NCBI GenBank assembly: GCA_049304095.1
Contig: JBAQNU010000024.1
Coordinates: 87,644 to 151,643, forward strand
DNA length: 64,000 bases
From: Candidatus Moraniibacteriota bacterium
GTDB taxonomy: Bacteria; Patescibacteriota; Minisyncoccia; Moranbacterales; UBA2206
Reading direction: 5' to 3'
In this document: positions 1-64,000 of the stretch, piece after piece
How the letters are laid out: each line of letters begins with the position of its first letter
How positions within the stretch are numbered: the stretch's first letter is position 1
Position numbers and translations under genes: made by a program
The notes under the pieces: model-generated
Seen by the model: only the letters and a program-made list of their open reading frames with translations
Database searches by the model: none
What the model was told of the DNA's origin: nothing

Positions 1-662
1 TGGAGCTGATTGAAAAAGAAAAACTGAGTATTACTGAGTTGAATTTGGCGCGGGTAACCGACCAATATCTAGAGCATATTCGTGACAATCAAGGTATTCA
101 CCTGGAAAATCTGGCGGATTTTTTGTCGGTGGCGGCAAAATTAATCCTGATCAAATCGCGCGCACTTTTGCCAGTTTTGAAACTAAGCGAAGAAGATGAA
201 GAAGAGATTGGTGATTTGACACGGCAACTGGAGGAGTATAAAAAATTTAAGGAGATTTCGGCGCAAATGGGAAAGCTCGCCAGCCTTGGGCGCATTAGCT
301 ATGCGCGCCCAGCATATTTTGGTTTGAAAGCAGTTTTCTATCCGCCGGAAAATCTCACTGCAACGGATCTCAAAAACTATTTTGAAAAAGTGCTTTTGGA
401 TGTGCCATCTGTTCAAATTCTGCAAGAAGAATTAGTTGGCGAGATTGTAACGCTAGAAGAGCGGATTAGTGATTTGGAAGTAACGCTGAGAAAAAAAATG
501 GAAACTTGTTTTTCAGAAGTGGTTGCTCAGGCGAAAGACAAGGTGGATGTGATTATTTCTTTTCTGGCTATGCTTGAAATGGTTAAGCAAAGAATGATTC
601 ATGTTGAACAATCAGAATTGTTTCACGAAATCAAACTGAGCATGCGCAGTGGCAATGAATAA
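1..662 (+). CDS. scpA: Segregation and condensation protein A (ScpA), 5' partial; the in-frame translation runs from the window edge (ELIEKEKLSITELNLARVTDQYLEHI...)
   Basis: Kleisin N-terminal motif (LIEKEKLxIxEIxLAxVTDQYL) continues in frame to position 1. The listed ORF begins at an internal TTG. It is followed by scpB. Confidence 0.8.
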   Translation, partial: ELIEKEKLSITELNLARVTDQYLEHIRDNQGIHLENLADFLSVAAKLILIKSRALLPVLKLSEEDEEEIGDLTRQLEEYKKFKEISAQMGKLASLGRISYARPAYFGLKAVFYPPENLTATDLKNYFEKVLLDVPSVQILQEELVGEIVTLEERISDLEVTLRKKMETCFSEVVAQAKDKVDVIISFLAMLEMVKQRMIHVEQSELFHEIKLSMRSGNE

Positions 663-682
663 AAAATAATTTAAAAATATTT

Positions 683-1282
683 ATGGAAACAGAAAAATTG
701 AAAATCACGATTGAAAGTTTGCTTTTTGCCAGTGGGGAGCCGATCAAGATCGCTAAGTTGGCCAAAATTTGCGCTGTGAGCGAAGAAGAGGTGGAGGGCG
801 CCGTTTCATTGCTAGGAGAGGACTATGCCAAAGGGCGAGGCCTAGCGCTCGCCAGAATCGCTGATGCGGTGCAACTAGTGACCAATCCGGCGAGTGCGGA
901 ATATGTGGCTGAGCTGATGAAAAGTGATATTTCCGAGAATTTGAGCCAAGCCTCGCTCGAAGTGCTTTCCATTGTGGCCTATCGTGGTCCAATCACGCGA
1001 GCGGAAATCGAAGAAATCAGGGGCGTCAATTGCACTTTCACCTTGCGGGCATTGGCCATTCGCGGCCTCATCGATAAGATTGAAAACATCAAAGACAACC
1101 GACGCTATCTCTATAGCGTTTCGTTTGATTTTTTGAAAAAAATGGGATTGGAAAGTGTGGAAAAGTTGCCAGACTGGGAAAGACTAAACAAAAAACCGGA
1201 AAATCACGAAGAAGTTTCCGCAATGGAAAAAGTGGAAGTGGTTGAGGGTGAGAAAGAAAAAGAAAATGAGAGTGAGATCTAA
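683..1282 (+). CDS. scpB: Segregation and condensation protein B (ScpB)
   Basis: IESLLFASGEPIKIAKLAKI... winged-helix ScpB signature, acidic C-terminal tail, adjacent to scpA. Confidence 0.8.
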   Translation: METEKLKITIESLLFASGEPIKIAKLAKICAVSEEEVEGAVSLLGEDYAKGRGLALARIADAVQLVTNPASAEYVAELMKSDISENLSQASLEVLSIVAYRGPITRAEIEEIRGVNCTFTLRALAIRGLIDKIENIKDNRRYLYSVSFDFLKKMGLESVEKLPDWERLNKKPENHEEVSAMEKVEVVEGEKEKENESEI

Positions 1283-1358
1283 AAATAGCCTTGTACGGTG
1301 TATTGAAGATAACTAGCGGATATGCTAGAGTTAATAGGCGTTAAAATCAAAATAATTC

Positions 1359-2390
1359 ATGTTTAGCATAATCTCAACTTTTTTATTTTTCCTTCTGCTC
1401 CCCGGATTTCTTCAGGGGAATTTTGATCTTAGTTTGACGCATCAAAAAAACACTATCATTGTCCAGCAACCGGTTGAGGAAAAAGTGTTGGGAGAGGAAA
1501 ATGAGAATGTGTCAACGGAAGACGGAAGCGCGCAAAATATTTTTTCTGCCTACTCGGGTAATGTGGGTATTGTGCCGGTGCGCAAAGCAGATTGTCCTGA
1601 TCTCAAAATGTGGGCGGGAGCTTCTGTTTCCATTGATGTGACGAGCGGAACAATTTTGCATTATGATAATGGAAGGAAGCAGACGCAGATTGCCTCACTT
1701 ACCAAGATAATGACAGCCATTCTGGCCGTGGAAAACATCAAAGATTTTGATGAGGTGGTGACAATTCCCAAAGAAGCGCTCCAGGTTGATGGCACAGTTG
1801 TGGGTTGTCCGACCAGTGTTTTTTGCAATGGCAACCGCATGTTTGTGGGAGAAAAAGTGCGCGCGATTGATCTTTTGAAAGCGATGCTTTTGAATAGCGC
1901 CAATGATGCAGCCACGGCTCTGGGCATTCACATCGCTGGCTCAAAAGAAAATTTTGTGATTATGATGAATGAGCGGGCGCATGAATTGGGACTTATTGAT
2001 ACGCATTTTTGCACTCCATCGGGCCTTGAGATTGATGGACGGGAAAATGAATGTTATTCTTCCGCCTATGACATTGCGCGCATTGGCGCTGAATCAATGA
2101 AGCACGAGCTTATCTGGGAAACAATGAAGATTGAAGAAGGGCAGTTTTTTTCAACCGATGGAAAGCGCATGCATCTATTGAAAAACACTGACTTGCTTTT
2201 GGGCAACATTTCCAATTGCTTGGGAGGAAAAACCGGCTTTACGCCAATGGCGGGAAAATCACTTTTGATGGGGTCTACCGATGTTACGGGAAAACACAAA
2301 ATAATCTCTGTGCTTTTGAATGATGAGAAACGCTGGGAAGATATGCGGACGCTTGTCAACTGGGTGAATAATAGCTATATTTGGAAATAA
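1359..2390 (+). CDS. Serine-type D-alanyl-D-alanine carboxypeptidase (PBP5/DacA family)
   Basis: Signal/TM N-terminus. Active-site motifs SLTK (SxxK), SANDAA (SxN) and KTGFT (KTG) are present. Confidence 0.8.
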   Translation: MFSIISTFLFFLLLPGFLQGNFDLSLTHQKNTIIVQQPVEEKVLGEENENVSTEDGSAQNIFSAYSGNVGIVPVRKADCPDLKMWAGASVSIDVTSGTILHYDNGRKQTQIASLTKIMTAILAVENIKDFDEVVTIPKEALQVDGTVVGCPTSVFCNGNRMFVGEKVRAIDLLKAMLLNSANDAATALGIHIAGSKENFVIMMNERAHELGLIDTHFCTPSGLEIDGRENECYSSAYDIARIGAESMKHELIWETMKIEEGQFFSTDGKRMHLLKNTDLLLGNISNCLGGKTGFTPMAGKSLLMGSTDVTGKHKIISVLLNDEKRWEDMRTLVNWVNNSYIWK

Positions 2391-2404
2391 TTTTTTATAA
2401 TAAT

Positions 2405-2583
2405 AGGAGTTACGCATTTCCCCTCACAGCCATATTGACTAAAAAAATAACTCGAACGCTCTTTTTTCTTTTCAAAACTTTCCCTCTCTCGACGGCATCC
2501 AGTGGAAAGTTTTGAAGAAAAAAGGCATTCTCAGACAGGATTTTTTTAGCCAATACGGCTGACTCGGGTAAATGCGTAAGTCG
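2405..2583 (+). mobile_element. Copy 1 of a ~180-bp MITE-like structured repeat: terminal inverted repeats ttacgcattt / aaatgcgtaa, a long flanking helix and a conserved central 13-bp hairpin (ttcaaaactttcc ... ggaaagttttgaa); flanked by 7-bp direct repeat taataat (2398-2404 and 2584-2590)
   Basis: About 90 percent nucleotide identity to copies at 4847-5030 and 30979-31157. It fills the dacA|mraY spacer. The minus-strand ORF 2410-2601 is an artefact of this repeat. Confidence 0.7.
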
Positions 2584-2593
2584 TAATAATTTT

Positions 2594-3700
2594 ATGGACA
2601 TTGCTCAAATTCAAACTATTCCTGAAGTTGTAAATGCGATGAAAGTGCTCCTTACTGGCTTTTTGGCTTTTGTGATTGCCTTTGCCCTCACTCCGCTCAT
2701 GACTCATTTTTTATATAAATATAAAATTGGAGTCAAAATTAAAACTAATGATGTTTCTGGGGAAAAATTGACTTTTGTCAGTGAGATGCACAAGCATAAA
2801 AGTGGCACGCCAGTGATGGGCGGTATTTTGGTCTGGTTTAGTGTGCTTATTTTAGTCTATGCTTCACATTACCTTTTTCCTTTGATTGCACAATGGACCG
2901 GAGTCAATTTTTTTGCGCGATTGGACTTTCTTAGTCGCAAGCAAGTTTGGTTGCCACTTTTCGCACTTGTGGCGGCTGGAATCTTGGGACTTTGCGATGA
3001 TTGGGCGAGTGTCAAAGGCTTGGGAAAAAACAAGGGCGGTGGGATTAGATTTCTTTCTCGTTTTGGCTGGCTGATTGCTATTTCCGCCTTGGGCGCTTGG
3101 TGGTTTTTCGCTAAATTGGGTTGGGACAAAGTGCATCTTCCGGCAATGGGGGATTTTAGTATTGGTTTTTGGTATATACCGCTTTTTATGTTTATTATCC
3201 TTTTCACGGCAATTTCTTCCAACGAAACGGACGGATTGGATGGCCTTAATGGTGGAGTACTGCTCATTGCCTTTAGTTCATTTGCGCTGATTTCTTTTTC
3301 GCAAAACAAGATGGATCTGGCGGCTTTTTGCGCAGCTATTTCCGGCGCGCTTTTGGCTTTTCTTTGGTTTAATATCTATCCCGCACGTTTTTTTATGGGG
3401 GATACGGGTGCGGTTTCTTTGGGAGCGACGCTTGGCGTGGTGGCGATGCTTACTAATTCAGCCTTGGTTCTCTTGGTGATTGTTTTTATCTATATTCTAG
3501 AATCAGGTTCAGTCGTGATCCAACTCACCTCCAAAAAACTATTCAAACAAAAAGTTTTCCTGGCAGCACCGCTCCATCATCATTTTGAAGCTAAGGGTTG
3601 GCCAGAAACAAAAGTGACGATGCGCGCCTGGATTTTCACGCTGGTCACTGCACTCATTGGCGTGATTGTGGGAATCTTGGGAATGGGGAAATATCATTAA
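2594..3700 (+). CDS. mraY: Phospho-N-acetylmuramoyl-pentapeptide transferase (MraY; polyprenyl-phosphate GlcNAc-1-P transferase superfamily)
   Basis: HKHKSGTPVMGG, LGLCDDW, NETDGLDGL and MGDTGAVSLG motifs; about 10 TM segments. Confidence 0.8.
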   Translation: MDIAQIQTIPEVVNAMKVLLTGFLAFVIAFALTPLMTHFLYKYKIGVKIKTNDVSGEKLTFVSEMHKHKSGTPVMGGILVWFSVLILVYASHYLFPLIAQWTGVNFFARLDFLSRKQVWLPLFALVAAGILGLCDDWASVKGLGKNKGGGIRFLSRFGWLIAISALGAWWFFAKLGWDKVHLPAMGDFSIGFWYIPLFMFIILFTAISSNETDGLDGLNGGVLLIAFSSFALISFSQNKMDLAAFCAAISGALLAFLWFNIYPARFFMGDTGAVSLGATLGVVAMLTNSALVLLVIVFIYILESGSVVIQLTSKKLFKQKVFLAAPLHHHFEAKGWPETKVTMRAWIFTLVTALIGVIVGILGMGKYH

Positions 3701-3718
3701 TTTAGTTTTGCAAAAAAA

Positions 3719-4840
3719 ATGAAAATTGCCATTCAAGCGGCGGACCTCGATGCAAGAAGAATTGATGGTACCCGCGTCTATATCCTCAATCTGCTCAAAT
3801 TTTTTGGACAACTGGACATTACTAGCAAGTTTTTGATCTATCATCGAAAAAAATTTAATCCGGAACTCATTCCGCCGGATTTTTCCAACTACGAAATTAT
3901 TCAAAAAAGCGCACCATTTCTCTGGACGCAAACGCGCTTTGCCTATGAGCTCAAAAAAGACTTGCCAGACGTGCTTTGGATGCCGATGCAGGCCTTGCCT
4001 CTTTTGCGACCAAAAGGCATGCAGACTGTGATCACGGTGCATGATTTGGCTTTCAAAGTTTTTCCCAAGATGTTCCCCAAAAAAGATTTATGGCAATTGA
4101 ATTTTTATGCTGATTATGCGATTAAAAATTCCGACAAAATTATTGCTGTTTCTGCCTCGACGAAAAAAGATATTTTGCGATTTTATCCTAAAATTAATCC
4201 GCAAAAAATTCGGGTGATTCATCATGGTTTCGACGCGGAATTATTTTCTCAAAAAATCGACAAGGAGACGCAAAAAAGATTTCGAGCGAAATATTTAATT
4301 GACGACGCACCCTATTTGCTCTATGTTGGAGCGATTCAGCCGCGCAAAAATCTGGTTACATTAATCGAAGCTTTTGGAAAGCTAAAAGAGACCGGCAATT
4401 ATCCTAAGCTGAAATTAGTTTTGGCTGGCGCGCCGGCTTGGCAAGCGGAAGGCACGCTCGAGGCGGTGCAAAACTCACATTATTCCAAGGAGATTATTCT
4501 CACTGGACGAGTTAGTTTTTCTGATTTGGCTAAATTTTATCAGTGCGCAGATGTATTTATTTTTCCTTCACTCTATGAAGGTTTTGGCATTCCTATTTTG
4601 GAATCTTTCGCTTCCGGCACGCCAGTTATTTGCGCCAATAATTCTTCACTTCCAGAAGTGGCAGGGAACGCCGCACTCTATTTTACCAGTGGAGACGTAG
4701 CTGAACTCGAAACTAAAATTAAAGAAATATTGGAAAATGCTCCATTGAAAGAAAACTTGATCAAAAAAGGTTATTTGCGCTTGGAAGAATTTTCCTGGGA
4801 AAAATGCGCCGAGGAATCTTTGGAGTTTATTAAAATCTAG
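3719..4840 (+). CDS. GT-B glycosyltransferase (GT4-like / glycosyltransferase group 1)
   Basis: C-terminal EGFGIPILESFASGTPVI...E motif typical of retaining GT4 enzymes. Confidence 0.75.
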   Translation: MKIAIQAADLDARRIDGTRVYILNLLKFFGQLDITSKFLIYHRKKFNPELIPPDFSNYEIIQKSAPFLWTQTRFAYELKKDLPDVLWMPMQALPLLRPKGMQTVITVHDLAFKVFPKMFPKKDLWQLNFYADYAIKNSDKIIAVSASTKKDILRFYPKINPQKIRVIHHGFDAELFSQKIDKETQKRFRAKYLIDDAPYLLYVGAIQPRKNLVTLIEAFGKLKETGNYPKLKLVLAGAPAWQAEGTLEAVQNSHYSKEIILTGRVSFSDLAKFYQCADVFIFPSLYEGFGIPILESFASGTPVICANNSSLPEVAGNAALYFTSGDVAELETKIKEILENAPLKENLIKKGYLRLEEFSWEKCAEESLEFIKI

Positions 4841-4846
4841 AGTTAT

Positions 4847-5030
4847 AGAAATTGCGCGTTTACCTTCACAGCTGTATTTTCTAAAAAAATAACTCGAACG
4901 CTCTTTTTTCTTTTCAAAACTTTCCCTCCCTCGACGGCATCCAATGGAAAGTTTTGAAGAAAAAAGGCATTCTCAGACAAGATTTTTTTAGAAAATCCAG
5001 CTGACTCAGGTAAGGGTGCAAGCAAGTCGT
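4847..5030 (+). mobile_element. Copy 2 of the MITE-like repeat, flanked by a perfect 7-bp direct repeat gagttat (4840-4846 and 5031-5037) that overlaps the stop codons of both convergent flanking genes
   Basis: Conserved core shared with copies 1 and 3. The flanking helix sequence differs from the other copies but keeps pairing through compensatory changes. The minus-strand ORF 4843-5025 is an artefact. Confidence 0.7.
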
Positions 5031-5033
5031 GAG

Positions 5034-6827
5034 TTATTTATTCAAAAGATAAATTTTGCCGTTCGTGGTGTTTTCTGTTTTTTGTGGCAAGCCAATTGGA
5101 GCACTAGGCATTTCTTCTGGGTCAAAGGTGGAAAGGAAAGTCCTATCCAGTGCATAATCTTTGTAGACGCTAAATTTAGCAAGAAATCCATCCTTCTCAT
5201 AGAAGGCTAAATTTTTATCGGGAACAATTAGATAGACATTGGAAAATTTTGTTGTGTCAATTTTAGCCAAATCATTGGGGTTAAAAAAATAGACTGCATT
5301 TTTGCCAAAGAGAAAACTCATGGGTGCGCCGAGCATTGACCAGCCATCGCCAGAAGCCAAGCGGTCAACAAGGATAAGATCGGTGTTGGAAAAATTTTCG
5401 CTAAGCTGGTTGGTTTGCGCAGTCAAGTCGGCGTTTTCTCGGAAAGTGAAATAGGGCCAAGAAATAATTAGGTTGGTAATGATTAGAATACTAATCAAGA
5501 TTGACGCATAGATTTTTTTGGTAAACAGTCGATCAATGACGAGAATGGAATAAAAAATCGCTCCAGGAATAATAGTGAAAGCAAAACGTCTGAGCATCCA
5601 GGGATGATCGAGTGAGATGCCGGGATGAATGAGATAGATGAAGGTGGGCAAAATTATGAGAGCAGGCACGAGAATGACGTAGTTTCTTTTGAGCAAAAAA
5701 TAGCTTAGTCCGATTGCTCCAATGATCAGAAATGGCAGGATGTTATAGAGAGAGAATATTTCAAAGAGATAACTAACAGCGGAAAAAGGCACAGAACTGC
5801 TTTCGCCAGGTGAAAATGAGCGTAGAAGACCTTTGAGAGAGGCTAGGTAGAATTGATTATTGACAAATATATTGATGAGATAGACGAAAAAAAATCCGCC
5901 CAAGAGCCAGACTGTTTTTTTCAGTAGTGTTTTTTCCAATCCAAACTTAGTCTTTTTTTGAACTATGCCAAACAGGACTAATAGCATCAAAAGAAATGCC
6001 CAGGTTTCTATTCGAGTGAAAGTGAGGATGAGAAAGGCCGAGAGCGCACCTAGAAGATAGAGAGACTTTTTGAATTTGAAAAATAGGCTGAGCTCTAAAA
6101 GACCAAACCAAATAAAGGCTAGTGCGATATTTTCGCTGAGTGTGAATTTGAAAAGCCAGGCGAAAACAAACGAACTGAAAAGACAACCAAACGCCCAAAA
6201 AGCCGGCTTGGTCGAAGAGTGAAGTTCCGTGAGTAGGAAAAAAGCTAGAAGGAAAAGAAAGAATGTGATGCTGTTGGCAATGACGAACCCAATGAGGCCA
6301 AAGAGGGAGTAGAACGTTGCTAGCCATGCAATGTAGCCAAGGGAAAAATGGGTAATCAGGCTTCCTGAGCGAGTATAATTGAAGCCGGGAAAATTGAGCG
6401 CCGTGCCTGGGCCATAGATTTTGAAAAATTCTTGCGAAGCGGTTGAGCTAAAGGCTAATTGATGATTTTGCGCCAGGCGCACGGCTGCTTCGCTAAAGGA
6501 GCCTTGGTCGCGTCCAGAAAAAACAGTTGGCACAAAAGAGAAGGCTAGGAAAATAATAAAGCCAAGCGAGAGGAATGTAGCGGAAAGGAAACTGGCTGAT
6601 TTCAAAGCTTGACGATTGTGAACGAAAAGCGAGAGGAAGAATGAGCCACCGAAAAAAAGATAGCCAGCCAAAATCGGCCAATAGAAAAAATTAGTTAGCG
6701 CGAGCACAATTGCCAAAACTTCCAGGCCAATGAAAAAGAGTCCTAGAAAAGAAAATAGCTGGTATTTGTTGAGGTTTTTTGGTAGTTTCATTATTCCAAT
6801 TATAGCGTCAAAAATTCTTTTTGCCAA
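5034..6827 (-). CDS. Multi-pass membrane protein, probable GT-C-fold glycosyltransferase (ArnT/PMT-like)
   Basis: More than 10 TM helices N-terminal with an RDQGSFSEAA loop after TM segments (resembles the DE/RDE motif of GT39/GT83 enzymes); soluble C-terminal domain; sits in the glycan locus. Confidence 0.4.
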   Translation of the reverse strand: MAKRIFDAIIGIMKLPKNLNKYQLFSFLGLFFIGLEVLAIVLALTNFFYWPILAGYLFFGGSFFLSLFVHNRQALKSASFLSATFLSLGFIIFLAFSFVPTVFSGRDQGSFSEAAVRLAQNHQLAFSSTASQEFFKIYGPGTALNFPGFNYTRSGSLITHFSLGYIAWLATFYSLFGLIGFVIANSITFFLFLLAFFLLTELHSSTKPAFWAFGCLFSSFVFAWLFKFTLSENIALAFIWFGLLELSLFFKFKKSLYLLGALSAFLILTFTRIETWAFLLMLLVLFGIVQKKTKFGLEKTLLKKTVWLLGGFFFVYLINIFVNNQFYLASLKGLLRSFSPGESSSVPFSAVSYLFEIFSLYNILPFLIIGAIGLSYFLLKRNYVILVPALIILPTFIYLIHPGISLDHPWMLRRFAFTIIPGAIFYSILVIDRLFTKKIYASILISILIITNLIISWPYFTFRENADLTAQTNQLSENFSNTDLILVDRLASGDGWSMLGAPMSFLFGKNAVYFFNPNDLAKIDTTKFSNVYLIVPDKNLAFYEKDGFLAKFSVYKDYALDRTFLSTFDPEEMPSAPIGLPQKTENTTNGKIYLLNK

Positions 6828-6919
6828 ACTGGCGTTTTTCGGGTAGAATAATAATGTTTTCTATGGGGCGAAAATGAACCTAAAAATTAATCCGCCAGAG
6901 GGCGAAAAAATAATTTAAT

Positions 6920-8380
6920 ATGTCGAGAATAATGTTTGAACAGAGAAAGCCTAATCGGCTAAGGGTTAAGTTGTATTTGTGGAAAATAAAGTTGATGCAA
7001 AAAAAGGTGCTTATGCGATTAGCCCTTTTTGTTTTGTTCATAGGTGTCTCTGTGTTTCTTTTTTCCTTCGTGCGGACCAATAAACAAATAATTGGCATGA
7101 AAACATTGTCTGCTCTGAACCGCTTTTCCTCACTGTTGCCAATTACTCCCGATGAACAAAAAGAGTTGAATGTTTTGGACCAGTTGGTGGAAAACTTTAG
7201 CAAAAAAGATGGCGTGACCAGGACATTTATGCTGATGCTACAAAATAACATGGAACTGCGACCCGGTGGGGGATTTTTGGGTCAATATGCCATCATCAAA
7301 CTCAAAGATGGCGCAGTTGTTTCATCGTACTTTGAAGATGCAAATCTTTTGGATCAGAGAATTAAAACCAAAGTACCGACGCCTTATCCGTTTGAACGGA
7401 TGATGCAACTCAAAAATTGGAAATTTCGTGATTCCAACTTTTCGCCAGATTTTCCCACTAACGTTGAAAAAGCCAAATATTTCTATCGTCTAGCAGGCAT
7501 GGGAACGAGTACTTTCGATGGAGTGATTGCCGTTAATTCCCAGGTCTTAAACGATATTTTGAAAGTAACTGGACCAATTACTGTCCCGGGCTATAGCGCC
7601 GAATTTACAGCCGATAATGCCTTTCTCAAATTGGAGGAAATAGTGGAAAAACAATATATCTTGAATCCAGACATTGATACGCAAAACCGAAAAGCAATTA
7701 TGAAAAAAATGCTACCAATCATTATTGACAAGTTGTTTAGCGTAAATAACATTTCCAAGCTGGCGGATTTGGCTCATCAAGAATTCAAAGCCAAAAATAT
7801 TATGGTCAATTTCAAGGATGAAAATCTCCAAGCACTGGCGGCGAGCGTTTTTTGGACCGGTGAGATGGCCAAAGATTGGAGCGGGGACTACTTAATGATG
7901 GTGGACTCTAATATGGGAGCACTCAAAACGGATTATTATATGAAACGAGAAATCAACTATGACATTGATCTCACAGGCGAAAAACCAATCGTTAACTTGG
8001 GAATTCTCTACAAAAATACTGCTCCCTATGGCGATTGGCGCACCAGCGACTATCATTCCTATATGCGTCTTTATCTTCCTTTGGGCGCGAAATTACTGGA
8101 AAGAACAATGGTCAACAACATCAGCTCCGGCGAAGATTTCGGCAAAACTTGGATTGGTTTTATGGCGCACGTGCTTATTAGCAGAGAAACTGACGCCAAG
8201 ATTAAATATGAGTTACCAGCCGATTTTCCCCGCGATAACTATCGCTTGCTCATCCAAAAACAATCCGGCGTGACCGACATTCCGGTGAGAGTGCATGTCA
8301 AAACCAAAGATGGTGATTTCAATCAAGAACAACTAATGACCCAGGATTTGAAATTTGAAGTTAAAAATGAGGAAAAATAA
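6920..8380 (+). CDS. N-terminal TM-anchored extracytoplasmic protein, DUF4012-like (NNMELRPGGGFLGQY, DGVIAVN motifs)
   Basis: Single TM after a basic N-terminus. Motifs recalled from the DUF4012 family, which is often found beside polysaccharide genes. The true start may be the internal MQKKVLMRL. Confidence 0.4.
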   Translation: MSRIMFEQRKPNRLRVKLYLWKIKLMQKKVLMRLALFVLFIGVSVFLFSFVRTNKQIIGMKTLSALNRFSSLLPITPDEQKELNVLDQLVENFSKKDGVTRTFMLMLQNNMELRPGGGFLGQYAIIKLKDGAVVSSYFEDANLLDQRIKTKVPTPYPFERMMQLKNWKFRDSNFSPDFPTNVEKAKYFYRLAGMGTSTFDGVIAVNSQVLNDILKVTGPITVPGYSAEFTADNAFLKLEEIVEKQYILNPDIDTQNRKAIMKKMLPIIIDKLFSVNNISKLADLAHQEFKAKNIMVNFKDENLQALAASVFWTGEMAKDWSGDYLMMVDSNMGALKTDYYMKREINYDIDLTGEKPIVNLGILYKNTAPYGDWRTSDYHSYMRLYLPLGAKLLERTMVNNISSGEDFGKTWIGFMAHVLISRETDAKIKYELPADFPRDNYRLLIQKQSGVTDIPVRVHVKTKDGDFNQEQLMTQDLKFEVKNEEK

Positions 8381-9552
8381 TGAACATATCGCTTAAAATT
8401 GACAAGGTTCGGACTTTAATTCGCAGTAATGGAATTTTCGGCAGTGCGAAAAAAGTTTTTGGCTATGCTCAAAAATATCGCGCTGCTTTTACTGTAGCGC
8501 CAGGGGATATTCTTTTCATCGCTTCTGGTGTTGGTGATAGCGCGCATTTTCGCACTTGGAATGTGGCAGAGGAATTGCAGTTGCACGGTTTTCGCGCGTC
8601 AGTGACAATTGCTGATAATCCCAATCTTTTGAAATTAGTCGATGATTTCAAGATATTTATTTTTCACAAAACGGTTTATTCGGAAAAAATTGCCAAAGTA
8701 GTTGAAAAAATTAAAGCGCAAAAAAAAGAAATTATTTTCGACACGGATGATTTGAATTTTGATCCCGCATATTTGGCGCAGATTGATTATCTAAAAAATG
8801 TTGGCGAGGCGGAAAAAGCGCAATATGCCAAAGGGTTGGGGCGAGAAATTTTGGAAGACTCTTATGTGAAAGTGGCAACGACTACAACGACCTATTTAGC
8901 AAAAATTATGAAAGAAAAAGGCAAAAAAGTTTTTGTGGTGACTAATAAGATTTGTAATGAGGAATTGGAAATAGCAAATAAACTAAGGCACGCTGGGAAA
9001 AAAATCAAAGACGATTTTGTTTATCTGGGATATTTCAGTGGAACTCCGAGTCATAATAAAGATTTTGCTACAATCACAGACGCGCTTCTTGCGGTAATGC
9101 GAAAATATAAGAAGACTAAATTGATTCTTGCTGGACCATTGGAGCAGGAAAATAGTCTCAATGAATTTTCTGACAGAATTATTAAATTGCCATTAGTGCC
9201 GAGAGGTGAGCATTATCGAAATGTTCAAAAAGCGGATATTAATCTTGCTCCCCTGGAGAGCACTCCGTTTTGTGAAGCGAAATCAGAAATTAGATTTACC
9301 GGAGCGGGGATTCTTGGTATCCCGACGGTAGCTGTGAGAAATGAAACGTTCTCTGGCGCAATCGAAGACGGCGTGACTGGATTTTTGGCTGGAAATAAGC
9401 TAGAATGGACGGAGAAATTGGGGCGCTTGATTGAAGATGTAAATCTGCGCCGTGTGCTGGGCGAGCGGGCGCGAGAGAAAACGCTCAAGGATTACACGAA
9501 TAAAAACAGTCATAGAGAGGATTACTATAATTACTTAAGAAAAAAACTATGA
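8380..9552 (+). CDS. GT-B glycosyltransferase (GT4-like)
   Basis: C-terminal ESTPFCEAKSEIRFTGAGILGIPTVAV...EDGVTGFL resembles the GT4 E-x7-E region. Confidence 0.5.
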   Translation: MNISLKIDKVRTLIRSNGIFGSAKKVFGYAQKYRAAFTVAPGDILFIASGVGDSAHFRTWNVAEELQLHGFRASVTIADNPNLLKLVDDFKIFIFHKTVYSEKIAKVVEKIKAQKKEIIFDTDDLNFDPAYLAQIDYLKNVGEAEKAQYAKGLGREILEDSYVKVATTTTTYLAKIMKEKGKKVFVVTNKICNEELEIANKLRHAGKKIKDDFVYLGYFSGTPSHNKDFATITDALLAVMRKYKKTKLILAGPLEQENSLNEFSDRIIKLPLVPRGEHYRNVQKADINLAPLESTPFCEAKSEIRFTGAGILGIPTVAVRNETFSGAIEDGVTGFLAGNKLEWTEKLGRLIEDVNLRRVLGERAREKTLKDYTNKNSHREDYYNYLRKKL

Positions 9553-10502
9553 AAATACTTATCACAGGAGGAGCGGGGTTTATTGGATCAAACTTGGCAA
9601 ACAAATTGCTGGAGCGCGGGGATCAAGTCGTTATTATTGATAACTTCAATGATTACTATGACCCGAAAGTGAAACGTGATCGGATTAAAACAATCCTTAA
9701 AGGCAAAAAATTTAAGCTCTACAAAGGTGATATTCGCGATGTGAAACTTTTGGAGCGCATTTTCAAAACCGAAAAATTGGACAAGGTGGTGCATCTCGCT
9801 GCAATGGCCGGTGTGCGTTATGCGATTGAAAATCCCTTGATTTATGCGGACGTGAATGTTTTGGGCACAACCAACCTTTTGCAACTGGCGGCGAAATATA
9901 AATTGAAAAATTTTGTCTATGCCTCGTCTTCTTCGGTCTATGGAAATAATAAAAAATTGCCGTTTTCCGAAACGGATTCGGTGGACACGCCAATCTCACC
10001 CTACGCCGCAACCAAAAAAGCAACGGAGTTGATGGCGCATGTTTTTTCTCATGTACATGGATTGCCTACAACTGGATTGCGATTCTTCACAGTCTATGGA
10101 CCGTGGGGGCGACCGGATATGGCGCTTTTCAAATTTACTAAAAATATTTTGGCCGGGCTTCCAATTGATGTCTATAATCATGGCAAAATGAGTCGCAATT
10201 TTACCTATGTCGATGACATTGTTTCCGGCACAATCACTGTGCTTGATGCGAATTTGCCCTGCGGTGTGATGAATATTGGCGGAGACAAAGAAGAAACACT
10301 GATGCGTTACATTGAAGTGTTGGAAAAATGTCTAGGGAAAGCTGCAAAGAAAAATATGATGCCAATGCAACAGGGTGATGTGCCATCAACTGTGGCAGAC
10401 ATCAAAAAATTGCGTAAATTAGGCTGGAAGCCGACAACGAGGATTGAAAAAGGCATTGCCAATTTTGTCGCGTGGTATAAGGAATATTATAAAATTAAAT
10501 AA
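9549..10502 (+). CDS. NAD-dependent UDP-glucuronate 4-epimerase-like SDR (GalE family)
   Basis: GGAGFIGSNL Rossmann motif, YAATK catalytic YxxxK, FFTVYGPWGRPDMA typical of UDP-GlcA/UDP-GalA epimerases. Confidence 0.8.
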   Translation: MKILITGGAGFIGSNLANKLLERGDQVVIIDNFNDYYDPKVKRDRIKTILKGKKFKLYKGDIRDVKLLERIFKTEKLDKVVHLAAMAGVRYAIENPLIYADVNVLGTTNLLQLAAKYKLKNFVYASSSSVYGNNKKLPFSETDSVDTPISPYAATKKATELMAHVFSHVHGLPTTGLRFFTVYGPWGRPDMALFKFTKNILAGLPIDVYNHGKMSRNFTYVDDIVSGTITVLDANLPCGVMNIGGDKEETLMRYIEVLEKCLGKAAKKNMMPMQQGDVPSTVADIKKLRKLGWKPTTRIEKGIANFVAWYKEYYKIK

Positions 10503-10512
10503 GCCAAATTGC

Positions 10513-11463
10513 ATGAGCGAGAAAAAAATAATCTCAATTATTGTTCCGGTCTATAACGAAGAAAAAAACGTGCCGCTTTTCTATAAGAAAATCAGGCCGA
10601 TTTTGGAAAAATTGTCCTATGATTGGGAATTAATTTTCATAAATGATGGCAGTTTAGACAAGAGCATTATTGAATTGGAAAAGCTAGAAAAAGCCGATTC
10701 ATGTGTACGGGTGATTGATTTTTCGCGTAATTTTGGCAAAGAATTGGCAGTGACGGCAGGCATTAATAATTGCCAAGGGGCGGCCTGTATTATTTTGGAC
10801 GCCGATTTGCAACATCCAATTGAAAAGATTCCTGAGTTTGTCGCGAAATGGGAGCGTGGCGCTGAGGTGGTAGTGGGTGTGCGGGAGAAAAATAAAGGCG
10901 AAGGCTGGGTGAAAAAAATGGGATCGTATTTTTTCTATAAACTGATTAACCGCATTTCAGATATGGAAATCGTCACACGTGCAACAGATTATCGCTTGCT
11001 CGATCGTGGAGTAATTGCGGAGTTTAATCGATTGACAGAAAAAAATCGTATGACCAGGGCACTCATTGATTGGCTGGGCTTTCGACGCGAATATATCTAT
11101 TTTGAGGCGAATGAAAGAATTCATGGCGTTCCCTCATACAATTTTTGGAAATTGGTAAAGTTAGCTTTTAATAGTGTGGTTTCTTTTAGTCTTCTGCCTT
11201 TGAAGTTTGCTGGATATCTCGGAATGTTTATTATGCTTTTTTCGGGTGCGGCGGGGCTCTATATACTTTTGGGAAAATATTTTTTTCACACGCCTTTTGC
11301 TTCTACTTTTTCCGATGCGGAGAATCTGGCAATTATGATTGTTTTTCTGGTGGGAATTATTTTGGTTTCCATTGGACTTTTGGCGCTCTATATTGCCAAC
11401 ATTCACACCGAGGTGACGAATCGTCCACTCTACATCGTGCGAAGGCCTAATAAAAAAGAATAA
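10513..11463 (+). CDS. GT2 polyprenyl-phosphate glycosyltransferase (DPM1/ArnC/GtrB-like) with C-terminal TM helices
   Basis: IIVPVYNEE...NDGSLD...DADLQH GT-A motifs plus 2 C-terminal TM segments. Start moved to ATG 10513; the listed ORF overlaps the previous gene. Confidence 0.75.
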   Translation: MSEKKIISIIVPVYNEEKNVPLFYKKIRPILEKLSYDWELIFINDGSLDKSIIELEKLEKADSCVRVIDFSRNFGKELAVTAGINNCQGAACIILDADLQHPIEKIPEFVAKWERGAEVVVGVREKNKGEGWVKKMGSYFFYKLINRISDMEIVTRATDYRLLDRGVIAEFNRLTEKNRMTRALIDWLGFRREYIYFEANERIHGVPSYNFWKLVKLAFNSVVSFSLLPLKFAGYLGMFIMLFSGAAGLYILLGKYFFHTPFASTFSDAENLAIMIVFLVGIILVSIGLLALYIANIHTEVTNRPLYIVRRPNKKE

Positions 11464-11466
11464 GCT

Positions 11467-11964
11467 ATGAATCTATCATTACCAGTCCATTTGTCTATCC
11501 ATATTTTTTTCAGTCTTTGTGCAGGACTAATTGTTTGGCGCATTTGGAAAAAACCGCTGGTCGCTTTTGCTGGTGGTATTTTGGGTGGGTTTTTGGTTGA
11601 CCTAGATCATTTCATTGACTATTTTCTAGCTTTTGGTTTTGATTGGAGCTGGTTCTATTTCAAAAACGCCTTTCAAGTTCTAAAATCAGGTAAAATTTAT
11701 GTCTTGCTTCATGGTTGGGAATTTGTGACGATTTTACTGCTTTTAGTGTTTTTGTTTAGGAATAAATATGCTAAAACTATTTTTCTCAGCCTAGCAATTG
11801 GACTCTTCTTTCATCTCTGGGCTGATGTTGTGATTGATGATGTTACGCCAAAAGCCTATTTCCTAACCTATCGCATAAAACATAATTTCAATAACAAAGC
11901 CATTAGTAGCCCGGAAAATTATGAAAAATATCTCTATTATAGAGTTCAAGCGGGGTTTGAATAG
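11467..11964 (+). CDS. Hypothetical 4-TM membrane protein
   Basis: ORF with hydrophobic segments; no recognised motif. Confidence 0.4.
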   Translation: MNLSLPVHLSIHIFFSLCAGLIVWRIWKKPLVAFAGGILGGFLVDLDHFIDYFLAFGFDWSWFYFKNAFQVLKSGKIYVLLHGWEFVTILLLLVFLFRNKYAKTIFLSLAIGLFFHLWADVVIDDVTPKAYFLTYRIKHNFNNKAISSPENYEKYLYYRVQAGFE

Positions 11965-12013
11965 AGTTGATTTGACAATTGGCGTAAATTTGTGAAATAC
12001 TAAGCATAAGCTT

Positions 12014-12091
12014 ATGCGAAAAAATAATTTAGCAACAAAAATTAATTGCTGTTGTCTCGAAATAATATTGTCGAGAAATTTTTGTTGTTGA
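12014..12091 (+). CDS. Candidate 26-codon leader peptide MRKNNLATKINCCCLEIILSRNFCC (five Cys codons) upstream of cysK
   Basis: ATG sits inside the perfect 14-bp palindrome gcataagcttatgc. Cys codons are at 12047-12055 and 12083-12088. The ORF overlaps alternative hairpin arms tctcga (12055-12060), tcgaga (12071-12076) and the terminator arm tctcgac (12123-12129). Confidence 0.45.
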   Translation: MRKNNLATKINCCCLEIILSRNFCC

Positions 12092-12122
12092 TTATTCTAA
12101 GCCTAAACTCATAAACAAACTT

Positions 12123-12148
12123 TCTCGACCTGGTCGAGATTTTTTTTA
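12123..12148 (+). terminator. Intrinsic terminator / attenuator hairpin tctcgac-ctg-gtcgaga followed by 8 T, 20 nt upstream of the cysK start
   Basis: 7-bp GC-containing stem with a 3-nt loop and a U8 tract; its 5' arm is complementary to the upstream tcgaga at 12071-12076 (candidate antiterminator). Confidence 0.6.
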
Positions 12149-12168
12149 ATTCTTAATTACTAAATCAA

Positions 12169-13068
12169 ATGATCTATAAAAATATAATTGAAATGATTGG
12201 CAACACGCCAATGGTGAAAATTAACAAACTCAATCCCAATTCTAATGTGACAATTCTAGCCAAATTGGAAGGAAGTAATCCCGGTGGAAGCATCAAAGAT
12301 CGCATTGCGCTCAAGATGCTGGAAAAGGCTATTTTGGAAAAAAAGCTAACGAAAGATAAAACGATTATTGAACCGACCTCAGGAAACACCGGCATCGGCT
12401 TGGCTATGCTTGGCACAGTTTTAGGTTATGCGGTGGAAATTGTGATGAGCGAAGCAGTTTCAGCGGAAAGAAGAAAAATGATTAGTGCTTTTGGCGCCAA
12501 AATTATCCTGACTGATCCGCAAAAAGGTACAGACGGTGCGATCATCAAAGCGCGTGAGCTGGTGGCAAAAAATCCGCAAAAATATTTTATGCCCGATCAA
12601 TTTTCCAACTCTGGCAATATCGCGGCGCACTATGAGGCAACGGCAGATGAGATTTGGAAAGACGCTGATGGCAAGGTGGACTATTTGGTTTCCAGTATTG
12701 GAACTTCCGGCACGATTATGGGCGTTTCCAAGAGGCTAAAAGAGCTTAATCCTGAAATAAAAATTGTCTGTGCCTATCCGGAAAAAGGCCACTATATCCA
12801 AGGGCTCAAAAACATGGAAGAGGCAATTGTGCCTAAAATCTATGACCGCGCAAAGATTGACGAGTTTATTACGATTGAAAGTGAGAAGGCCTTTGAGATG
12901 GTGCGACTTTTGGCCAAAAATGAAGGACTGTTTGTGGGAATGTCTAGTGGCGCGGCAATGCTGGCCGCACTGGAAATGGCGAAAAAAATCAAAAAAGGCC
13001 AAATCGTGGTAATCTTTCCTGACCGCGGAGAAAAATATCTCAGCACGGAGCTGTTCGGTATGAAATAG
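12169..13068 (+). CDS. cysK: Cysteine synthase (O-acetylserine sulfhydrylase, CysK/CysM family)
   Basis: PLP-fold motifs GSIKDR and PTSGNTGIGLAM; 299 aa. Confidence 0.85.
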   Translation: MIYKNIIEMIGNTPMVKINKLNPNSNVTILAKLEGSNPGGSIKDRIALKMLEKAILEKKLTKDKTIIEPTSGNTGIGLAMLGTVLGYAVEIVMSEAVSAERRKMISAFGAKIILTDPQKGTDGAIIKARELVAKNPQKYFMPDQFSNSGNIAAHYEATADEIWKDADGKVDYLVSSIGTSGTIMGVSKRLKELNPEIKIVCAYPEKGHYIQGLKNMEEAIVPKIYDRAKIDEFITIESEKAFEMVRLLAKNEGLFVGMSSGAAMLAALEMAKKIKKGQIVVIFPDRGEKYLSTELFGMK

Positions 13069-13133
13069 CTAAATTTGAACAAATTTAACAAAAGCGCTAT
13101 AATTGAGAAAGATTAAATATTAACTAAAAAAGC

Positions 13134-14072
13134 ATGGAAGAGAAAAAAGAGTTATCAATTATTGTGCCACTTAACAATGAAGAAGGAAATGTGAAAGAAA
13201 TGCACAGGCGAATTGTGGAGGCTTGTGAAAAAATGGGCAAGAGCTACGAGATTATTTTTATCAACGATGGATCTACAGATAAAACCCTTGAGAATTGTAG
13301 GGGTCTCTCACCACTCAAGTTGATTAATTTTCGAAAATGGTTTGGTCAAACAGCTGGGTTTGATGCGGGAATTAAACTTGCTAAGGGGGATATTATTATT
13401 ACGACAGATGGAGATTTACAAAACGACCCAGCTGATATCCATTTACTTCTGGAGGAAATGGCAAAGGGCTATGATGTCGTAGCTGGTTGGCGTTGGCAAA
13501 GAAAGGATTCGCTGAGTAAAAAAATATTTTCACGAGGCGCAAACTTGTTGCGAAAAGTTTTGATTCAAGACAAAATTCACGACAGTGGGTGTAGTCTTAA
13601 GGCATATAGAAGGGAATGTTTTGCCGATGTGGATTTATTTGGTGAGATGCATCGCTTTATCCCAGCAATCCTGGAAATGCAAGGCTATCGAGTTGGAGAA
13701 GTGAAAGTGTCGCATCATCCGCGGATTCACGGTGTAACTTTCTATAACTGGAAAAGAGGAATCAAGGGCTTTGTCGATATGATTTCGATTTGGTTTTGGC
13801 GCAAATATGCTAACCGGCCACTGCATCTTTTTGGCGGATCAGGCATCGTTTTGTCTGTCCTAGGAGCGGCAATCCTTTTTTGGATGGCGATTGAAAAAAT
13901 CTTTTTTCATAGCTCATTGGCACAAAGAATTTGGCCATTAATTGGGATCTTTTTAATCTTGGCTGGTATCCAGCTCTTCATTTCTGGATTGCTTGCCGAC
14001 ATCCTAATTAAAAATCACTATAAAAACCAAGGTCGGATGAACTATTCCATTAAAGAAATCATTGAAAGTTAA
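13134..14072 (+). CDS. GT2 glycosyltransferase (dolichyl/undecaprenyl-phosphate hexosyltransferase-like) with C-terminal TM helices
   Basis: IIVPLNNEE...NDGSTDKT...TDGDLQNDP GT-A motifs plus 2 C-terminal TM segments. Confidence 0.75.
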   Translation: MEEKKELSIIVPLNNEEGNVKEMHRRIVEACEKMGKSYEIIFINDGSTDKTLENCRGLSPLKLINFRKWFGQTAGFDAGIKLAKGDIIITTDGDLQNDPADIHLLLEEMAKGYDVVAGWRWQRKDSLSKKIFSRGANLLRKVLIQDKIHDSGCSLKAYRRECFADVDLFGEMHRFIPAILEMQGYRVGEVKVSHHPRIHGVTFYNWKRGIKGFVDMISIWFWRKYANRPLHLFGGSGIVLSVLGAAILFWMAIEKIFFHSSLAQRIWPLIGIFLILAGIQLFISGLLADILIKNHYKNQGRMNYSIKEIIES

Positions 14073-14095
14073 AAAATAAATAATCGAGCAATTTT

Positions 14096-15421
14096 ATGAA
14101 AATCGCAATGATTGGCACAGGCTATGTGGGCCTGGTGAGTGGCGCTTGTTTTTCCGAGATGGGCAATGATGTGATTTGCGTGGATGTGAACACGCAAAAA
14201 ATTGAAAATCTTAAAAATGGCATTATCCCAATCTATGAACCGGGACTGGAGGATATGGTCCTTAAAAATAGTGCTAATGGCAGTCTGACTTTCAGCACTG
14301 ATTTCAAAGGCGCGTTGGAAAAGGCACATATTATTTTTGTTGCCGTAGGCACACCGATGGGTGAGGATGGTAGCGCTGATTTGCAATATGTCTTGGGAGT
14401 GGCCAAGGAAATCGGTCAAAATATGACACATCATTTGATTGTGGTGGACAAATCAACTGTGCCGGTGGGAACGGGAGAGCGAGTGCGCGCCGCGATTCAA
14501 GCTGAACTTGACGCGAGAAAATCAGATTTGACGTTTGATGTGGTGAGCAATCCAGAATTTCTCAAAGAAGGGGACGCCGTTAAGGATTTTATGAAACCGG
14601 ATCGCGTTGTCGTTGGCGCTGACAATGAAAAAGCACTGGAAGAAATGCGCGAACTGTATGCGCCATTCATGCACTCACACGAGCGCTTCTATGCAATGGA
14701 TATTCGCAGTGCGGAATTAACCAAATATGCTGGTAACGCCATGCTCACTACCAGAATTTCTTTTATGAACGAGTTAGCACTCCTTTGTGAAAAAGTGGGA
14801 GCAGATATCAACAAAGTGCGTGTGGGCATTGGTAGTGATAGTCGCATTGGTGGAGCCTTTCTCTATCCCAGTTGTGGCTATGGTGGATCATGTTTTCCCA
14901 AAGATGTGCGGGCATTGGAAAAATTAGCGGCGGATAATGGCATTGAGCTTAAGATTATTCGTTCCGTGCAAGATGTGAATGATCGGCAAAAATTGGTGAT
15001 TGTGCAAAAAGTTGTGAAAAAATTTGGGCAAGATCTCACGGGAAAAACTTTTGCAGTTTGGGGTTTGGCCTTCAAGGCAGAAACGGATGATATGCGCGAA
15101 GCCAGCTCGATTGTGATTATCAGTGAGCTAACTAAATTGGGCGCAAAAATCGTGGCCTATGACCCGAAAGCTATGGACGAAGCGAAGCGCTGCTATTTGA
15201 AAGATAATGTCGCTGTGAGTTATGTGGAAAGCAAATATTCCGCCCTCACTGGCGCCGATGCGCTCATTCTACTCACTGAATGGAAAGAATTTCGCAGTCC
15301 GGATTTTGAAGAAATGAAAAAGCGTCTCAAAAATCCAATTATCTTTGATGGCAGAAATATCTATGACAAAGACCGAGTCAGGGAAGACGGTTTTGAATAC
15401 TCGGGAATCGGAATTGCCTAG
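14096..15421 (+). CDS. ugd: UDP-glucose 6-dehydrogenase
   Basis: MKIAMIGTGYVGLVSGACF N-terminal NAD motif and GGSCFPKD catalytic Cys motif. Confidence 0.85.
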   Translation: MKIAMIGTGYVGLVSGACFSEMGNDVICVDVNTQKIENLKNGIIPIYEPGLEDMVLKNSANGSLTFSTDFKGALEKAHIIFVAVGTPMGEDGSADLQYVLGVAKEIGQNMTHHLIVVDKSTVPVGTGERVRAAIQAELDARKSDLTFDVVSNPEFLKEGDAVKDFMKPDRVVVGADNEKALEEMRELYAPFMHSHERFYAMDIRSAELTKYAGNAMLTTRISFMNELALLCEKVGADINKVRVGIGSDSRIGGAFLYPSCGYGGSCFPKDVRALEKLAADNGIELKIIRSVQDVNDRQKLVIVQKVVKKFGQDLTGKTFAVWGLAFKAETDDMREASSIVIISELTKLGAKIVAYDPKAMDEAKRCYLKDNVAVSYVESKYSALTGADALILLTEWKEFRSPDFEEMKKRLKNPIIFDGRNIYDKDRVREDGFEYSGIGIA

Positions 15422-15493
15422 AATACTTTTGTGGCATTTGTATTAATCTGAAATTTATTTTATAATTGAAAGGTAAAATAAAATATTTTTGGA

Positions 15494-16762
15494 ATGGGTA
15501 TTTTTTCTAAAATTTTAGGCGGAAGCAAATCGTCTTCGCAGTATTATTTATCGCTTGATATTGGCACGGAAGTGGTCAAGGCGCTCGTGTTTAAGGTGGA
15601 CGTAGAAAATGGCACGGGCATCGTGAAGGGTGTGGGACGAGCCAGGCAAGGCATCAAAGATATGCACAGCGGTGCTGTTTCTGATATTACGGGCGTAATT
15701 GAAAATTGCGCGCGGGCGATTGAAGCTGCCAAATCAATGGCGGGGGCAAAAAAAGTGGAAAAAGCGATTGTGGGCATTGCCGGCGAGTTGGTCAAAGGCA
15801 CAACCACCACTGTGCACTACGAACGCATCAAGCCAGAAGTGCGCATTGATTTTCCAGAACTGAAAAATATTATTCAAAAAGTGCAATGGAAGGCGTTTGA
15901 TCGTATTAGGCAACAACTAGCCTGGGAAACAGGACACAATGAAATTGAAGTGAAACTGATCAATGCAGCCATTGTGGATGTGCGCATCGATGGCTATAAA
16001 ATTACTAATCCCTTGGGTTTTCAAGGCAAGGATGTATCTATTGCCGTTTTCAACGCCTATGCTCCAATGGTGCACTTAGGCGCATTGCAGACAATTGCAG
16101 ATGAATTGAAATTGGAACTGCTTTGCATCGCAGCAGAGCCCTATGCGGTAGCCAAATCAATGGGCGTGGATGACGTTTTGGATTTTAGCGCCATTTTCAT
16201 TGACATTGGTGGTGGCACAACTGACATTGCCCTTGTGCGAAACGGAGGTTTGGAAGGTACAAAAATGTTTGCGCTAGGTGGACGAGCCTTTACTAAGCGC
16301 CTTGCGATGGAACTTAATGTTGGATTTGAAGAGGCAGAAAGTTTCAAGATTCGCTATGCAGAGGGAAAGCTCGGCAAAGATGTTTCGGATAAGTTGGAGA
16401 AAATATTTTTTGATGATTGTAATGTTTGGCTCTCGGGAGTGGAGTTGTCATTGTCAGAATTTTCCGATAGTGATCTTTTGCCACATCGCATTTTCCTTTG
16501 CGGTGGTGGCTCAGGATTGCCTGGAATCAAAAAAGCTTTGCTTTCAGCGCAATGGACAAAGAATTTGCCTTTTGCTAAGGAAGTGGAGGTTAATTTTTTG
16601 CAGCCAAAAGATGTGGTAAATATTTTTGATGAAACGAGAGAGTTACGTGACCCACAAGATATCACTCCGATGGGCTTGGCTAATCTCGCACTTGAAGCGG
16701 TTGGCGAAGAGAAGGTATTGGCCGGAATATTGCGCAGAGCTGTGAAGATGATTCAAAAATAA
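15494..16762 (+). CDS. Actin-fold ATPase, FtsA-like (alternatively PilM-like)
   Basis: LSLDIGTEVVKALVF phosphate-1 and IDIGGGTTDIALV phosphate-2 motifs. The basic/hydrophobic C-terminal segment (LAGILRRAVKMIQK) resembles the FtsA membrane-targeting helix. No ftsZ is adjacent. Confidence 0.5.
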   Translation: MGIFSKILGGSKSSSQYYLSLDIGTEVVKALVFKVDVENGTGIVKGVGRARQGIKDMHSGAVSDITGVIENCARAIEAAKSMAGAKKVEKAIVGIAGELVKGTTTTVHYERIKPEVRIDFPELKNIIQKVQWKAFDRIRQQLAWETGHNEIEVKLINAAIVDVRIDGYKITNPLGFQGKDVSIAVFNAYAPMVHLGALQTIADELKLELLCIAAEPYAVAKSMGVDDVLDFSAIFIDIGGGTTDIALVRNGGLEGTKMFALGGRAFTKRLAMELNVGFEEAESFKIRYAEGKLGKDVSDKLEKIFFDDCNVWLSGVELSLSEFSDSDLLPHRIFLCGGGSGLPGIKKALLSAQWTKNLPFAKEVEVNFLQPKDVVNIFDETRELRDPQDITPMGLANLALEAVGEEKVLAGILRRAVKMIQK

Positions 16763-16810
16763 AATAAGTTAAATTTGCATTTTGATTTTTAATTTTTGAT
16801 TTTTTAAAAT

Positions 16811-18757
16811 ATGCACCAAACATTTTATATTGACATTGATGAGGAAATAACTTCAATCGTGGAAAAGTTGCGAAAAACTGAAGCGCCAGAGGTAATTATG
16901 GTTGTGCCAAAACGGGCACTGCTTATTCAAAGTATCGTTAACTTAAAACTTTTGCGAAAAGTGGCGGAGGAGCTGGGATTGAAAATCAGTATTGTGACCC
17001 AAGATAAACTAGGTAAAATGCTTGTCAACAAAGCAGGCATTGCTGTGCAACAAAAATTGGAAGATGACCCCGAGGAGTTGGAAGCGACTTCGGATAATGG
17101 AGAAAATGGCAAAAAAGTAGTCTTGGAAGATGGCGCAGAGGGTGAACCAGCATCATTGCTAAATAGCAAACAAAACAGACGTCTTGATAGGATTGGTTCC
17201 GCGGAATATTTTAATTATAATAATGAAGAAAATATTCACACCGAATTGGAGCAAATCGAAAAACCAAAAAAACCTTTGGCGCAGAAAGTGCCAATATATG
17301 TTGAAAAAAATAGGCCGAGTGTTGAAAATCCACTTTCTGGCATTCGTTTAGATGAGGAAATACCGGTTGTCAAAAAAAGATCTCCTAGTATGGATGTTTC
17401 GCGTTCAAACATGAGAAAGCCAATCCCAACGCGGGTCGTGCGAGAAAAAACGGTTTTTCCTGAGGAGAAGCAAGGGGAATCTTCTCGCGATGAGCAACTG
17501 GAACAGTTTTTCTATGCGAATAATTTTGCGGATAGAAAAAAATCTGATTCTCTTGGAGAAGAACGTAGCAAAAAAAACGTTGGAACAGGGCTTAAGATCC
17601 TGGCTATTATTTTGGCCATTGCACTGACCGGAGGATTGGCTTATGGAGCCTATCTCTATGTGCCTAAAGCTATAATCACTCTTTCTGCTAAAAAGGAAGT
17701 AAAATCAACTGAAGCAAACATCACTGCTACTACCAACCAAGAAAGCATTGATTTGGAAAAATCAATTATTCCAGCAAAAGTGTTAGATTTTGATGATACA
17801 GTTTCTCAAACCTTTGTAGCTACTGGGGAAAAGAGTGTTTCTGATCAAAAAGCCAAAGGTAAGATTACAATCTATAATGAATTCAGTTCTTTGCCGCAAC
17901 CGCTAGTGGCAACAACCAGGTTTATAAGCGAAGACCAGAAAATATTTCGTTTAGTGCAAAGTGTGACCATTCCCGGTACCACTAAAGTTGGCACGGAAAT
18001 AAAGCCAGGCGTTACCGAAGCGGAAGTTATTGCTGATGAATCTGGCGATGGCTATAACATTCCTGCGGCCAATTTTTCCATCCCTGGTTTCAAAGATAGT
18101 GGCAGTGAGAAATATGCCAAGATTTATGCCAAGTCTACCGCGGCAATGACTGGTGGTGGAACGGGTGGCAGTACTGTGAAAATGATTACTGACAAGGATT
18201 TGGCAGACGCAAAAGACAAAATTTCCCTGGAGATTACTGATGCGATAAAGCAAAAAGTTAAGGATTCAGTCGGCTCTGGTCAGGTCGTTTTGGACAAAGC
18301 AATTTCCCTGGAGGAACCAGTTTATACCTTGTCTGGTGCAGTTGGTGATATTGTGGATAATTTTGAAATAAAAGTTCAAGCCAAAGCCAAGGCAATTGTA
18401 TTTCTGGAAAGTGACCTAAAAAAACTTGCTAACACCATCATTGTTAAAACAAAAAATAGTAAGGTAAACCTGAACGATGGGGCATTGATTATCGACTATG
18501 GGCAAGTAAATGCTGACTTTAGTGCAAATACTCTGGATATTGCAATAAAAGCTTCCAGCGTGACAGAGCCGAATTTTGACTTGGAAGCTATGAAAAAAGG
18601 CTTCCTGGGGAAAGACACAGAAGCGTTGACGGATTATCTGAAGAGTTATCCTAACATTGAAAAAGCGGAAGTGGAATATTGGCCGCCAGTGTTTGTGAAC
18701 AAGGTTCCAATGCAAGAGAAGAGAGTGGAAGTGATTTTGGATTATATCATGCCCTAG
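16811..18757 (+). CDS. Hypothetical bitopic membrane protein: ~255-aa cytoplasmic N-domain, one TM, ~370-aa extracytoplasmic domain
   Basis: TM segment GLKILAIILAIALTGGLAYGAYLYV. Downstream of and likely co-transcribed with the FtsA-like gene. Confidence 0.4.
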   Translation: MHQTFYIDIDEEITSIVEKLRKTEAPEVIMVVPKRALLIQSIVNLKLLRKVAEELGLKISIVTQDKLGKMLVNKAGIAVQQKLEDDPEELEATSDNGENGKKVVLEDGAEGEPASLLNSKQNRRLDRIGSAEYFNYNNEENIHTELEQIEKPKKPLAQKVPIYVEKNRPSVENPLSGIRLDEEIPVVKKRSPSMDVSRSNMRKPIPTRVVREKTVFPEEKQGESSRDEQLEQFFYANNFADRKKSDSLGEERSKKNVGTGLKILAIILAIALTGGLAYGAYLYVPKAIITLSAKKEVKSTEANITATTNQESIDLEKSIIPAKVLDFDDTVSQTFVATGEKSVSDQKAKGKITIYNEFSSLPQPLVATTRFISEDQKIFRLVQSVTIPGTTKVGTEIKPGVTEAEVIADESGDGYNIPAANFSIPGFKDSGSEKYAKIYAKSTAAMTGGGTGGSTVKMITDKDLADAKDKISLEITDAIKQKVKDSVGSGQVVLDKAISLEEPVYTLSGAVGDIVDNFEIKVQAKAKAIVFLESDLKKLANTIIVKTKNSKVNLNDGALIIDYGQVNADFSANTLDIAIKASSVTEPNFDLEAMKKGFLGKDTEALTDYLKSYPNIEKAEVEYWPPVFVNKVPMQEKRVEVILDYIMP

Positions 18758-18803
18758 GGTGGAGGCAGTGGGCAAAAATTAATTTTTATGCTATCCTAAA
18801 ACT

Positions 18804-19418
18804 ATGAAAAAAATGGAAAATACAGAAGAAGAGATTGTAATTTTAGCCAGTGATTCGCGAGAAGATAAACTATTGACACGTCTTTTTTTTGTGGTGTTTT
18901 TTGGTTCAATATTTTTTGGTTTTCTCCGGTTTGTAGTTTTTAAAAACTATTATATCGAAGCACAGAGTGATTGCGATCCGACGGCGGAAAAATGTTTTGT
19001 TTGGCAGTGCGATCCCGAATCGACAGTAGAAGGCGAGGCTTGCACGGGCGACCCGGAGAGTGATGCTTCTTATTATAAAATAATTAAAAAGAAAGCTAAT
19101 ACGGTTCCGGCTTGCGATCCGAATAATGATGAAAATTGTCCGCAAATAATTTGTGCGCTAGGTGAAAAAAATTGCACGGAAATTTTTTGCAATGAGGAAA
19201 ATAAGATTGACCAGGAAGCGGAGTGTAATGATCCAGAACAATATTTAAAAGATAATCCACCCGAAGAGGAGGAGGATTTAGTTGATGATGGGGATGCTGC
19301 CGAAGAAAGCGATGAATTGGTTGACGAAGTGGATTCTAGCGATACTTCTGAAGCGAGTATCCAAGCTGTCGAAACTACTACTGACCCAACTGCTGTTGAG
19401 AATAGTTCTGATAACTAG
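18804..19418 (+). CDS. Hypothetical N-terminally anchored Cys-rich protein (about 12 Cys) with an acidic D/E-rich C-terminal tail
   Basis: TM at residues ~25-45, then CDPxxxxC / CxxDPES repeats, then EEEEDLVDDGDAAEESDELVDEVDSSD. Confidence 0.4.
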   Translation: MKKMENTEEEIVILASDSREDKLLTRLFFVVFFGSIFFGFLRFVVFKNYYIEAQSDCDPTAEKCFVWQCDPESTVEGEACTGDPESDASYYKIIKKKANTVPACDPNNDENCPQIICALGEKNCTEIFCNEENKIDQEAECNDPEQYLKDNPPEEEEDLVDDGDAAEESDELVDEVDSSDTSEASIQAVETTTDPTAVENSSDN

Positions 19419-19432
19419 CAATATTACGCACA

Positions 19433-19661
19433 ATATCCGAAAACACTTCGCATATAAACGAGTTGTGGCGAAATGTCACGCGCTCCGCTTGTTCCATTTC
19501 ACCACAACGTGAAGCTATGCGAAGGGGGCTCTCTCATTTCAGAATAGAACCGCCCTTAACCGCCGCACGTGACACATCGCACAACACCAGATATGCGGCT
19601 ATCGCCCAAATCCCGATGAGTACATCGGGACTTCGCATAGCTTCACGTTATCGGAAATAAT
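19433..19661. repeat. GC-rich island of nested inverted repeats: hairpin gttgtggcgaaatg/catttcaccacaac (19462-19507), perfect 19-bp inverted repeat aacgtgaagctatgcgaag (19506-19524) / cttcgcatagcttcacgtt (19631-19649), 9-mer cttcgcata three times, outer atatccgaaaac / gttatcggaaat
   Basis: Seen directly in the sequence. Local GC is far above the surrounding AT-rich DNA. ORFs 19282-19512 and 19463-19660 are Arg-rich and probably non-coding. Confidence 0.5.
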
Positions 19662-19727
19662 TAAAATTTTTTATCTTTTTTTAAAAATAATTAGCTGGAA
19701 CTATTTTTTAAAATTAACATAAATTGT

Positions 19728-19985
19728 ATGAAAAAAACTACTTATTTAATCATCGCCATAATTTCTTTGATTGTTTCTTATCTCTCTTACGAATTGCTTA
19801 TCGCAACTATTGCATGCACTAATTGCTCTGAATGTGTTAGTGCTTGCACTATATTGTTTTTCAAGATAGGCGAAAATAAATTATCTTCTGGTGAATTATT
19901 CAACATATCCAGATTAGTTTCCGTTTTTATTTTCATTTTAACTTTTTTAGGAATATACTTTTTTAAAAAAAATAGTTTCAAATAA
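19728..19985 (+). CDS. Hypothetical small 2-TM protein with CTNCSECVSAC motif
   Basis: 85-aa ORF: hydrophobic helix, Cys cluster, hydrophobic helix. Confidence 0.35.
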   Translation: MKKTTYLIIAIISLIVSYLSYELLIATIACTNCSECVSACTILFFKIGENKLSSGELFNISRLVSVFIFILTFLGIYFFKKNSFK

Positions 19986-20121
19986 TTTTTCAATAATGAG
20001 GATAAAAAATTCTAATTACATCCGATAACACGGCATATCCGGTTCAGGAATTTTTTTTGGCAATTTTCTAGGTCGGAATAGCTCATCCTAAGATAATAAT
20101 TTTTTTAACAAAACAAATATT

Positions 20122-20508
20122 ATGAAAAAAATAGTAACATTAAGTTTTGTGGTGCTTGGGGTAGTCTTTTTGGCTGGGTGTGGTCAACAGGCAGCGACGA
20201 CAGTACCAGCGGCGCAGCAACCAACTCAGTCAGTTACAACTCAACAGTTCGCAGCTACACCAGTTGCAGAAACTAAAATTGTTTTACCAATTGATTCCAA
20301 AGAAGAAGCTTGTTTGGCTTGGGATAATTTAAAAATTTCATATGGATCATATGGTCCACAAAGTTGTTATGATGCTCAAGATAAAGGTGATTATTGGGAA
20401 ATAAGAGCTTCGGGAAATGGTTGTACTGGTTGCGACGGTAGAATAAATAAACAGGATGGATCTTTTGTTGACAAACAATGTTTCATAGCTAATACCTGTA
20501 ATGAATAA
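20122..20508 (+). CDS. Hypothetical secreted lipoprotein (lipobox LAGC), 8 Cys
   Basis: MKKIVTLSFVVLGVVFLAGC signal peptide with lipobox, Q/T-rich linker, Cys-rich C-terminal domain. Confidence 0.45.
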   Translation: MKKIVTLSFVVLGVVFLAGCGQQAATTVPAAQQPTQSVTTQQFAATPVAETKIVLPIDSKEEACLAWDNLKISYGSYGPQSCYDAQDKGDYWEIRASGNGCTGCDGRINKQDGSFVDKQCFIANTCNE

Positions 20509-20801
20509 ATTACCAAAGAAATACACTAAGGAAGAAGAAATTTCTGGCTACATCACATAACAACGCATATCTGGCTACAGGAAATTGACCAAAGCGATTC
20601 AAGGAGTGTCAATTTCCCTTCGCCCAAATTTTCATTCCTTAGTTTTGATGAAGGTTTAGGCGGGGATAATTAAATAAAGCTTTGTCTGAAATCAAGAGTC
20701 TATCCTGCTAAGTCGGGATGAAAACTTCAGATGATGCGTAAACGTTGTGGCGAAATAGATTTTTTTGTGTTTGCGAGAAACCCCAAATCCGATTATAATA
20801 A

Positions 20802-20830
20802 CAGCAGAGAGAAATCTCTGCTGTTTTTTT
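20802..20830 (+). terminator. Intrinsic terminator cagcagag-agaaat-ctctgctg followed by 7 T, ending immediately before the ATG of the ABC exporter
   Basis: Perfect 8-bp stem and T7 tract. It lies inside the listed ORF 20765-22618, whose true start is therefore ATG 20831. Confidence 0.6.
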
Positions 20831-22618
20831 ATGCAAATTATTATGCCAAAAGAAGTAGAAGCAAAAATTGATCTAAGGAGTTTTTGGAAGCATATTTGGA
20901 AACTTCTGGAGCCAAGTCAAAAACAGATAAAACACTTGCTCGTTTTGATTATGGCAATGGAGGTTGTGCGCTTGGCTGGTCCCTATATGCTCAAATTAGT
21001 AATTGATAAAATTACTCACTTTGACGTGGCCCAGCTCGGAGGCGTTTTATTTTTAGTGGGAATGATGTTTCTTATCAATCAAATTCTTTCATTGACTGAT
21101 TATATAACGGATATAAAAATATTTAACATTTTCGTGGACATTGACGCCTATTTAGCCAACAATGCTCACAAAAAAATGGTTTTTTTGAGTTTGGGTTATC
21201 ATGAAAAAGAAAATACTGGCAGTAAAGTCATCAAAATAACTCGCGGTATTGATAAGATTGATGGTTTGTTTGGTGATTTTTGTTGGGAGGTAGCGCCAAC
21301 TGTTTTTCAAATCATCCTAACGACAGTTACCCTTTTTGTGGTTAACTGGCGTTTTGGATTGATCATTTCGATCTTTGTGCCTATCTTTGTTTTTCTTACT
21401 CTGCGTGTTAATAGACTGGTGTTTCCTTTTCGCAAAAAACGGTTTGATGAGCAGGAGGTGGCGGCAAGTCTCATGACTCAATCAATCATCAACATCAACA
21501 CGGTGAAATCTTTTGTAGCGGAAATGCGTGAATATACTAAATTTTCTCAAGCAACAAAAAATGTAAAAAACAGTGTGCTTAAGGAATATGGCAAAATTAT
21601 CCAATATAACGTAGCTCGAAACCTAGTAATTGATCTTGGGCGCGCGTTTGTTTTGATTTTTGGCATTTATCTTGTGATTAAGGGGCAAATCACCATTGGT
21701 AGTATCGTTTTTGTCTACACTATTTCGGAAAAAGCCTTGCTATCACTGTTTCGCATCTCGCGCCTCTATGATCGCATTATGGAGTCCAGTGAAGCGGTTG
21801 AACGCCTATATGCACTGTCAATCGAAAAAGAGACCATCAAAAATAATCCCAGGGGGTTGAAACCAAAAAATATCGAGGGTACGATTGAGTTCAAAGACCT
21901 ATCGTTTTGTTATGCGGATAGCGATAACCGGGCACTTGATAGGGTAAGTTTTACGATTGGTTCTGGCTGTGTAACGGCGCTGGTTGGTCCGTCGGGCGGA
22001 GGGAAGACTACGGTTGTCCGGATGCTCTATCGGCATTATGATCCCGCGAGCGGACAAATTCTTTTGGATGGACATGATTTGCGCGACTATGATCTCTATG
22101 CTTTTCGCCGTTTTATGGCGATTGTTCCTCAGGAAGTGGAAATTTTTGATACGAGTGTGCGAGAAAACATTGCTTATGCTAAAGCTAACGCAACGTTGGC
22201 AGAAATAAAAGCGGCGGCGCGCATTGCCAATGCCGAGGAGTTTATCTTGCAATTGAAAGATGGCTATGACACGACAGTTGGAGAGCGCGGAATCAAGCTT
22301 TCTGGAGGACAAAGACAACGCGTGGGAATTGCTCGAGCAATTCTGGCCAATCCGCGCATTCTTGTTTTTGACGAAGCAACATCTAGCCTTGACTCCTATT
22401 CGGAACGACTCATTCAAGATGCTATGGATAAAATTAGCAAAAATAGAACGGTGATTGTGATTGCTCATCGCTTAAGCACAATCAAAAAAGCGGACAAGAT
22501 CATAGTTCTCGAACGAGGAAAAGTGGTTGAGGCGGGCAGTCACCTAGAATTGTCTCATATGGCTGGCGGACTTTATCATAAATTGATCAAGCTGCAAGAA
22601 GTGGGGGATGTGGAATAA
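20831..22618 (+). CDS. ABC transporter, fused permease/ATPase (MsbA/lipid-A exporter-like, type I exporter)
   Basis: 6-TM domain followed by Walker A GPSGGGKTT, signature LSGGQRQR and Walker B ILVFDEATS. Confidence 0.8.
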   Translation: MQIIMPKEVEAKIDLRSFWKHIWKLLEPSQKQIKHLLVLIMAMEVVRLAGPYMLKLVIDKITHFDVAQLGGVLFLVGMMFLINQILSLTDYITDIKIFNIFVDIDAYLANNAHKKMVFLSLGYHEKENTGSKVIKITRGIDKIDGLFGDFCWEVAPTVFQIILTTVTLFVVNWRFGLIISIFVPIFVFLTLRVNRLVFPFRKKRFDEQEVAASLMTQSIININTVKSFVAEMREYTKFSQATKNVKNSVLKEYGKIIQYNVARNLVIDLGRAFVLIFGIYLVIKGQITIGSIVFVYTISEKALLSLFRISRLYDRIMESSEAVERLYALSIEKETIKNNPRGLKPKNIEGTIEFKDLSFCYADSDNRALDRVSFTIGSGCVTALVGPSGGGKTTVVRMLYRHYDPASGQILLDGHDLRDYDLYAFRRFMAIVPQEVEIFDTSVRENIAYAKANATLAEIKAAARIANAEEFILQLKDGYDTTVGERGIKLSGGQRQRVGIARAILANPRILVFDEATSSLDSYSERLIQDAMDKISKNRTVIVIAHRLSTIKKADKIIVLERGKVVEAGSHLELSHMAGGLYHKLIKLQEVGDVE

Positions 22619-22639
22619 TAAATTAGCTAAACTAAATCT

Positions 22640-23350
22640 ATGCTAGACCAAATAGATAGAAAAAAAATAATTTTTTCCGCGGATGATTTTGGAGTGAATG
22701 CTCTCGCCAGTGCTAATATTTTGCAATTGGCAAAAGCAGGTAAACTAGATCGGGTGGAAGTGATGATCAATGCTAGCTTGCAAAAAGCGCAGGCATTGGA
22801 ACTGCAAGCAACTGGCGTGAAGCTAGATATTCACTTGCACTTGATTGATTATGCTTGCGATTATTGGCAAGGTAATCGGCACCTAGAAAGAGGCGCCTTG
22901 AAAAGAATGCTACTTTTTGTGGGTCATTATTTGAGTGGCAAAAATAGTACTCAAAAAGTTACCGCGCGCTGGGAAGATCAGATTAAAAAATTCAAAGAAC
23001 TTTTTGGCACCTATCCGGCAGGCATTGGTTCGCATGAATATATTCATCATTTTCCGCCCTACTTCAAAATTGCTGTGGGTTTATGTGAAAAATATAAAAT
23101 CAGTTTTTTGCGTTATGGTCTTGGCAATTTTGAACACAGTTGTCTGATTAGTAAAATCCTCAATAGGCTCCGTGGTCAAAATAGACAGTATTTTAAAAAG
23201 ACCAACCTAGAAACTTCTGATTATTTGGTTAGTTTTGATTGGACCGATAATCTGGAGTTTATCACTAGCCTGCCGACAGAAAGTCGCACAGAAGTGGTTT
23301 TTCATCCGGAAAGAGCCCAAGAATTTGGTTTTTTGCAAGAATTGAATTAA
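22640..23350 (+). CDS. YdjC/ChbG-family carbohydrate deacetylase
   Basis: N-terminal KKIIFSADDFGVN motif typical of the YdjC family. Confidence 0.6.
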   Translation: MLDQIDRKKIIFSADDFGVNALASANILQLAKAGKLDRVEVMINASLQKAQALELQATGVKLDIHLHLIDYACDYWQGNRHLERGALKRMLLFVGHYLSGKNSTQKVTARWEDQIKKFKELFGTYPAGIGSHEYIHHFPPYFKIAVGLCEKYKISFLRYGLGNFEHSCLISKILNRLRGQNRQYFKKTNLETSDYLVSFDWTDNLEFITSLPTESRTEVVFHPERAQEFGFLQELN

Positions 23351-23403
23351 TGTTTTTAAGCTAAAAAGCTTTGAAAAATTACGTCTAGTGAACAAATTTA
23401 GGC

Positions 23404-23432
23404 TTGACAAGGGCATTTTTTTGCGCTAGAAT
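23404..23432 (+). promoter_or_regulatory. Sigma70-type promoter TTGACA-17 nt-TAGAAT, placing the start site at or next to the yidD ATG (leaderless transcript likely)
   Basis: Near-consensus hexamers with a 17-nt spacer; the -10 ends 7 nt before ATG 23440. Confidence 0.45.
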
Positions 23433-23439
23433 AAGGCCA

Positions 23440-23679
23440 ATGAAACGAATCATTTTGGGCGCAATTAAGCTCTATCAAAAGACACTTTCTCTTGATCAGG
23501 GACCGCTTTCCTATCTTTTCTCTGAACGGATTTGTCGTTTTCATCCGTTGTGTAGTCAGTATGCCGTTGAAGCAATTGAGCGTTTTGGGGTCGTCAAAGG
23601 ATCCTGGCTGGGGATCAAACGTGTCGCACGTTGTCATCCTTGGAACGACGGCGGATATGATCCGGTGCCTAAAAAATAA
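23440..23679 (+). CDS. yidD: Membrane protein insertion efficiency factor YidD
   Basis: [44 protein letters not shown] matches the YidD family. Start moved to MKRIILGAI. Confidence 0.8.
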
Positions 23680-23699
23680 TTTTTTAAACGAACAATATT

Positions 23700-24659
23700 G
23701 TGTTTACCGATGAAGTAAAAATTTCGGTCATTGCTGGTCGCGGAGGCGATGGGGTAGTGGCTTTCAATAAAGTCAAAATGAGTCTTGGTCCGACTGGCGG
23801 AAGAGGTGGCAATGGTGGCAGTGTCTATTTTGAAGGTGTCTCCAACTTGTCCGCTCTGAATAAATATAAGCACAAAAACGAGTATTATGCCGAAAATGGA
23901 ATGAATGGCAAAAAGGATAACTCAGAAGGCAAAAGAGGAGAAGATTTGATTTTGACTGTGCCGATTGGCAGCGTTCTTCACAATTTGAAAACAAAAAAAG
24001 ATATTGATATTGTGGAAGTCGGACAAAAAGTAATGGTTTCTAAGGGCGGAATTGGTGGTCGAGGTAATTTTTGTTTTCGTGGGCCCACCAATACTTCCCC
24101 CAAAGAAAAAGAGTTTGGTCAGCCAGGCGAAGAAGCGACCTTCTATATTGAATTGCGATTCATCGCTGACATTGGCCTTATCGGTCTTCCAAGTGCCGGA
24201 AAATCATCTCTACTAAACGAACTGACCAAGGCCAATGCTAAAGTGGGAAACTATGACTTCACCACATTGGAGCCCAATTTGGGCGTGATGGATGATGTGA
24301 TTCTGGCGGATATCCCCGGTCTCATTGAAGGCGCTTCTGCTGGGAAAGGCTTGGGCGTGAAATTTTTGCGTCACATTCAAAGAACAAAAGTGTTAGTGCA
24401 TTGCATCAGTCTTGAATCGCTCGATCCTAAAAAAGATTATGCGATCATTCGCAAAGAACTGGAAAATTATAGCCCTGACTTGGTGGCCAAAAAAGAAATC
24501 ATTTTGCTAACCAAAACAGACTTAGTTGATGAAAAAATGATTAATAAAACAAAAAAACAGATGCAAAAACTCAACCCGGATGTGGCTGTTTCTTCTATTC
24601 ACGACGAAGAAAAACTACTCCTACTAAAGAAAACACTACTAACTATGCTGGAGAAATAA
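23700..24659 (+). CDS. obg: GTPase Obg (short form lacking the C-terminal domain)
   Basis: Gly-rich Obg fold N-terminus (GGDGVVAF...GGRGGNGG), G1 GLIGLPSAGKSSL and G3 DIPG. Confidence 0.85.
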   Translation: MFTDEVKISVIAGRGGDGVVAFNKVKMSLGPTGGRGGNGGSVYFEGVSNLSALNKYKHKNEYYAENGMNGKKDNSEGKRGEDLILTVPIGSVLHNLKTKKDIDIVEVGQKVMVSKGGIGGRGNFCFRGPTNTSPKEKEFGQPGEEATFYIELRFIADIGLIGLPSAGKSSLLNELTKANAKVGNYDFTTLEPNLGVMDDVILADIPGLIEGASAGKGLGVKFLRHIQRTKVLVHCISLESLDPKKDYAIIRKELENYSPDLVAKKEIILLTKTDLVDEKMINKTKKQMQKLNPDVAVSSIHDEEKLLLLKKTLLTMLEK

Positions 24660-24663
24660 ACCT

Positions 24664-25371
24664 ATGTATTGGATTTTTTCTGTTTTGTTTATAATTGCAG
24701 TGATGATTCCTGATATTATTCGAGATAGTGTCTATTTTTTAGCGGAAGAGCGCGCGGAAGAAGTAGTGCTTTTCATTTTAGGTTCAGTGGCCTTTCTGGC
24801 TTTTTTGCAAAATGAACGGCGCATAGCGATTCAGCGCAAGGAAAAAGAAAACGCCCAAAAAAAGATGAATCAGACCGTCAAAGACCTAGTTGATTCCTAT
24901 AGCTATATTGGTGAAGTGAATCGCAAGATGGACATTTTGATGGAAGTGGCGCTAGGCCTTGCTGATCGATCGCTTTTGGACCGAAAAAAGGAGCGCGAAG
25001 TTTATGAGTCTATTGTTAATGCCGCTAATTTTCTTTTAAAAGCTGACGCAACAACTCTGCGTTTTGTTAATGCTAAAACAGGGAAGACGGAACAAGAGCT
25101 GGGACTACCAGAGAAAGCCAATATATCCGTTTCCAACGAAGCACTGCTCGATATGCCAGAAAATGTGAATGTGAAAAAAGAAAAAAATTGTTTGATCATT
25201 TCTTCCTCGCAGACGATCAATCAGATCAAGGGCTATTTCATAATTAGCGATTATGATGATAGTGAGGAGAAAAAGCCAAAAAATATTGAGATATTGAAGC
25301 TCTTTGCTTCTCAGGCGATTTTCCTACATGCTTATGCCGAAAAAGAAGCAGGCGTGGAGTGTCGCTGCTAG
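24664..25371 (+). CDS. Hypothetical N-terminally TM-anchored protein
   Basis: ORF with an N-terminal TM; no recognised motifs. Confidence 0.4.
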   Translation: MYWIFSVLFIIAVMIPDIIRDSVYFLAEERAEEVVLFILGSVAFLAFLQNERRIAIQRKEKENAQKKMNQTVKDLVDSYSYIGEVNRKMDILMEVALGLADRSLLDRKKEREVYESIVNAANFLLKADATTLRFVNAKTGKTEQELGLPEKANISVSNEALLDMPENVNVKKEKNCLIISSSQTINQIKGYFIISDYDDSEEKKPKNIEILKLFASQAIFLHAYAEKEAGVECRC

Positions 25372-25402
25372 AAAAAAAGCTAATCATTAATTTATTAAAA
25401 AT

Positions 25403-25675
25403 ATGCAAAAAAATATCAAACCGCTAGGGGAAAACGTATTGGTTAAGCTTATGAAGGCCGACTCGAAAACCAAATCAGGCATTGTGCTTCCCGAAACAAC
25501 AGAAACTGATCGTCCTCAAGAAGGGAAAGTTATGGCGATTGGGGAGAGTGAAAAAATTAAAGTCAAAAAAAATCAAATCGTTATTTTTGCCAAATATTCT
25601 GGATCAGAAATTAAATTGGCTGGAGAAGAATTCTTAATCCTCAAAGCGGAAGATATTCTTGCGATAGTAGAATAG
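25403..25675 (+). CDS. groES: Co-chaperonin GroES
   Basis: IKPLGENVLVKLMKADSKTKSGIVLPE...GKVMAIGE; 90 aa; no groEL adjacent. Confidence 0.85.
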   Translation: MQKNIKPLGENVLVKLMKADSKTKSGIVLPETTETDRPQEGKVMAIGESEKIKVKKNQIVIFAKYSGSEIKLAGEEFLILKAEDILAIVE

Positions 25676-25676
25676 C

Positions 25677-26519
25677 TTAGTTTGCAATTTCAAAGCCTTG
25701 TTTTTTCCAACCGTCCAGTCCGTCAGACAGGGCAAAGACATTGAAAAAACCAAGATCAAACAGGCGCACGGCGCCCTTGAACGCATCGATTCCTGTAGTG
25801 GCATAAAGAATAGTTTTTCTGTTGAAAGGAATTTCTTTGCTTCTTTTTTCCAGCTCTTCCAAGGGAATATTTATTGCCCCCACAAGATGTCCCGAACTAA
25901 ATTCGGGACTTTTTCGCAGATCAACAATAGTCAGCTTTTGATTACTGATTTTTTTTAGCTCAACGCTTGCGATGAAGTTAACCTTGGCTTGATCGGAAAA
26001 AGAGGTGGGGTCTCCTGCACTGATGGTAGATCCGAATTCTTTTTTCCAAGCCTCAAATCCACCTTCCAGATAATGGATATTTTTGAAGTTTTTAGCTGAA
26101 AGAGCGTCAGCAAAGGCGTTTACGATAATTGTTTCACATTGCGTGTCAAAAAGCACATATTCTTTGTTTTTGTCTAAGCGGTCAAAAGCGGAAAAACCCT
26201 CAGAGAGAGGGATATTTTGCGATTTTACAAGGTGTTCTTTTTCATAGTCAGCTCTTTCTCGCAGGTCGATAATGAGCATAGCGCCAGAGTCAGCTTGATT
26301 TTTTTTGCCAAGTTCTGCTGGTGTGATTTTGCTAATTTTCGTGCTATCGACACTTTCGCGTGCTTTCAAATCAAGGTCGGTTTTTTGATTGGCTTTTATG
26401 GGATTTTTGATGAAACCGGATTTGAGCAGTGTGATTGAAGCGATGATAAGGATGAGCCCAAAGCCAATCGCTAGCGCTTTGAGATTGCCATTTTTTTGCT
26501 CGGAGTAATTGTTTTGCAT
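25677..26519 (-). CDS. Tandem rhodanese-domain sulfurtransferase with N-terminal TM anchor
   Basis: Two rhodanese-like modules (DLRERADYEKEHL...; VDLRKSPEFSSGHL...); catalytic loop Cys in CETIIV. Confidence 0.6.
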   Translation of the reverse strand: MQNNYSEQKNGNLKALAIGFGLILIIASITLLKSGFIKNPIKANQKTDLDLKARESVDSTKISKITPAELGKKNQADSGAMLIIDLRERADYEKEHLVKSQNIPLSEGFSAFDRLDKNKEYVLFDTQCETIIVNAFADALSAKNFKNIHYLEGGFEAWKKEFGSTISAGDPTSFSDQAKVNFIASVELKKISNQKLTIVDLRKSPEFSSGHLVGAINIPLEELEKRSKEIPFNRKTILYATTGIDAFKGAVRLFDLGFFNVFALSDGLDGWKKQGFEIAN

Positions 26520-26526
26520 AAAGAAA

Positions 26527-27489
26527 CTATTTTAAAATACTGCCGATGAAATCAGGGTTGCCATTCAAAAAGTCTTTGATTTTGAGATTAGTTTTGCCTT
26601 CGCGTTGCAATTCTTCTAGAAAAATGAGGCCTTTGCCAGCTTGAACCGCAATTTTCTCTTGCGTCTCAAAAACCTCTCCGATGCGATGATTTTCCGGCAG
26701 ATTGTTTTCACTAAAACTGATGTTATTTAGTTTGATGCGAACGAGCGCCGAAGCTTTCTCCCAATGGGTGAAAATTCCCGGCCAAGAAAAAAAAGCGCGA
26801 TATTGATTATGGATTTCTCGCGCCGAATCGGACCAGATTATTTTTCCATCACCCCGTTCAATTAGTTGGCATAGCGAGGCTTTCTTGTCATCTTGCGCAG
26901 TGGGCTTCACTTTTCTCTCAATCCACTGGGGAATTGTTTCCAAGAGTAATTTTGCGGATAATTGTGCCAGGCGCGCGGAAAGCTCGTCGCTTGTTTCATT
27001 AGGTCCAATTGCGAGTTTTTTTTGACTAAGCATTGCTCCTGTGTCAATTCCGGCGTCCATCAGCATAATAGTTGCACCAGTTTCTTTTTCGCCAGAAAGG
27101 ATGGCATTTTGAATGGGAGACGGTCCGCGATAATTGGGCAAAAGTGAAGCGTGCACATTGATTGCACCAAAACCAGGCAAATCTAAAACCGCTTGAGGTA
27201 AAATTTTTCCATAAGCGGCTACAATTAAAAGATCTGGTTTTTGCGTCTCCAGTTTTGTGATTTCCGTTGCGTCAAATCTTGTGGGAGAAAAAACAGGAAT
27301 TTTCGCTGTCTCGGCGGTGATTTTGACGGCCGATTTTTCTAGCTTCTGTTCACGGCCAACTTTTTTGTCCGGCTGAGTATAGACGCCAATAATATTATAT
27401 TTATTCGCCAGAAGCGCCGTTAGGATTGCATCGGCAAAACTGGATGTGCCCATGAAGATAACTCGCAGTTTGATGGATTTTTTTGGCAT
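26527..27489 (-). CDS. fmt: Methionyl-tRNA formyltransferase
   Basis: RVIFMGTSSFA N-terminus and NVHASLLPNYRGPSPIQ catalytic motif. Confidence 0.85.
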   Translation of the reverse strand: MPKKSIKLRVIFMGTSSFADAILTALLANKYNIIGVYTQPDKKVGREQKLEKSAVKITAETAKIPVFSPTRFDATEITKLETQKPDLLIVAAYGKILPQAVLDLPGFGAINVHASLLPNYRGPSPIQNAILSGEKETGATIMLMDAGIDTGAMLSQKKLAIGPNETSDELSARLAQLSAKLLLETIPQWIERKVKPTAQDDKKASLCQLIERGDGKIIWSDSAREIHNQYRAFFSWPGIFTHWEKASALVRIKLNNISFSENNLPENHRIGEVFETQEKIAVQAGKGLIFLEELQREGKTNLKIKDFLNGNPDFIGSILK

Positions 27490-27518
27490 AGTTTTCTTTT
27501 TATGTTTTGTGCTTATTT

Positions 27519-27959
27519 TTAGATTCTGTCGATATAGAGAATTCCATCCAAGTGATCAATTTCGTGTTGAAAGGCGCGGGCTAAAAGTCCTTCCGCTTCA
27601 AGCAAAACTTCTTTTCCGGCCTTATTCTTTGCGCTCACTTTGACTTTTTTGGAACGTTTGACAGGCAAAAATTGCCCGGGAAAAGAAAGGCAACCTTCGT
27701 CGGCGATTTCTTTGCCCCAAGATTTGGACTTTATTTTTGGATTAATGAGCACATAGGTTTTTCGTTCAAATTTGACGACACAAAGGCGCAGTGATTTTCC
27801 CACTTGTGGAGCAGCTAAACCCATGCCATTGTTTTCCTTCATCGTTTCGAGCATATCCAAAATCAACTCCTGAATCATAGGGTCTTTGGGATTTTCGACT
27901 TCCTCAGCCTTCTTCAAAAGGCAGGGCGCGGGATAAATTTTAATTGGGAGTGTAGTCAT
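27519..27959 (-). CDS. def: Peptide deformylase
   Basis: GLAAPQVG, EGCLSFPG and QHEIDHLDG motifs. Confidence 0.9.
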   Translation of the reverse strand: MTTLPIKIYPAPCLLKKAEEVENPKDPMIQELILDMLETMKENNGMGLAAPQVGKSLRLCVVKFERKTYVLINPKIKSKSWGKEIADEGCLSFPGQFLPVKRSKKVKVSAKNKAGKEVLLEAEGLLARAFQHEIDHLDGILYIDRI

Positions 27960-27967
27960 GAGTTATT

Positions 27968-29983
27968 TTAAGTAGTAGAAATTGGATCAATGTCAATGTT
28001 CCAGCCAGCATGGAGAGTTTTGAGGATTTTTGTTGCCTCCTCTGGCAGCGCCAAGTTGAATTTAATAATCAGTTGTTTAGAAAAACGTCCGCGGACCTTT
28101 GGCACAAAAGCTTCCTGGGGTTCAGTTATTCGCAGACTATTTTCAATAGCAACTAATTGCTCAAAAACCGCTTTTGTTTCAGTGTCAACCTTTTTTTTAT
28201 TATAATCTTGAAAGGTCAATTTGGCAATTTTTCCGAGAGGGGGATAGCTGAGTGCTTCGCGATCAGCCAACTCTTTTTGATAGAAGGAGAGATAATTTTT
28301 TTCGGCTACTGCCGCGAGAAATTTGTTTTGTGGGTGATAGGTCTGCATAATCACTACCCCTGGAAAGCGTGCGCCGGGACGAGCTACTCGACCAGACAGT
28401 TGCACGAGATCAGCATAAGCTTTTTCTCCCGTGTTCCAACTAGGAAAAGTTAAAAGGTTGTCGGCGTCAATCACGGCGACCAGCGCCACACGTGGCAAAT
28501 CCCATCCCTTGGTGATCATTTGGGTGCCAATGAGGATGTCGAATTCACCGCGGGAAAATTCTTGATAGGCCTTTTGTTGAAAATCTTTAGTCTTGGCGTT
28601 TTGTGCGTCGATGCGTAAAATTTTAGCTTCTGGAAAAAGACTCGCCACTTCTTTTTCCACTTTTTGCGTGCCCAGGCCAATATTGCGAAAAACAATTTTT
28701 TTACACTTGGAGCATTCAGGAATAACTGGCGAGCGATAATTGCAAGAGACACAGCGATACTCTCCTGTATTGCCATAAACTAATGCGCGATCGCACTTGG
28801 GACAGCGCAAAACGGTCTTGCAAGCGTCACAAACAGAAAAAGCGCTCATGCCTTGGCGGTTAATAAAAAGAATGACCTGCAAGCGATTTTTGAGCGCATA
28901 ACTGATTTCTGCTTTAAGTTTTTTGGAAATACAAGAATAGTTTTTAACCCAGCGTTCTTTTTTCATGTCCACTAAAATTGTTTCCATTGGTGGTTGTTTG
29001 AGTCGGTCTAATTTTAGCGGTGGCAGTTCAAGCAGTTGAGCCGTTCCGATTTGCGTCCGATAGAAAGATTCCACTCTTGGTGTGGCAGAACCGAAAACAA
29101 TCTGGCAGTCATATATCTCTGCCAGTTTTTCCGCTACCGTTCTAGCGTCATAGCGCGGGCTCATATCCCAAGACTTGAAAGACATGTCTTGTTCTTCATC
29201 AATCACAATGAGCGAGAGTTTTTGAAAAGGTGCAAAAATGGCCATGCGTGTGCCGATAATAATTTTCGCCTCGCCAGAGGCGATGCGCGACCAGTTGGCA
29301 AAAAATTCTCCGGCAGAGAGATTACTACTGAGTAGTGCGATCTCGTTTGGATTAAAATAGGCGCCATAACGTTCTAGTGCTTGTGGCGTTAATGTTTTTT
29401 CTGGTACTAAAATCAAAAATTGATTTTCGGGATTTTGTTTTTTGAACTCGATGACGGAGTGAATATAGACTTCTGTTTTTCCTGCTCCGGCTGGACCGAA
29501 AAGCAAGTAAGTTCTATTTTTCGCAGCGTCTTTTTTTGAATTAGTTTTGGAAATCAATATTACAGCTTTTTTTTGTTCTGGTGTTAATGTAATCTTTGGC
29601 GTTATTTTCTCCCCGATAGTTATCGTGGATTTTTTTGGTTTTGTTTTTTGGGATTTTATTACAAAGCTTTTGAGCACAACGCCAAGTGACGAAAAATAAT
29701 ACCCAGAAATATATTCGGCTAATTTGAGTTGTTGTGCTGTGAGAAAATTTTCCTCCAAAACTTTCTCGATTTTTTTAAGCACCATTCCACCTGAGCGAGA
29801 AAAATCAGATTTACTTTCAATCACAACACCGGAAATAGTTTTTCGTGAAAAAGGAATAGACACCAATGTTCCGGCGGATAATTTTTTACTCGCTAGGTAA
29901 TAGAAAAACTGCTCGCGACTAAGCGGGATTTTGACGAGCGGAACAACGCTAAGGATGAATTGTTGTCCTTTTTCTTTTGCCAT
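27968..29983 (-). CDS. priA: Primosomal protein N' (PriA helicase)
   Basis: Walker A GPAGAGKTEVY, DEEQD box, two CxxC...CxxC zinc motifs. Start trimmed to MAKEKGQQ because the longer ORF N-terminus (AELVDAHDSKSCGSN...) is the translated tRNA gene. Confidence 0.8.
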   Translation of the reverse strand: MAKEKGQQFILSVVPLVKIPLSREQFFYYLASKKLSAGTLVSIPFSRKTISGVVIESKSDFSRSGGMVLKKIEKVLEENFLTAQQLKLAEYISGYYFSSLGVVLKSFVIKSQKTKPKKSTITIGEKITPKITLTPEQKKAVILISKTNSKKDAAKNRTYLLFGPAGAGKTEVYIHSVIEFKKQNPENQFLILVPEKTLTPQALERYGAYFNPNEIALLSSNLSAGEFFANWSRIASGEAKIIIGTRMAIFAPFQKLSLIVIDEEQDMSFKSWDMSPRYDARTVAEKLAEIYDCQIVFGSATPRVESFYRTQIGTAQLLELPPLKLDRLKQPPMETILVDMKKERWVKNYSCISKKLKAEISYALKNRLQVILFINRQGMSAFSVCDACKTVLRCPKCDRALVYGNTGEYRCVSCNYRSPVIPECSKCKKIVFRNIGLGTQKVEKEVASLFPEAKILRIDAQNAKTKDFQQKAYQEFSRGEFDILIGTQMITKGWDLPRVALVAVIDADNLLTFPSWNTGEKAYADLVQLSGRVARPGARFPGVVIMQTYHPQNKFLAAVAEKNYLSFYQKELADREALSYPPLGKIAKLTFQDYNKKKVDTETKAVFEQLVAIENSLRITEPQEAFVPKVRGRFSKQLIIKFNLALPEEATKILKTLHAGWNIDIDPISTT

Positions 29984-30037
29984 AGGTTTATTCCAGTATA
30001 GCAGAAAAAGGGATATTTGGGGAAGATTTTTGCTTTG

Positions 30038-30121
30038 TGCCAAAGGAGAGAATCGAACTCTCATGGGATTACTCCCGCACGATTTTGAGTCGTGTGCGTC
30101 TACCAATTCCGCCACTTCGGC
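30038..30121 (-). tRNA. tRNA-Leu (anticodon CAA) with long variable arm
   Basis: Reverse complement folds as a cloverleaf: acceptor stem GCCGAAG/CUUUGGC, D arm, anticodon loop CUCAAAA, 16-nt variable arm, T arm GAGAGTTCGATTCTCTC. CCA is not encoded. Confidence 0.8.
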
Positions 30122-30166
30122 AAATATTTGGACTTAAATTTGATTTGTAGTATACTGTAATTAATT

Positions 30167-30958
30167 ATGGCAAAGATTATTTCATTAGTCAACCAAAAGG
30201 GCGGAGTGGGCAAAACTACCTCGGCCATTAACCTTGCGACATACCTTGCGTCAGCAGGGAAATTTGTGCTCCTTGTTGACCTTGATCCGCAGGGCAATGC
30301 TTCGTCAGGTCTGGGAATTGACATCCGTTCAGTCAAAAAAAGCCTCTATCACACAATGATTTTGGGGGAACACCCGAAAAATGTCATTATGCGTACGGAA
30401 ACATTGGGACACGATTTGATGCCTTCATCGCAAGATTTGGCCGGAGCGGGGATTGAGCTTGTGCACATGGACAATCGCGAATTTCGACTCTACAATGTTC
30501 TGCGTGAAATTCGTACCAGCTATGATTACATCATTATTGATTCGCCACCGAGCCTCGGATTGCTCACGATTAACGGCCTCGTGGCAAGTGATGAAATCAT
30601 TATCCCTGTCCAGACAGAATATTTCGCCCTAGAAGGCTTGAGCCAACTTTTGAATACGATCAGCCTTGTGAAAGAAAATTTACAACCCAAGTTGAAAATT
30701 ATGGGAGCGTTGCTCACGATGTATGACAAGCGCAATCGCTTGTCGCGTCAAGTGGTGAAGGAAGTGCAAGATCATTTTCCCGGGCATGTTTTTGACAGCG
30801 TGATTCCACGCAGTGTGCGCTTGGCTGAAGCGCCAGGATTTGGCAAATCAATCTTAGGATTTGATGCATTTTCTCGTGGCGCGAGGTCATATAAAAGTTT
30901 TGCGAAAGAAGTGATTGGCCTTGAAAAGACAGAGGAGCCAAGAAAATTTAGTGTTTAA
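30167..30958 (+). CDS. parA: Chromosome partitioning ATPase ParA/Soj
   Basis: Deviant Walker A KGGVGKTT; followed by parB. Confidence 0.85.
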   Translation: MAKIISLVNQKGGVGKTTSAINLATYLASAGKFVLLVDLDPQGNASSGLGIDIRSVKKSLYHTMILGEHPKNVIMRTETLGHDLMPSSQDLAGAGIELVHMDNREFRLYNVLREIRTSYDYIIIDSPPSLGLLTINGLVASDEIIIPVQTEYFALEGLSQLLNTISLVKENLQPKLKIMGALLTMYDKRNRLSRQVVKEVQDHFPGHVFDSVIPRSVRLAEAPGFGKSILGFDAFSRGARSYKSFAKEVIGLEKTEEPRKFSV

Positions 30959-30978
30959 AAGATTTATTTAAATAATAT

Positions 30979-31157
30979 AGGAGCTACGCATTTCACCTCG
31001 CAGCCGCATTGACTAAAAAAATAACTCGAACGCTCTTTTTTCTTTTCAAAACTTTCCCTCACTCGGCGGCATCCAATGGAAAGTTTTGAAGAAAAAAGGC
31101 ATTCTCAAACAGGATTTTTTTAGCCAATACGGCTGACTCGGATAAATGCGTAGGTCA
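30979..31157 (+). mobile_element. Copy 3 of the MITE-like repeat, inserted between the parA stop and the parB start
   Basis: Near-identical to copy 1 (same ends aggagnTACGCATTT ... AAATGCGTAgGTC). Degenerate AT-rich flanking repeats (aaataat / aaataaa). Confidence 0.7.
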
Positions 31158-31169
31158 TGAAATAAAAAA

Positions 31170-32102
31170 ATGGCACAAAATTATGGATTAGGTCGGGGAC
31201 TTTCTTCACTTATTCCCCAAAAAGCAAAAAAACTGACTGAACCAGAAGCGGATTTTAATTATTTTGGCTCAGGAAAAAGAGAGGAGAATGATAAGATTGC
31301 ACCAACTAGTGCGCCAAAGTTGATTGAAGACAATGAAGTCGAGATTTCGCGCATCGTGCCCAATCCACATCAACCGCGTTTTCATTTTGATGAAACGAAA
31401 TTGCAAGAGTTGGCCAATTCCATCAAAGAGCATGGCATCATCCAACCGATTGTGGTGAGCAAAAATAATGAAAATAGTTTTGAAATTATTGCCGGGGAAC
31501 GGCGTTTTCAGGCTGCCAAACTGGCGGGACTACTGAAAGTGCCGGTGGTGGTGCGTGATGTAACAGAGCAACAAAAACTAGAGCTGGCGATTATTGAAAA
31601 CATTCAACGGCACGATTTAAATCCAGTGGAAGAGGCCAGATCATATCAAAAACTAATTGATGAGTTTGATTTGAGTCAAGAAGAAGCGGCCACAAAACTT
31701 GGTAAGAGTCGCTCTTCCGTGGCGAATAAGTTACGAATTTTAAGTTTGCCGGTGGAGATTCAAAAAGCGCTGATGGAAGGCAAGATCACCGAAGGTCATG
31801 CCAAGGCAATTCTCGCCATTGAAAACCCCGAAAAGCAAAAAGCGCTATACGAGCTAATTTTGAAAAGTGGTCTGACGGTGCGTCAAACGGAAGAGAAAAC
31901 CAAAGAAGTTTCCGTACGCACACACAAACGCTTAGTCAATGTCGACCCAGAGCAAAAAGCTCTAGAAGACAATCTTTCGCAAGCCCTGAAAACAAAAGTC
32001 AAACTGCAAAAATCCGGCACCGGCGGAAAAATTGTGATTGAATTTTATTCCCAAGAGGAGTTGCAAAGCATCGCAGAGAATATCGAGAGGATTGGGAGAT
32101 AA
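31170..32102 (+). CDS. parB: Chromosome partitioning protein ParB/Spo0J
   Basis: ParB box IIAGERRFQAAKLAG and HTH domain. Confidence 0.85.
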   Translation: MAQNYGLGRGLSSLIPQKAKKLTEPEADFNYFGSGKREENDKIAPTSAPKLIEDNEVEISRIVPNPHQPRFHFDETKLQELANSIKEHGIIQPIVVSKNNENSFEIIAGERRFQAAKLAGLLKVPVVVRDVTEQQKLELAIIENIQRHDLNPVEEARSYQKLIDEFDLSQEEAATKLGKSRSSVANKLRILSLPVEIQKALMEGKITEGHAKAILAIENPEKQKALYELILKSGLTVRQTEEKTKEVSVRTHKRLVNVDPEQKALEDNLSQALKTKVKLQKSGTGGKIVIEFYSQEELQSIAENIERIGR

Positions 32103-32140
32103 AATATTAAATTAACAAAAATTAACTTTAATCAAAAAAT

Positions 32141-32671
32141 ATGGAAAATATTTACAAGCGCGACGTTCGGCCTGGTAATTGGGAAGACTTACAGCATGAT
32201 AAAAGGGCTAATAGCCTCTTAAATTTAAACGAAAACTTAAATTTTCTTGGATTGAAAAAACAAATCACGTCCGATTCGAATATATTAGATATTGGCTCAG
32301 GGAAAGGAGCATTTTCGGAACAATCGATGGAAGAGGGTTTTAAAAATACGATTTCACTTGATATAAATCCAAGGAGCAATAATAAATCATTGAATGAAGT
32401 TAAGGCCAGAATTGAAAGACTTCCTTTTGCTGATGAAACACTTGACCTTGTTCATTCTCAAATGTGTTTTGATGATGAGGTTTATAAACAAAATCAAAAG
32501 CAGATGATGGCAGAAATCGCAAGAGTTTTAAAAAAAGGAGGAATTTATTTTTCATCTGAATATTATTTAAACTCTCAAATTGCTGAAGAGTGTGGACTAA
32601 AGAGAATGATACCTAAAGGGAGGTATCCAGGATATATTGGAGTAGCATCAATTTATTCAAAAGCTGAATAA
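32141..32671 (+). CDS. Class I SAM-dependent methyltransferase
   Basis: Motif I ILDIGSGKGAFSE and post-I acidic residue (SLDIN). Confidence 0.6.
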   Translation: MENIYKRDVRPGNWEDLQHDKRANSLLNLNENLNFLGLKKQITSDSNILDIGSGKGAFSEQSMEEGFKNTISLDINPRSNNKSLNEVKARIERLPFADETLDLVHSQMCFDDEVYKQNQKQMMAEIARVLKKGGIYFSSEYYLNSQIAEECGLKRMIPKGRYPGYIGVASIYSKAE

Positions 32672-32708
32672 AAGGGATTTTTTGTAAATTTGACGTTTAT
32701 TCGTTTTT

Positions 32709-32960
32709 GTGCTAATGTCGTGGTATAAAGTAATTAATTATATGCGTAAAATTGATCTAAAAAATGTGGTTTGGAAAGAGGGGGAGTATTATGTTGCCCA
32801 GTGTTTGAACGTGGACGTTTCTAGCTTTGGAACAACCAAAAAAGAGGCACTGTGCGCATTAGACGAAGCACTTGAATTATATTTTGAGGATATAAAAGTT
32901 CCCAAAGTGACTAGCATTGAAAGACCGGAACTTGTCCAAATGTCAATTTGCCATGCCTAA
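32709..32960 (+). CDS. hicB: HicB-family antitoxin (UPF0150, RNase-H-like fold)
   Basis: 83-aa protein with the YVAQCLNVDVSSFGTTKKEALCALDEALELYFE pattern; overlaps hicA by 8 nt (ATGCCTAA). Confidence 0.6.
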   Translation: MLMSWYKVINYMRKIDLKNVVWKEGEYYVAQCLNVDVSSFGTTKKEALCALDEALELYFEDIKVPKVTSIERPELVQMSICHA

Positions 32961-33171
32961 ACTTTATTCATCTTCAGAAATTATCAAAGTCCTGCAAAAA
33001 CGGGGCTTTGTTTATATTTCCCAAAAAGGCAGTCACGCAAAATTTAGAAAAACTGCCAGTCCAACCTTGACAGCGATTGTTCCAGCGGGGAAAAGAGAAA
33101 TTCCTTTTGGAACTTTCAGATCAATTTTGCGTCAAGCTAATCTAAGTGAAGATGATTTTAGGAAAAAATAA
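32953..33171 (+). CDS. hicA: HicA-family mRNA interferase toxin
   Basis: GSHAKFRK...VPAGKREIPFGTFRSILRQANL matches the HicA/YcfA family. Start set to MPKLYSS, overlapping the hicB stop. Confidence 0.6.
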   Translation: MPKLYSSSEIIKVLQKRGFVYISQKGSHAKFRKTASPTLTAIVPAGKREIPFGTFRSILRQANLSEDDFRKK

Positions 33172-33179
33172 TTCCCTGT

Positions 33180-33206
33180 GTCATCCCCGAGAAGTCGGGG
33201 ATCCAG
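33180..33206 (-). repeat. Small GC-rich palindromic element, inverted-orientation variant gtcat-ccccga-gaag-tcgggg-atccag
   Basis: Same flanks (ctggat...atgac) as the elements at 33308-33335 and 55778-55805; the stem sequence differs but pairing is kept by compensatory changes. Confidence 0.6.
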
Positions 33207-33307
33207 GCACCTCAGGTAATAAAAAAAGAAAAACGAGATTTATTAGTTAAGAAATAGAAGTTAGAGGATTTATAATTCGATTGTTTGTAATCTATAGCCA
33301 GTGGAAC

Positions 33308-33335
33308 CTGGATTCCCGCCTTCGCGGGAATGACA
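33308..33335 (+). repeat. Small GC-rich palindromic element ctgga-ttcccgc-cttc-gcgggaa-tgaca
   Basis: 28-nt identical copy also at 55778-55805. Confidence 0.65.
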
Positions 33336-33343
33336 TTTCTTAG

Positions 33344-34840
33344 CTACAACAAATTATCCTTTTTCAAATACTTCTTAATATGACTCTTAGCCGCAGACGT
33401 GCGGACGAATTTTAGCCAGTCGCGGCTGGGATTTTTGTGGTCGCGAGAAGTGATGATGTCGATTACTTCGCCATTTTGAATCTTATAATCCAAAGTGACC
33501 ATCTTGCCGTTCGCTTTGGCTCCTGTGGCGCGATTGCCAATTTCACTGTGCACGCGATAGGCAAAATCAATCGGCGTGGCGTCTTCCGGCAAATCAATGA
33601 TGTCGCCCAGTGGAGTGAAGGCAAAAATGTGATTTTTGAAAAAATCTAATTTGAGACCCTCCATAAATTCTTGATTGTCCGTGCCCAGTTCAGTTTGCCA
33701 TTCGCGCAGTTGCTTGACCCAAACTAGATCTTCTTCCGGTACAGCGTGCTTGCTTTTGATAAAGAAATTTTTCAACGTGCGCTTTTTTTCGGAATAGATC
33801 CAGTGCGAAGCGATACCATATTCCGCTTCGTCATCCATTTTTTTGGTGCGAATTTGCACTTCTAGGAATGTGCCTTCTGGACCAAAGATTGTCGTGTGAA
33901 TGGATTGATAGCCATTGGGCTTAGGTAGGGAAATATAATCCTTGATTCGTCCAACTAGTGGGCGATATTTTTTATGCACAATACCCAGTGTTTCATAGCA
34001 ATTAGCCAAGTCTGGCACAATCACGCGCACACCAACCAGGTCATAAATTTTGCTAATATCCATGTCATGACGTTTTAGTTTTTGAAAGAGGCTGTGCAAA
34101 TGTTTGGTTCGGCCAAAAATATCGAGCACATTAATGCCTTCCTTGAGCAGTTCTTTTTTGAGCTCATTGACAATGCGATCGATATTTTTTCGGCGTTGTC
34201 CATATTGATCGTGCAATAACTGCTTAGTATAGTTGTAGTTTTTTAGATCAAGATATTGAAAAGCCAGATCTTCCAAGCGCACTTTGACTTCTCCGATTCC
34301 CAGACGGTTAGCAATTGGCACATAGACTTCCATAGTTTCCAAGGCGATGCGTTGTTGTTTTTCCGGTGGCAAATATTCTAGCGTCTCCATATTGTGCAAA
34401 CGGTCAGCCAGCTTTATGAGCACCACACGAATATCAGATGCCATGGCCAGAAACATTTTGCGCAAATTTTCCAAATACAATTCTTCCTTTGTTCCGCGCA
34501 ACTTAATCTTTCCTAGTTTTGTTACGCCGTCCACAAGACTTGCAATTTCTTTGCCAAATTTTTGCTCGATTTCTTTGAGCGTTACTTGTGTATCTTCCGG
34601 GACATCATGCAGAAGTCCTGCGGTGATTGTTTTTGCGCCAAGTCCGATTTTGGCCAAGTTAAGTGCTGTGTTTAGAGGGTGCTCAATATATTCATCGGTG
34701 CCAGATTTCCTTTTTTGTCCCAAATGAGCCTTTTCCGCCATAACATAGGCACTTCTAATTAGCGCCTCGTGCTTGAAATCGAGTTTGAATTTGACATTTT
34801 TGAGGACATCATCAATGGTTATTTTTTTTTCCGCAAACAT
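33344..34840 (-). CDS. rel: Bifunctional (p)ppGpp synthetase/hydrolase (Rel/SpoT homolog, short form)
   Basis: HD hydrolase motif (LLHDVPEDT) and synthetase motif RIKDYISLPKPNGYQSIHTTI. Confidence 0.8.
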   Translation of the reverse strand: MFAEKKITIDDVLKNVKFKLDFKHEALIRSAYVMAEKAHLGQKRKSGTDEYIEHPLNTALNLAKIGLGAKTITAGLLHDVPEDTQVTLKEIEQKFGKEIASLVDGVTKLGKIKLRGTKEELYLENLRKMFLAMASDIRVVLIKLADRLHNMETLEYLPPEKQQRIALETMEVYVPIANRLGIGEVKVRLEDLAFQYLDLKNYNYTKQLLHDQYGQRRKNIDRIVNELKKELLKEGINVLDIFGRTKHLHSLFQKLKRHDMDISKIYDLVGVRVIVPDLANCYETLGIVHKKYRPLVGRIKDYISLPKPNGYQSIHTTIFGPEGTFLEVQIRTKKMDDEAEYGIASHWIYSEKKRTLKNFFIKSKHAVPEEDLVWVKQLREWQTELGTDNQEFMEGLKLDFFKNHIFAFTPLGDIIDLPEDATPIDFAYRVHSEIGNRATGAKANGKMVTLDYKIQNGEVIDIITSRDHKNPSRDWLKFVRTSAAKSHIKKYLKKDNLL

Positions 34841-34851
34841 ATTGATTGAAT

Positions 34852-37110
34852 TTAGCTAGCAAAATCACAATCCTTATTGGAACACTTGTTCTTTCCTTTT
34901 GTAGCGAAAACTAACAGCGAATTGCACTTGGGGCAGGCGTCTCCGGTAGGCTTGGTCCACAGAGAAAAATCACAAGCTGGATAAGTGTTGCAACCATAGA
35001 AGGAGCGTCCTCGTTTAGACTTCCTTTCAACAATGTCTCCAGTTTTACATTTTGGACACTTAACGCCGGTTTTATTTTCAATCCGTTTGATGTTTTTGCA
35101 AGTTGGATAGTTGGAGCAACCTAAGAATGTGCCGAATTTGCCTTTTTTGACAGCCATCTTAGCGCCACATTTTTCGCAAATTTCTCCGGAAAATTCTTGT
35201 TCTAATTTTTTCTCTTCGCCGGTTTTTTCTGTATAACGACAATTAGGATAATTAGAGCAAGCGATGAATTTGCCAAACCGCCCAAATTTCATAATCAGTT
35301 CGCCTCCGCAATCCGGACAGTTTCGATCCAGTTTTTCTTGAAATTCTTCTTTCTTAACTTCCTTGGTTTTGCTTTTCAAGTTTTTGTGAAACGGTTCATA
35401 GAACGCGCGAATGACTGGTACCCATTCTTTTTTGCCTTCAGCAATTTCATCAAAATCTTTTTCTAGTGTCGCGGTAAAGGTAATGTCCACAATTTGCGGA
35501 AAATGCGCAGTCAGAAGATCACTCACCAGTGTGCCAATTTCCAGAGGATAGAGCCTTTTTTCTTCATTTTTATCCACATATTTTCGATCAATAATTGTGG
35601 AGATGGTCGGCGCATAGGTTGATGGTCGGCCGATGCCATGCTCTTCTAGGACCTTCACCAGCGTTGCTTCGTTGTAGCGAGGAGGTTCTTTGGTGTTTTT
35701 TTCTTCCGGAATAGCAGAAACCAGGTCTAATTTATCACCAGTTTCCATTGGAGGCAAAAGTGCATCAGTTTCACTAGTTTTCTTCCCAGCATAAACTTTG
35801 AGATAGCCTTCAAAAGCAACTGTTGATCCGCTAGCGCTGAGCAAATAACTATTTTTTAAATTTTTAGCTGACGCCCCAATCTCAACCTTGACTGAATTGA
35901 AAATGGCTGGTGCCATTTGAGAGGCCAGCATGCGATTCCAGATTAAGCGGTAAAGTTTGTGTTGCTTTGGCTCCAGTTTTGCAGCCAGACTTTCTGGCGA
36001 TTTTTGGGGATCAGTCGGACGAATCGCCTCATGCGCTTCTTGAGCCCCCTTAGAATTATTTTTATAATAGCGTGGCGAATCCAGTGCGAATTCTTTCCCA
36101 AATGTTTTTTGAATCATTTTTTGCGCCGAAACGAGTGACTCCAAGGAAAGATTGACGCTGTCTGTTCGCATATAGGTAATAAAACCTTGTTCATAGAGTT
36201 TTTGGGCCAGCATCATGGTTTGTTTCGAGCTATAACCGAGATTGCTAATGGCTGATTGTTGCAATGTCGAAGTAGTGTATGGCGGTGGCGGAGTTTTTTT
36301 GGTTTCGCGCTTAGTCACATCACTCACAACATATTGACACTTCTCCAAATCAGCGACGATGGTTGTTGCTAATTTTTCTTTGTCTAGAATTGTTTTTTTG
36401 ATTTTATAATCTCCCGCGAAGAGTTTTAATGTTGTTACAGCTTCAAGTTTAGTGTCATTTTGTTTAACTAATTCTGCGGAAAATTCATTGTCCGTGGTTT
36501 CTCTTTGTGTTTTTAGGCGCAGATTAATATTCCAAAAATTTTCACTCTTAAATTTTTCAATTTCTTTTTCCCGTTCAGAGATGATGCGCAAAGCCATTGA
36601 TTGAACGCGTCCAGCGCTGAGGCCTCGACGAATTTTTTTCCAGAGAAATGGCGACAGTTCATAGCCCACCAAGCGGTCGAGGACACGTCTGGCTTGTTGC
36701 GCATCAACTAGATTGAGATCAATCTCTCGAGGATTGGCCAGCGCTTTTTCAATGGCGCTTTTGGTGATTTCATGAAAAACGATGCGGGCAATTTTTTCGC
36801 CATGCATTTTCTTTTGAAGTTCAAGCGCTGTGGCGAGGTGCCAGGAAATCGCCTCTCCTTCGCGGTCTTCGTCAGTTGCCAGAATTACCTCGTCAGCTTT
36901 TTGGGTTAGTTTTTTCAGTTCAATAACGCGATCTGCTACTTTATTGGGAATGACATACTGGGGGGTAAAATTGTTTTCAATATCCACGCCCATTTCTTTT
37001 TCCGGCAAATCGCGAATATGGCCAAAACTAGACTTGACTGTGTAGCTTTTATCTAGAAATTTGGAAATGGTTTTGGCTTTAGTAGGGGACTCAACGATAA
37101 TTAGTTTCAT
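34852..37110 (-). CDS. topA: DNA topoisomerase I
   Basis: Toprim N-terminus MKLIIVESPTKAKTI, catalytic core, C-terminal C4 zinc ribbons. Confidence 0.9.
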   Translation of the reverse strand: MKLIIVESPTKAKTISKFLDKSYTVKSSFGHIRDLPEKEMGVDIENNFTPQYVIPNKVADRVIELKKLTQKADEVILATDEDREGEAISWHLATALELQKKMHGEKIARIVFHEITKSAIEKALANPREIDLNLVDAQQARRVLDRLVGYELSPFLWKKIRRGLSAGRVQSMALRIISEREKEIEKFKSENFWNINLRLKTQRETTDNEFSAELVKQNDTKLEAVTTLKLFAGDYKIKKTILDKEKLATTIVADLEKCQYVVSDVTKRETKKTPPPPYTTSTLQQSAISNLGYSSKQTMMLAQKLYEQGFITYMRTDSVNLSLESLVSAQKMIQKTFGKEFALDSPRYYKNNSKGAQEAHEAIRPTDPQKSPESLAAKLEPKQHKLYRLIWNRMLASQMAPAIFNSVKVEIGASAKNLKNSYLLSASGSTVAFEGYLKVYAGKKTSETDALLPPMETGDKLDLVSAIPEEKNTKEPPRYNEATLVKVLEEHGIGRPSTYAPTISTIIDRKYVDKNEEKRLYPLEIGTLVSDLLTAHFPQIVDITFTATLEKDFDEIAEGKKEWVPVIRAFYEPFHKNLKSKTKEVKKEEFQEKLDRNCPDCGGELIMKFGRFGKFIACSNYPNCRYTEKTGEEKKLEQEFSGEICEKCGAKMAVKKGKFGTFLGCSNYPTCKNIKRIENKTGVKCPKCKTGDIVERKSKRGRSFYGCNTYPACDFSLWTKPTGDACPKCNSLLVFATKGKNKCSNKDCDFAS

Positions 37111-37202
37111 AATTTAACATAAGACTAGAAATTAGACGTCCACAATGTATCATAAACTAAAACTGCGATTTCTCCAAACTTACTTGATTTTTCCTTGTGA
37201 CA

Positions 37203-38318
37203 CTAGGAGAGAATATAATTTTGTCCGCCGATATTTTTTGTCCAGCCTTTGAGTTCCATCATGGTGAGGACGGAAGTAGTCATGGCAGTTCCAAGATTTG
37301 TTATTTTTCCAATGACATCAATGTGAAGTGGCACTTCAGAAAGCACTCCTAAAATTAGTTCCTCCTCTTTATTTTCAGCGATACGCAATGGCCTTGTTTC
37401 AGTTTTTGCTTGCTGTGAAAAATTCAATTCTTCCAAAATATCCGTAATATTGGTGACTGATTTTGCTCCACTTTTAATGAGATTATTGGTACCAATAGAG
37501 TTCTCGGAAAAAATAGATCCAGGAATGGCAAACACTTCGCGATTATTTTCCAGCGCCATCCTGGCTGTGATAAGTGCCCCACTTCTTTCTCCTGCTTCGA
37601 TAACGAGTGTTCCCAATGACAGCCCGGCAATTAGTCGGTTTCGCGCGGGAAAGGTAAAATTATTAGCTGGAGTCTCTGGCGGATAATCACTCAAAAGTAA
37701 TCCGTCACACGCAATAATTTCATGAGCAAGCGCCAGATTTGCTCGAGGATAGATATTTCTCTCATCAATACTACTGCCTAAAACCGCTAGGGTTTTTCCT
37801 TGGGATTCCAGCGCGCTTTTGTGAGAAATGGCATCAATGCCCAGTGCTAATCCACTAACAATCACAAATCCAGCGGCAACTAAGTCATGCGCGAAACTGG
37901 TGGCCAGTTGTGCGCCATAGGGGGAATTTTTTCGAGAACCGACAATTGCAATGGCGGGATGTGCGTTCAAATCTAGTCGTCCTCTTGTATAGAGTAAATA
38001 GGGAGGATTATGAGCTTCCTTGAGAAGCGTGGGATAGGCGGGATTTTCAAAATCAATCAGCCGAATTTGTTCTCTTTCCAAATTTTTCCACTCCGCATCA
38101 GGGTTGATCCTATCTTTTTCTTGCCAAATTTTTTGGGCTAATTTGTGCCCCTCTAAAGCTGCGTTTAATTGAAAAAGATCAGCGCGCCAAATACTTTCGG
38201 CCGTGCCAAAATAGGCCAGAAGCTTTTTTATTTTTTGTGGCCCGACATTTTCAATTTTATTCAACGCATGAAGATATTTCATTTCAAAAGCATACCATAA
38301 ATAGTGAAAGGTTGACAA
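37203..38318 (-). CDS. dprA: DNA processing protein A (DprA/Smf)
   Basis: Rossmann-like IAIVGSRKNSPYG...GIDAISH motifs; usual smf-topA linkage. Confidence 0.8.
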   Translation of the reverse strand: MSTFHYLWYAFEMKYLHALNKIENVGPQKIKKLLAYFGTAESIWRADLFQLNAALEGHKLAQKIWQEKDRINPDAEWKNLEREQIRLIDFENPAYPTLLKEAHNPPYLLYTRGRLDLNAHPAIAIVGSRKNSPYGAQLATSFAHDLVAAGFVIVSGLALGIDAISHKSALESQGKTLAVLGSSIDERNIYPRANLALAHEIIACDGLLLSDYPPETPANNFTFPARNRLIAGLSLGTLVIEAGERSGALITARMALENNREVFAIPGSIFSENSIGTNNLIKSGAKSVTNITDILEELNFSQQAKTETRPLRIAENKEEELILGVLSEVPLHIDVIGKITNLGTAMTTSVLTMMELKGWTKNIGGQNYILS

Positions 38319-38341
38319 ATTTAGGGGATATGTGATAGTAT
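38312..38341 (+). promoter_or_regulatory. Candidate sigma70-type promoter TTGACA-18 nt-TAGTAT in the dprA-divergent intergenic region
   Basis: Hexamers read off the sequence about 45 nt upstream of ATG 38383. Confidence 0.35.
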
Positions 38342-38382
38342 GTATGGAAGTCTAGTCTAACTATTTTTATCAAACCTAACAA

Positions 38383-39435
38383 ATGGAACTACAACCCAAA
38401 AAAGAAGTGGCCCCGGAAAGAGAATATGAATTTTTTACTGTAGCTATGAATCTGCTCTCTGAGTTGCCTGAGCGAGCACAAAGCATTTTTTGCCAACGTT
38501 TTGGCTTGGCTTCTAGTTTTAAGGTGGAAACACTGGATCAGATTGGTGCAAATCATAAAGTCACGCGAGAGCGCATCCGGCAGATACTCACTTTTCACAA
38601 AAAACAAATCGCGCAAAAATGCGAAGGACCAGAGTTTAAGAAAGCAGAAAAAGAATTACTTTTTACGATTGCAAATAATTATGGTATAGTGAAAGAAGCT
38701 CATGCTATAAGACATCTGAATAAAAAGGAAGCGCTTGCCGAAGAGAATGCTTTGCGCTTTTTGGTTCATTGTTCCAAAAAAATCCAAGCTGTTTTTGAGC
38801 GAACTTTTTTGGAAAAATCTTGGGTGACTTCGCGTGAAGCATTGAATCAAGCGAAAAAGCTGATTGTAGAAGCGGAAAATACTCTAAAAAAAGAAAAACA
38901 ACCGCTGACCGGTGACGCCCTAGCCAAAAAGCTGAGCGCGCAATTTCCTGCTCTTTCCAAAAAAGCTATTTTGAATTTCTTGGAAAGTTCCGCTCAACTC
39001 AAGAGAAATAAATTTGGAAAATGGGGCTTTCATGACTGGTCAGAAATTAATCCAAAGGGTAGTCGAGAAAAAATTTATCTTGTTTTGAAAGAATCAAAAA
39101 AACCTCTGCATTTCACCAAGATCGCCAGCTTGATTGACAAACATGAATTGGGAAAGCGAAAGGCACATCCACAAACCATCCATAATGAACTAATTAAAGA
39201 CAAAAGATTCATTCTAGTTGGTCGAGGTATTTACGCCCTTTCCGAATGGGGTTATTATAGAGGAACAGTGCAAGATGTTATTCGCGACATCCTAACTAAA
39301 AATGGACCAATGGAGCGCAACGTGTTGATTGCCGAGATTCTCAAAATTAGAAAAGTGCAAAAATCAACAATTACGATTAATTTGAACCAAAAAAAATTCT
39401 TTAATCGAGCAGGAGATATCTATAGTTTGAAATAG
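38383..39435 (+). CDS. Putative DNA-binding regulator: N-terminal sigma-70 region-4-like HTH plus C-terminal HARE-HTH-like domain
   Basis: LPERAQSIFCQRFGL...TLDQIGANHKVTRERIRQIL resembles sigma region 4.2. The C-terminal FILVGRGIYALSEWGYY resembles the HARE-HTH/RNAP-delta fold (from memory). Confidence 0.45.
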   Translation: MELQPKKEVAPEREYEFFTVAMNLLSELPERAQSIFCQRFGLASSFKVETLDQIGANHKVTRERIRQILTFHKKQIAQKCEGPEFKKAEKELLFTIANNYGIVKEAHAIRHLNKKEALAEENALRFLVHCSKKIQAVFERTFLEKSWVTSREALNQAKKLIVEAENTLKKEKQPLTGDALAKKLSAQFPALSKKAILNFLESSAQLKRNKFGKWGFHDWSEINPKGSREKIYLVLKESKKPLHFTKIASLIDKHELGKRKAHPQTIHNELIKDKRFILVGRGIYALSEWGYYRGTVQDVIRDILTKNGPMERNVLIAEILKIRKVQKSTITINLNQKKFFNRAGDIYSLK

Positions 39436-39476
39436 TATAAACCAAACAGGCGAGGATAATCCTAAAAAATAAAAAA

Positions 39477-40748
39477 ATGGATAGTCCGATAAATTCTTTT
39501 GAAATATTAAAAACTTTTGGCACAGTTTTCTATCATGCTTGGTGGATTGTTTTAGTTTGGCCATTTTGGTATATTTTCAGTGATATATGGGGAGAATATG
39601 TTGCAATCTACGCTGACAACTCATTTTATAGCAAATACAAATGGACGATGCTGGAAATCATTCCGCCTCGTGACATTGAACGCGGTCCTAAGCCGATGGA
39701 AAATATTTTTGCTGGCTTGACTGGTGTTTGGTCAACTCGTAATCCTTTTGATTCGCATATTACTGGAGCCTATCGGCAAGATCCGTTTAGTTTTGAATTG
39801 GTCGGCGAAGAAGGTCGCGTACATTTCTATATTCGCACCCTAAAAGGTCGGCGCAATATGCTGGAAGCGCAAATTTATGCCCAATTTCCCGGAGCGCAAA
39901 TTATTGAAGTAGAGGATTACTATAATAAATTCCCAAAAATTGTACCCAATCGTGATTGGGATCTCTGGGGATCGGATTTTGATTTTGTGCAAAAAGACCC
40001 CTATTACCCGATCAAAACTTATGATCAATTTGAAGAGAGCATTACGGGTGAAATGATTGATCCAATGGCGGCGATTGTGGAGCAACTGGGAACACTTGGC
40101 CCGGGGCAACACATCTGGCTCCAATATATGACTGTTATGATTAGTGAGCCTGAGTCTTTTAAGGCTGGAAAGGCCTTGATAGACAAATTAAAAGGCAAAG
40201 AAGCGCCTGTAGCGATGGGTCTTTTTGGACATCTTCTCGATGTGTTTAAAAATATCCTCCCAGCTCTTTCTGCGCCAGTGGAATTCAAGACTTCTTCTAA
40301 AAAAGAAGACGCACCACTTGACACGCGCCTTTCGCCAATGGAACGAGAAGTCTTGAAATCTGTCGAAGAAAATGCGGGAAAGAATTTCTTCAAAACCAAG
40401 ATGCGCATGATCTACATTGGAAGAAAGGATGGTTTTGATCGAGGATATGTTGGTGGTTTTATTGGTGCGATCAAGCAATTTAATGATTCTCATTTTAATG
40501 GAGTGAAGCCGGAAGCGGTGAGTAAAACTGTGGGAACAATTTTTTTCACAAAGCAAAGAGCGGACTTTCGCAAGCGCAAAATTTATGATCGCTACAGAAG
40601 GCGCAATATGGATGGCTACAACTTGATACTTTCTGCAAAAGAACTGGCCACAATGTATCATTTTCCAGATATGATGGTAAAATCACCCTCTCTCACTCAG
40701 ATCACGTCTAAGGTGGGGGTTGCTCCAGCTAATTTGCCAGTGGAATAA
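39477..40748 (+). CDS. Hypothetical protein with one N-terminal TM helix and a ~390-aa soluble domain
   Basis: ORF only; FGTVFYHAWWIVLVWPFWYIF TM segment; no recognised motif. Confidence 0.4.
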   Translation: MDSPINSFEILKTFGTVFYHAWWIVLVWPFWYIFSDIWGEYVAIYADNSFYSKYKWTMLEIIPPRDIERGPKPMENIFAGLTGVWSTRNPFDSHITGAYRQDPFSFELVGEEGRVHFYIRTLKGRRNMLEAQIYAQFPGAQIIEVEDYYNKFPKIVPNRDWDLWGSDFDFVQKDPYYPIKTYDQFEESITGEMIDPMAAIVEQLGTLGPGQHIWLQYMTVMISEPESFKAGKALIDKLKGKEAPVAMGLFGHLLDVFKNILPALSAPVEFKTSSKKEDAPLDTRLSPMEREVLKSVEENAGKNFFKTKMRMIYIGRKDGFDRGYVGGFIGAIKQFNDSHFNGVKPEAVSKTVGTIFFTKQRADFRKRKIYDRYRRRNMDGYNLILSAKELATMYHFPDMMVKSPSLTQITSKVGVAPANLPVE

Positions 40749-40762
40749 AATCGAAACAACAT

Positions 40763-42601
40763 ATGAGTGAAATCAATTTTTTCGCCAAAACCAATTTTCG
40801 CAATCAAGAACGGATTTTCGGTATCAAAGAAGATGACCGGAGACGCCACATGTATATCATTGGAAAAACTGGCATGGGCAAATCCAGTCTCTTGGAAAAT
40901 ATGGCCATTCAGGATATTCGAAATGGTAAAGGTCTTTGCGTGGTTGATCCGCACGGAGAATTCGCGGAAAAGATGCTTCGCGCCATTCCCAAAAATCGCA
41001 TCAATGATGTGGTCTATTTCAATCCGTCTGATGTGGAATTTCCAGTGGCTTTCAATATCCTGGAAGCAGTTGATCCAGATAAGAAAAATTTAGTGGCATC
41101 AGGTCTCATGGGAGTATTTAAAAAGATTTGGCCAGATGTATGGAGCTCGCGCATGGAATATATTCTCAATAACGCTATTTTGGCTCTTCTCGATTATCCT
41201 GGCTCAACCCTTTTAGGGGTAAATCGCATGATGTCAGATGGAAATTTTCGCAAAAGAATCTACACAAAAATTACCGACCCCGTTGTGAAAGCTTTTTGGA
41301 TTAATGAGTTTGACAAATGGGATGACAAATTTAGGAAAGAAGCGGTAGCGGCGATTCAAAACAAGGTAGGACAATTTCTATCCTACACGCTTGTGCGACA
41401 CATCATCGGCCAACCCAAGTCTACAATCGATATGCGCGAGATAATGGACAATCAAAAAATTCTAATTGTCAATCTTTCCAAAGGAAAAATCGGTGAAGAT
41501 GCAATGCGACTGCTTGGCGGAATGATTATCACCAAAATTCAATTGGCCGCAATGAGTCGCGTGGATATTCCCGAAGACGAGCGCAAAGATTTCTATCTCT
41601 ATGTCGATGAATTCCAAAATTTTGCCACAGAAAGCTTTGCCAACATTCTCTCGGAAGCGAGAAAGTATCGCCTCGCTCTTATTTTAGCCCATCAGTATAT
41701 CAACCAACTGATTTTTGATGGCAATGCCACAGTGAAAGACGCTATTTTTGGCAACGTGGGAACGATGCTTACTTTTCGAGTTGGCGCGGAAGACGCGGAG
41801 GCACTAGAAAAAGAATTTGATCCAGTCTTTCTCATGAATGATATTGTTAATTTGTCAAAATATGATATCTATTTGAAACTGATGATTGATGGAATCGCTG
41901 GTGACGCTTTTTCAGCCAGGACTCTTCCTCCAGTCGATCTTTCCGAGACAGCCGCTAACACAGAAAAAGTGATTGCCATCTCTCGTGAACGCTATGGAAA
42001 ATCAAGTGTTGAGGTGGCGGAAAAAATTTCCCGCTGGAGTGGGATGGATTGTTTCGAAGAGGGAACAAATAATGTTCAAAAGATAACCTTGAGTGAACAA
42101 AAAACAACTCCAGTTGCCAGACAAGAAATAACCAGAGAAAGACAAGTAGTAGAAAGTATTACCCCTAAATCAGAAGAAAGCAAATTGGTCGCAATGACTC
42201 CGCCAACAAAACCACAGACTGATCTATTTGAAGCCACTTGCTATACTTGTGAAGAAAAAATTACTGTACCCTTTAAACCTGACCCCAGTCGAAAAACTTT
42301 TTGCAAAGAATGTCTCAAGGAATACCAAAGAATGAAAGCGAAGGTTGCACCGCCTATTGAAAACATCAAAAAGCCATTATCCAATTCCACGCCTGCCCTA
42401 GGAGCAGAAAAGACGGAACGAGTGCCTAGTCGAGAAGCGCAAGCCTTTCAATCGCCAGGACATGTGTCAAGTGAAAAAACAATTAGTCTCAATCAGATTA
42501 GCAATATTGCCCCAAAAAAATTTACTGCTCAAAAAAAGAATCTCAATCTTGACTCGGATGGGATTAGGGCGCTAATTAATAAAACCAAGGTTGCGCAATA
42601 A
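40763..42601 (+). CDS. FtsK/HerA-superfamily P-loop ATPase (DUF87/AAA_10-like) with C-terminal CxxC...CxxC zinc ribbon
   Basis: Walker A IIGKTGMGKS at residues ~33-40, followed ~20 aa later by VVDPHGEF, Walker B FYLYVDEFQNF, ARKYRLALILAHQ. C-terminal CYTCEEK...FCKECLKEY. Confidence 0.6.
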   Translation: MSEINFFAKTNFRNQERIFGIKEDDRRRHMYIIGKTGMGKSSLLENMAIQDIRNGKGLCVVDPHGEFAEKMLRAIPKNRINDVVYFNPSDVEFPVAFNILEAVDPDKKNLVASGLMGVFKKIWPDVWSSRMEYILNNAILALLDYPGSTLLGVNRMMSDGNFRKRIYTKITDPVVKAFWINEFDKWDDKFRKEAVAAIQNKVGQFLSYTLVRHIIGQPKSTIDMREIMDNQKILIVNLSKGKIGEDAMRLLGGMIITKIQLAAMSRVDIPEDERKDFYLYVDEFQNFATESFANILSEARKYRLALILAHQYINQLIFDGNATVKDAIFGNVGTMLTFRVGAEDAEALEKEFDPVFLMNDIVNLSKYDIYLKLMIDGIAGDAFSARTLPPVDLSETAANTEKVIAISRERYGKSSVEVAEKISRWSGMDCFEEGTNNVQKITLSEQKTTPVARQEITRERQVVESITPKSEESKLVAMTPPTKPQTDLFEATCYTCEEKITVPFKPDPSRKTFCKECLKEYQRMKAKVAPPIENIKKPLSNSTPALGAEKTERVPSREAQAFQSPGHVSSEKTISLNQISNIAPKKFTAQKKNLNLDSDGIRALINKTKVAQ

Positions 42602-42603
42602 AA

Positions 42604-42771
42604 ATGGATAAATTCAATCTGGACCAAAAAATTTCCAGCTATCTAGCTTTTTGCTTTATTCTAATCCTAAGTTTTGTTGTGGCCTGGAAAGCGCTATCAG
42701 TGGGAAACACAATTATTGAAAATGCCCCAAATTCAAACGCTTTCAATCCAATGAAAGACGCACTGAAATAA
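42604..42771 (+). CDS. Candidate 55-aa single-TM small protein (MDKFNLDQKISSYLAFCFILILSFVVAWKAL...), not in the ORF track because it is under 60 aa
   Basis: ATG 3 nt after the ATPase stop and ends 4 nt before mnmA; one hydrophobic helix. Confidence 0.3.
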   Translation: MDKFNLDQKISSYLAFCFILILSFVVAWKALSVGNTIIENAPNSNAFNPMKDALK

Positions 42772-42775
42772 GCCT

Positions 42776-43855
42776 ATGCAAAAAAACGATTCTGTTTCTG
42801 AGAAAAAAGTATTAGTGGGGATTTCTGGCGGAGTTGACTCTGCTGTGACTCTCGCACTTCTCAAAAATGCTAATTATGCCGTGGAAGCGGTTTTTTTGCG
42901 TCTGGCAGACACTTCTCAAAAGGCCAAAGAATCACTCCAAGACGCTAAAAAAATCTGCCAACTATTGGCTGTGCCACTGCACATTAAAGATGCGCGCGCT
43001 GTTTTTGAAAAAACAGTAATTAAATATTTTCTGGCTGAATATGCCAAGGGCAACACGCCCAACCCTTGCGTTTTTTGCAATGAACAAATCAAATTTAAAC
43101 TACTATTAGAAATCGCTAAAAAATTAGAGTTTGATTTTGTAGCAACTGGACACTACGCTCGTATAAAAAAAGTAACAGATGGCGTGGAAATAAAATATAA
43201 ACTTGTAGCAGCAAAAGATGAAAAAAAAGATCAAAGCTATTTTCTGTATCGCTTAAAACAAGAGCAATTGGCGAAAATTATTTTTCCGCTAGGTGATTAT
43301 CAAAAAGACGATGTGCGTGAATTAGCAAAAAAATTCAATTTACCCGTTTTCAATAAACTTGATTCGCAAGATGTTTGTTTTATGCAAAATAATAAGCTAG
43401 AGGAATTTTTGCGGAAAAAAATAAAACTGATCAGGGGCAAAATTGTCGATACGAAAAATAAAATTATTGGTGAGCACAAGGGCCTCGCACTCTATACAAT
43501 TGGTCAACGCAAGGGAATTGAGATTGGTGGTAGTGGGCCATATTTCGTAGTCGCTAAAAATTTGAAAAAAAATCAACTTATTGTGACCAATAATCCAGCG
43601 CATCCGGCACTTTCTCTGAAAAAAATAAACCTCAAAAAACTTTCTTGGACCAACGCTTGTCCCAGACTACCATTGGCCGTTCTCGTGCGGACGCGCTACC
43701 ATAATTTTTTGGAATCTGCTATAATTAAAACCGATAAGGCAAAAAAGACTTATTGGCTAGAACTTAGAAAACCCCAAAAAGCTGTCGCCCCTGGACAGTC
43801 CGCCGTATTCTACACAAAAAACGGGGAAATCTTGGGTGGAGGAATAATCAAATAG
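42776..43855 (+). CDS. mnmA: tRNA-specific 2-thiouridylase MnmA
   Basis: PP-loop VLVGISGGVDSAV and catalytic Cys residues. Confidence 0.85.
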   Translation: MQKNDSVSEKKVLVGISGGVDSAVTLALLKNANYAVEAVFLRLADTSQKAKESLQDAKKICQLLAVPLHIKDARAVFEKTVIKYFLAEYAKGNTPNPCVFCNEQIKFKLLLEIAKKLEFDFVATGHYARIKKVTDGVEIKYKLVAAKDEKKDQSYFLYRLKQEQLAKIIFPLGDYQKDDVRELAKKFNLPVFNKLDSQDVCFMQNNKLEEFLRKKIKLIRGKIVDTKNKIIGEHKGLALYTIGQRKGIEIGGSGPYFVVAKNLKKNQLIVTNNPAHPALSLKKINLKKLSWTNACPRLPLAVLVRTRYHNFLESAIIKTDKAKKTYWLELRKPQKAVAPGQSAVFYTKNGEILGGGIIK

Positions 43856-43883
43856 GCTTATATCAACCTAATGTAATAGCATT

Positions 43884-44315
43884 ATGAAAACTAAATTAAA
43901 AAAAATGGATAAAAAAACAGAGGAGCTATTTAAAGCCAGTAGCGTGGCGGTTCTTTTGGAAAATATGAACGACAATATTAAAATTCTCGCGGAAGGACAA
44001 CTGAGTTTGCGAGAAGAAATGCACAGAAATACTGACGACCTGCGAGGAGAAATAAGCGATTTGCGAGGAGAGATGCGCGGAGCAATAAATAATCTACGAG
44101 GAGAGATGAAGGAGATGAGAGGGGGTTTCGATTTACTCATGGAATACGTGAAGCGCATTGATGAAGAAGTGACTAGCATCAGAAAAGAATTCGAAGGCGT
44201 GAAAGAAAAAAAGGTTGATTGGAGTATTTATTCCGCCTTGGAAAAACAAATGAACGTGGCCGAAATTCAGATAGAAAAAATGAAAGTCTTGCTTAAGTTA
44301 AAAAATAGTAACTAA
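43884..44315 (+). CDS. Hypothetical coiled-coil protein with tandem (D/N)LRGE(I/M) repeats
   Basis: DLRGEISDLRGEMRGAINNLRGEMKEMRGG; encoded by imperfect ~24-nt tandem DNA repeats at about 44040-44125. Confidence 0.4.
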   Translation: MKTKLKKMDKKTEELFKASSVAVLLENMNDNIKILAEGQLSLREEMHRNTDDLRGEISDLRGEMRGAINNLRGEMKEMRGGFDLLMEYVKRIDEEVTSIRKEFEGVKEKKVDWSIYSALEKQMNVAEIQIEKMKVLLKLKNSN

Positions 44316-44316
44316 T

Positions 44317-44619
44317 ATGTATATTCGAAACGCAACAAGCACGAGCACCGATGACACTGAGGACAAGCAAAAAAAAGCGGAAATTGAAAGCAAAAAAAGA
44401 CGCATTCAGATGGAGATTTTGATTATGGAGGGCGATTTACGGAAAATAAATACCGACAAAATTTCTGCTGACAATGACATTCGTAAATTAACTCGTGACG
44501 CTGAGCGCATTCGCATCAATTTGGACGAAAAAAAACGCCATCTGGCAAAACTGATGCAAGACGCCAGAACGACTGAAGACGAATTGCGCACCCTCCGCAA
44601 AAAACTTAATTTGTTATAA
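44317..44619 (+). CDS. Hypothetical 100-aa coiled-coil protein
   Basis: Charged heptad-rich ORF. Confidence 0.35.
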   Translation: MYIRNATSTSTDDTEDKQKKAEIESKKRRIQMEILIMEGDLRKINTDKISADNDIRKLTRDAERIRINLDEKKRHLAKLMQDARTTEDELRTLRKKLNLL

Positions 44620-44638
44620 TTTTTAAAATTAAAATTGT

Positions 44639-44863
44639 ATGTTGTCAAATTTCAAAGGCATCGTAGAAGATATTGCTAAAACTAAAGATAAAATAGATGC
44701 GTATGACTGGGAGAAGAAAACTGAATATATCGAAGAGGATTTAAATAATGGCAAGATAGATCTATCAACAGCATTGGAAACATTAAAGGATACTTTCAAG
44801 TCTGAATTAAGTGCTGATGACTATAGGAAGATAGAAAAAGAGGTGGGGTATAATGTTAAGTAA
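44639..44863 (+). CDS. Hypothetical 74-aa acidic protein
   Basis: ORF only. Confidence 0.3.
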   Translation: MLSNFKGIVEDIAKTKDKIDAYDWEKKTEYIEEDLNNGKIDLSTALETLKDTFKSELSADDYRKIEKEVGYNVK

Positions 44864-44869
44864 AATTTT

Positions 44870-46690
44870 ATGATTACCGCGAAAGATCTCCGACAAAAAT
44901 ATCTCGATTTTTTCAAAAGCAAAGGACATGCTGTCATCCCTTCTGCGCCACTGGTGCCGGAAAATGATCCGACGACGCTCTTTATTAATTCCGGCATGCA
45001 TCCGCTGGTGCCATATTTGATGGGCGAAAAGCATCCACTGGGAAAAAGACTAACTGATGCGCAAAAATGTATCCGCACGGGGGACATTGATGAGGTGGGG
45101 GACACGACTCATCATACTTTTTTTGAAATGCTGGGAAATTGGTCGCTTGGTGATTATTTCAAAAAAGACGCACTGGAGTGGAGTTGGGAATTTCTAACTT
45201 CGCCAGAATGGTTGGGCCTTGATAAAAAAAGAATCGCTTGCTCGGTTTTCGAAGGAGATGAGGACGCGACTTTTGACGACGAAGCGCACAAGATTTGGCT
45301 CGAGATCGGAATGCCAGAAAAAAAGATTGCCAAATTGCCTAAGAAAAACAATTGGTGGGGGCCAGCTGGAGTGACAGGCCCGTGCGGACCAGACAGTGAA
45401 ATGTTCTATTGGGTGGGCGAAGAAGACAGCGTGCCAGATAGCTTTAATGATGATAATGCTTTGTGGATAGAAATCTGGAATGATGTTTTTATGGAGTTTA
45501 ATAAAAACGAAAAAGGAGAATATGGAAAACTAGCCGCGCAAAATGTGGACACAGGCATGGGGCTGGAGCGAGTTTTGGCGGCGCTAAATGGACAAAGCGA
45601 TAATTATCGCACAGAACTTTTTTGGCCATTGATTCAAAAAATAGAGGAATTGTCAGGAAAAAAATATGCCGAAAGTGATGGCATAAAAAAAGCCATGCGA
45701 ATTATTTCTGATCACATTAAAGCCGCCGCTTTTATTATTGCTGACGGCGTAGAGCCATCCAACACAGAAAGGGGCTATATTCTGCGTCGTCTTATTCGTC
45801 GTGCGATTCGACAAGGACATCTTTTGGGAATTAATAAAAATTTTACAACTGAAATTGTGAAAGTTGTGCAAAATATTTATGGCGAAATTTATCCGGAAAT
45901 TTTGCAAAACAAAATTTTAGTTGAATTGGAAAAAGAAGAAGAAAAGTTCAGAAAAACGCTAGAAAATGGGCTAAAAGAATTAAAAAGAATTATTGATAGT
46001 AGAATCAAGGGATTTGATCCTGCTGGTTCGAATAAATTTATTGATTGTAAAATAAGAGTCAATGGAAGAGATATTTTTAATGTTTATCAAACATATGGTT
46101 TCCCGCCGGAGCTTTCCCAAGAGGTGGTTTCGGATTGGGGGATTGCATTTGATGAAGAAACAATGAATGAATGTAAGAGAGAATTTGAAAAACATCAAGA
46201 ACTCTCTCGCACAGCTTCCGCCGGAATGTTTAAGGGTGGGCTTTCAGACACAAAAGAAAAAACAACCGAGCTACATACTGTGGCGCATTTGATGCTGGCG
46301 GGACTGCGCAAAGTGCTTGGAGAAAATGTGCATCAAAAAGGATCAAACATTAATGGCGAACGCATTCGTTTTGATTTTTCGCATCCGGACAAAATGACTG
46401 ACGAACAGAAAAAAGCTGTGGAGGATTTTGTGAATAAGGCAATTGAATCAAAAACAGAAGTAGCAATGGAAGAAATGACTCCAGATGAAGCGAAAAATGC
46501 CGGAGCAGAAGGGGAGTTTGGGCATAAATATGGTGATCGGGTCAAGGTCTATTCTATTGGAGAATATTCCAAAGAAATTTGTGGCGGACCACATATTAGC
46601 AATACTTCCGAGATCCAGGGAAAGTTTAAGATTCAAAAAGAAGAAAGCTCTTCGGCTGGTGTGCGGAGGATTAAAGCGGTGCTGATTTGA
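44870..46690 (+). CDS. alaS: Alanine--tRNA ligase, truncated form (catalytic plus editing domains, no C-Ala domain)
   Basis: Class II AlaRS N-terminus (FFKSKGH..., GDIDEVGDTTHHTFFEMLGNWSLGDYFK) and editing-domain HxxxH ... GGPH. Confidence 0.85.
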   Translation: MITAKDLRQKYLDFFKSKGHAVIPSAPLVPENDPTTLFINSGMHPLVPYLMGEKHPLGKRLTDAQKCIRTGDIDEVGDTTHHTFFEMLGNWSLGDYFKKDALEWSWEFLTSPEWLGLDKKRIACSVFEGDEDATFDDEAHKIWLEIGMPEKKIAKLPKKNNWWGPAGVTGPCGPDSEMFYWVGEEDSVPDSFNDDNALWIEIWNDVFMEFNKNEKGEYGKLAAQNVDTGMGLERVLAALNGQSDNYRTELFWPLIQKIEELSGKKYAESDGIKKAMRIISDHIKAAAFIIADGVEPSNTERGYILRRLIRRAIRQGHLLGINKNFTTEIVKVVQNIYGEIYPEILQNKILVELEKEEEKFRKTLENGLKELKRIIDSRIKGFDPAGSNKFIDCKIRVNGRDIFNVYQTYGFPPELSQEVVSDWGIAFDEETMNECKREFEKHQELSRTASAGMFKGGLSDTKEKTTELHTVAHLMLAGLRKVLGENVHQKGSNINGERIRFDFSHPDKMTDEQKKAVEDFVNKAIESKTEVAMEEMTPDEAKNAGAEGEFGHKYGDRVKVYSIGEYSKEICGGPHISNTSEIQGKFKIQKEESSSAGVRRIKAVLI

Positions 46691-46727
46691 CAAAAAATCA
46701 AATCCGCTCTATACTATAAATATTAAA

Positions 46728-46749
46728 AAAAGCCCCCGAAAGGGCTTTT
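46728..46749. terminator. Bidirectional-type terminator hairpin aaaagccc-ccgaaa-gggctttt between alaS and secE
   Basis: 8-bp stem flanked by an A-run and a T-run. Preceded by promoter-like TTGACA (46687-46692, overlapping the alaS stop), 17-nt spacer, TATACT (46710-46715). Confidence 0.5.
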
Positions 46750-46771
46750 AAAAGAGCTTAAAAAATGCCCT

Positions 46772-46963
46772 ATGCAAAATAACAAAATTGTTCAATTTCT
46801 AAGAGAGGCCAAGGTGGAATTGCAAAAAGTTAACTGGCCAACCAAGCAGCAAACAATCAACTATACCTTGATTGTAATTGGAATTAGCGTGGCGATTTCT
46901 CTTTTTCTGGGTGGGCTAGATTTCATCTTTGAGTTTATTCTAAAAACATTCATTTTAAAGTAA
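46772..46963 (+). CDS. secE: Preprotein translocase subunit SecE
   Basis: 63-aa single-TM protein upstream of nusG. Confidence 0.8.
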   Translation: MQNNKIVQFLREAKVELQKVNWPTKQQTINYTLIVIGISVAISLFLGGLDFIFEFILKTFILK

Positions 46964-46991
46964 GTAAATTTAATTAGTTTTAGAGAAAACA

Positions 46992-47537
46992 ATGGCAAAA
47001 CAATCACAACATCATGGAAGGTCTTGGTATGTGCTGCATACCTATTCTGGTTATGAGGACAATGTGTCGCGTAACTTGAAACAAAGAATTGAATCGATGG
47101 ACATGCAGGAGTTCATTTTTGACGTTATGGTTCCGGTAGAAAAAAAGATTAAATTGAAAGGTGGAAAAAAGACCGTGATTGAAGAGCGCATCTATCCGGG
47201 CTATGTGCTTGTGGACATGATTGTAACAGATGCTTCATGGTATGTGGTGCGAAACACGCCTAATGTGACTGGCTTTATCGGCCTAGGCACAACCCCAACA
47301 CCAGTTGATCCACGCGAAATCGAAGCACTCAAAAAACGCATGGGTGTGGCTGAGCCAAAATACAAGATGGATGTGGCGGAAGGGGAGACAGTTAGGATTA
47401 TTGACGGACCGTTTAAGGATTTTGATGGAAAAGTAAGTGAAGTGGATGAAGAAAAGGGTCGCGTGAAGGTTTTGGTTTCTATCTTTGGTCGCGAAACTCC
47501 AGTTGAACTAGATTTCTTGCAAATTCATAAATTATAA
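46992..47537 (+). CDS. nusG: Transcription termination/antitermination factor NusG
   Basis: NGN domain [11 protein letters not shown] and C-terminal KOW motif. Confidence 0.9.
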
Positions 47538-47554
47538 TTTATAGCATTACACAT

Positions 47555-47980
47555 ATGGCCAAGAAAATTAAAACAGTAGTTAAATTACAAATCCAAGCCG
47601 GAAAAGCCAATCCAGCGCCTCCAGTCGGACCAGCCTTGGGACAGCACGGAATTAATATTGGTGATTTTTGCGCCAAGTTTAATGATGCAACCAAAGACAA
47701 AATGGGCGACATCATTCCAGCCGAAATCACAATCTATGAAGACAGAAGTTTTGACTTCATCTTAAAAACTCCTCCAGCATCAGACCTATTGCGAAAAGCA
47801 GCTGGCGTGGAAAAAGGTGCTGGCAATCCATTGAAAGATAAGGTTGGAAAAATCACTGCCGCAAAATTGCGAGAAATTGCGGAAAAGAAAATGAGTGACC
47901 TGAACGCCAATGACGTGGAAGCAGCGGAGAAAATTATCGCCGGAACTGCGCGTTCAATGGGAGTGAAAATTGAAGGGTAA
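47555..47980 (+). CDS. rplK: 50S ribosomal protein L11
   Basis: [35 protein letters not shown]. Confidence 0.95.
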
Positions 47981-48032
47981 TTAACATTTAATCAGTGGGA
48001 GGCTAAAAAGTCGCTTGAACCACAAAAATCAT

Positions 48033-48722
48033 ATGACACACGGAAAAAAGTATCGGGCAGTTGCCGAAAAGCTTGATCGAGAAAAAAGCTATTCTTTGGA
48101 AGAGGCTTTGAAACTCGTTCGAGAAAACAAAATTGCCAAATTTGACGAATCAGTTGAGGTGCATATCAAAACTGGGATTGATCCGAAAAAAACTGACCAA
48201 CAAGTGCGCAGTGCGGTTTCTTTGCCACATGGCACAGGAAAGAACAAGAAAGTTGCTGTCATCACTTCGACGAGCGTTGAAGACGCTAAAAAAGCTGGAG
48301 CAGAAATCGTAGGCGGAGAAGAATTGATCGAAAGAATCAAAAATGGAAAAATCTTTTCTGAAGATGGAGGATTTGATGTTCTCGTCGCAACCCCTGAGAT
48401 GATGCCAAAACTGGCAATTGTCGCAAAAATTCTGGGACCCAAAGGCCTCATGCCAAACCCAAAAACGGAAACTGTAACGACTAAAATCAAGGAAACTGTA
48501 GACGCTTTGAAAAAAGGTCGCGCCGCTTATAAAACTGACAACTCTGGCAATATCCATCAAGTGGTGGGAAAATTATCTTTTACTGACGAAAAACTTTTGG
48601 AAAATATTAAAGCTTTCCTTGAGAGCGTGGAAAAAGTTAAGCCGGCCAGTCTTAAGGGCAAATTGGTGAGGAATCTATCACTTTGCTCTACAATGGGCGT
48701 CAGCTTCAAAATCACAATCTAG
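48033..48722 (+). CDS. rplA: 50S ribosomal protein L1
   Basis: L1 family; start set to MTHGKKYRAV. Confidence 0.9.
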   Translation: MTHGKKYRAVAEKLDREKSYSLEEALKLVRENKIAKFDESVEVHIKTGIDPKKTDQQVRSAVSLPHGTGKNKKVAVITSTSVEDAKKAGAEIVGGEELIERIKNGKIFSEDGGFDVLVATPEMMPKLAIVAKILGPKGLMPNPKTETVTTKIKETVDALKKGRAAYKTDNSGNIHQVVGKLSFTDEKLLENIKAFLESVEKVKPASLKGKLVRNLSLCSTMGVSFKITI

Positions 48723-48796
48723 TTCATATCACACAAAAATCTTTCAGTTTTAGCTGAAAATTTTTGTTTTTTGTCGCTTAATATTAAACAAAAAAT

Positions 48797-49360
48797 ATGC
48801 AAAAAAAAATAATCATTGGACTGATTGGGGAAAAAGGCGCGGGCAAAGGTACTGTGTCAGATCGCTTGATTGAGAAATATTCGGCAGTGCATTATGGCAC
48901 ATCCAAAATTTTGCGTCGCACACTAGAAGATCTGCATTTGCCTGTAACGCGTGATAATCTAATTAAACTTGCGCTAGTGCTCAAGGAAGGTTATGGTCCA
49001 TCAGTTATCATTGATTCTCTAATCCAGGATATGGAAAAAGACAGCGCGAATGTAATTATTGCTGATGGAATCAGAATGCATGGAGATGTGGAACCGTTTC
49101 GCAAAAAATATGGCGCTGATTTTTATTTGGTCTATGTGACAGCTGATTTGCAATTGCGCTACGCGCGCACAAAATTGCGCAAAGAAAAAATCGGCGAAGC
49201 CGATGCGACACTTGAACAATTCTTGGAAGAAGAGGGGAAGTTAACTGAAATTTCAATCCATGAAATTGGTAGAACGGCTGAATTTAAGATAAACAACAAT
49301 GGTTCTTCTGAGAACCTGGGAAAGCAAGTGGACGAAATGATGCAACAACTTTTAGGCTAA
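48797..49360 (+). CDS. P-loop nucleotide/nucleoside kinase-like protein (adenylate/dephospho-CoA kinase superfamily)
   Basis: Walker A GLIGEKGAGKGTV; 187 aa; specific substrate not assignable. Confidence 0.4.
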   Translation: MQKKIIIGLIGEKGAGKGTVSDRLIEKYSAVHYGTSKILRRTLEDLHLPVTRDNLIKLALVLKEGYGPSVIIDSLIQDMEKDSANVIIADGIRMHGDVEPFRKKYGADFYLVYVTADLQLRYARTKLRKEKIGEADATLEQFLEEEGKLTEISIHEIGRTAEFKINNNGSSENLGKQVDEMMQQLLG

Positions 49361-49903
49361 AATCATTTTTTCAATTATCTGAAAAATAGCTGGCTTGGTT
49401 TTTTCGATTTTTTCCTGCTCAGCTTTGGTCAATTTTCCCAAAACAAAATCACTCGTTTCTATTGGCGAAGGCGCAGATGCGTCTTCGTTTTTGTTTCCAA
49501 TGCCAACGCGCAAACGAGCAAATCTTTTAGTGCCCAGCACATCGATGATATTTTGCACTCCGTTGTGTCCAGCCGAAGACGATTCAACTGCCAGGCGAAA
49601 GTCTCCACACGAGATATCTTTGTCATCATGCAAGACTAAAAGATCTTCTGGTGTTAATTTGTAGAACGCCAAAATCTTTTGCACCGCCGTGCCAGAAAGA
49701 TTCATAAAAGTGTGCGGTTTAACAAGAATCACTTTTTCACCACCACGCACCGCTTGAGAAATCTCCGCTTCTATTTTTTTTTGCAAAGCAAATATTGGAA
49801 ATTGCCATTCTGCTTGCAATTGATCCAGCAAAAAAAAGCCCACGTTATGCCGCGTTCCCTCATATTTTTGACCAGGATTGCCCAGGCCGACAATTAGTTT
49901 CAT
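49352..49903 (-). CDS. pth: Peptidyl-tRNA hydrolase
   Basis: MKLIVGLGNPGQKYEGTRHNVGF. Confidence 0.9.
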   Translation of the reverse strand: MKLIVGLGNPGQKYEGTRHNVGFFLLDQLQAEWQFPIFALQKKIEAEISQAVRGGEKVILVKPHTFMNLSGTAVQKILAFYKLTPEDLLVLHDDKDISCGDFRLAVESSSAGHNGVQNIIDVLGTKRFARLRVGIGNKNEDASAPSPIETSDFVLGKLTKAEQEKIEKTKPAIFQIIEKMILA

Positions 49904-49907
49904 ATTT

Positions 49908-51413
49908 TTAATTAGTTGGATTAGTCAAATAATCTTCGGTCTCTTGTGCTTTTTTGAAATCTTCAATTGAGTCTTCTGCCATATTGTAACGCGAAATCAA
50001 ATCCTTGCCAATAACTAGCACGATTTCTGCTTGATTTTTTTCACCAAGTTGACGATAACGTTCTGGCAAAGCATAGGAAACACTGGCCGGAAGTTTCAAG
50101 GCTAACTCATCAAGTGTGAAAGGCTTAATTCCGTCAGTCAAATCATAGACAAAAGTTGTGTTCTCGCTATCAGCATTCGCGTCATCCATAACAGAAACTT
50201 TTTGATAGGTTAGATTTTCACCCAGCATCTTTTTTATTTTTGGAGTAATTGTATTGTCACCGCTCTTATTAATCAAAATGATTGACGCGTTCTCCTTGGC
50301 AATTTCTGCTCGACGTCTTTTGATCACATTGAGATCAAAAATATTTTGTGCCAAATCTTCGATTTCACTATAATTTCCCACACGAGGAATAAGCACAAAA
50401 GCGAGAACGTCCCCATAGAGAATATGCGAGACGCGCAGAAGACTATCAGGATTCCAGGCATCCACGGCTGCATTGGAAATATTTACCGTGTCCAATTTTT
50501 TAGTCAACTCAAAAAAATCACTTAATTCTTCCTGGGAAAGATTGGTTTTGATATTATCGCCCAGGGTGTTAAATAGATTATTTAGGGTTGTTATATTAAA
50601 AAGGGTGCTGGTAGAAAAAACCTTGTTTTTGACTGCTTGGATGATCTGCTGTTGACGCCTAGAGCGCCCAAAATCGCCATCAGGGTCATCATGTCGCTCT
50701 CTGGCATATTTAAGCGCCATATCTCCATTTAGGTGCTGGAGGCCCTTTTTGAGCTCGAATGTCTCATAGCTATAATTTGCTCCGGGATAGCGCGGATCAT
50801 AAATATCCCGTTCATTAGTAATATTCACTCCGCCAATAGCATCAATGATTTTTTTAAAGCCATCAAAATTAAGCACAGCATAATAATCCACTTCTTGAGA
50901 AGTAATTCCTTTGACACTGGTTAATAGTGGAGTAATTGCTTCGCTATCATTTTTAGCATTATTTAGTCCCGCCTGGTAGATAGCATTTATTTTCATATTC
51001 ATATCTGGAACATAAAAATCCCGTGGCAAAGAAAGCAAGGCTACTTGGTTGGTCTTGAGATTAATACTCAAAAGAATGACTGTGTCGGTTAGGTTCTGTC
51101 CGGGCTTACCCTTTCCGGCCACGCCCAAAAGCAGTACATTGATTCGTCCGTCTGCGGATTTCTTTAAATTTATCTCTTTACTTTCCACTGATTTCACAAG
51201 GGAGTTAATAGTGCTGAAAATTCCGACTGATTTGCTGTCACTGACCCGATTGCTCAGAGAGTTTATTCTATAGAGCAAAAAAGCGCCATAGGCAATTGCG
51301 CCAACTAAAATTAGCAAAATAAGCCACAGAATTATTTTGACCACTATTTTTCGTGCTGTCATCTCTAAATCATACCCCAAAAAAACCCCAATCGTCAAAT
51401 CGTGGCTTAACAA
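49908..51413 (-). CDS. LytR-CpsA-Psr (LCP) family cell-envelope glycopolymer transferase with C-terminal LytR_C-like extension
   Basis: N-terminal TM; LCP motif YARERHDDPDGDFGRSRRQQQI. The true start may be the internal MTARK. Confidence 0.75.
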   Translation of the reverse strand: MLSHDLTIGVFLGYDLEMTARKIVVKIILWLILLILVGAIAYGAFLLYRINSLSNRVSDSKSVGIFSTINSLVKSVESKEINLKKSADGRINVLLLGVAGKGKPGQNLTDTVILLSINLKTNQVALLSLPRDFYVPDMNMKINAIYQAGLNNAKNDSEAITPLLTSVKGITSQEVDYYAVLNFDGFKKIIDAIGGVNITNERDIYDPRYPGANYSYETFELKKGLQHLNGDMALKYARERHDDPDGDFGRSRRQQQIIQAVKNKVFSTSTLFNITTLNNLFNTLGDNIKTNLSQEELSDFFELTKKLDTVNISNAAVDAWNPDSLLRVSHILYGDVLAFVLIPRVGNYSEIEDLAQNIFDLNVIKRRRAEIAKENASIILINKSGDNTITPKIKKMLGENLTYQKVSVMDDANADSENTTFVYDLTDGIKPFTLDELALKLPASVSYALPERYRQLGEKNQAEIVLVIGKDLISRYNMAEDSIEDFKKAQETEDYLTNPTN

Positions 51414-51510
51414 AGAGGAAAAAAGGCCTTGCCAAGCAAATAAATTTCTGCTATGCTTAGAATGTTGTTTCGCCTAAGCTAAACCACACTAAGCAGTAGC
51501 TTGCCAAAGA

Positions 51511-52146
51511 ATGGAATTACACAATAAAATCGACGAACCTAACAAAAGCAACGATTCAGAGTATGTCGGCGTAGGTGGTTTTGTTTTGGAGGTGATCAAG
51601 ATTATTCTGCTCGCTTTTTTTATCATCGTGCCAATTCGTGTTTTCTTGTTCCAACCTTTTTTTGTGCAAGGCGCTTCAATGGAACCAAATTTTGAAAATG
51701 AGCAATACCTCATCATCAACGAACTGGGTTACAAAAAAACTACCATCGGAATCAGTGACATCAATTTTTTCTCCGTCAATCCGTTTCGCAAAATTGAACG
51801 AGAAAAAGTTTTGGTTTTTCGCTATCCAAGAGATCCTAAGAAATATTTTATCAAGCGTGTTATTGGACTGCCTGGTGAAAAAATAGAAATTAAAAATGGA
51901 GTTGTTACAATTTTCAACACAGATCATCCCGAGGGCTTTGCTCTTGATGAAAGAGCCTACCTAGCACCCGAAGTCAAAACTGCCGGCGACATTGTCCTGA
52001 CACTTAAAAATAATGAATATTATATGCTAGGCGATAATCGCACTGCCAGCTCTGACTCCCGCTTTTGGGGACCCGTTACGGATGATCTGATTGTTGGAGA
52101 AGTGCTACTTCGCGCCTGGCCACTGACTGAAATTAAAACATTCTAG
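51511..52146 (+). CDS. lepB: Signal peptidase I
   Basis: GASMEPNF (S box), K box, GDNRTASSDSRFWGPV. Confidence 0.85.
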   Translation: MELHNKIDEPNKSNDSEYVGVGGFVLEVIKIILLAFFIIVPIRVFLFQPFFVQGASMEPNFENEQYLIINELGYKKTTIGISDINFFSVNPFRKIEREKVLVFRYPRDPKKYFIKRVIGLPGEKIEIKNGVVTIFNTDHPEGFALDERAYLAPEVKTAGDIVLTLKNNEYYMLGDNRTASSDSRFWGPVTDDLIVGEVLLRAWPLTEIKTF

Positions 52147-52176
52147 TTTATATATCTCTAATTAAAATGCATCTTT

Positions 52177-53592
52177 ATGATTAAACTGAAAAAAGCGCCC
52201 GCCAAAGAAAAAGCTTCCAAGCCAATTAAAAAGGCTGTGGTTGGGAAAAAAGTCAAAGCAGAAAAAGCCAAAGAAGAGCCCCTAGTTCTTCAGACGCTTC
52301 GCGGAATGAAAGATGTCGTACCAGAAGAACAGCCCTATTGGGATCAAGTACGCCGAGTTAGCGAACGTTTGGCACGTGACTATGGTTTTTCCCGTCTTGA
52401 CACTCCTATTGCGGAATTTAGCAATCTATTTGTCCGCAGTATTGGTGAAGGCACAGATATTGTGGAAAAAGAAATGTATTCTTTCGTTACTCGTGGTGGA
52501 GATAAAATTGCCCTTCGTCCAGAATTGACCGCTGGCAATTGTCGCGCCTACATCCAACACGGAATGCACACGATGCCAAAGCCAGTCAAGATTTTTTCCA
52601 CCGGCCCAGTCTATCGCTACGAAAGACCCCAAGAAGGTCGCTATCGCGAACATCACCAAATTAATTTTGACGCTTTTGGTGAACAAGATCCAATTTTGGA
52701 CGCGCAAATAATTCAAATTGCCCACCGATTGGTCCAATGTTTGGGCATAAAAACAATTCAAATTCAAGTTAATTCTATCGGATGCCCAGTTTGTCGCAAA
52801 AATTATCGCGATTTACTTATCAACTATCTTGAGTCTAGAAAAAGCAAGCTTTGTCAAGATTGCAAACGAAGATTGGAGCTAAACCCTTTGCGCGTATTGG
52901 ATTGCAAGGAGGACAAATGTTCTCAAATAGCTGCCACAGCGCCTCAATCTGTGGATCACTTATGTGAAGAATGTCGCGTGCACTTCAAAACTCTTTTGGA
53001 ATATCTCGATGAGTTAGCGTTGCCCTATACCATCAATCCACATCTAGTGCGTGGCTTGGATTATTACACTAAAACTGTCTTCGAAGTTCTCTCTGGACAA
53101 GAAGAAGGAAAGCAAAGCGCCCTTTTTGGTGGTGGTCGCTATGATCGTCTCATGAAAACGATGGGCGGCGAAGACACGCCAGCGATTGGCTTTGGCATGG
53201 GCATCGAACGGATCATTATGGAAATGAAGCGCGTTCAAGCAAAATCATACAAGCCTCTGCGACCACGTGTCTTTTTGGCTCAACTTGGCAACCTGGCAAA
53301 GAAGAAAAGTTTGCGCCTATTCGCCGAACTAGAAAAAAATGGTATTTTGGTGGCCGAAAGTTTTGGCCGAGGCAGTCTCAAATCTCAACTCAAAATTGCT
53401 AATCGTTTGGGGGCGGAAATTACTTTAATGCTGGGACAAAAAGAGGCATTGGACGGAACAGTAATTGTCAAAAATATGGCAACTGGCGCGCAAGAAACTG
53501 TTAGTATGGAAAAATTAGTTGATCTCATTAAGAAAAAACTAAAAACAGACAATGTAATTGTCTATCACAATGGTGACGGAGAGCATAACTAA
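52177..53592 (+). CDS. hisS: Histidine--tRNA ligase with Lys-rich N-terminal extension and Cys4-pair insertion
   Basis: Class II motifs including YRYERPQEGRYREHHQINFDAFG. N-terminal KKAPAKEKASKPIKKAVVGKKVKAEKAK. Insertion CPVCRK...CQDCKRR...CKEDKC...CEECRVHF. Confidence 0.85.
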   Translation: MIKLKKAPAKEKASKPIKKAVVGKKVKAEKAKEEPLVLQTLRGMKDVVPEEQPYWDQVRRVSERLARDYGFSRLDTPIAEFSNLFVRSIGEGTDIVEKEMYSFVTRGGDKIALRPELTAGNCRAYIQHGMHTMPKPVKIFSTGPVYRYERPQEGRYREHHQINFDAFGEQDPILDAQIIQIAHRLVQCLGIKTIQIQVNSIGCPVCRKNYRDLLINYLESRKSKLCQDCKRRLELNPLRVLDCKEDKCSQIAATAPQSVDHLCEECRVHFKTLLEYLDELALPYTINPHLVRGLDYYTKTVFEVLSGQEEGKQSALFGGGRYDRLMKTMGGEDTPAIGFGMGIERIIMEMKRVQAKSYKPLRPRVFLAQLGNLAKKKSLRLFAELEKNGILVAESFGRGSLKSQLKIANRLGAEITLMLGQKEALDGTVIVKNMATGAQETVSMEKLVDLIKKKLKTDNVIVYHNGDGEHN

Positions 53593-53612
53593 ACAAAAAC
53601 AATCATAAAAAT

Positions 53613-53972
53613 ATGTGTATTTTTTGTAAAATTATCAAAAAAGAGCTTCCTGCAGTCACAGTCTATGAGGACAATGATGTTTTGGCTTTCAAAGATGTGC
53701 GTCCACTCGCTCCAGTTCACATCCTCATTATCCCTAAAAAACACATCGAGAGCGTCAATGAATTAACGGAAAGCGATAACGAGCTAATAGGCAAATTAAT
53801 CCTCACCGCTAAGAAAATTGCCATTGACTTTGACATTTCGCCAAAAGGGTATAAACTACTATTTCGGGTCGGGGAGTGGGGCGGACAAGAAGTTCCCCAT
53901 ATTCACCTGCATCTGATTGGCGGAGTGCGACTATTTGAAAATATTCGCCCCTGGACAAATATTAAGGAATAA
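53613..53972 (+). CDS. HIT-family (HinT-like) nucleotide hydrolase
   Basis: Histidine triad HIHLHLIGG. Confidence 0.8.
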   Translation: MCIFCKIIKKELPAVTVYEDNDVLAFKDVRPLAPVHILIIPKKHIESVNELTESDNELIGKLILTAKKIAIDFDISPKGYKLLFRVGEWGGQEVPHIHLHLIGGVRLFENIRPWTNIKE

Positions 53973-53994
53973 AATTGTAGAAAGGAGGTTTTTT

Positions 53995-54249
53995 ATGATT
54001 GAAGTTAAAAGAAAAGATCGCGAAACACCAGAAAGTTTGATTCGCCGTTTTAGCCGAAGAATTCAACAAAGTGGCGTTTTGTCACGCGCGCGAAAAGTGC
54101 GTTTTCGAACTGATGAAAAAAGCAAAACTGAACTGCGCGCTGGCGCTATGTATAAAGTCAAGGTTCGCAAAGTGGTTAATCGATTGAAAAAAATCGGCAA
54201 GTTTGATGAACAAAATTTCAAAAACACGAAAAAGAAATTAATCAAGTAA
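53995..54249 (+). CDS. rpsU: 30S ribosomal protein S21
   Basis: MIEVKRKDRETPESLIRRFSRRIQQSGVL; preceded by a GGAGG ribosome-binding site. Confidence 0.75.
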   Translation: MIEVKRKDRETPESLIRRFSRRIQQSGVLSRARKVRFRTDEKSKTELRAGAMYKVKVRKVVNRLKKIGKFDEQNFKNTKKKLIK

Positions 54250-54260
54250 AAAATATCACT

Positions 54261-54713
54261 ATGTTAAAACAACAGCTACTTGATGAATTAAAAACAGCTA
54301 TGAAATCTGGCGATACCGCCAAAAGGGATGTTCTTCGCATGCTTGATTCAATGATTAAAAACGTTGAGATTGAAAAGCAAAAACGCGAAACAGGACTAAC
54401 TGATGAGGAAACGCTCGAAGTGATTGGTAAGGCCGTGAAACAAAGAAAAGACGCCGCAGCGCAATATTCCGCCGGTGGCAGAGCAGATTTGGCTGAAAAA
54501 GAACAAGCAGAAATTGCAATCCTCTCTGCCTATCTTCCAGCTCAACTGGACGAAGCGACTGTACGCGAAGCTGTGAAAGCGGTGATCGTCGAAACTGGCG
54601 CAACCAGCCCAACTGACATTGGACGCGTAATGGGCGCATCGATGGCAAAATTGAAAGGTCAGGCAGATGGTAATCTGGTGAAAAAAATCGCCGAAGAAGA
54701 ATTAGGAAAATAG
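54261..54713 (+). CDS. GatB/YqeY-domain protein
   Basis: MLKQQLLDELKTAMKSGDTAKRDVLRML matches the YqeY family. Confidence 0.75.
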   Translation: MLKQQLLDELKTAMKSGDTAKRDVLRMLDSMIKNVEIEKQKRETGLTDEETLEVIGKAVKQRKDAAAQYSAGGRADLAEKEQAEIAILSAYLPAQLDEATVREAVKAVIVETGATSPTDIGRVMGASMAKLKGQADGNLVKKIAEEELGK

Positions 54714-54730
54714 AGCCTCAAAAAAAATAA

Positions 54731-54766
54731 CAAAAACCGTTCTTTTTTTAGAACGGTTTTTGTGTT
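54731..54766. terminator. Intrinsic terminator aaaccgttc-ttttttta-gaacggttt followed by a T-rich tail
   Basis: 9-bp stem; A-run before and T-run after (bidirectional shape); follows the yqeY stop. Confidence 0.6.
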
Positions 54767-54777
54767 AATATGGTATT

Positions 54778-55320
54778 ATGAAACGAAAAATATTTATTAG
54801 CATCAATCTAGCAAGCCAAGTCAGGCGACGACTGATCAAAAGTTGTGCGAAATGGCAAACGCTTCCGGTGAAATGGACCAAGGAGGAAAATTTGCACGTT
54901 GAGCTGTTTTTCCTAGGCTACATCGATAATGACGTGGTGGCTGATGCTTGTCAAAAAGTGCAGGAAGCTGTCTGCGACATTGAACTATTTGATTTGGAGT
55001 TTGAAAAAATCATCCTCGCTCCCAGCGCTGAGAATCCACAAGAGTTTCGCGTCATTGGAAAAGCCAGCGAACAACTAAAAACTCTTCGCGAAGCAATTGA
55101 AAAAGAACTGGGAATTTTTATTGTGTCCAAAAAAGTTTTTTCTCCACACATCACTTTGGGGAAAATCCGCAAAGAAAAGTGGGCGGAGCTAGAAAACACG
55201 CCAGAAGTGAACGAAAAAGCCTCTTTCGCCGTCAGTGTCGAAGCTGTGGACATTATGGCCAGTCATTTTGATGAAGGGAAAAATAGTTTTGTTTTGATTG
55301 AGAGTTGTCCTCTGAAATAA
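54778..55320 (+). CDS. thpR: RNA 2',3'-cyclic phosphodiesterase (ThpR/LigT, 2H family)
   Basis: Two HxT/S motifs (HVELFF... and SPHITLGKI). Confidence 0.75.
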   Translation: MKRKIFISINLASQVRRRLIKSCAKWQTLPVKWTKEENLHVELFFLGYIDNDVVADACQKVQEAVCDIELFDLEFEKIILAPSAENPQEFRVIGKASEQLKTLREAIEKELGIFIVSKKVFSPHITLGKIRKEKWAELENTPEVNEKASFAVSVEAVDIMASHFDEGKNSFVLIESCPLK

Positions 55321-55321
55321 T

Positions 55322-56065
55322 ATGAAAATTTTAGGTGTGCGGGTAGATAATCTTTCTCAAAAAGAAATCCTCGAAAAAGTTGAGTGTTTTTTGAATGAAG
55401 AAAAGTTTCATCAGATTGCCACAGTTAATCCGGAATTTATCCTGGAAGCACAAGATAGTCCAGAGTTTAAAAATATTCTCAATAGTTGCGCGCTGAATGT
55501 GGCTGATGGATTTGGTGTTCGCTGTGCTTTTTGGCGCTTTGGTAAACATCTAACAGCTAGGATGACTGGAGCGGACTTGCTACAAGAAATTCTCAAAATT
55601 GCCAATGAAAAAAACCTGAAAGTGTTTTTAGCGATAAATAAAGATGGGCTTAGTAGTTTTGAAGAGATAAAAAAAGCAATCTTGAAAATTTATCCAAAAT
55701 TGCAAATAGAGGGTGCCAGCTTGGATTGCTATTCTCATGAAGACACAAAGCCCATCGCTCATTCTTTGGCATCTACACTGGATTCCCGCCTTCGCGGGAA
55801 TGACAAGTATATACTTTTTTGCAACTTCGGCGCTCCACATCAAGAAATCTTTCTTAATTCTCAAAAAGATGCTACAATACGCCTAGCGATGGGTGTGGGA
55901 GGATCCTTTGATTTTTTGACGGGAAAAGTCAGGCGCGCCCCGGTTTTTATGCGAACAATTGGCCTGGAATGGCTTTGGAGACTTGCTCAACAGCCTAGGC
56001 GTCTGCCAAGAATTCTGCGCGCCACAATTTTGTTTCCCCTGAGGATAATTTTTAATTTCAAATAA
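55322..56065 (+). CDS. WecG/TagA/CpsF-family glycosyltransferase (GT26) carrying an in-frame 9-codon insertion (LDSRLRGND)
   Basis: MKILGVRVDNLSQKEIL N-terminus and NFGAPHQE, GLEWLWRL motifs. The insertion is encoded by the palindromic element at 55778-55805. Confidence 0.8.
   Translation: MKILGVRVDNLSQKEILEKVECFLNEEKFHQIATVNPEFILEAQDSPEFKNILNSCALNVADGFGVRCAFWRFGKHLTARMTGADLLQEILKIANEKNLKVFLAINKDGLSSFEEIKKAILKIYPKLQIEGASLDCYSHEDTKPIAHSLASTLDSRLRGNDKYILFCNFGAPHQEIFLNSQKDATIRLAMGVGGSFDFLTGKVRRAPVFMRTIGLEWLWRLAQQPRRLPRILRATILFPLRIIFNFK
55778..55805 (+). repeat. GC-rich palindromic element ctggattcccgccttcgcgggaatgaca inside the wecG/tagA-family CDS, in frame
   Basis: 28-nt identical to 33308-33335. 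It sits between the conserved IHAS and ILFvnFGAPKQE blocks, where the E. coli WecG sequence (recalled from memory) has no equivalent residues. Confidence 0.6.
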
Positions 56066-56072
56066 AAAAAAT

Positions 56073-56492
56073 ATGACAAAAACAACTAAAATTATTCGCA
56101 CAGTTTATCTCTATATCGCAGCGCTAGTCAGCCTCATTTTTGTAGCAGTCGGGTCTGGAACACTGATTAATACTGCTCTCAAAACCTATGTTTTCCCAAA
56201 AGCAGAAAAAGGCGGTTATGGCCGTTGCAACCAACAGCCTCCAGTCTATGGGCTAGATAATCTCAAAGGAGCAAATCTGACAACCGAAGAACAGAAACAA
56301 CAGGTTGCGAATATGCTTACTGATTATGAAACTTGGAAAAAAGACAATTCTGGCGAAGAATGTCTAAGTGCTGAGAGGCAAAATAATGTGGTAAATGCGC
56401 TCACAATGATTATCATCGCTCTGCCAATTTATTTATTTCATTGGAGGATAATTAAGAAAGAAAAAGAGGAGAAAGAAGAAAAAACAGCCTAA
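56073..56492 (+). CDS. Hypothetical 2-TM membrane protein with K/E-rich C-terminus
   Basis: ORF only. Confidence 0.4.
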   Translation: MTKTTKIIRTVYLYIAALVSLIFVAVGSGTLINTALKTYVFPKAEKGGYGRCNQQPPVYGLDNLKGANLTTEEQKQQVANMLTDYETWKKDNSGEECLSAERQNNVVNALTMIIIALPIYLFHWRIIKKEKEEKEEKTA

Positions 56493-56511
56493 TATTTTCA
56501 GTCTAAACTTT

Positions 56512-58008
56512 ATGGATGATAACAAAAAAGTTAGGGTTAGATTTGCTCCGTCGCCAACCGGATTTATTCACATCGGAAATCTGCGCACTGTTTTGTTTGG
56601 ATATTTATTTGCCAAAAAAAATAATGGCACTTTTGTTGTTCGTATAGAAGATACTGATCAAAGCAGGGAAGTAGCAGGATCATTGAAAAAAGTACTAGAA
56701 ATGCTTCAATGGATAAACCTAACAACCGACGAGGGTGCGATGCTGGATGAAAAAAATAATGTGATTGAGAAAGGTGACTATGGGCCGTATATTCAGTCAA
56801 ATAGACTAGAACTATATAGAAAATATGCCCAAGAGTTGATTGAAAAGGACAAGGCTTATCCCTGTTTTTGCAGTGAAGAAAGATTAAAGCAGATGCGAGA
56901 AGATCAACAGAAAGATGGCGTTGCTCCAAAATATGATGGATGTTGCCGCAAATTATCTCAAACTGAGGCGCAAGAAAAAATAGCTAACGGGGAAAAATAT
57001 GTCATTCGAATGAAAATTCCTGAAAATGAAACTGTGAAATTTACCGATCTGGTTTATGGAGATATTAAGATTGAATCTGATAATATTGATGATCAGGTTC
57101 TCATGAAATCTGATGGTTTTCCCACCTATTTTCTAGCCGTTGTGGTTGATGATCATTTGATGGAAATTTCACATATTTTCAGAGGGGATGATTGGATTTC
57201 CAGCGCTCCCAAATTGGTCTTATTGTATGATTTTTTTGGTTGGGACATTCCTGCCTTTGTCCATGTACCTAATGTTATTAGTAATAATGGGAAAAAGTTA
57301 TCCAAAAGACGTGATAGTGTGAGCGTGGAGCAATTCAAAACTGATGGATATTTACCAGAAGCTTTGGTGAATTTTCTGGCTCTTCTTGGTTGGAATCCAG
57401 GCGCAGGGGAGACACAAGAGATTTTTTCGATTGATGAAATCATTCAAAGATTTGATTTAGGTCATGTACACAAGGCCGGCGCGGTTTTTGATTTGAAAAA
57501 ATTAGATTGGATCAATGGTCAATATATTAAAAAATTATCTATCGATGATTTATATAAACAAGCCTTGCCATTTTTTGAACAAAAAGATTTCTATCAAAAA
57601 GCTGGCACTGAAAAAAAATCTTCAGATTTTTTGAAGCGAGTCTTGACTGTTGAATTGGATCGCTTGCCTAAACTATCTGATGTGGGAGAAAACAATCAAT
57701 TCTTTTTTGCGACTAATTTGCAATATGAAAAATCCCTTTTGCGCTGGAAAGAAATGAGTGATGCAGAGCTGAAAGAAACATTGGAAAAAGCAAAAAATAT
57801 TTTGGAAAATATTTCCGCTGAAAATTGGACAAAAGAAAACTTAGAAAAAAATTTAATGGAAGCAGCAGGGGATAGGCGAGGAGAGCTCCTCTGGCCATTA
57901 CGCGCAGCGCTGACTGGAGCACAAAAATCACCTTCCCCTTTTGAGGTGGCTTGGGTTTTGGGAAAAACAGAGAGCCTTAGGAGAATTGAAAAAGCCCTGG
58001 CGCTTTAA
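56512..58008 (+). CDS. gltX: Glutamate--tRNA ligase
   Basis: HIGH-type motif PSPTGFIHIGNLRT, KLSKR (KMSKS), Cys-cluster region. Confidence 0.9.
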   Translation: MDDNKKVRVRFAPSPTGFIHIGNLRTVLFGYLFAKKNNGTFVVRIEDTDQSREVAGSLKKVLEMLQWINLTTDEGAMLDEKNNVIEKGDYGPYIQSNRLELYRKYAQELIEKDKAYPCFCSEERLKQMREDQQKDGVAPKYDGCCRKLSQTEAQEKIANGEKYVIRMKIPENETVKFTDLVYGDIKIESDNIDDQVLMKSDGFPTYFLAVVVDDHLMEISHIFRGDDWISSAPKLVLLYDFFGWDIPAFVHVPNVISNNGKKLSKRRDSVSVEQFKTDGYLPEALVNFLALLGWNPGAGETQEIFSIDEIIQRFDLGHVHKAGAVFDLKKLDWINGQYIKKLSIDDLYKQALPFFEQKDFYQKAGTEKKSSDFLKRVLTVELDRLPKLSDVGENNQFFFATNLQYEKSLLRWKEMSDAELKETLEKAKNILENISAENWTKENLEKNLMEAAGDRRGELLWPLRAALTGAQKSPSPFEVAWVLGKTESLRRIEKALAL

Positions 58009-58034
58009 GCGCAAAAAAGTGAGAAAATAAACAT

Positions 58035-59366
58035 ATGCGTAAAATACAAATTTATAATTTAATATTTCTTGCAACTTTTGCGCTAGTTTTTTTTGACGGA
58101 AAAAACGCACTGGCTGATTCTTGTAGCGATACATGTGAAACAAAATGTGTGGCCCTCTATCCAGATAGCACTAGCAAAAAAGATGACTGTCAAGATAGTT
58201 GCGTAGATGATTGCAAAAACCTGGAAAAAAAGGCCAAGATCTATGAGGATCTAATTAGGTTGAAAAATAAACAGCAAAGCGCATTGGCTGATCAGTTAGA
58301 TAATATTAACAGCGAACAAGCCAAAACCCTAGCACAGTTGCAAACAGCCCAGACGCAAGTGCAAACATTGCAACAACAAATTGATAGCCTAGAGCAAGAC
58401 ATTAAAGATAAGGAAGCTATGATGGTGTTGCAAAAGAAAATGTTGACCAGTTTTATGCAATCCTACTATGAATATGATCAGCAAGACGTTTTGCCCATAG
58501 TACTCACCAACAAAGATTTTTCTGATATTTTTAATCAATCCGATTATCTGGGGCAGTCCAGCTCAAAAGTTTCCACAACGTTAGCGGAAATTTTAGCTAT
58601 CAGAAAGTCGCTCCAAGATAACCAAGACATTCTAAAGCAAAAAAAGGCAGACAGTGATAACGCCAAGGCAGATTTGGTTGATAAAAAAGAAAATTTGCAA
58701 GCCACTGAAAATCAAAAAACAAATCTTTTGGTTCAAACTCAGGGCGAAGAAGAAAAATACAAGCAGCTGCTCGCTCGAGTTGAAGCGCAAAAACAAGAGC
58801 TGTTTGATTTCGGTGCTGCGAGCAACCTTGATGATGTCAGTTCGAGTGTGAAAAATTATCCTAGCCCTTCTGATAATCTTGCTCCAACTAGTTGGTATTT
58901 TTCTCAAAAAGATTCACGCTGGGGGAATAAAAGAATTGGCAATTCAAAAACACTAATGAAAGATTATGGTTGTGCTGTCACTGCTGTTGCTATGGTTTTC
59001 CGTGAAAAAGGTGCAAGTATTGACCCTGGAAGAATGTCCTCACAAAAAATCTATTCCTATGACCTCATCAATTGGCCCACCACCTGGTCCCCAGGTATCA
59101 GCCTGAAATCATCTACTGGGCACGGAAATATTAACTGGTCTACCATTGATGCACAAATCAAAAAAGGTAATCCGGTCATTGTCTACATCAAGCGCAGTCG
59201 TGGCGGTGGCCACTACGTGGTAGTTACCGGAAAGGATAAAAAAGATTATATCGTTCATGATCCATATTTTGGAGCAAATCTCTATCTGGGCACCTCAAAA
59301 TCATTGGTAGGAAAATTAGGAACAAATAGCAGTGTTTCAATTGATCAAATGATTGTTTATAACTAA
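58035..59366 (+). CDS. Secreted protein: Cys-rich N-region, long Q-rich coiled coil, C-terminal papain-like (C39_2/CHAP-like) cysteine peptidase domain
   Basis: Signal peptide; DYGCAVTAVAMVF (Cys nucleophile) and GGGHYVVVTG...HDP (His). Architecture resembles cell-wall hydrolase activators/peptidases. Confidence 0.45.
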   Translation: MRKIQIYNLIFLATFALVFFDGKNALADSCSDTCETKCVALYPDSTSKKDDCQDSCVDDCKNLEKKAKIYEDLIRLKNKQQSALADQLDNINSEQAKTLAQLQTAQTQVQTLQQQIDSLEQDIKDKEAMMVLQKKMLTSFMQSYYEYDQQDVLPIVLTNKDFSDIFNQSDYLGQSSSKVSTTLAEILAIRKSLQDNQDILKQKKADSDNAKADLVDKKENLQATENQKTNLLVQTQGEEEKYKQLLARVEAQKQELFDFGAASNLDDVSSSVKNYPSPSDNLAPTSWYFSQKDSRWGNKRIGNSKTLMKDYGCAVTAVAMVFREKGASIDPGRMSSQKIYSYDLINWPTTWSPGISLKSSTGHGNINWSTIDAQIKKGNPVIVYIKRSRGGGHYVVVTGKDKKDYIVHDPYFGANLYLGTSKSLVGKLGTNSSVSIDQMIVYN

Positions 59367-59770
59367 AAATATATTCGTCTTTTTTATTAACTACTCAGTT
59401 AGGGGAGATACCAAAAAAATAAAAACTTTTCCAAAAAACGAGCCTCAAAATTGAGCTAGGAGCAAATTAAATTAACAGGTTGGTGCAAGCGTATCAAGCT
59501 ATTGAATCAAATTAAAAGATTTCATAAGACCCAGTTGGTCAGTTTAAAAAACCCACCGTGTCGCAAAAGTTACCTTGTGCGACACGCTCAATATTTCTCA
59601 AAGGGCCACTAATAACCAAAAAACCACACTTCCCTTTCGTATAAAACGAATTTTAGGTTGGTGGTTTTTAAAATAGAAATAAATAAAAAATAAATATATT
59701 TCTATTATTATTTTCTATTATCTTCCCTGCTATTATAACTCCAGCTTGCCGTAATCTTACAAAAGTTTTT

Positions 59771-60154
59771 TTATTTCTTTTTTCTATAATTATCAATTGC
59801 CGCCGTCAAAGCTTCACTGGCAAGATTCGAACAATGCATTTTAATTGGTGGCAATCCATTCAAGGCCTCGGCAACATCATCTCGAGTGATTTTGCTCGCC
59901 CGCTCAATAGTTTTACCTTTAGCGAGATCCGTAATCATGGAAGACGTCGCAATGGCACTGGCACAACCCAGTGTTTCAAATTTGATATCAGAAATAATCT
60001 TTTCGCCTTTTTTATTCTTCTTTATTTTGAGATAGATCTTCATCAAATCTCCGCAAATTGGATTGCCAACCATCCCCACACCATCAGGACTCTTAATTGC
60101 GCCCTGGTTATGCGGATTAGTAAAATGTTCTAACACTTCTTTGGAATAATTCAT
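59771..60154 (-). CDS. iscU: Fe-S cluster assembly scaffold IscU/NifU-like
   Basis: NPICGDLMKIYL, LGCASAIATSSM, KMHCSNLASEAL motifs. Confidence 0.85.
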   Translation of the reverse strand: MNYSKEVLEHFTNPHNQGAIKSPDGVGMVGNPICGDLMKIYLKIKKNKKGEKIISDIKFETLGCASAIATSSMITDLAKGKTIERASKITRDDVAEALNGLPPIKMHCSNLASEALTAAIDNYRKKK

Positions 60155-60176
60155 AATTTTTTTTAATTAACGCGAG

Positions 60177-61388
60177 TTATTTCTTAGCATAATATTCAGC
60201 CAAAACTCCACCAGAAACTTTTCGCAACTTTATTATTATTTTTTCTAATTTAGAAATAAAAACAGTCAACTCTTTTTTAGTAGTGTGCTTGCCAAGACTT
60301 ATGCGCAATGATCCGTGTGCTTCTTCTGCTTTCAGTCCCAAGGCAATAAGGACATGAGAGGGACTGAGCGATCCAGAAGAACAGGCGGAACCAGTAGAAG
60401 CAGCGATGCCTTCGGAGTCAAGATATAGCAGGAGACTCTCCCCTTCCACTCGCGCAAAACTAAAATTGGCATTATTGGGGGAGCGTTTTTTGCGTGATCC
60501 GTTTAGTTTTACATCGGGAATTTTTTTGAGCACTTCGGAAATCAAATAATCACGTAATTTTTCAATTTTTTTCGCGTCTTTATCTTTATTCTTTTCCAAC
60601 ACTTCAATTGCTTTTCCGAGACCTACAATACCCGTGGAATTGAGCGTGCCAGCACGCAAAGCAAATTCTTGTGTTCCACCATCTTGAATTTGCTTGATTT
60701 TTGTGCCTTTTTTGACCATTAGCATCCCGATACCCTTGGGACCATATATCTTATGCGCCGACATTGAGAGCAAATCAACACCCAATCTTTTGACATTTGT
60801 GTCGAAATAGGCCACGGCTTGTGTCGCATCAGTATGAAAAATTATTCTCTCTTCTCGTTTTGCGTTAACACGCGCCAGCAGTTTTCCAATTTGCGCAATT
60901 GGTTGCACTGTCCCAATTTCATTGTTCACATACATAATGGATATGAGTAGTGTGTTTTCCTTGATAGCTTTTTCCACATCAGCCACTCTAATAATTCCAT
61001 CAGCATAGACTGGAAGATAGGTTACTTCCGCCCTCCCCTCTTTTTCCATTTTTTGACAAGTTTTCAAGACACAACTATGTTCAAAAACGGTCGTGATGAT
61101 ATGGGGAATCTTCTTATTCTTATCATGAGCACGCAGCGCTCCCTTGATCGCCAAATTATTCGACTCTGTTGCACCGCTCGTGAAAATAATCTCTTCCGGA
61201 ATGCATTTAAAAAAATGGGCTAGCTTTTTACGCGCATCAAAAATAGCATCAGCCGCAGTTCGACCAAACGAGTGGAGTGACGAAGCATTACCAAAATCTT
61301 CACTGAAATATGGCAACATCGTGCCTAGTACATCAGCATCGACTGGAGTTGTCGCTGCGTAATCTAGATATATCTTCTTGCTATCCAT
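60177..61388 (-). CDS. iscS: Cysteine desulfurase (IscS/NifS)
   Basis: PLP lysine in SAHKIYGPKGIG, catalytic Cys loop SACSSGS. Confidence 0.9.
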   Translation of the reverse strand: MDSKKIYLDYAATTPVDADVLGTMLPYFSEDFGNASSLHSFGRTAADAIFDARKKLAHFFKCIPEEIIFTSGATESNNLAIKGALRAHDKNKKIPHIITTVFEHSCVLKTCQKMEKEGRAEVTYLPVYADGIIRVADVEKAIKENTLLISIMYVNNEIGTVQPIAQIGKLLARVNAKREERIIFHTDATQAVAYFDTNVKRLGVDLLSMSAHKIYGPKGIGMLMVKKGTKIKQIQDGGTQEFALRAGTLNSTGIVGLGKAIEVLEKNKDKDAKKIEKLRDYLISEVLKKIPDVKLNGSRKKRSPNNANFSFARVEGESLLLYLDSEGIAASTGSACSSGSLSPSHVLIALGLKAEEAHGSLRISLGKHTTKKELTVFISKLEKIIIKLRKVSGGVLAEYYAKK

Positions 61389-61401
61389 GATATTTTTTAA
61401 T

Positions 61402-61785
61402 TTATATTAATTCACTTAATTTAATTGCGAATAGGGTTTTTTTGATTTGAAATGCTAGTTTGTTCCAAACAAGACTGGACGCGCAAACTTTTGCTTTCAT
61501 ACAATTACTTCCATCGCATTTAGAAACAATTGGTCCCTCCATAATTTCAATAATTTCTCCAGCAGAAATATTTTTTGGATTTTTGATCAGTGTATATCCC
61601 CCACTTTTGCCCTTTTGGCTTTTGACCAAACTATTTTTACGCAATCTTCCAATCAGTGTCTCCAGATATTTAGCTGAGATGTTTTCTTCCTGAGAAATTT
61701 CGGTGATATTTTTTTGGCCTGGATAAGCCCGCGCCAAACATACCATCGCACGCAGTCCATATTCAGCTTTAGTGGAAAAATGCAT
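61402..61785 (-). CDS. iscR: Rrf2-family transcriptional regulator (IscR-like)
   Basis: MHFSTKAEYGLRAMVCLAR winged HTH and 3 Cys (CDGSNCMKAKVC); first gene of the isc operon. Confidence 0.8.
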   Translation of the reverse strand: MHFSTKAEYGLRAMVCLARAYPGQKNITEISQEENISAKYLETLIGRLRKNSLVKSQKGKSGGYTLIKNPKNISAGEIIEIMEGPIVSKCDGSNCMKAKVCASSLVWNKLAFQIKKTLFAIKLSELI

Positions 61786-61875
61786 CTATTTGATGAGTAT
61801 TAACGCTTATTAAACCCTACTAGATTAGTATGGTTTAATTATAGCGCTTTTGAGCTTTCTGTCAAATCTGCTATA

Positions 61876-63039
61876 ATGCAGAGGCTAAATAGCCTAAAAA
61901 CAACTACTATGCGCATTTCATATTCTGCCCTTGATACCTATAAAAGCTGTCCGTTGAAGTATAAATATCAGCAAATCGACAAGATTAAAACGCCCAAATC
62001 CAAAGAAGCTGTATTTGGGACAATTTTGCACTCAACAATGAAATTCATTCACACGCCTGGCATTCTCTCCCCCACGCTGGAGCAAGCGATGGAGTTTTTT
62101 TCCAATTCTTGGAACCCAGCTGTGTTTGATTCGCCCGAAGAAGAACGCGCCGCTTTTGTGCAGGGCGTGAAAATTATTCAAGATTATTATCAAAAAAATA
62201 ATCCGGCTGATTTTAATATTGTGAACTTGGAATCACGATTTCAGATTGAAATTGGAGAGAAGGATAATCGACATATTATTTCCGGAATTATTGACCGGAT
62301 TGATCGCACGGCGGATGGGTTTGAAATCATTGATTACAAAACAACCAAAAAAATGCCCACGCAAGATCGCGTTGAGGGTGATATGCAACTTTCGGTCTAT
62401 CTCGCCGCTTTTCTTTCCTATTATCCCGAGGAAAGGAAAAATTTAGACAAACTCAAGGTTAGTCTCTACTTTCTGAAACACGGGGTAAAATTATCAGCCA
62501 CACGAACTGAAGAACAGCTCAAAGAAAATGAGGCAATCTTTTTGGAAACAATCAAGCTGATTGAAGAAGGAAACTTTGAACCAACCATTTCCCCGCTTTG
62601 CGATTGGTGTGGCTATCAAAATATCTGTCCCATGTGGAAGCATAAATTCAAGGAAGCGAGAAAAATTGACACTCAAGAGATTGCGGGACTGATTGATGAA
62701 TATATTGAACTCAAATCTGCTATGTCACTCACGAAAGATCGTTTGGCAAAAATCCAAGAAGACATTGTGACATATATGGGCCAAGAAGGCGTCGAGCGGG
62801 TTTTTGGCAGTCAGGGCATCATAGCGAGGAGCCTCCGCGTGACCTATAAATATGACGAGGAAAAGATTCAAGCAATCCTAGAGCCCCTGGGAAGGTGGCA
62901 AGAGGTACTAAAACTCGACAAAACCGCCCTCAAAAATGTAACTGAACTTTTGCCAGCACCGGTCAAAAAGGAAATTGAAAAAGCCAAAATTGAAGATAAA
63001 ACGACTAGCAGTTTGATTGTGAAAAAAGGAAGCCAATAA
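61876..63039 (+). CDS. PD-(D/E)XK nuclease with C-terminal Cys cluster (Cas4/AddB-like, PDDEXK_1 family)
   Basis: N-terminal ISYSALDTYKSCPLKYKY (first Cys), IIDYKTTKK core motif, C-terminal CDWCGYQNICPMW. Confidence 0.55.
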   Translation: MQRLNSLKTTTMRISYSALDTYKSCPLKYKYQQIDKIKTPKSKEAVFGTILHSTMKFIHTPGILSPTLEQAMEFFSNSWNPAVFDSPEEERAAFVQGVKIIQDYYQKNNPADFNIVNLESRFQIEIGEKDNRHIISGIIDRIDRTADGFEIIDYKTTKKMPTQDRVEGDMQLSVYLAAFLSYYPEERKNLDKLKVSLYFLKHGVKLSATRTEEQLKENEAIFLETIKLIEEGNFEPTISPLCDWCGYQNICPMWKHKFKEARKIDTQEIAGLIDEYIELKSAMSLTKDRLAKIQEDIVTYMGQEGVERVFGSQGIIARSLRVTYKYDEEKIQAILEPLGRWQEVLKLDKTALKNVTELLPAPVKKEIEKAKIEDKTTSSLIVKKGSQ

Positions 63040-63040
63040 A

Positions 63041-63502
63041 ATGTATTGCTATATCCAAAAAACTAAAAAATACGTCAAACAGTTTTTTCTGATTGATGAC
63101 ACCCCACACAAAGTCGCGGCTGGTTTTGCGCTGGGTGTTTTTTGGGGCATTATGCCGGGCGAAGGTGTTGGAATAACCCTGCTTACCGCCTATATTTTGC
63201 GTCTCAATCGACTTTCAGCAACCGCTGGGGTTCTCGCTAGCAATATGTGGATGACTTTTGTTGTCTTGCCCCTTGCCACAACGGTTGGTAGTTTCATTTT
63301 TCGCGTCAGTCCGGAATTTTTGATGAACAGTTTTCACGAAACCTATGGCTTGGGCTGGAAATATTTTTTCACTGAAACAATTTTTCTCAAAATTCTCACA
63401 CCGTTTTTTGTCGGATTTTTTATTGTTTCAATCGCAATTGCTTTATTTTTTTACGTCTTGCTTTATTTTCCTTTGAAATATAAAAAGATTAAATTTAAAT
63501 AA
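63041..63502 (+). CDS. DUF2062-family small membrane protein
   Basis: AAGFALGVFWGIMPGEGVGITL motif; 4 TM segments. Confidence 0.5.
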   Translation: MYCYIQKTKKYVKQFFLIDDTPHKVAAGFALGVFWGIMPGEGVGITLLTAYILRLNRLSATAGVLASNMWMTFVVLPLATTVGSFIFRVSPEFLMNSFHETYGLGWKYFFTETIFLKILTPFFVGFFIVSIAIALFFYVLLYFPLKYKKIKFK

Positions 63503-64000
63503 CTTTTCTTGTGTTTTCTCCCGCAAGATATCCCGTACTCCAACAAATCTGCAAATTATACCCGCCCGTCGGACCATCGAGGTCTAAAATTTCTCCGGCG
63601 AAATATAGATTTTCGATAATTTTTGATTGCATGGTTTTAGGATCAACTTCCTTGAGAGCTATTCCCCCGCTGGTGATCATCGCTGACTCAAAACCCATTA
63701 CATCGAGGACGGTAAATTTCAAAGACTTCAAAAGCGCCACGACTTTCTGGCGTTCTTTTTTTGTGAGAAAGTTTAGCTTTTTGTCCGGATCAATCTCGGC
63801 TAGTTTCAAAATTAGCTCTAGCATTTTTCGCGACAAAATTTCTCTAAAATAGTTTTTAATATCTTTTTTATTATTCTTCTCAAAAGCCAAGACTAGCTTT
63901 TTGTCTAATTCAAAGGTAGCTAGTTCAGGAAAAAGTTCCAACTCAATTGTGACCGAACCCTTTTGCAAAAACGCGCTAATAGCTTTGCTCGCATTAATAA
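63495..64000 (-). CDS. HI0933/BaiN-like FAD-dependent flavoprotein, C-terminal part only; the gene continues beyond the window end
   Basis: ENLYFAGEILDLDGPTGGYNLQICWSTGYLAGEN C-terminal signature. No stop upstream in frame before position 64000. Confidence 0.6.
   Translation of the reverse strand, partial: INASKAISAFLQKGSVTIELELFPELATFELDKKLVLAFEKNNKKDIKNYFREILSRKMLELILKLAEIDPDKKLNFLTKKERQKVVALLKSLKFTVLDVMGFESAMITSGGIALKEVDPKTMQSKIIENLYFAGEILDLDGPTGGYNLQICWSTGYLAGENTRKVI

What the first reader, a model, noticed from the sequence alone, without database searches (positions are those of the whole stretch)
19433..19661. GC-rich island of nested perfect and imperfect inverted repeats between small-protein genes
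In an AT-rich region a ~230-bp GC-rich block contains several inverted repeats. One is a 14-bp hairpin gttgtggcgaaatg / catttcaccacaac (19462-19507). Another is a perfect 19-bp inverted repeat aacgtgaagctatgcgaag (19506-19524) / cttcgcatagcttcacgtt (19631-19649) enclosing 106 bp with an internal cccgatg-agta-catcggg hairpin. The 9-mer cttcgcata occurs three times (two direct, one inverted), and the outer pair atatccgaaaac / gttatcggaaat closes the block. A degenerate third copy of the gtgacatttcgccacaac arm is at 19565-19586, and the 13-mer gttgtggcgaaat recurs at 20745-20757. A perfect 19-bp inverted repeat is more typical of DNA-level sites (recombination site, transposon ends, protein operator) than of an ordinary sRNA. 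It could also be a relic of a foreign or mobile insertion.
Basis: seen in the sequence. Interest (0 to 1): 0.6.

Follow-up and report, generated by a model that had tools for sequence, protein, structure and literature searches.

The report
Integron-like recombination sites in a CPR bacterium
The GC-rich block of nested inverted repeats is a set of DNA recombination sites at the head of a small array of mobile gene cassettes, part of a widespread and apparently undescribed integron-like system in ultra-small (CPR) bacteria that goes with a Xer-like recombinase lacking the domain thought to define integron integrases.

Summary
In detail: every repeat is present, two coordinates are off by one, and folding is far beyond chance (z about -9 on either strand).

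The block matches no Rfam family. It is a composite DNA recombination site with three parts:
- an attI-like simple site at 19420-19461;
- an ORF-less mini-cassette hairpin at 19462-19508;
- a branched attC-like site at 19506-19658, closed by the perfect 19-bp helix.

Two cassettes follow (85-aa and 128-aa ORFs). The first ends in a truncated attC-like site (20018-) and the second in a complete one (20550-20756).

More than 120 metagenome contigs carry the same site family, always downstream of a co-oriented gene and often in one-directional arrays. The variable core of each 3' box is complementary to the 5' box of the next site. Homology between independent arrays breaks exactly at the GTT. 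Both are integron cassette logic.

A XerA-like tyrosine recombinase of about 270 aa lies divergently beside the attI-like site in 19 related loci. It lacks the IntI-specific domain. In a related Moraniibacteriota genome a full homologue of the block abuts this gene.

The window itself has no integrase, so its array is CALIN-like. No activity has been shown, and the folding strand is unresolved.

The parts
19420..19461 (+). attI-like simple site: ...CAATATTACGCACAATATCCGAAAACACTTCGCATATAAACGA. It has inverted arms ATATCCGAA (19433-19441) and TTCGCATAT (19447-19455), and ends just before the crossover GTT.
   Evidence: Aligns with the conserved site found 50-230 nt from the start codon of the recombinase gene in 12 loci (A4), and in L191, L194 and L195. 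In the window the 204-aa gene, not a recombinase, lies upstream.
19462..19475 (+). R'-type 3' box GTTGTGGCGAAATG, the start of an ORF-less mini cassette
   Evidence: Pairs with 19495-19508. The same box-loop-box hairpin, with a different but complementary core, occurs in L194, L195, L176, L110 and L099.
19476..19494 (+). Loop of the mini cassette (TCACGCGCTCCGCTTGTTC), containing the recurrent CGCTCCGCT motif
   Evidence: The same loop motif appears in L176, L081, L087 and L194.
19495..19508 (+). R''-type 5' box CATTTCACCACAAC of the attC-like site
   Evidence: Complementary to 19462-19475 with one C.A mismatch. Covaries in homologues (helix 1).
19506..19524 (+). 5' arm of the long closing helix: AAC of R'', a GT spacer, and the L''-like arm GAAGCTATGCGAAG
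   Evidence: Perfect 19-bp complement of 19631-19649 (I4). The helix is kept with different sequences in L176, L113, L114, L099, L110, L083 and L194.
19525..19630 (+). Branched variable terminal structure. It includes a 5'-box-like ACATCGCACAAC (19574-19585), the conserved junction CCCAAAT (19605-19611) and the hairpin CCCGATG-AGTA-CATCGGG (19612-19629). The conserved ACTTC that follows starts at 19630 and runs into the 3' arm (19630-19634).
   Evidence: CCCAAAT, a hairpin and ACTTC are shared with all type-1 copies (A1) and with type-2 homologues (A2; A5).
19631..19649 (+). 3' arm of the long closing helix: L'-like arm, AC spacer, and GTT of R'
19647..19675 (+). R' box GTTATCGGAAAT plus the conserved left end of the next cassette (AATTAAAATTTTTTATC)
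   Evidence: The 30-nt string recurs after attC-like or attI-like sites in L184, L153, L143, L081, L159, L099 and L087. It is the inverted complement of 19987-20029 across the 85-aa ORF (I1, 10, 44).
19728..19985 (+). Cargo ORF of cassette 1: 85 aa, Cys-rich small membrane protein, not called in the NCBI annotation
   Evidence: It is flanked by complementary cassette ends.
19987..20042 (+). Right end of cassette 1: R'' box ACATCCGATAAC (20018-20029), AC spacer, and L'' arm GGCATATCCGG (20032-20042). The attC-like site is truncated, with no L'/R' half before the next gene.
   Evidence: It is identical in its 5' half to complete copies (L081, L099, L176), but the 3' half is missing.
20122..20508 (+). 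Cargo ORF of cassette 2: 128 aa, lipoprotein-like signal peptide, no Pfam family
   Evidence: Its N-terminus resembles cassette-borne ORFs in L139 and L145.
20550..20756 (+). Complete type-1 attC-like site: R'' ACATCACATAAC (20550-20561), L'' CGCATATCTGG (20564-20574), large branched interior, L' CAGATGATGCG (20728-20738), and R' GTTGTGGCGAAAT (20744-20756). This is the end of the array.
   Evidence: nhmmer E=2e-42 to L019 145-382. The same architecture is found in L083, L092, L094 and L157. Its R' box is identical to 19462-19474 (D12).

Best explanation
The block is a composite DNA recombination site at the head of a small gene-cassette array of an integron-like system found in Patescibacteria (CPR).

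Reading 5' to 3' on the + strand, the array is:
1. An attI-like simple site (19420-19461). In related genomes this site lies directly beside a divergently transcribed tyrosine recombinase gene.
2. The crossover triplet GTT (19462).
3. An ORF-less mini cassette, which is only a hairpin made of a 3'-type box and the complementary 5'-type box (19462-19508).
4. A branched attC-like site. Its closing helix is the perfect 19-bp inverted repeat (19506-19524 / 19631-19649), and it ends in the R' box GTTATCGGAAAT (19647-19658).
5. Cassette 1 (85-aa ORF), ending in a truncated attC-like site.
6. Cassette 2 (128-aa ORF), ending in a complete attC-like site (20550-20756).

Inferred mechanism, by analogy with integrons: when single-stranded, each attC-like site folds into a stem (R box, spacer, L box, then a branched tip). 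The XerA-like recombinase binds the R and L boxes and exchanges strands at or next to the conserved GTT. Cassettes of the form TT-core...ORF...core-AAC-L''-tip-L'-G would then be excised as circles and inserted at the attI-like site.

Shown here, in silico only: the anatomy of the sites, covariation of their helices, array organisation, cassette boundaries at GTT, and the association with the recombinase gene.

Inferred, not shown: recombination activity, which strand folds, and the exact cleavage position.

In this window no recombinase gene is present, so the array is an integrase-less (CALIN-like) copy. It was probably separated from its integrase by a rearrangement whose breakpoint lies at about 19419.
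For: 1. Family. The block has full-length homologues in L176, L099, L087, L113 and L114 (nhmmer; A2). It shares boxes and junction motifs with a family found on at least 120 metagenome contigs.

2. Covariation.
- The 19-bp helix and the box hairpin keep their pairing with different sequences. In A5, 88.7% of cells are paired against 26-46% when the partner is slid. Nine pairs change on both sides, and 0 of 500 shuffles reach this.
- P1 of type-1 copies covaries C-G to T-A.

3. Position. The site lies 2-200 nt downstream of a co-oriented ORF in about 100 of 106 informative copies. The next gene is convergent in about 22 cases. Upstream genes are diverse and include GNAT, MazG, HicA, NUDIX and HsdR.

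4. Arrays. All are one-directional: L128 has at least 6 sites, including a 963-nt tandem cassette duplication, and L145, L139, L113 and L099 also carry arrays.

5. Cassette logic. The variable core of 3' box n is complementary to 5' box n+1. Examples from L145: GTTATGTG with CACATAAC, GTTAGGCG with CGCCTAAC, GTTATCGG with CCGATAAC. From L137: GTTCTGCG with CGCAGAAC. In the window, 19647 pairs with 20018.
- An exact 8-mer partner is found upstream for 36 of 84 sites.
- The two controls give 6 of 76 and 6 of 84.
- A site's own 3' box matches in only 7 of 102.

6. Breakpoints. Homology between independent arrays starts and ends exactly at the GTT. L128 12763-13507 matches L137 3755-4499 with unrelated flanks. 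L071/L190, L145/L175 and L090/L145 are identical up to ACGTT(A) and then diverge.

7. Recombinase. Homologues of a PF00589 + PF13495 recombinase occur in 17 motif-selected loci and in none of 67 control Moranbacteria loci. The attI-like site lies 50-230 nt from the recombinase start codon, divergent, in all 16 loci examined.

8. Independent confirmation. Three loci fetched through the protein alone show the same layout. L194 (Ca. Moraniibacteriota) carries a full homologue of the block next to the gene.
Against: - No experiment or read-level evidence of excision or insertion was available.
- The window has no recombinase gene (tblastn), so this copy may be inert.
- The recombinase lacks the IntI-specific additional domain that classical integron integrases are reported to need for activity (quoting Messier and Roy 2001). 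It aligns to VchIntIA in two pieces, with about 15 aa in place of about 58 aa. TIGR02249 scores 205-212 against a cut-off of 265.
- The recombinase is highly conserved (75-93% identity across many genomes) and sits among housekeeping genes. This is also what a chromosome-dimer resolvase with its dif site would look like.
- The folding strand is unresolved. Raw MFE favours the bottom strand in 70 of 81 sites, but the advantage disappears after a composition control (34 of 60, p=0.12).
- The second site of the window array (20018-) is truncated.
- In the one shared cassette examined, the left-end cores differ (GTTAAGTG versus GTTATCTG), so the exact crossover position is uncertain.
Confidence: 0.8

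Rival explanations
1. Xer/dif reading. The recombinase is the housekeeping chromosome-dimer resolvase of these bacteria, a single XerA/XerS-like enzyme with its dif site next to the gene. The 'attI-like' site is dif. The cassettes are integrative elements exploiting Xer (IMEX-like, as CTX phage does with a folded single-stranded attP) that pile up at dif. The block would then be a displaced dif-like site plus IMEX attachment sites.
For: - The best family match is NF040815 recomb_XerA_Arch (217-238 bits against a cut-off of 220), and the best PDB matches are XerA.
- There is no IntI-specific domain.
- The protein is very conserved and embedded among housekeeping genes.
- The simple site has two inverted 8-9-nt arms around a short spacer.
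- A recombinase gene adjacent to its site is known for XerS/difSL (my knowledge).
Against: - The window holds a copy of the site with no recombinase, and L113 has a similar site inside an array, so the site is not unique per chromosome.
- The arrays of ORF plus folded site, with cassette-specific cores and a tandem cassette duplication, behave like integron cassettes rather than like known IMEXs.
- This reading differs from the main one mostly in name and evolutionary origin, not in what the block is.
Confidence: 0.2
2. Structured RNA. The block and its relatives are 3'-UTR or intergenic RNA elements (a stabiliser, a processing site or an sRNA) transcribed with the upstream gene. The inverted repeats are RNA helices.
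For: - Strong folding z-scores on both strands.
- Covarying helices.
- A constant position just 3' of a co-oriented gene.
- After the composition control the top (sense) strand folds about as well as the bottom.
Against: - No Rfam family matches at either the gathering or the E-value threshold.
- RNA folding does not explain why the core of a 3' box matches the 5' box of the next site across a gene.
- It does not explain why homology between arrays breaks at the GTT.
- It does not explain why a recombinase gene with a related simple site heads the arrays.
- An RNA side-effect, such as termination, is not excluded.
Confidence: 0.07
3. Miniature transposon (MITE- or REP-like) relics. The boxes are terminal inverted repeats of small non-autonomous transposons that insert near gene ends.
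For: - Repeated, structured, GC-rich elements in AT-rich intergenic DNA.
- Boxes that are inverted repeats of each other.
- IS110 and Y1 transposase genes occur in two array regions.
Against: - The elements are co-oriented with the upstream gene in nearly all copies and form one-directional arrays. MITEs normally insert in both orientations.
- The inverted repeats flank the genes, not the structured element.
- The associated enzyme is a Xer/IntI-like tyrosine recombinase with an adjacent simple site.
- Target-site duplications were not seen, though I did not search for them systematically.
Confidence: 0.03

Closest known systems
Integrons (IntI integrase, attI, attC-bounded gene cassettes) and CALIN elements (clusters of attC sites lacking an integrase), as defined in Cury et al. 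2016, PMC4889954
   Same: - A divergent tyrosine recombinase gene with an adjacent simple site, followed by a one-directional array of ORF-plus-folded-site units.
- Site architecture of R''(..AAC), spacer, L'', variable tip, L', spacer, R'(GTT..), with AAC and GTT invariant.
- The R' core belongs to the downstream cassette.
- Cargo typical of chromosomal integrons: GNAT, MazG, toxin-antitoxin genes, small membrane proteins.
- Cassette duplication and an ORF-less cassette.
- The window copy has no integrase, like a CALIN.
   Different: - The recombinase lacks the IntI-specific additional domain and scores below the integron-integrase cut-off.
- The boxes are longer (12-30 nt). The tip is a conserved three-way junction with invariant CCCAAAT and ACTTC, and the spacers are asymmetric at 2 nt against 5 nt.
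- The hosts are Patescibacteria (CPR); I know CPR genomes to be small (about 1 Mb), but genome size was not measured here. Cury et al. report that genomes under 2 Mb lack complete integrons.
- I could not test whether IntegronFinder's attC model detects these sites.
Single-recombinase Xer systems (archaeal XerA/dif; XerS/difSL with the site next to the gene) and IMEX elements that integrate through a folded single-stranded attP (CTX phage)
   Same: - The recombinase is most similar to XerA.
- The simple site with two inverted arms lies next to the gene.
- Folded attachment sites on the incoming element.
   Different: - Arrays of many small single-gene cassettes, each with its own folded site and a cassette-specific core.
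- Copies of the simple site occur away from the recombinase gene (this window).
- No known IMEX has this organisation (my knowledge).
Vibrio cholerae repeats (VCR) of the superintegron
   Same: attC sites of about 120 nt that are highly similar to each other within and between arrays and sit behind unrelated small ORFs. The comparison to VCRs rests on my knowledge. On the CPR side, attC bodies are 82-90% identical behind different genes.
   Different: A different sequence family, a branched tip, a different recombinase type and a different phylum.

Membership tests
Integron (complete) | Integron integrase: a tyrosine recombinase (PF00589) with the IntI-specific additional domain near patch III (the intI_Cterm profile of IntegronFinder) | tested here: not met
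   The window has no recombinase. In related loci the recombinase has PF00589 + PF13495 but aligns to VchIntIA (2a3v) in two pieces, query 8-178 and 194-270 against IntI4 9-182 and 241-317. About 15 aa therefore replace about 58 aa. TIGR02249 scores 205-212 against a cut-off of 265.
Integron (complete) | attC sites: an imperfect palindrome R''-L''...L'-R' with conserved AAC/GTT, located 3' of the cassette ORF | tested here: met
   The architecture and the invariant AAC/GTT are seen in 37 aligned copies. L''/L' covary. The site is 3' of a co-oriented ORF in about 100 of 106 copies. Detection by the IntegronFinder attC covariance model could not be tested.
Integron (complete) | Cassette boundary at the G|TT of R', so that the R' core belongs to the downstream cassette and matches that cassette's own R'' | tested here: met
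   See (36 of 84 against controls of 6 of 76 and 6 of 84; homology breaks at the GTT). One shared cassette has differing left cores, so the exact position within ACGTT-core is not fixed.
Integron (complete) | attI site adjacent to a divergently oriented integrase gene, at the head of the array | tested here: met
   Met in 16 motif-selected loci and 3 protein-selected loci. In the window the attI-like site is present (A4) but the integrase is not.
Integron (complete) | Recombination uses the folded bottom strand of attC; extrahelical bases give the strand choice | tested here: inconclusive
   Raw MFE favours the bottom strand in 70 of 81 sites. After the shuffle control the excess is -15.5 against -14.6 kcal/mol, 34 of 60, p=0.12. 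A bulged G in L' occurs in part of the copies, and a conserved A.C juxtaposition at the base of the second hairpin (G.T on the bottom strand) is only a hint.
CALIN (cluster of attC sites lacking an integron integrase) | At least two attC sites in a cluster with no integrase nearby | tested here: met
   The window has attC-like sites at 19495-19658, 20018- (truncated) and 20550-20756. No recombinase homologue occurs anywhere in the 64-kb window. This is conditional on accepting the sites as attC equivalents.
Xer/dif (single-recombinase type) | A Xer-family recombinase, plus one dif site per chromosome made of two inverted arms around a 6-8 bp centre | tested here: inconclusive
   The recombinase reaches the NF040815 cut-off in 3 of 4 proteins. 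The simple site has 8-9-nt inverted arms around about 5 nt. Uniqueness and terminus location were not testable with the fragments held. The window copy lacks the gene.
Known RNA families (Rfam 15) | A covariance-model match at the gathering score | tested here: not met
   Only a tRNA at 30038-30121 reaches the gathering score in the window. The best sub-threshold hit in 19300-20900 is STnc490 at 26.8 bits against 56.
MITE / REP-type repeats | Terminal inverted repeats bounding the element itself, insertion in either orientation, target-site duplication | tested here: not met
   Orientation is fixed relative to the upstream gene, and arrays are one-directional. A site's own boxes are complementary in only 7 of 102 copies. 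Target-site duplications were not searched for systematically.

The most novel reading that the evidence does not exclude
Patescibacteria (CPR) carry a working gene-cassette capture system built on a XerA-like recombinase of about 270 aa that has no IntI additional domain (I2 helix). It uses its own family of branched attC-like sites and an attI-like site that may double as the chromosomal dif. That would make it either an ancestral 'proto-integron' or an independent reinvention of the integron. It would be invisible to current integron finders, which require the IntI-specific profile and may not recognise these sites with their attC model (not tested here).
Probability: 0.5. Interest if true: 0.85.

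Novelty: new variant of a known kind. Interest (0 to 1): 0.75.

Why it matters
Integrons are the textbook system for capturing and shuffling genes. Their integrase is defined by an extra domain reported as necessary for integron-mediated recombination, and which, to my knowledge, contacts the folded single-stranded attC sites. Complete integrons are reported to be missing from very small genomes.

Here the full cassette logic appears in CPR bacteria, which I know to have small genomes (size not measured here), and the associated recombinase lacks that domain. That logic includes a divergent recombinase, an attI-like site, arrays of ORF plus folded site, boundaries at GTT, and typical accessory cargo.

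If the system is active, three things follow:
- It gives a testable case for how integron-type recombination arose from Xer-type enzymes.
- It points to a route of gene exchange in a very large, uncultured part of the bacterial tree.
- It offers one concrete example of the 'novel attC sites' that recent surveys suspect behind the many integron-type recombinases without detectable attC (PMC13323075).

The conserved site motifs reported here (ATC-nnnn-AAC ... CCCAAAT ... ACTTC ... ACGTT-nnnn-GAAAT, and the attI-like consensus TATACGAAAACACTTCGTATATAAACGA|GTT) can be used at once to annotate such arrays.

Tried and rejected
- **Known RNA families.** An Rfam search of the whole window at the gathering score and of 19300-20900 at E<=10 gave nothing credible.
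- **CRISPR repeat or tracrRNA.** There is no array or tandem repeat in the window.
- **Synteny.** 67 Moranbacteria loci anchored on the 648-aa neighbour do not contain the block. Synteny ends after the 204-aa gene, and the closest relative has a plain terminator there. Presence/absence at this exact place could therefore not be read.
- **5' leader or riboswitch.** I rejected this because the next gene is convergent in about 22 cases while the upstream gene is almost always co-oriented.
- **Closing helix between a site's own 5' and 3' boxes.** Rejected: they are exactly complementary in only 7 of 102 copies.
- **Bottom-strand folding as proof of an attC-like mechanism.** The raw energy difference is mostly compositional, so I withdrew it as evidence.
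- **Two loose automatic detectors** were too noisy in AT-rich DNA, and I replaced them with strict ones.
- **A box-like hairpin at window 45863-45910** lies inside the alanyl-tRNA synthetase gene and is a chance match.
- **Viral contigs.** The motif gave only one real hit.
- **Literature.** Eight searches found no description of integrons or attC sites in CPR/Patescibacteria.

Full report
**Origin of the window.** The window comes from contig JBAQFD010000024.1 of GCA_049287085.1. Its FtsA/648-aa gene neighbourhood recurs in Candidatus Moraniibacteriota and other Patescibacteria (CPR) MAGs. The block lies between a 204-aa gene ending at 19418 and an 85-aa ORF (19728-19985) that the NCBI annotation did not call.

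**Check of the observation.**
- The perfect 19-bp inverted repeat is at 19506-19524 / 19631-19649.
- The 14-nt hairpin is at 19462-19475 / 19495-19508, with one C.A mismatch.
- The CCCGATG-AGTA-CATCGGG hairpin is at 19612-19629.
- There are three CTTCGCATA copies, and the outer pair is 19433-19444 / 19647-19658.
- The 13-mer recurs at 20744-20756.

Two coordinates are off by one. The block folds far better than shuffles on either strand (z = -8.9 and -8.1). GC is 0.44-0.48 against 0.26-0.28 downstream, but only 0.40-0.43 in the upstream gene.

**What it is not.** Rfam 15 gives no match beyond a tRNA elsewhere in the window. There is no CRISPR array. In 67 syntenic loci from related genomes the block is absent, and the closest relative (L002) has a plain terminator after the 204-aa homologue.

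**A repeated family.** The two intergenic regions downstream share motifs with the block.
- The region 20509-20842 has a strong homologue elsewhere in another Moranbacteria genome (L019 145-382, E = 2e-42).
- Comparing these copies gave a 5' box (ATC-nnnn-AAC) followed by GCATATCYGG, and a 3' box (ACGTT-nnnn-GAAAT).
Viral contigs gave one real hit.

A typical copy of about 95 nt reads ACATCGCACAAC AC GGCATATCTGG [hairpin] CCACCCAAAT [hairpin] ACTTC AGATATGCC GAAAC GTTATCGGAAAT. The stem GGCATATCYGG / CRGAT(G)ATGCC covaries, and so do the hairpins.

The block itself has full-length homologues in L176, L099, L087, L113 and L114. In these, the long helix corresponding to the perfect 19-bp repeat is kept with quite different sequences.

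**Context.** In about 100 of 106 informative copies the element lies 2-200 nt downstream of a co-oriented ORF. The next gene is convergent in about 22 cases. It is therefore attached to the 3' end of a gene and is not a 5' leader. The upstream proteins are very diverse: GNAT, MazG, HicA, NUDIX, HsdR, methyltransferases, small membrane proteins and some housekeeping enzymes. Many contigs carry one-directional arrays with 0.3-2.3 kb spacing. L128 has at least six sites and a 963-nt tandem duplication of one unit.

**Cassette logic.** The variable core of a 3' box is complementary to the 5' box of the next element downstream, not to the element's own 5' box.
- L145: GTTATGTG with CACATAAC, GTTAGGCG with CGCCTAAC, GTTATCGG with CCGATAAC.
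- L137: GTTCTGCG with CGCAGAAC.
- Window: GTTATCGG at 19647 with CCGATAAC at 20018, across the 85-aa ORF.

With strict detection, an exact 8-mer partner was found upstream for 36 of 84 elements, nearly always in a 3'-box or attI context. The two controls gave 6 of 76 and 6 of 84, and an element's own boxes match in 7 of 102.

Homology between independent arrays begins and ends exactly at the GTT. L128 12763-13507 matches L137 3755-4499 at 89.5% with unrelated flanks. Several pairs of site bodies are identical up to ACGTT(A) and then diverge. This is how integron cassettes behave when crossover occurs at the G|TT of R' (for definitions; the crossover position in integrons is from my knowledge).

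**The recombinase.** Among ORFs of eight array loci, three match Phage_integrase plus its SAM-like N-terminal domain. One is L128:6403-7275.
- tblastn finds homologues (39-80% identity) in 17 motif-selected loci. None is found in the 67 control loci or in the window.
- In all 16 loci examined, a conserved simple site lies 50-230 nt from the start codon, pointing away from the gene, with the array following it. The consensus is TATACGAAAACACTTCGTATATAAACGA|GTT-core-GAAAT.
- The first 42 nt of the finding (19420-19461) are a copy of this site (A4).

Three loci fetched through the protein alone (L191, L194, L195) show the same layout. In each, two or three variable genes (Bro-N, DUF218, a HepT/MNT toxin-antitoxin pair) lie between conserved housekeeping genes. 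L194, from a Ca. Moraniibacteriota genome, carries a full homologue of the finding block directly beside the recombinase gene. L195 carries a minimal version in which the long helix closes a 4-nt loop. On that alignment 88.7% of pair cells are standard pairs, against 26-46% for slid partners. Nine pairs change on both sides, and 0 of 500 shuffles reach this.

**Anatomy of the block.**
- 19420-19461: attI-like site.
- 19462: GTT.
- 19462-19475 / 19495-19508: a 3'-type box and its complementary 5'-type box around a 19-nt loop, that is, a cassette with no ORF.
- 19506-19524 / 19631-19649: AAC, spacer and L'' paired with L', spacer and GTT. This is the perfect 19-bp repeat.
- 19525-19630: branched tip with the family's CCCAAAT, a hairpin and ACTTC.
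- 19647-19675: R' box plus the conserved left end of the next cassette.

Cassette 1 (85-aa ORF) ends in a site that keeps only R'' and L'' (20018-20042). Cassette 2 (128-aa ORF) ends in a complete site (20550-20756). Its R' box is the same GTTGTGGCGAAAT as at 19462, which explains the recurring 13-mer. No further sites follow.

**Comparison with known systems.** The organisation matches an integron, and the window copy matches a CALIN. The recombinase, however, fails the defining test for IntI.
- Its best families are XerA-type (NF040815, 217-238 bits against a cut-off of 220). TIGR02249 stays below its cut-off.
- Against VchIntIA the alignment skips the IntI-specific region, with about 15 aa in place of about 58 aa.
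- The family is large, at least 6734 proteins at E<=1e-30 among the candidates scored. Its closest members are about 270 aa and are named only 'tyrosine-type recombinase/integrase' or 'XerD' in Patescibacteria MAGs.

High conservation and the housekeeping neighbourhood leave open that the enzyme is also the chromosome-dimer resolvase and that the attI-like site is its dif.

**What remains open.** No activity has been shown. The folding strand is unresolved: raw energies favour the bottom strand, but the difference disappears after a composition control. The exact crossover position within ACGTT-core is uncertain. The window lacks the recombinase, and whether the genome encodes one elsewhere could not be checked.

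**Novelty.** Eight literature searches found no description of integrons or attC sites in CPR bacteria. A 2026 survey notes that 97% of contigs with 'integron-type' recombinases have no detectable attC, and suggests that novel attC sites may be one reason. I rate this a new variant of a known kind. The finding itself is explained with good confidence as a recombination-site complex. The wider system deserves follow-up.

Noticed in passing
L145 1357-1407 and 3659-3709; L175 about 6033; L090 about 10854; L071 about 6518; L190 about 4361; also L127, L130, L134, L139, L153: A second conserved module lies about 120 nt upstream of many attC-like sites: AATAAGGAG followed by the hairpin GTTTTTGATTTTGGGCA-TTCACCCCTnACCCCTC-TGCCCAAAATCAAAAAC. 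It starts right after the stop codon of unrelated genes, and it has GTT...AAC ends like the boxes. It may be another ORF-less cassette or part of a longer site.
   Followed up: partly
L128 (reverse orientation) 8144-10070: A 963-nt cassette is present as two tandem copies directly after the attI-like site.
   Followed up: partly
L128 12763 vs L137 3755: The same cassette in two arrays has an identical right-end core (CAGATAAC) but different left-end cores (GTTAAGTG versus GTTATCTG). This suggests that the exchange point may lie 3' of the core, or that a staggered two-strand exchange occurs.
   Followed up: no
window 19420-19441; L081, L128, L120 next to the recombinase gene: Direct repeats of CAATATT(A/C)(C/T)G lie upstream of the attI-like inverted arms. 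They recall the accessory integrase-binding direct repeats of attI1 (my knowledge). In the window the more distal repeat is replaced by the end of the 204-aa gene, which places the rearrangement breakpoint at about 19419.
   Followed up: no
window 19728-19985: An 85-aa Cys-rich membrane ORF was not called in the NCBI annotation. It sits exactly between complementary cassette ends, so it is probably a real cassette gene. Pfam gives only weak hits (holin, Fer4).
   Followed up: partly
L099 2741-3691; L191 6547-7218: An IS110-family transposase gene lies inside one array, and an IS200/IS605 Y1 transposase gene lies in the variable region beside another recombinase gene.
   Followed up: no
L128 7358-8221 and 36-371; L081 9394-10257: In two loci the recombinase gene is flanked on its other side by ComEC-like competence genes (Lactamase_B and Competence domains). 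This could matter if cassettes enter as single-stranded DNA by transformation.
   Followed up: no
window 45863-45910: A box-like hairpin, GTTGTGCAAAAT...ATTTTGCAAAAC, lies inside the alanyl-tRNA synthetase gene. It is a chance resemblance with no other family features around it.
   Followed up: yes
window 20800-20825: A terminator-like hairpin with a T-run lies between the last attC-like site and the ABC-transporter start at 20843. It is the only terminator-like site in 18700-21000.
   Followed up: no

Follow-up and report, generated by a model that had tools for sequence, protein, structure and literature searches.

A hairpin repeat between parA and parB in a Candidatus Moraniibacteriota bacterium is probably one copy of a MITE-like element with an unusually conserved centre

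Why are parA (30167–30958, + strand; Pfam AAA_31/CbiA/ParA) and parB (31170–32102, +; ParB_N, HTH_ParB, ParB_C) separated by 211 nt in this Candidatus Moraniibacteriota genome (candidate phyla radiation, CPR), and does the sequence between them set the stoichiometry of their products? An earlier note on this 64,000-nucleotide stretch of DNA (hereafter the window) proposed that a repeat element had been inserted into a normally tight operon, and that it might act as a processing, termination or attenuation module or as a promoter donor. The spacer, from the ParA stop at 30958 to the ParB ATG at 31170, is as described there, and the element does begin with AGGAG at 30979, 20 nt past the parA stop; its length and end shift by one nucleotide, from 179 nt and 12 nt before the ATG to 180 nt and 11 nt. 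This copy, copy C, is an imperfect palindrome (AGGAGCTACGC...GCGTAGGTCAT; 30979–31158, +). Copy A (2405–2583, +) lies between dacA (1359–2390, a Peptidase_S11 D-Ala-D-Ala carboxypeptidase) and mraY (2594–3700, MraY) and, much as at parA-parB, stops 10 nt short of the mraY start codon (ATG at 2594), in agreement with the earlier note. Copy B (4847–5030, +) lies between two convergent genes, a GT1 glycosyltransferase (3719–4840, +) and a gene at 5034–6827 (−). All three window copies are on the + strand, are 179–184 nt long with a GC content of about 35%, and are closely similar (A/C 93.5%, A/B 89.3%, B/C 86.5% identity; BLAST E-values 1e-55 to 1e-77), while a 30-nt repeat probe found no match in 100 shuffles. 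They belong to a previously undescribed family of a familiar kind with an unusually conserved centre, and the analysis below leads us to regard the parA-parB repeat as probably one copy of a non-autonomous foldback-type transposable element (MITE-like).

Comparison of parAB spacing in relatives, which the earlier note had called for, revealed that the orthologous spacer lacks the element in three of them (L035, L036 and L038); relatives' spacers are 24, 11 and 12 nt long, with ParB 92%, 84% and 83% identical. The same holds at the other two sites: the dacA-mraY spacer is 6–19 nt in the closest relatives and empty in L041, L043 and L044, and the site of copy B is an empty 2-nt spacer in L043. 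The 180-nt repeat between parA and parB is thus an insertion. That the window is drawn from a metagenome-assembled genome is the one point in favour of an ancestral spacer or an assembly artefact, to which we give next to no chance: five relatives have short, element-free spacers, these empty sites refute it, and the family recurs in independent NCBI, JGI, ENA and Logan assemblies.

Alignment against the empty sites also revealed target-site duplications. Copy A is flanked by the 7-bp repeat TAATAAT (2398–2404 and 2584–2590, +; compared with L041 and L043), and removing the copy with one repeat leaves a 17-nt spacer that differs from that of L041 by one base. Copy B is flanked by GAGTTAT (4840–4846 and 5031–5037, +; compared with L043), the left repeat taking in the final base of the TAG that ends the GT1 gene and the right one the stop codon of the convergent gene (TTA, or TAA on the − strand). 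At copy C the repeat is imperfect: TAAATAA (30969–30975, +) lies 3 nt (TAT) before AGGAG and GAAATAA (31159–31165, +) abuts the element, and compared with the empty site of L035 (TTTAAATACAAAAAAATG) the duplication is ambiguous and degenerate, with a 6/7 match and three extra bases, a point against a MITE. A 7-bp flanking repeat also accompanies the L009 copy, and across the family 10 of 19 copies are flanked by direct repeats of 5 nt or longer, against 4.1 expected (family-wide permutation test, P about 4e-4; P = 2e-4 for the family-wide excess of such repeats). A further polymorphism lies between scpA and scpB of L041 and L042, where a 60-nt internal-deletion derivative occupies a site that is empty in the window and in L043. 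In L041 this short form arose by deletion between two GGCT repeats within a continuous palindrome; since that deletion explains it, we rejected for the main family the idea that the core was inserted into the loop of an older short hairpin.

Searching beyond the window revealed 27 further copies in 24 other contigs, and 28 independent insertion sites in Moranbacteria-like contigs were identified; seven pattern matches in GC-rich DNA (L004, L008, L012, L016, L019, L021 and the viral L032) were excluded as chance. The family did not turn up in the phage or plasmid collections. The flanks are unrelated housekeeping genes with no common functional theme, and synteny is not conserved. In Rfam 15 no family reaches its gathering threshold in the element and nothing specific appears at E ≤ 10; the window's sole match above threshold is a tRNA elsewhere, and the best sub-threshold matches are generic hairpins at 26 bits against thresholds of 55–140. 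Nor does the element hold a conserved open reading frame: the sole internal one, of 15 codons, opens in the apical loop, and neither L020 nor subfamily 2 retains its start codon; we rejected an encoded small peptide on this ground. Thus the family has the hallmarks of a MITE: firstly, it is small and non-coding; secondly, it has inverted termini; thirdly, it duplicates its target site; and lastly, it is dispersed and polymorphic between relatives. On the other side, the ~300 kb of loci examined yielded neither an autonomous partner nor a transposase with matching ends.

Folding of the parA-parB spacer gives a single long hairpin (−66.7 kcal/mol, z = −7.2), and the inverted repeat spans the whole element, whose end sequences are AGGAGTTACGC...GCGTAAGTCCT. 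The termini follow the pattern AGGA-N-TTACGC / GCGTAA-N-TCCT, and in L025 AGGAGTTACGCGTTT and AAACGCGTAAGTCCT are complementary at 14 of 15 positions. Within these arms lies a conserved core, which covariance model R1 places at 31009–31129 (+) with 146 bits on the + strand against 40 bits on the −. An A7 stem (31015–31022) and a T7 stem (31114–31121) enclose a conserved asymmetric internal loop, AACTC on its 5' side (31023–31027, +) and TCARACAGG on its 3' side (31105–31113, +); above this rises the inner stem P2, made of a near-invariant 5' strand, GAACGCTCTTTTTTCTTTTCAAAACTTTCC (31028–31057, +), and a 3' strand, GGAAAGTTTTGAAGAAAAAAGGCATTC (31078–31104, +), and capped by a variable 20-nt apical loop (31058–31077, +; mean pairwise difference 0.21). 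The core stems differ by a mean of 0.00–0.04 between copies whereas the outer arms differ by 0.24, so the ~110-nt core varies about tenfold less than the arms and the interior, not the termini, is the most conserved part, which runs against a MITE. Pairing is maintained throughout: 94% of cells are paired across copies, and pairs changed on both sides number 16, compared with 7.7 ± 1.6 in shuffles and 3–6 in slid controls. Taken together, the near-invariant core and the compensatory changes in the arms suggest that the core sequence within the hairpin, rather than the termini alone, is read by the mobilising machinery or by a host factor.

Does the hairpin act on the operon it has entered? The earlier note's promoter and terminator proposals fared poorly. 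Scans of both strands found no match to a sigma-70-like or a terminator-like consensus, and the element is not built like an intrinsic terminator, in which a GC-rich stem runs directly into unpaired U residues: its U7 run is paired with A7 inside the hairpin, 10 nt from the inner stem. Moreover, sense-oriented copies lie within rpoB-rpoC, rplO-secY, dacA-mraY and parA-parB. The first two indicate that the element is no strong terminator, and the essential downstream genes in all four, among them rpoC, secY and mraY with no promoter of their own, need read-through, which does not support a terminator. A very stable hairpin beside U-rich sequence, and the fact that some MITEs generate promoters or terminators (PMC10969869), are what speaks for an intrinsic terminator or attenuator, or for a mobile promoter of the downstream gene; we consider any of these very improbable. 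The geometry shared by dacA-mraY and parA-parB needs no functional cause, because host spacers are very short and AT-rich and any insertion will lie within 10–20 nt of both a stop and a start codon. We likewise rejected the idea that the hairpin places the 5' AGGAG beside the start codon to serve as a Shine-Dalgarno site, since a Shine-Dalgarno-like 4-mer accompanies only 5 of the 63 window genes and is missing from the empty parB site. A processing or attenuation signal setting ParA:ParB stoichiometry, the other part of that proposal, is possible, since transcription of the element would produce a long, nearly perfect RNA duplex. A search of the 64-kb window for the RNase III signature motif found none, a result uninformative for the whole genome.

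A related alternative is that the element is an exapted cis-acting RNA, a formerly mobile hairpin that selection now maintains as a processing or stability site between cistrons; if, for example, an RNase III-type enzyme cut within the 26-bp inner stem, parA and parB would no longer be tied to each other in half-life or translation. Element and flanking genes share orientation at 16 of 19 informative sites (P = 0.004), a bias that favours this reading and hints that selection has acted on more than selfish spread. Across all copies the core hardly varies. The orthologous copies of L015 and L027 are 97.4% identical compared with 84.6% for the flanking gene (P = 1e-6), with a compensatory pair among their differences, and this too points toward selection and away from a simple MITE. 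There is also precedent: RNase III cleaves Correia elements, and ERIC alters mRNA decay via RNase E (PMC10969869, PMC2649163, PMC3184786). Yet it is the antisense strand that folds better, by about 10 kcal/mol in 25 of 27 copies, and A·C mismatches exceed G·U pairs on the sense strand (39 and 25) while G·U exceeds A·C on the antisense strand (64 and 22), the opposite of what selection on a sense RNA would give. These counts come from strand-specific pair lists, a structure derived from the sense fold having given a biased 41:46. The lack of a functional theme among the flanking genes also weighs against an exapted RNA, as does conservation of the stem sequence and not just its pairing, which is atypical for a purely structural RNA signal. 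On balance we judge exaptation rather unlikely. We also rejected a 6S- or SRP-like RNA gene, present once per genome at orthologous loci and differing in its stems between species: the flanking genes of the variants all differ, and Rfam gave no 6S or SRP match.

The strand asymmetry raises a second alternative, that the element works as DNA. Its conserved inverted repeat, with two half-sites of about 25 bp around a spacer that is variable in sequence but constant at 20 bp, or a hairpin extruded from the strand opposite the genes, could be a binding or action site for a protein (a transposase, nucleoid protein or gyrase, compare REP/BIME) or a single-stranded mobility intermediate, and the orientation bias would then follow replication rather than transcription. 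Conservation of the inner stem sequence around a variable spacer fits this, as does the absence of the better-folding strand from mRNA. At almost all loci the strand that carries the element has a positive GC skew, so replication and transcription biases are not separable, and both the homogenised arms of the L014 copy and the GGCT-GGCT deletion are typical of DNA hairpin or slippage events. Against it, the asymmetry comes from about four high-frequency alignment columns and hence few independent events, and no candidate protein is linked. In addition, IS200/IS605-type single-strand transposition makes no target duplication, and REPs, which are tied to a RAYT gene, are not known to make one either; the 7-bp duplication therefore argues against single-strand transposition of the IS200/IS605 or REP/RAYT type, and mobility as an IS200/IS605 PATE or a REPIN is contradicted by it. 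We regard the DNA-level reading as quite improbable. An integron attC site (R''/R' core sites RYYYAAC...GTTRRRY), suggested by the position of the element between co-oriented ORFs, was rejected as well, the termini being AGGAG...GTCRT and the flanks essential housekeeping genes rather than cassettes.

Six variant copies carry the same core joined to unrelated arms, with a flanking direct repeat in L011 alone; this is not predicted for a transposase that reads terminal inverted repeats and counts against the MITE-like reading. It is conceivable, though unlikely, that the ~110-nt core (A7/T7 stem, AACTC / TCARACAGG loop and 26–30-bp fixed stem) is a sequence-specific module with interchangeable palindromic arms. 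Such a module could serve a new kind of hairpin-dependent mobility, in which the internal core is read and the cut made at the stem base on the strand opposite the genes, or be a CPR-specific platform for binding a protein or RNase, kept in host operons by purifying selection.

How, then, would a MITE-like element have entered so many essential operons? We infer that a transposase of the DDE type, provided in trans, cuts AT-rich spacers with a 7-bp stagger. The resulting duplication would restore the neighbouring stop codons and keep an A/U-rich stretch ahead of the next start; with stop and start contexts preserved and AT-rich spacers targeted, insertions within essential operons would be tolerated. 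The parA-parB copy would be transcribed with its operon as a long hairpin between the two cistrons that does not end transcription. At most, copy C may uncouple translation and offer a long duplex to a double-strand-specific RNase, in which case any change in the ParA:ParB ratio would be a by-product.

Much of this behaviour has parallels. Published MITEs have AT-rich targets, direct repeats and stable transcript hairpins, and can insert in operons without disrupting them (PMC10969869, PMC3184786). Among these, Chunjie of Geobacter uraniireducens (178–235 bp) comes closest: it inserts non-disruptively in an operon and, like our element and other MITEs, is small, non-coding, AT-rich, dispersed and polymorphic, with inverted and direct repeats and a hairpin transcript (PMC10969869). 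Our element has no sequence similarity to it and differs in its 7-bp duplication, in conserving its interior more than its termini, in having no known parent IS and in its CPR host; no report of a MITE in CPR bacteria was found in the literature searched. The group A repeat bcr1 of the Bacillus cereus group (about 155 bp) is likewise distributed differently in close strains, has short direct repeats, is co-transcribed with its neighbours and keeps its structure by compensatory changes (PMC3184786), although its repeats are 5 bp rather than 7 bp, its fold is two-stem and cruciform-like rather than a single long hairpin, and the sequences are unrelated. Correia elements of Neisseria share inverted repeats around a conserved core and insertion near genes, and their transcript duplex is an RNase III substrate that can change adjacent-gene expression (PMC2649163, PMC10969869); however, they have an IHF site, can create promoters and duplicate TA, none of which is seen here, and the 7-mers TAATAAT and GAGTTAT are not the TA duplication of Correia or IS630-type elements. 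The enterobacterial ERIC/IRU sequences are also imperfect palindromes of more than 100 nt that are transcribed, intergenic and found within operons too, with orientation-dependent effects on mRNA decay (PMC3184786), but ERIC has a TA flanking motif and no similarity to our element. Finally, the REP/REPIN-RAYT system shares intergenic hairpin repeats, maintained pairing and a suggested single-stranded intermediate, but REPs are 20–40-nt GC-rich palindromes with GTAG/CGTC tags (PMC3733652), whereas our element is 180 nt long and AT-rich with a 7-bp duplication.

CPR genomes are very small and streamlined, and an element present at 28 sites, three of them in one 64-kb window, and in rpoBC, rplO-secY, dacA-mraY and parAB indicates that active mobile DNA persists in them. 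The element is a marker of strain-level divergence, and its insertions are natural experiments on how a 180-nt, −67 kcal/mol hairpin affects operon expression in a host largely without Shine-Dalgarno sites. If the core is not functional, this is an ordinary MITE, which annotators should mask rather than infer regulation from; if the core is functional, it would represent either a novel cis element or a novel logic of transposition.

The 211-nt spacer between parA (30167–30958, +) and parB (31170–32102, +) contains a 180-nt imperfect palindrome at 30979–31158 (+) (AGGAGCTACGC...GCGTAGGTCAT; copy C). Scanning the whole window with a covariance model found exactly three copies, on the same strand and with mutual identities of 86–94%: copy C, copy A (2405–2583, +) between the genes for a Peptidase_S11 carboxypeptidase (dacA) and MraY, and copy B (4847–5030, +) downstream of a GT1 glycosyltransferase gene and convergent with a minus-strand gene. 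Each scores ~146 bits on the plus strand and ~40 bits on the minus strand, so that copy orientation is unambiguous despite the palindromy. The coordinates in the earlier note, and the same geometry it had described at dacA-mraY, were right to within one base.

Using ParB and MraY homologues, we retrieved orthologous loci from the closest relatives. The parA-parB spacer measures 24 nt in L035 (ParB 92% identical), 11 nt in L036 (84%) and 12 nt in L038 (83%), all element-free, as compared to 211 nt in the window; there is thus no ancestral long spacer, and the proposal that a repeat was inserted between parA and parB is borne out. The dacA-mraY spacer measures 19 nt in L043 (MraY 92% identical), 17 nt in L041 (94%) and 6 nt in L044 (84%), and at the copy B site of L043 the convergent stop codons lie just 2 nt apart. 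L035 and L043 come from one common sample, so none of the three window sites is occupied in the nearest relatives.

The insertions are accompanied by target-site duplications. For copy B, CTAGAATTATTTATTC at the empty site compares with CTA-GAGTTAT-[element]-GAGTTAT-TTATTC at the filled one, a 7-bp duplication of GAGTTAT at 4840–4846 and 5031–5037; the upstream TAG stop codon keeps its G in the left duplication, the convergent gene keeps its TTA stop (TAA on the minus strand) in the right one, and both neighbouring ORFs are undamaged. Removing copy A together with one TAATAAT leaves TTTTTTATAATAATTTT, which equals the L041 spacer in length (17 nt) and differs from it by one base. AAAACTA flanks the L009 copy on both sides, and the copy C duplication is degenerate (TAAATAA / GAAATAA, plus three extra left-side bases). 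Across 19 main-family copies, flanking direct repeats average 4.58 nt versus 3.62 ± 0.24 in permuted left/right pairings (P = 2e-4), and in 10 of the 19 the repeat reaches 5 nt or more, versus 4.1 expected from the same permutations. The targets are AT-rich 7-mers whose last base is usually T.

The predicted fold of the parA-parB spacer is a single long hairpin (−66.7 kcal/mol, z = −7.2 versus shuffles). In the 19 main-family copies, 94% of the cells of this 67-pair hairpin are paired, and 16 pairs have changed on both sides, versus 7.7 ± 1.6 when columns are shuffled (none of 500 shuffles reached the observed value) and 3–6 in slid controls; pairing is therefore maintained. Divergence is very unevenly spread: the outer arms have a mean pairwise difference of 0.24 and the apical loop one of 0.21, against only 0.00–0.04 for the A7/T7 stems, AACTC loop and 27–30-nt inner-stem strands. 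Six variants (L001, L011, L015/L027, L020, L024 and L030/L031) keep the core at more than 105 bits on basal stems that are unrelated in sequence and nearly perfectly complementary over 25–33 bp; among them, only L011 has a flanking direct repeat (TTTGAT). The L015 basal arm is identical over 20 nt (AAAGAATGGGGAAATAAAAA) to part of the coding region of a DIE2/ALG10-like membrane protein gene (L018:1544–1563), which may reflect chance or an arm derived from coding DNA. Directly adjoining the L024 variant, 3′ of a T2SSE ATPase gene, is a bidirectional terminator-like hairpin (L024:1300–1345; AAAAAACTGCCAG...TGGCAGTTTTTTT).

Scanning conserved-core patterns against genome and metagenome collections yielded 24 real loci, seven other matches in GC-rich DNA being rejected as chance; including the window, the family comprises 30 copies at 28 independent sites. 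Their neighbours are unrelated housekeeping genes, among them rpoB|rpoC (L001), rplO|secY (L009), histidine kinase|response regulator (L003, L007), polyprenyl synthase|UppS, and further glycosyltransferase, ftsX, ftsK, ruvB and tilS-like genes. No transposase adjoins a copy at any of these loci, and no match to the element was found in Rfam, in phage and plasmid collections or by literature searches on CPR/Patescibacteria repeats. The scpA-scpB spacer of L041 and L042 holds a 60-nt short form reduced to the outer arms (AGGAGTTACAC...GTGTAAGTTGT; L041:1143–1203, L042:844–904), at a site that is empty in the window (663–682) and in L043; the junction of the short form falls within a GGCT repeated in both arms, indicating internal deletion of a full-length copy. 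In one full-length copy (L023:1562–1791), a 20-nt GC-rich mini-palindrome (CCTGCCTACCGGCAGGCAGG) is inserted into the core's 3′ internal loop.

All the defining features of a MITE that we examined were found. We therefore classify this small non-coding palindrome, with its terminal inverted repeats, 7-bp duplications, dispersed copies, empty sites and a deletion derivative, as a new family of this known kind. Its closest described analogues, to none of which it is related in sequence, are Chunjie, inserted in an operon without disrupting it (PMC10969869); bcr1, with short direct repeats, transcription and compensatory changes (PMC3184786); Correia elements, with inverted repeats around a conserved core and transcripts cleaved by RNase III (PMC2649163, PMC10969869); and ERIC elements, with an orientation-dependent effect on mRNA decay (PMC3184786). 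The 7-bp duplication excludes mobility of the Correia/IS630 and REP/RAYT types.

Where the genes on both sides are co-directional (convergent and divergent sites being uninformative), 16 copies are co-oriented with them and 3 opposed (binomial P = 0.004), or 15 versus 1 in the main family alone. At nearly all loci the flanks show positive GC skew on the strand of the element, so replication-linked and transcription-linked bias are inseparable here. Among the window's long ORFs, 49 of 63 lie on the plus strand. Surprisingly, 25 of 27 copies fold more stably as the reverse complement, by a mean of 9.7 kcal/mol (Wilcoxon P = 1e-5; copy C, −83.7 versus −66.7 for the sense strand). When the pairs of each strand are listed from its own fold, the antisense strand has 64 G.U versus 22 A.C cells and the sense strand 25 versus 39, a signal that comes from about four high-frequency columns and thus from few independent events. 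L015 and L027 share one variant at a common site, 3′ of a tilS-like gene; the elements are identical at 147 of 151 positions as compared to 84.6% of the other 1249 aligned bases (Fisher P = 1.4e-6), and of the four differences, two compensate each other as a base pair in the arms. This alignment hints at constraint after insertion; the ~50 nt upstream are nearly identical too, making a local recombination tract an alternative. The hyper-conserved core with swappable arms, the orientation bias alongside a better opposite-strand hairpin, and the L015/L027 conservation with the L015 arm/L018 match keep open a module or mechanism that depends on the internal core rather than on the ends, a reading we consider improbable.

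The suggestions that the element acts as a terminator or donates a promoter found no support: neither strand contains a terminator-like or promoter-like consensus, and the U7 tract pairs with the A7 tract. Sense copies lie between rpoB/rpoC, rplO/secY, dacA/mraY and parA/parB, and the 6–24-nt spacers of element-free relatives are too short for a promoter; from this we infer that transcription reads through the element, which would exclude a strong terminator in the sense orientation. At parB and mraY, the A/T-rich stretch of 11–16 nt ahead of the start codon is preserved. The 5′ AGGAG is implausible as a ribosome-binding site in a window whose genes mostly lack Shine-Dalgarno motifs and start behind A/T-rich runs; an SD-like 4-mer at −20 to −4 precedes only 5 of 63 long ORFs, the genome being almost devoid of such motifs.

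A divergent tRNA gene (30038–30121, −; Rfam 57 bits) directly upstream makes parA the first gene of its own transcription unit. The mechanical 715-aa ORF at 27968–30115 (PriA-like by the L033 annotation) runs into this tRNA gene, so its true start must lie further downstream. Beyond parB, a methyltransferase gene is followed by a small pair annotated as DUF7387 (weak) / HicA_toxin (32709–33171), where the closest relative has different small genes (L035:3496–4224) between syntenic relA/spoT and topA; from this gene content, the region appears to be a variable islet. In L039 (2309–2500; also L040; Moranbacterium, ParB 80% identical), the 192-nt parA-parB spacer holds a different, unrelated ~135-nt palindromic element (GTCATCCTGAGCG...CGCTCAGGATGAC; −66.6 kcal/mol), preceded by a small A/T-flanked hairpin; thus another family of hairpin repeats has independently entered this junction. 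The window's parA-parB element is most likely a co-transcribed passenger hairpin that lengthens the junction from ~12–24 nt to 211 nt and removes any stop-start coupling, with a possible effect on the ParA:ParB ratio. In the parA-parB transcript, this hairpin is a candidate cleavage target that may or may not be cut.

Follow-up and report, generated by a model that had tools for sequence, protein, structure and literature searches.

VirB4 proteins, e.g., TrwK of R388, consist of an N-terminal domain followed by a P-loop domain, and reach about 800-1,000 aa when the two are fused. In the type IV secretion systems (T4SS) of Patescibacteria, a VirB4-N-domain-like protein is separate from the ATPase, as TrsD and a short VirB4 (Quinonero-Coronel et al. 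2025). The genes of this pair lie within the T4SS locus and are essential in Southlakia epibionticum. Coupling proteins (T4CPs), e.g., TrwB of R388, TraD, VirD4 and DotL, form another class of relevant ATPases. A survey of Patescibacteria reported VirD4-type homologues in 2,918 of 3,035 genomes, compared with 2,417 genomes for VirB4, where the VirD4-type counts pool at least two T4CP-like families; 148 of 5,713 VirD4-type homologues were near virB4. A further group is the phage family phrog_5156 (824 positions), whose members include gp156 of Bacillus phage G (825 aa), the 'MsbA-like' protein of phage JL, gp48 of TP-84 and ORF23 of D6E. Their genes lie past the lysis genes in accessory regions of Firmicute phages or, in phage G, next to the VirB4-like gp155.

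The window analyzed here, a stretch of 64,000 nucleotides from a Candidatus Moraniibacteriota bacterium, contains four consecutive genes, g1 to g4, all on the plus strand. It is well supported that one motor of VirB4 architecture is split between g2 and g3, each encoding one half, and likewise well supported that g1-g2-g3 is the core of a Patescibacteria-wide, vertically inherited chromosomal operon. The four open reading frames, their motifs and a promoter-like site are all present as described in an earlier note on this DNA.

The gene g3 (40763..42601; 612 aa) encodes a P-loop ATPase of the TrwB/TraD/VirD4 (T4CP-like) type, followed by a variable linker, a Zn ribbon and a short C-terminal helix. 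It exceeds the Pfam cut-offs for TrwB_AAD_bind (48.5 vs 20.5) and DUF87 (37.9 vs 23.2), and also the curated cut-offs for T4SS-DNA_transf and TraG-D_C. The best solved relatives of the g3 family profile are TrwB (1.6e-7) and DotL (2.8e-6), and this profile has no VirB4 or FtsK match. VirB4 profiles score below their cut-offs on g3 (AAA_10, 13.4 bits vs 27.5; TIGR00929, 14.3 vs 643), and the NCBIfam subfamily models of TraD and VirD4 score far below theirs. Three motifs align with those of T4CPs: Walker A, GKTGMGKS (40862..40885; residues 34-41), whose pattern GxxGxGK[ST] is found in 75 of 76 orthologues; a DPHGE box (40946..40960; residues 62-66), conserved as DPHG[ED] in 74 of 76 and aligned with DPNGD of TrwB; and Walker B, LYVDEF (41597..41614; residues 279-284, with D282 and E283), which is invariant in our alignments and corresponds to LFIDE of TrwB. 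Between the Walker motifs, residues 105-229 appear to be all-helical and to be placed like the all-alpha domain of T4CPs, according to a low-confidence structure model (pLDDT 50) that is too poor for fold comparison and that also predicts a helix at residues 598-611.

The earlier note had placed g3 in the FtsK/HerA/VirB4/VirD4 translocase superfamily, and both this placement and the Walker A, DPHGE and CxxC-x17-CxxC motifs are borne out. It had also likened the protein to HerA and the gene set to the archaeal Ced system. Their ATPases do share the superfamily of g3, and the presence of a membrane partner and small transmembrane proteins fits the analogy. However, g3 is specifically TrwB/TraD-like: the CedD and HerA profiles match it only at the P-loop (residues 16-75 and 28-69), with 33 bits vs a cut-off of 600. 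Moreover, the unit has no CedA-like polytopic protein, and its small transmembrane peptide is not conserved.

Two features at the C-terminal end are additions relative to T4CPs. The Zn ribbon (42239..42313; C493-x2-C496-x17-C514-x2-C517) matches Pfam zf_Tbcl_2 at residues 488-520 (32.2 bits vs 27) and is an optional module, present in 45 of the 70 orthologues that are complete. The extreme C-terminal helix, LNLDSDGIRALINKTKVAQ (42542..42598), is a candidate partner-binding tail; its motif type is found in 40 of 67 orthologues, within 45 residues of the C-terminus, vs approximately 1 in shuffled tails. Another difference from T4CPs is the absence of an N-terminal transmembrane domain, as no transmembrane-like window was detected in 67 g3 orthologues. 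The anchor is instead on g2, which also carries a VirB4-like N-domain; the earlier note's suggestion that the ATPase has a membrane partner holds.

The g2 protein (39477..40748; 423 aa) has an N-terminal hydrophobic anchor, a cytoplasmic domain with a VirB4-N-terminal-domain-like fold and no P-loop. It had been described as having no recognizable domains; however, its homologues carry Pfam PF26449/DUF8128. The single transmembrane segment previously assigned to it is clear in most of the family but marginal in this copy. The aromatic-rich hydrophobic segment at residues 14-34 (39516..39578) is a probable membrane anchor, with a Kyte-Doolittle maximum of 1.26 in the window, while orthologues have a median of 1.98 near residue 18 and reach at least 1.6 in 60 of 77 cases. 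Helices are predicted at residues 7-25 and 27-45. The only significant match of the predicted g2 fold is to the N-terminal domain of the VirB4/TrwK chain. The best-conserved stretch of the family is a C-terminal signature (40632..40739; residues 386-421), S-x-KELAT-x-(Y/F)HFP...VK-x-P...G-x-AP-x-NLP, in which E389, A391, H395, P397, P417 and P421 are invariant among 33 diverse sequences. This signature is located where fused homologues continue into the ATPase. Relatives of g2 form 1,593 clusters at 50% identity, and a search with the C-terminal pattern found at least 579 genomic loci, in at least 579 species genomes.

Such fused homologues indicate how the motor is divided. The g2 protein contributes the membrane anchor and the VirB4-N-terminal-domain-like module, and g3 the TrwB/TraD-type nucleotide-binding domain, the helical insert (as read from the low-confidence model), the optional Zn ribbon and the conserved tail. 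The phrog_5156 proteins are the closest full-length relatives of g2 and g3 together, with a g2-like N-terminal half that covers g2 and a C-terminal half that covers g3 in one chain. In phage G gp156, residues 381-815 align to g3 (9e-48) and the N-terminus matches g2 by both sequence and fold (3.4e-15). However, these proteins are fused and viral, have no g1-like neighbor and are only 21-27% identical. A fused g2-g3 open reading frame also occurs in one Patescibacteria MAG, and SEML1_0293 of S. epibionticum is apparently a fused g2-g3 chain next to a g1-like gene, SEML1_0294, an orthology that rests on domain architecture, length and adjacency rather than on sequence alignment. The TrsD and short VirB4 pair provides a parallel from the same phylum, but g1-g2-g3 is elsewhere in the genome, its ATPase half is VirD4-like by sequence and its fused homologue is dispensable.

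The first gene, g1 (38383..39435; 350 aa), encodes a predicted cytoplasmic, DNA-binding protein in which a helical linker joins a sigma-70 region-4 domain to a HARE-HTH/winged-helix part at the C-terminus; its GenBank name is 'sigma factor-like helix-turn-helix DNA-binding protein'. Both of the domains proposed in the earlier note are above Pfam curated cut-offs. The sigma-4 domain (38452..38589; residues 24-69) scores 35 bits vs 24.1 for Sigma70_r4, and a search of the PDB with the g1 family profile finds region 4 of primary sigma factors at E of about 1e-19. Residues 23-70 align with this region, and the recognition helix VTRERIRQI (nt 38560-38586; residues 60-68) is identical to that of Mycobacterium tuberculosis SigA, with R62, E63, R64, R66 and Q67 invariant across 32 orthologues. 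The HARE-HTH domain (39073..39249; residues 231-289; PF05066, E 7.7e-7, 29.9 bits vs 25.9) is the best-conserved portion of the C-terminal half and is of the type found in the delta subunit of RNA polymerase. However, without sigma regions 1-3, g1 cannot be a sigma factor, and it falls below the delta-family cut-off (29.5 vs 42). In g1, the sigma and delta modules are joined in one protein that is encoded together with a membrane ATPase.

Conservation was assessed using 80 species-level loci. The gene g1 precedes g2 in the same orientation in 71 of 80 (71 of 77 when counting loci with room), and g3 follows g2 in 76 of 80 (76 of 79 with room), with a median gap of 23 nt. The conserved unit proposed earlier is therefore real as g1-g2-g3, but g4, which is found only in Moranbacteria, is outside the core. 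Median identity of g3 across lineages is 57%, compared with 53% for AlaRS and 42% for MnmA in the same loci. Of 61 testable loci, 40 have secDF directly upstream, which might hint at protein export instead of DNA; the recurrent downstream neighbors are mnmA, alaS and efp. In IMG/VR the unit is almost absent, with one partial match. Unlike typical T4CP genes, the unit is chromosomal and phylum-wide without a linked T4SS or relaxase: no T4SS genes were found among the window's open reading frames that were checked or among recurrent neighbors, no relaxase is linked to the unit, and no VirB3, VirB6 or VirB8 genes are nearby.

In S. epibionticum Tn-seq, the T4SS is essential, SEML1_0293 is not, and the adjacent SEML1_0294 is essential, in a library that was made by natural transformation and in which comEC, comF and dprA themselves score as non-essential. 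Both SEML1_0293 and SEML1_0294 are flagged as Patescibacteria-enriched core families. An essential g1 beside a dispensable ATPase shows that g1 either acts beyond serving the ATPase or restrains it.

We tentatively favor, at somewhat less than an even chance, the interpretation that the unit is a chromosomally fixed, membrane-associated translocase of coupling type with a DNA reader derived from sigma region 4, probably independent of any T4SS and housekeeping-like. In it, g2 would hold g3, as an oligomer, at the cytoplasmic side of the membrane, and g3 would spend ATP to move or remodel a DNA or nucleoprotein substrate, as coupling proteins do. That the substrate is DNA is suggested by family membership and by the DNA-binding partner. 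This partner, g1, would serve in DNA recognition or regulation, with its stand-alone sigma-4 domain retaining the residues with which primary sigma factors read the -35 box, together with HARE-HTH/winged helices. The role might be, e.g., the handling of chromosomal DNA at the membrane without a type IV secretion apparatus. However, distal coupling to a T4SS is a serious rival, because the only known job of a T4CP is to feed a T4SS, and Patescibacterial T4SS loci have no recognizable T4CP. In this scenario, which we consider rather unlikely, g2-g3 docks on a distant VirB4/VirB6 and delivers DNA or protein selected by g1, much like relaxosome accessory proteins. It is attractive in that g3 is T4CP-like in every profile, that T4CP genes are often distant from virB4, that the T4SS locus of S. 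epibionticum lacks a recognizable coupling protein, and that the fused gp156 of phage G adjoins a VirB4-like ATPase. We also count for it the conserved tail of g3, which we take to recall the partner-binding tails of TraD-type proteins. Yet the T4SS of S. epibionticum is essential when SEML1_0293 is not, and SEML1_0142, a second T4CP/FtsK-like gene that is essential, could be the real partner. Further, VirB4 is found in fewer genomes than T4CP-like genes, the unit lacks a linked relaxase, the conservation of g3 is far above what is usual for T4SS parts, and through g2 the pair already has its own VirB4-like N-domain.

The remaining explanations seem less probable. The occurrence of two modules in g1 that otherwise belong to RNA polymerase subunits, with a primary-sigma recognition helix retained, might suggest that g1 binds promoter -35 boxes or RNA polymerase itself, with sigma-4 on the beta flap and HARE-HTH acting as in delta. 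Transcription complexes would then be remodeled or tethered by the membrane ATPase, perhaps in connection with SecDF-dependent export. The essentiality of the g1-like gene and the position of secDF are in line with this idea, but we judge it quite unlikely. T4CP/VirB4-type ATPases are not known to work on RNA polymerase, g1 has no sigma region 2 and does not reach the delta-family threshold, the secDF linkage may be an inherited order among housekeeping genes, and TTGACA is neither enriched nor strand-skewed in the window. A DNA-uptake motor, in which the ATPase draws incoming DNA past or through ComEC for delivery to DprA, is likewise quite unlikely. The dprA gene is adjacent and divergent here and in the closest relatives, and is four genes from the unit in S. 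epibionticum; the com components listed as conserved in Patescibacteria (ComEC, DprA, ComFC) include no uptake ATPase; and SEML1_0293 is non-essential, like comEC, comF and dprA. However, dprA, topA and relA adjoin the unit in only 3 of 80 loci, all close relatives, so the earlier inference of DNA uptake from the position of dprA is not supported; the recurrent neighbors are secDF, mnmA, alaS and efp. The dprA adjacency is local to this genome and its close relatives and carries no functional signal. Independently of this unit, dprA and topA often form a housekeeping pair. Neither com nor pilus genes are recurrent neighbors, and a -35-type reader of double-stranded DNA and an essential g1-like gene would be unexpected in a competence module. 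To our knowledge, no transformation system pairs a T4CP-type motor with ComEC; the ComB system of Helicobacter is a T4SS without VirD4. Lastly, a defense or toxin-regulator module (HerA- or MADS-like), with the ATPase as effector and g1 as its repressor or inhibitor, would account for an essential g1 next to a dispensable ATPase, the classic pattern of an antitoxin beside a toxin. The top PADLOC match of g3 is mad8 (4e-18), with weaker HerA matches; g1 resembles the sigma-4 part of MzaA; and fused homologues occur in the accessory regions of Firmicute phages. Nevertheless, this alternative, raised in the earlier note with reference to HerA, is very improbable, as vertical inheritance across the phylum amid housekeeping genes does not fit it: the unit is near-universal, keeps its synteny with these genes, is conserved like AlaRS and is essentially missing from IMG/VR. 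It has no nuclease, Sir2, NurA or methylase partner, PADLOC gives no match for g2 or g4, and the HerA and MzaA matches span only the P-loop or sigma-4 stretch, far under family cut-offs.

Upstream of g1, dprA is divergent on the minus strand (37203-38318). Its start is more likely the ATG at 38282, which is the NCBI call and gives 359 aa, in line with homologues of 360-365 aa; the gap between dprA and g1 is then approximately 100 bp instead of the 64 bp originally given. The promoter reported as TTGACA-18-TAGTAT is present in the sequence (38312..38341, plus strand), with TTGACA at 38312 and either 16 nt to GATAGT (with TG) or 18 nt to TAGTAT. However, a scan of the region found 13 such sites vs 11.9 +/- 3.4 in shuffles, so this promoter match carries no weight by itself. 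The site is specific to the Moranbacteria arrangement, since most other lineages have secF ahead of g1, at a median distance of 66 nt.

At the other end of the locus, g4 (42604..42771) encodes a single-transmembrane peptide of 55 aa, as previously noted, and starts 2 nt after the g3 stop. Its transmembrane segment is strong (Kyte-Doolittle maximum 2.27), and it is a called gene in GenBank. Nothing comparable was found outside Moranbacteria among the compared loci, and g4 is a lineage-specific addition. Homologous peptides are present in two other loci (L007 and L008), a similar 61-aa transmembrane open reading frame is behind g3 in a third (L009), and a different transmembrane peptide of 35-36 aa occurs in six other Moranbacteria loci.

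As the earlier note had reported, four plus-strand ORFs of this Candidatus Moraniibacteriota MAG lie divergent from dprA, and all four were recovered at its coordinates: g1 (38383-39435, +, 350 aa), a protein with sigma-4 and HARE-HTH domains; g2 (39477-40748, +, 423 aa); g3 (40763-42601, +, 612 aa), an ATPase; and g4 (42604-42771, +, 55 aa), a small transmembrane peptide. mnmA begins 4 nt past g4, and the GC content is flat and unremarkable throughout the region. On the other side, the longest dprA ORF (37203-38318, -; Pfam DNA_processg_A, 1.7e-75) starts with a TTG overlapping the TTGACA hexamer of the proposed g1 promoter. The true start is probably ATG 38282, because this gives 359 aa, as in GenBank, and the homologues have 360-365 aa. 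The dprA-g1 gap, which had been put at 64 bp, would then be about 100 bp. The TTGACA/TAGTAT promoter site is indeed present, but the region has no excess of such sites relative to shuffled sequence.

The ATPase carries the motifs that had been read from its sequence, i.e., Walker A at residues 34-41, DPHGE at 62-66 and CxxC-x17-CxxC at 493-517. It scores above the Pfam cut-offs for TrwB_AAD_bind, DUF87, T4SS-DNA_transf, TraG-D_C and the zinc ribbon zf_Tbcl_2. Its P-loop domain matches profiles of type IV coupling proteins (T4CPs), with 48.5 bits for PF10412 (cut-off 20.5), 29 for PF02534 (20.1) and 24.7 for PF12696 (22). When the g3 family profile was compared to the PDB, the matches included TrwB (1.6e-7), DotL (2.8e-6) and HerA (0.02), with neither VirB4 nor FtsK among them. 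Profiles of VirB4-type ATPases fall far below threshold (AAA_10, E 0.041, 13.4 bits vs 27.5; the VirB4 model TIGR00929, 14.3 against 643). Judged by these profiles, g3 is nearer to coupling proteins than to VirB4 in sequence. It also misses the cut-offs of the NCBIfam T4CP subfamilies TraD (TIGR03743, 48 bits vs 366) and VirD4-like CD1115 (NF045973, 45.5 vs 250). Where coupling proteins have an all-alpha domain, g3 may have a helical stretch: a low-confidence AF2 model made from 31 close homologues (pLDDT 50 overall) is all-helical at 105-229, after Walker A (34-41) and before Walker B (279-284). Unlike T4CPs, which carry an N-terminal transmembrane domain and thus a membrane anchor on the ATPase chain, neither the g3 of the window nor any of 67 orthologues has a transmembrane-like stretch; here, the anchor is on g2, separate from g3.

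Of 76 g3 orthologues, 75 retain Walker A and 74 retain DPHG[DE]. The zinc ribbon occurs in 45 of 70 complete orthologues, the rest having a basic, proline-rich tail, and a short C-terminal helix motif is found in 40 of 67 tails vs about 1 in shuffles. g3 is conserved at the level of an aminoacyl-tRNA synthetase: its median identity across loci is 57% over about 520 residues, and the medians at the same loci are 53% for AlaRS, 42% for MnmA and 35% for both g1 and g2.

The earlier note saw no recognisable domain in g2; the protein probably belongs to Pfam DUF8128 (PF26449). This label is precomputed for all 120 homologues among the matches listed, and for the g2 of the window itself it is marked "(weak)". 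A literature search for DUF8128 found nothing. The proposed single transmembrane segment is clear in 60 of 77 orthologues, but the anchor of the window's own g2 is marginal by Kyte-Doolittle (1.26), and by hydropathy the protein is not polytopic. An AlphaFold model of g2 (pLDDT 70, pTM 0.66) matched, among solved structures, only TrwK/VirB4 of plasmid R388, with the top 14 Foldseek matches all being TrwK chains; by sequence, the g2 family profile had zero matches in the PDB. In BFVD, the fold search matched gp156 of Bacillus phage G at 3.4e-15, two further Bacillus phage proteins and, more weakly, the VirB4-like gp155, encoded next to gp156. As modelled, g2 thus presents a VirB4-type N-terminal domain. 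We infer that the TrwK match falls on that domain because g2 has no P-loop and is equivalent to the part of gp156 that precedes the ATPase.

It is well supported that g2 and g3 together correspond to a single motor, with each gene encoding one half. A single phage family of 824 positions, phrog_5156, matches g2 near the N-terminus (5.4e-6) and, through its positions 407-805, g3 (8.9e-61). Within its member gp156 (825 aa), residues 381-815 align with g3 (27% identity, 9e-48) and residues 51-103 align with g2 residues 104-155. The two genes are also one ORF in one Patescibacteria MAG (L081:5338-8292). This ORF, which encodes about 1,000 aa and includes both T4CP domains and a zinc ribbon, could be a natural fusion or the result of a lost stop codon; the MAG is labelled "uncultured Gammaproteobacteria". 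The fused form is limited to this locus, the phage homologues and, apparently, SEML1_0293 of the Patescibacterium Southlakia epibionticum. ParA-like genes lie near the fused homologues of phage D6E and Microcystis phage Mwe-JY31. Whereas VirB4 has its N-domain and ATPase on one chain, here they are on two genes. The parts list as a whole is likewise well supported: a split membrane-anchored motor, in which a VirB4-type N-domain is combined with an ATPase of the coupling-protein type, and a partner with sigma-4 and HARE-HTH domains.

For this partner, g1, both of the domains that had been proposed score above their Pfam cut-offs (Sigma70_r4, residues 24-69; C-terminal HARE-HTH, 231-289). Compared with primary sigma factors, the family profile of g1 hits region 4 at an E-value of about 1e-19, and the window's g1 is identical to M. 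tuberculosis SigA region 4 along VTRERIRQI. Residues R62, E63, R64, R66 and Q67 are invariant in 32 orthologues; from established structural work, we take them to correspond to the -35-contacting positions of sigma region 4.2. Because these positions are kept, it is reasonable to suppose that g1 may bind a TTGACA-like element or the beta flap. We dropped TTGACA itself as a candidate g1 site, since in the window it is neither enriched (53 copies vs 45.7 +/- 6.8 expected) nor strand-polar (30 plus, 23 minus). Based on profile scores, g1 is neither a sigma factor nor an RNA polymerase delta subunit, because the other sigma regions are absent and the delta cut-off is missed. Specifically, region 4 alone matches (24-69), with no region 2; all sigma models lie far below cut-off (e.g., RpoD_Cterm, 35 vs 354); and the delta model TIGR04567 gives 29.5 bits, where 42 are needed. 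Moreover, delta has a HARE-HTH N-domain followed by an acidic tail, whereas the HARE-HTH of g1 is C-terminal and no acidic tail comes after it. We found nothing relevant in the literature on HARE-HTH combined with sigma.

At 50% identity, the relatives of g2 group into 1,593 clusters, from a set of 1.84 billion representatives, and at least 579 species-representative genomes carry the gene. The lineages listed are Moran-, Terry-, Yanofsky-, Lipton-, Buchanan-, Magasanik- and Portnoy-bacteria, Paceibacterota and others. Synteny was analyzed in the best 80 of the at least 579 loci, where g2 identity is 30-56%. There, g1 is directly upstream of g2 on the same strand in 71 loci (77 have room for it), and g3 is directly downstream in 76 (79 have room). 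The unit that co-occurs is therefore g1-g2-g3, rather than the four genes of the earlier note, with g4-like peptides in Moranbacteria only. A second type of small transmembrane peptide (35-36 aa, MSF[RK]KMHKK.Y.FWVV...) replaces the 55-65-aa g4 type 50-85 nt after g3 in six loci (L013, L015, L017, L021, L022 and L030), and is also confined to Moranbacteria. The linkage to dprA is similarly local, and we regard it as spurious: dprA, topA and relA adjoin in 3 of the best 80 loci, all from the closest Moranbacteria. One locus (L066:6974-11303) has a lone g2 homologue followed by a 1,031-aa subtilase, and two others (L046 and L075) lack g3 despite room for it.

In 40 of the 61 loci whose upstream sequence spans at least 1.5 kb, secD-secF is found directly upstream of g1 and on the same strand. 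The resulting array is secD-secF-g1-g2-g3, five genes (e.g., L076:3508-5894, L047:3471-5817). Median gaps are 66 nt for secF-g1, 59 nt for g1-g2 and 23 nt for g2-g3. secDF is absent from the window, and the linkage elsewhere may reflect either function or inherited gene order. Downstream, the best 80 loci have mnmA in 24-26 cases, alaS in 14-19 and efp in 16. A scan of IMG/VR gave one partial match among 2.9 million contigs, and on this near-absence, together with the flat GC content, we rejected a mobile-element origin. The g1-g2-g3 unit is not an island but a core operon that is inherited vertically.

Neither the ORFs checked in the 64-kb window nor the recurrent neighbour families of the 80 loci include type IV secretion system (T4SS) or relaxase genes, or VirB3/6/8-like genes. 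In this respect g2-g3 differs from VirB4, which is encoded with VirB3, VirB6 and VirB8. A link to partition genes was rejected, as parB recurs in 1 and parA in 0 of the 80 loci. The window does have parA/parB (30167-32102, +) 6 kb upstream of the unit, so this region is probably near the replication origin.

To our knowledge, S. epibionticum is the only Patescibacterium with Tn-seq data. Its SEML1_0294 (349 aa) has Sigma70_r4 at 27-72 and HARE-HTH at 225-283 (Wang et al., PMC10633639, Tables S1/S2). The adjoining SEML1_0293 (921 aa) has T4CP domains at 402-719, and its N-terminal 360 residues have no assigned domain (PMC10633639). From architecture and adjacency, we infer that this pair is orthologous to our unit: SEML1_0294 is built like g1 and SEML1_0293 like a fusion of g2 and g3. 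Both genes were flagged as core families enriched in Patescibacteria; SEML1_0294 scores as essential at each of the three time points, and SEML1_0293 was called non-essential, with normalised reads dropping from 5,817 to 1,372 over passages (PMC10633639). No coupling protein is recognisable in the T4SS locus of S. epibionticum, which is essential, and a second T4CP/FtsK-like gene, SEML1_0142 (1,019 aa, with a TraM-recognition domain), is essential in Tn-seq (PMC10633639). The real coupling protein of the T4SS may be SEML1_0142, which could alternatively be an analogue of FtsK. In a survey of 3,035 Patescibacteria genomes, VirD4-type homologues were found in 2,918 genomes (5,713 genes) and VirB4 in 2,417; 148 of the 5,713 T4CP homologues are near virB4, and the authors remark that the VirD4-type gene may have been exapted (Quinonero-Coronel et al., PMC12102498). 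The survey's "about two T4CP homologues per genome" probably pools g3-like and SEML1_0142-like families.

HerA, Ced and MzaA were rejected as families because the matches span the P-loop or sigma-4 stretch only. PADLOC HerA hits cover g3 residues 28-69 only, with the PDB match to HerA at the E-value of 0.02, and no HerA partner (nuclease, Sir2 or other effector) is in the unit or its conserved neighbours. The Ced-like composition suggested before did not hold up: NF053655 reaches 33 bits vs 600, over residues 16-75 only, and as for the membrane partners, g2 is not polytopic and g4 is not conserved. Run on the unit, PADLOC gave g1 a weak MzaA hit alone, restricted to the sigma-4 stretch, and nothing for g2 or g4. 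MADS was rejected as well: g3 matches mad8 (4e-18), but no other gene of the unit matches a mad family, and the neighbours are housekeeping genes. FtsK_SpoIIIE is not among the Pfam hits of g3 even at E up to 1, and the PDB hits include no FtsK chain. While FtsK/SpoIIIE have a polytopic N-domain and a gamma DNA-reading domain, any DNA reader here is a separate protein, g1. We found nothing relevant in the literature on FtsK in CPR bacteria.

Our favoured, though tentative, reading, to which we give somewhat less than even credence, is that the unit is a T4SS-independent, housekeeping-like translocase, putatively of DNA or nucleoprotein. We favour it because the unit is near-universal, is conserved at the level noted for g3, lacks linkage to T4SS genes, is dispensable where the T4SS is essential and has its own VirB4-like docking domain. 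Another idea is that g3 is the distal coupling protein of a T4SS; coupling to a T4SS is the sole known job of its family, and we regard this idea as unlikely but a serious contender. A more elaborate proposal is a Patescibacteria-specific, T4SS-free machine, in which a VirB4/VirD4 hybrid motor anchored in the membrane would receive chromosomal or promoter DNA through an essential sigma-4-derived reader. We consider it doubtful, and just as doubtful its details, namely that the reader would target -35-like DNA or RNA polymerase and that the motor would be co-operonic with SecDF in most lineages. If true, it would be an unrecognised coupling of DNA or transcription to the membrane in cells without most classical regulation, and VirB4 and coupling proteins would have in this family a living intermediate.

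A role of g1 with the ATPase that is linked to RNA polymerase or transcription could draw on the two RNA-polymerase-type modules of g1, the essentiality of the g1-like gene and the secDF linkage; we think it improbable. The DNA-uptake motor proposed by the earlier note is slightly more improbable, given that the dprA linkage is not conserved. The non-essentiality of SEML1_0293 is no argument against a competence role, because natural transformation was used to make the Tn-seq library, in which comEC, comF and dprA likewise score as non-essential (PMC10633639). Finally, the mad8 similarity of g3 and the pairing of an essential with a dispensable gene would fit a defence or toxin-regulator module, but the conservation pattern speaks against it, and we give this explanation very little weight.

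A large part of bacterial diversity belongs to the Patescibacteria, and since their genomes are tiny, a gene set retained in nearly all of them likely matters. Their VirD4-like genes are near-universal and rarely near a T4SS, and the partners are undescribed in published surveys (PMC12102498). That the ATPase is an orphan homologue of T4CPs had been noticed before, and supplementary tables list the S. epibionticum genes. In the literature, we found no description of the three-gene unit or its secDF context, of DUF8128 as a VirB4-N-domain-like partner, of the split/fused relationship or of the partner's sigma-4 nature. The unit presents a concrete three-protein target for experiments in genetically tractable Saccharibacteria. 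The natural pairing of a VirB4-type N-domain with a coupling-protein-type ATPase also bears on how T4SS ATPases diversified. The unit, whose function is so far only proposed, is of real interest to those who specialise in the biology of CPR bacteria or the evolution of T4SSs.

Other genes of the window merit mention. Two large ORFs, at 5034-6827 (-, 597 aa) and 16811-18757 (+, 648 aa), lack Pfam matches at E-values up to 1e-5, and the 648-aa ORF comes after an FtsA-like gene (15494-16762). At 32742-33171 (+), between a methyltransferase gene and relA, a small overlapping pair with DUF7387 (weak) and then a HicA toxin domain looks like a HicAB-type toxin-antitoxin. Between mnmA and alaS, at 43884-44863 (+), are three consecutive ORFs of 143, 100 and 74 aa, all highly charged and coiled-coil-like, the 143-aa ORF having a CCDC90-like match; two or three small ORFs occupy the equivalent place in relatives (loci L001 and L003).
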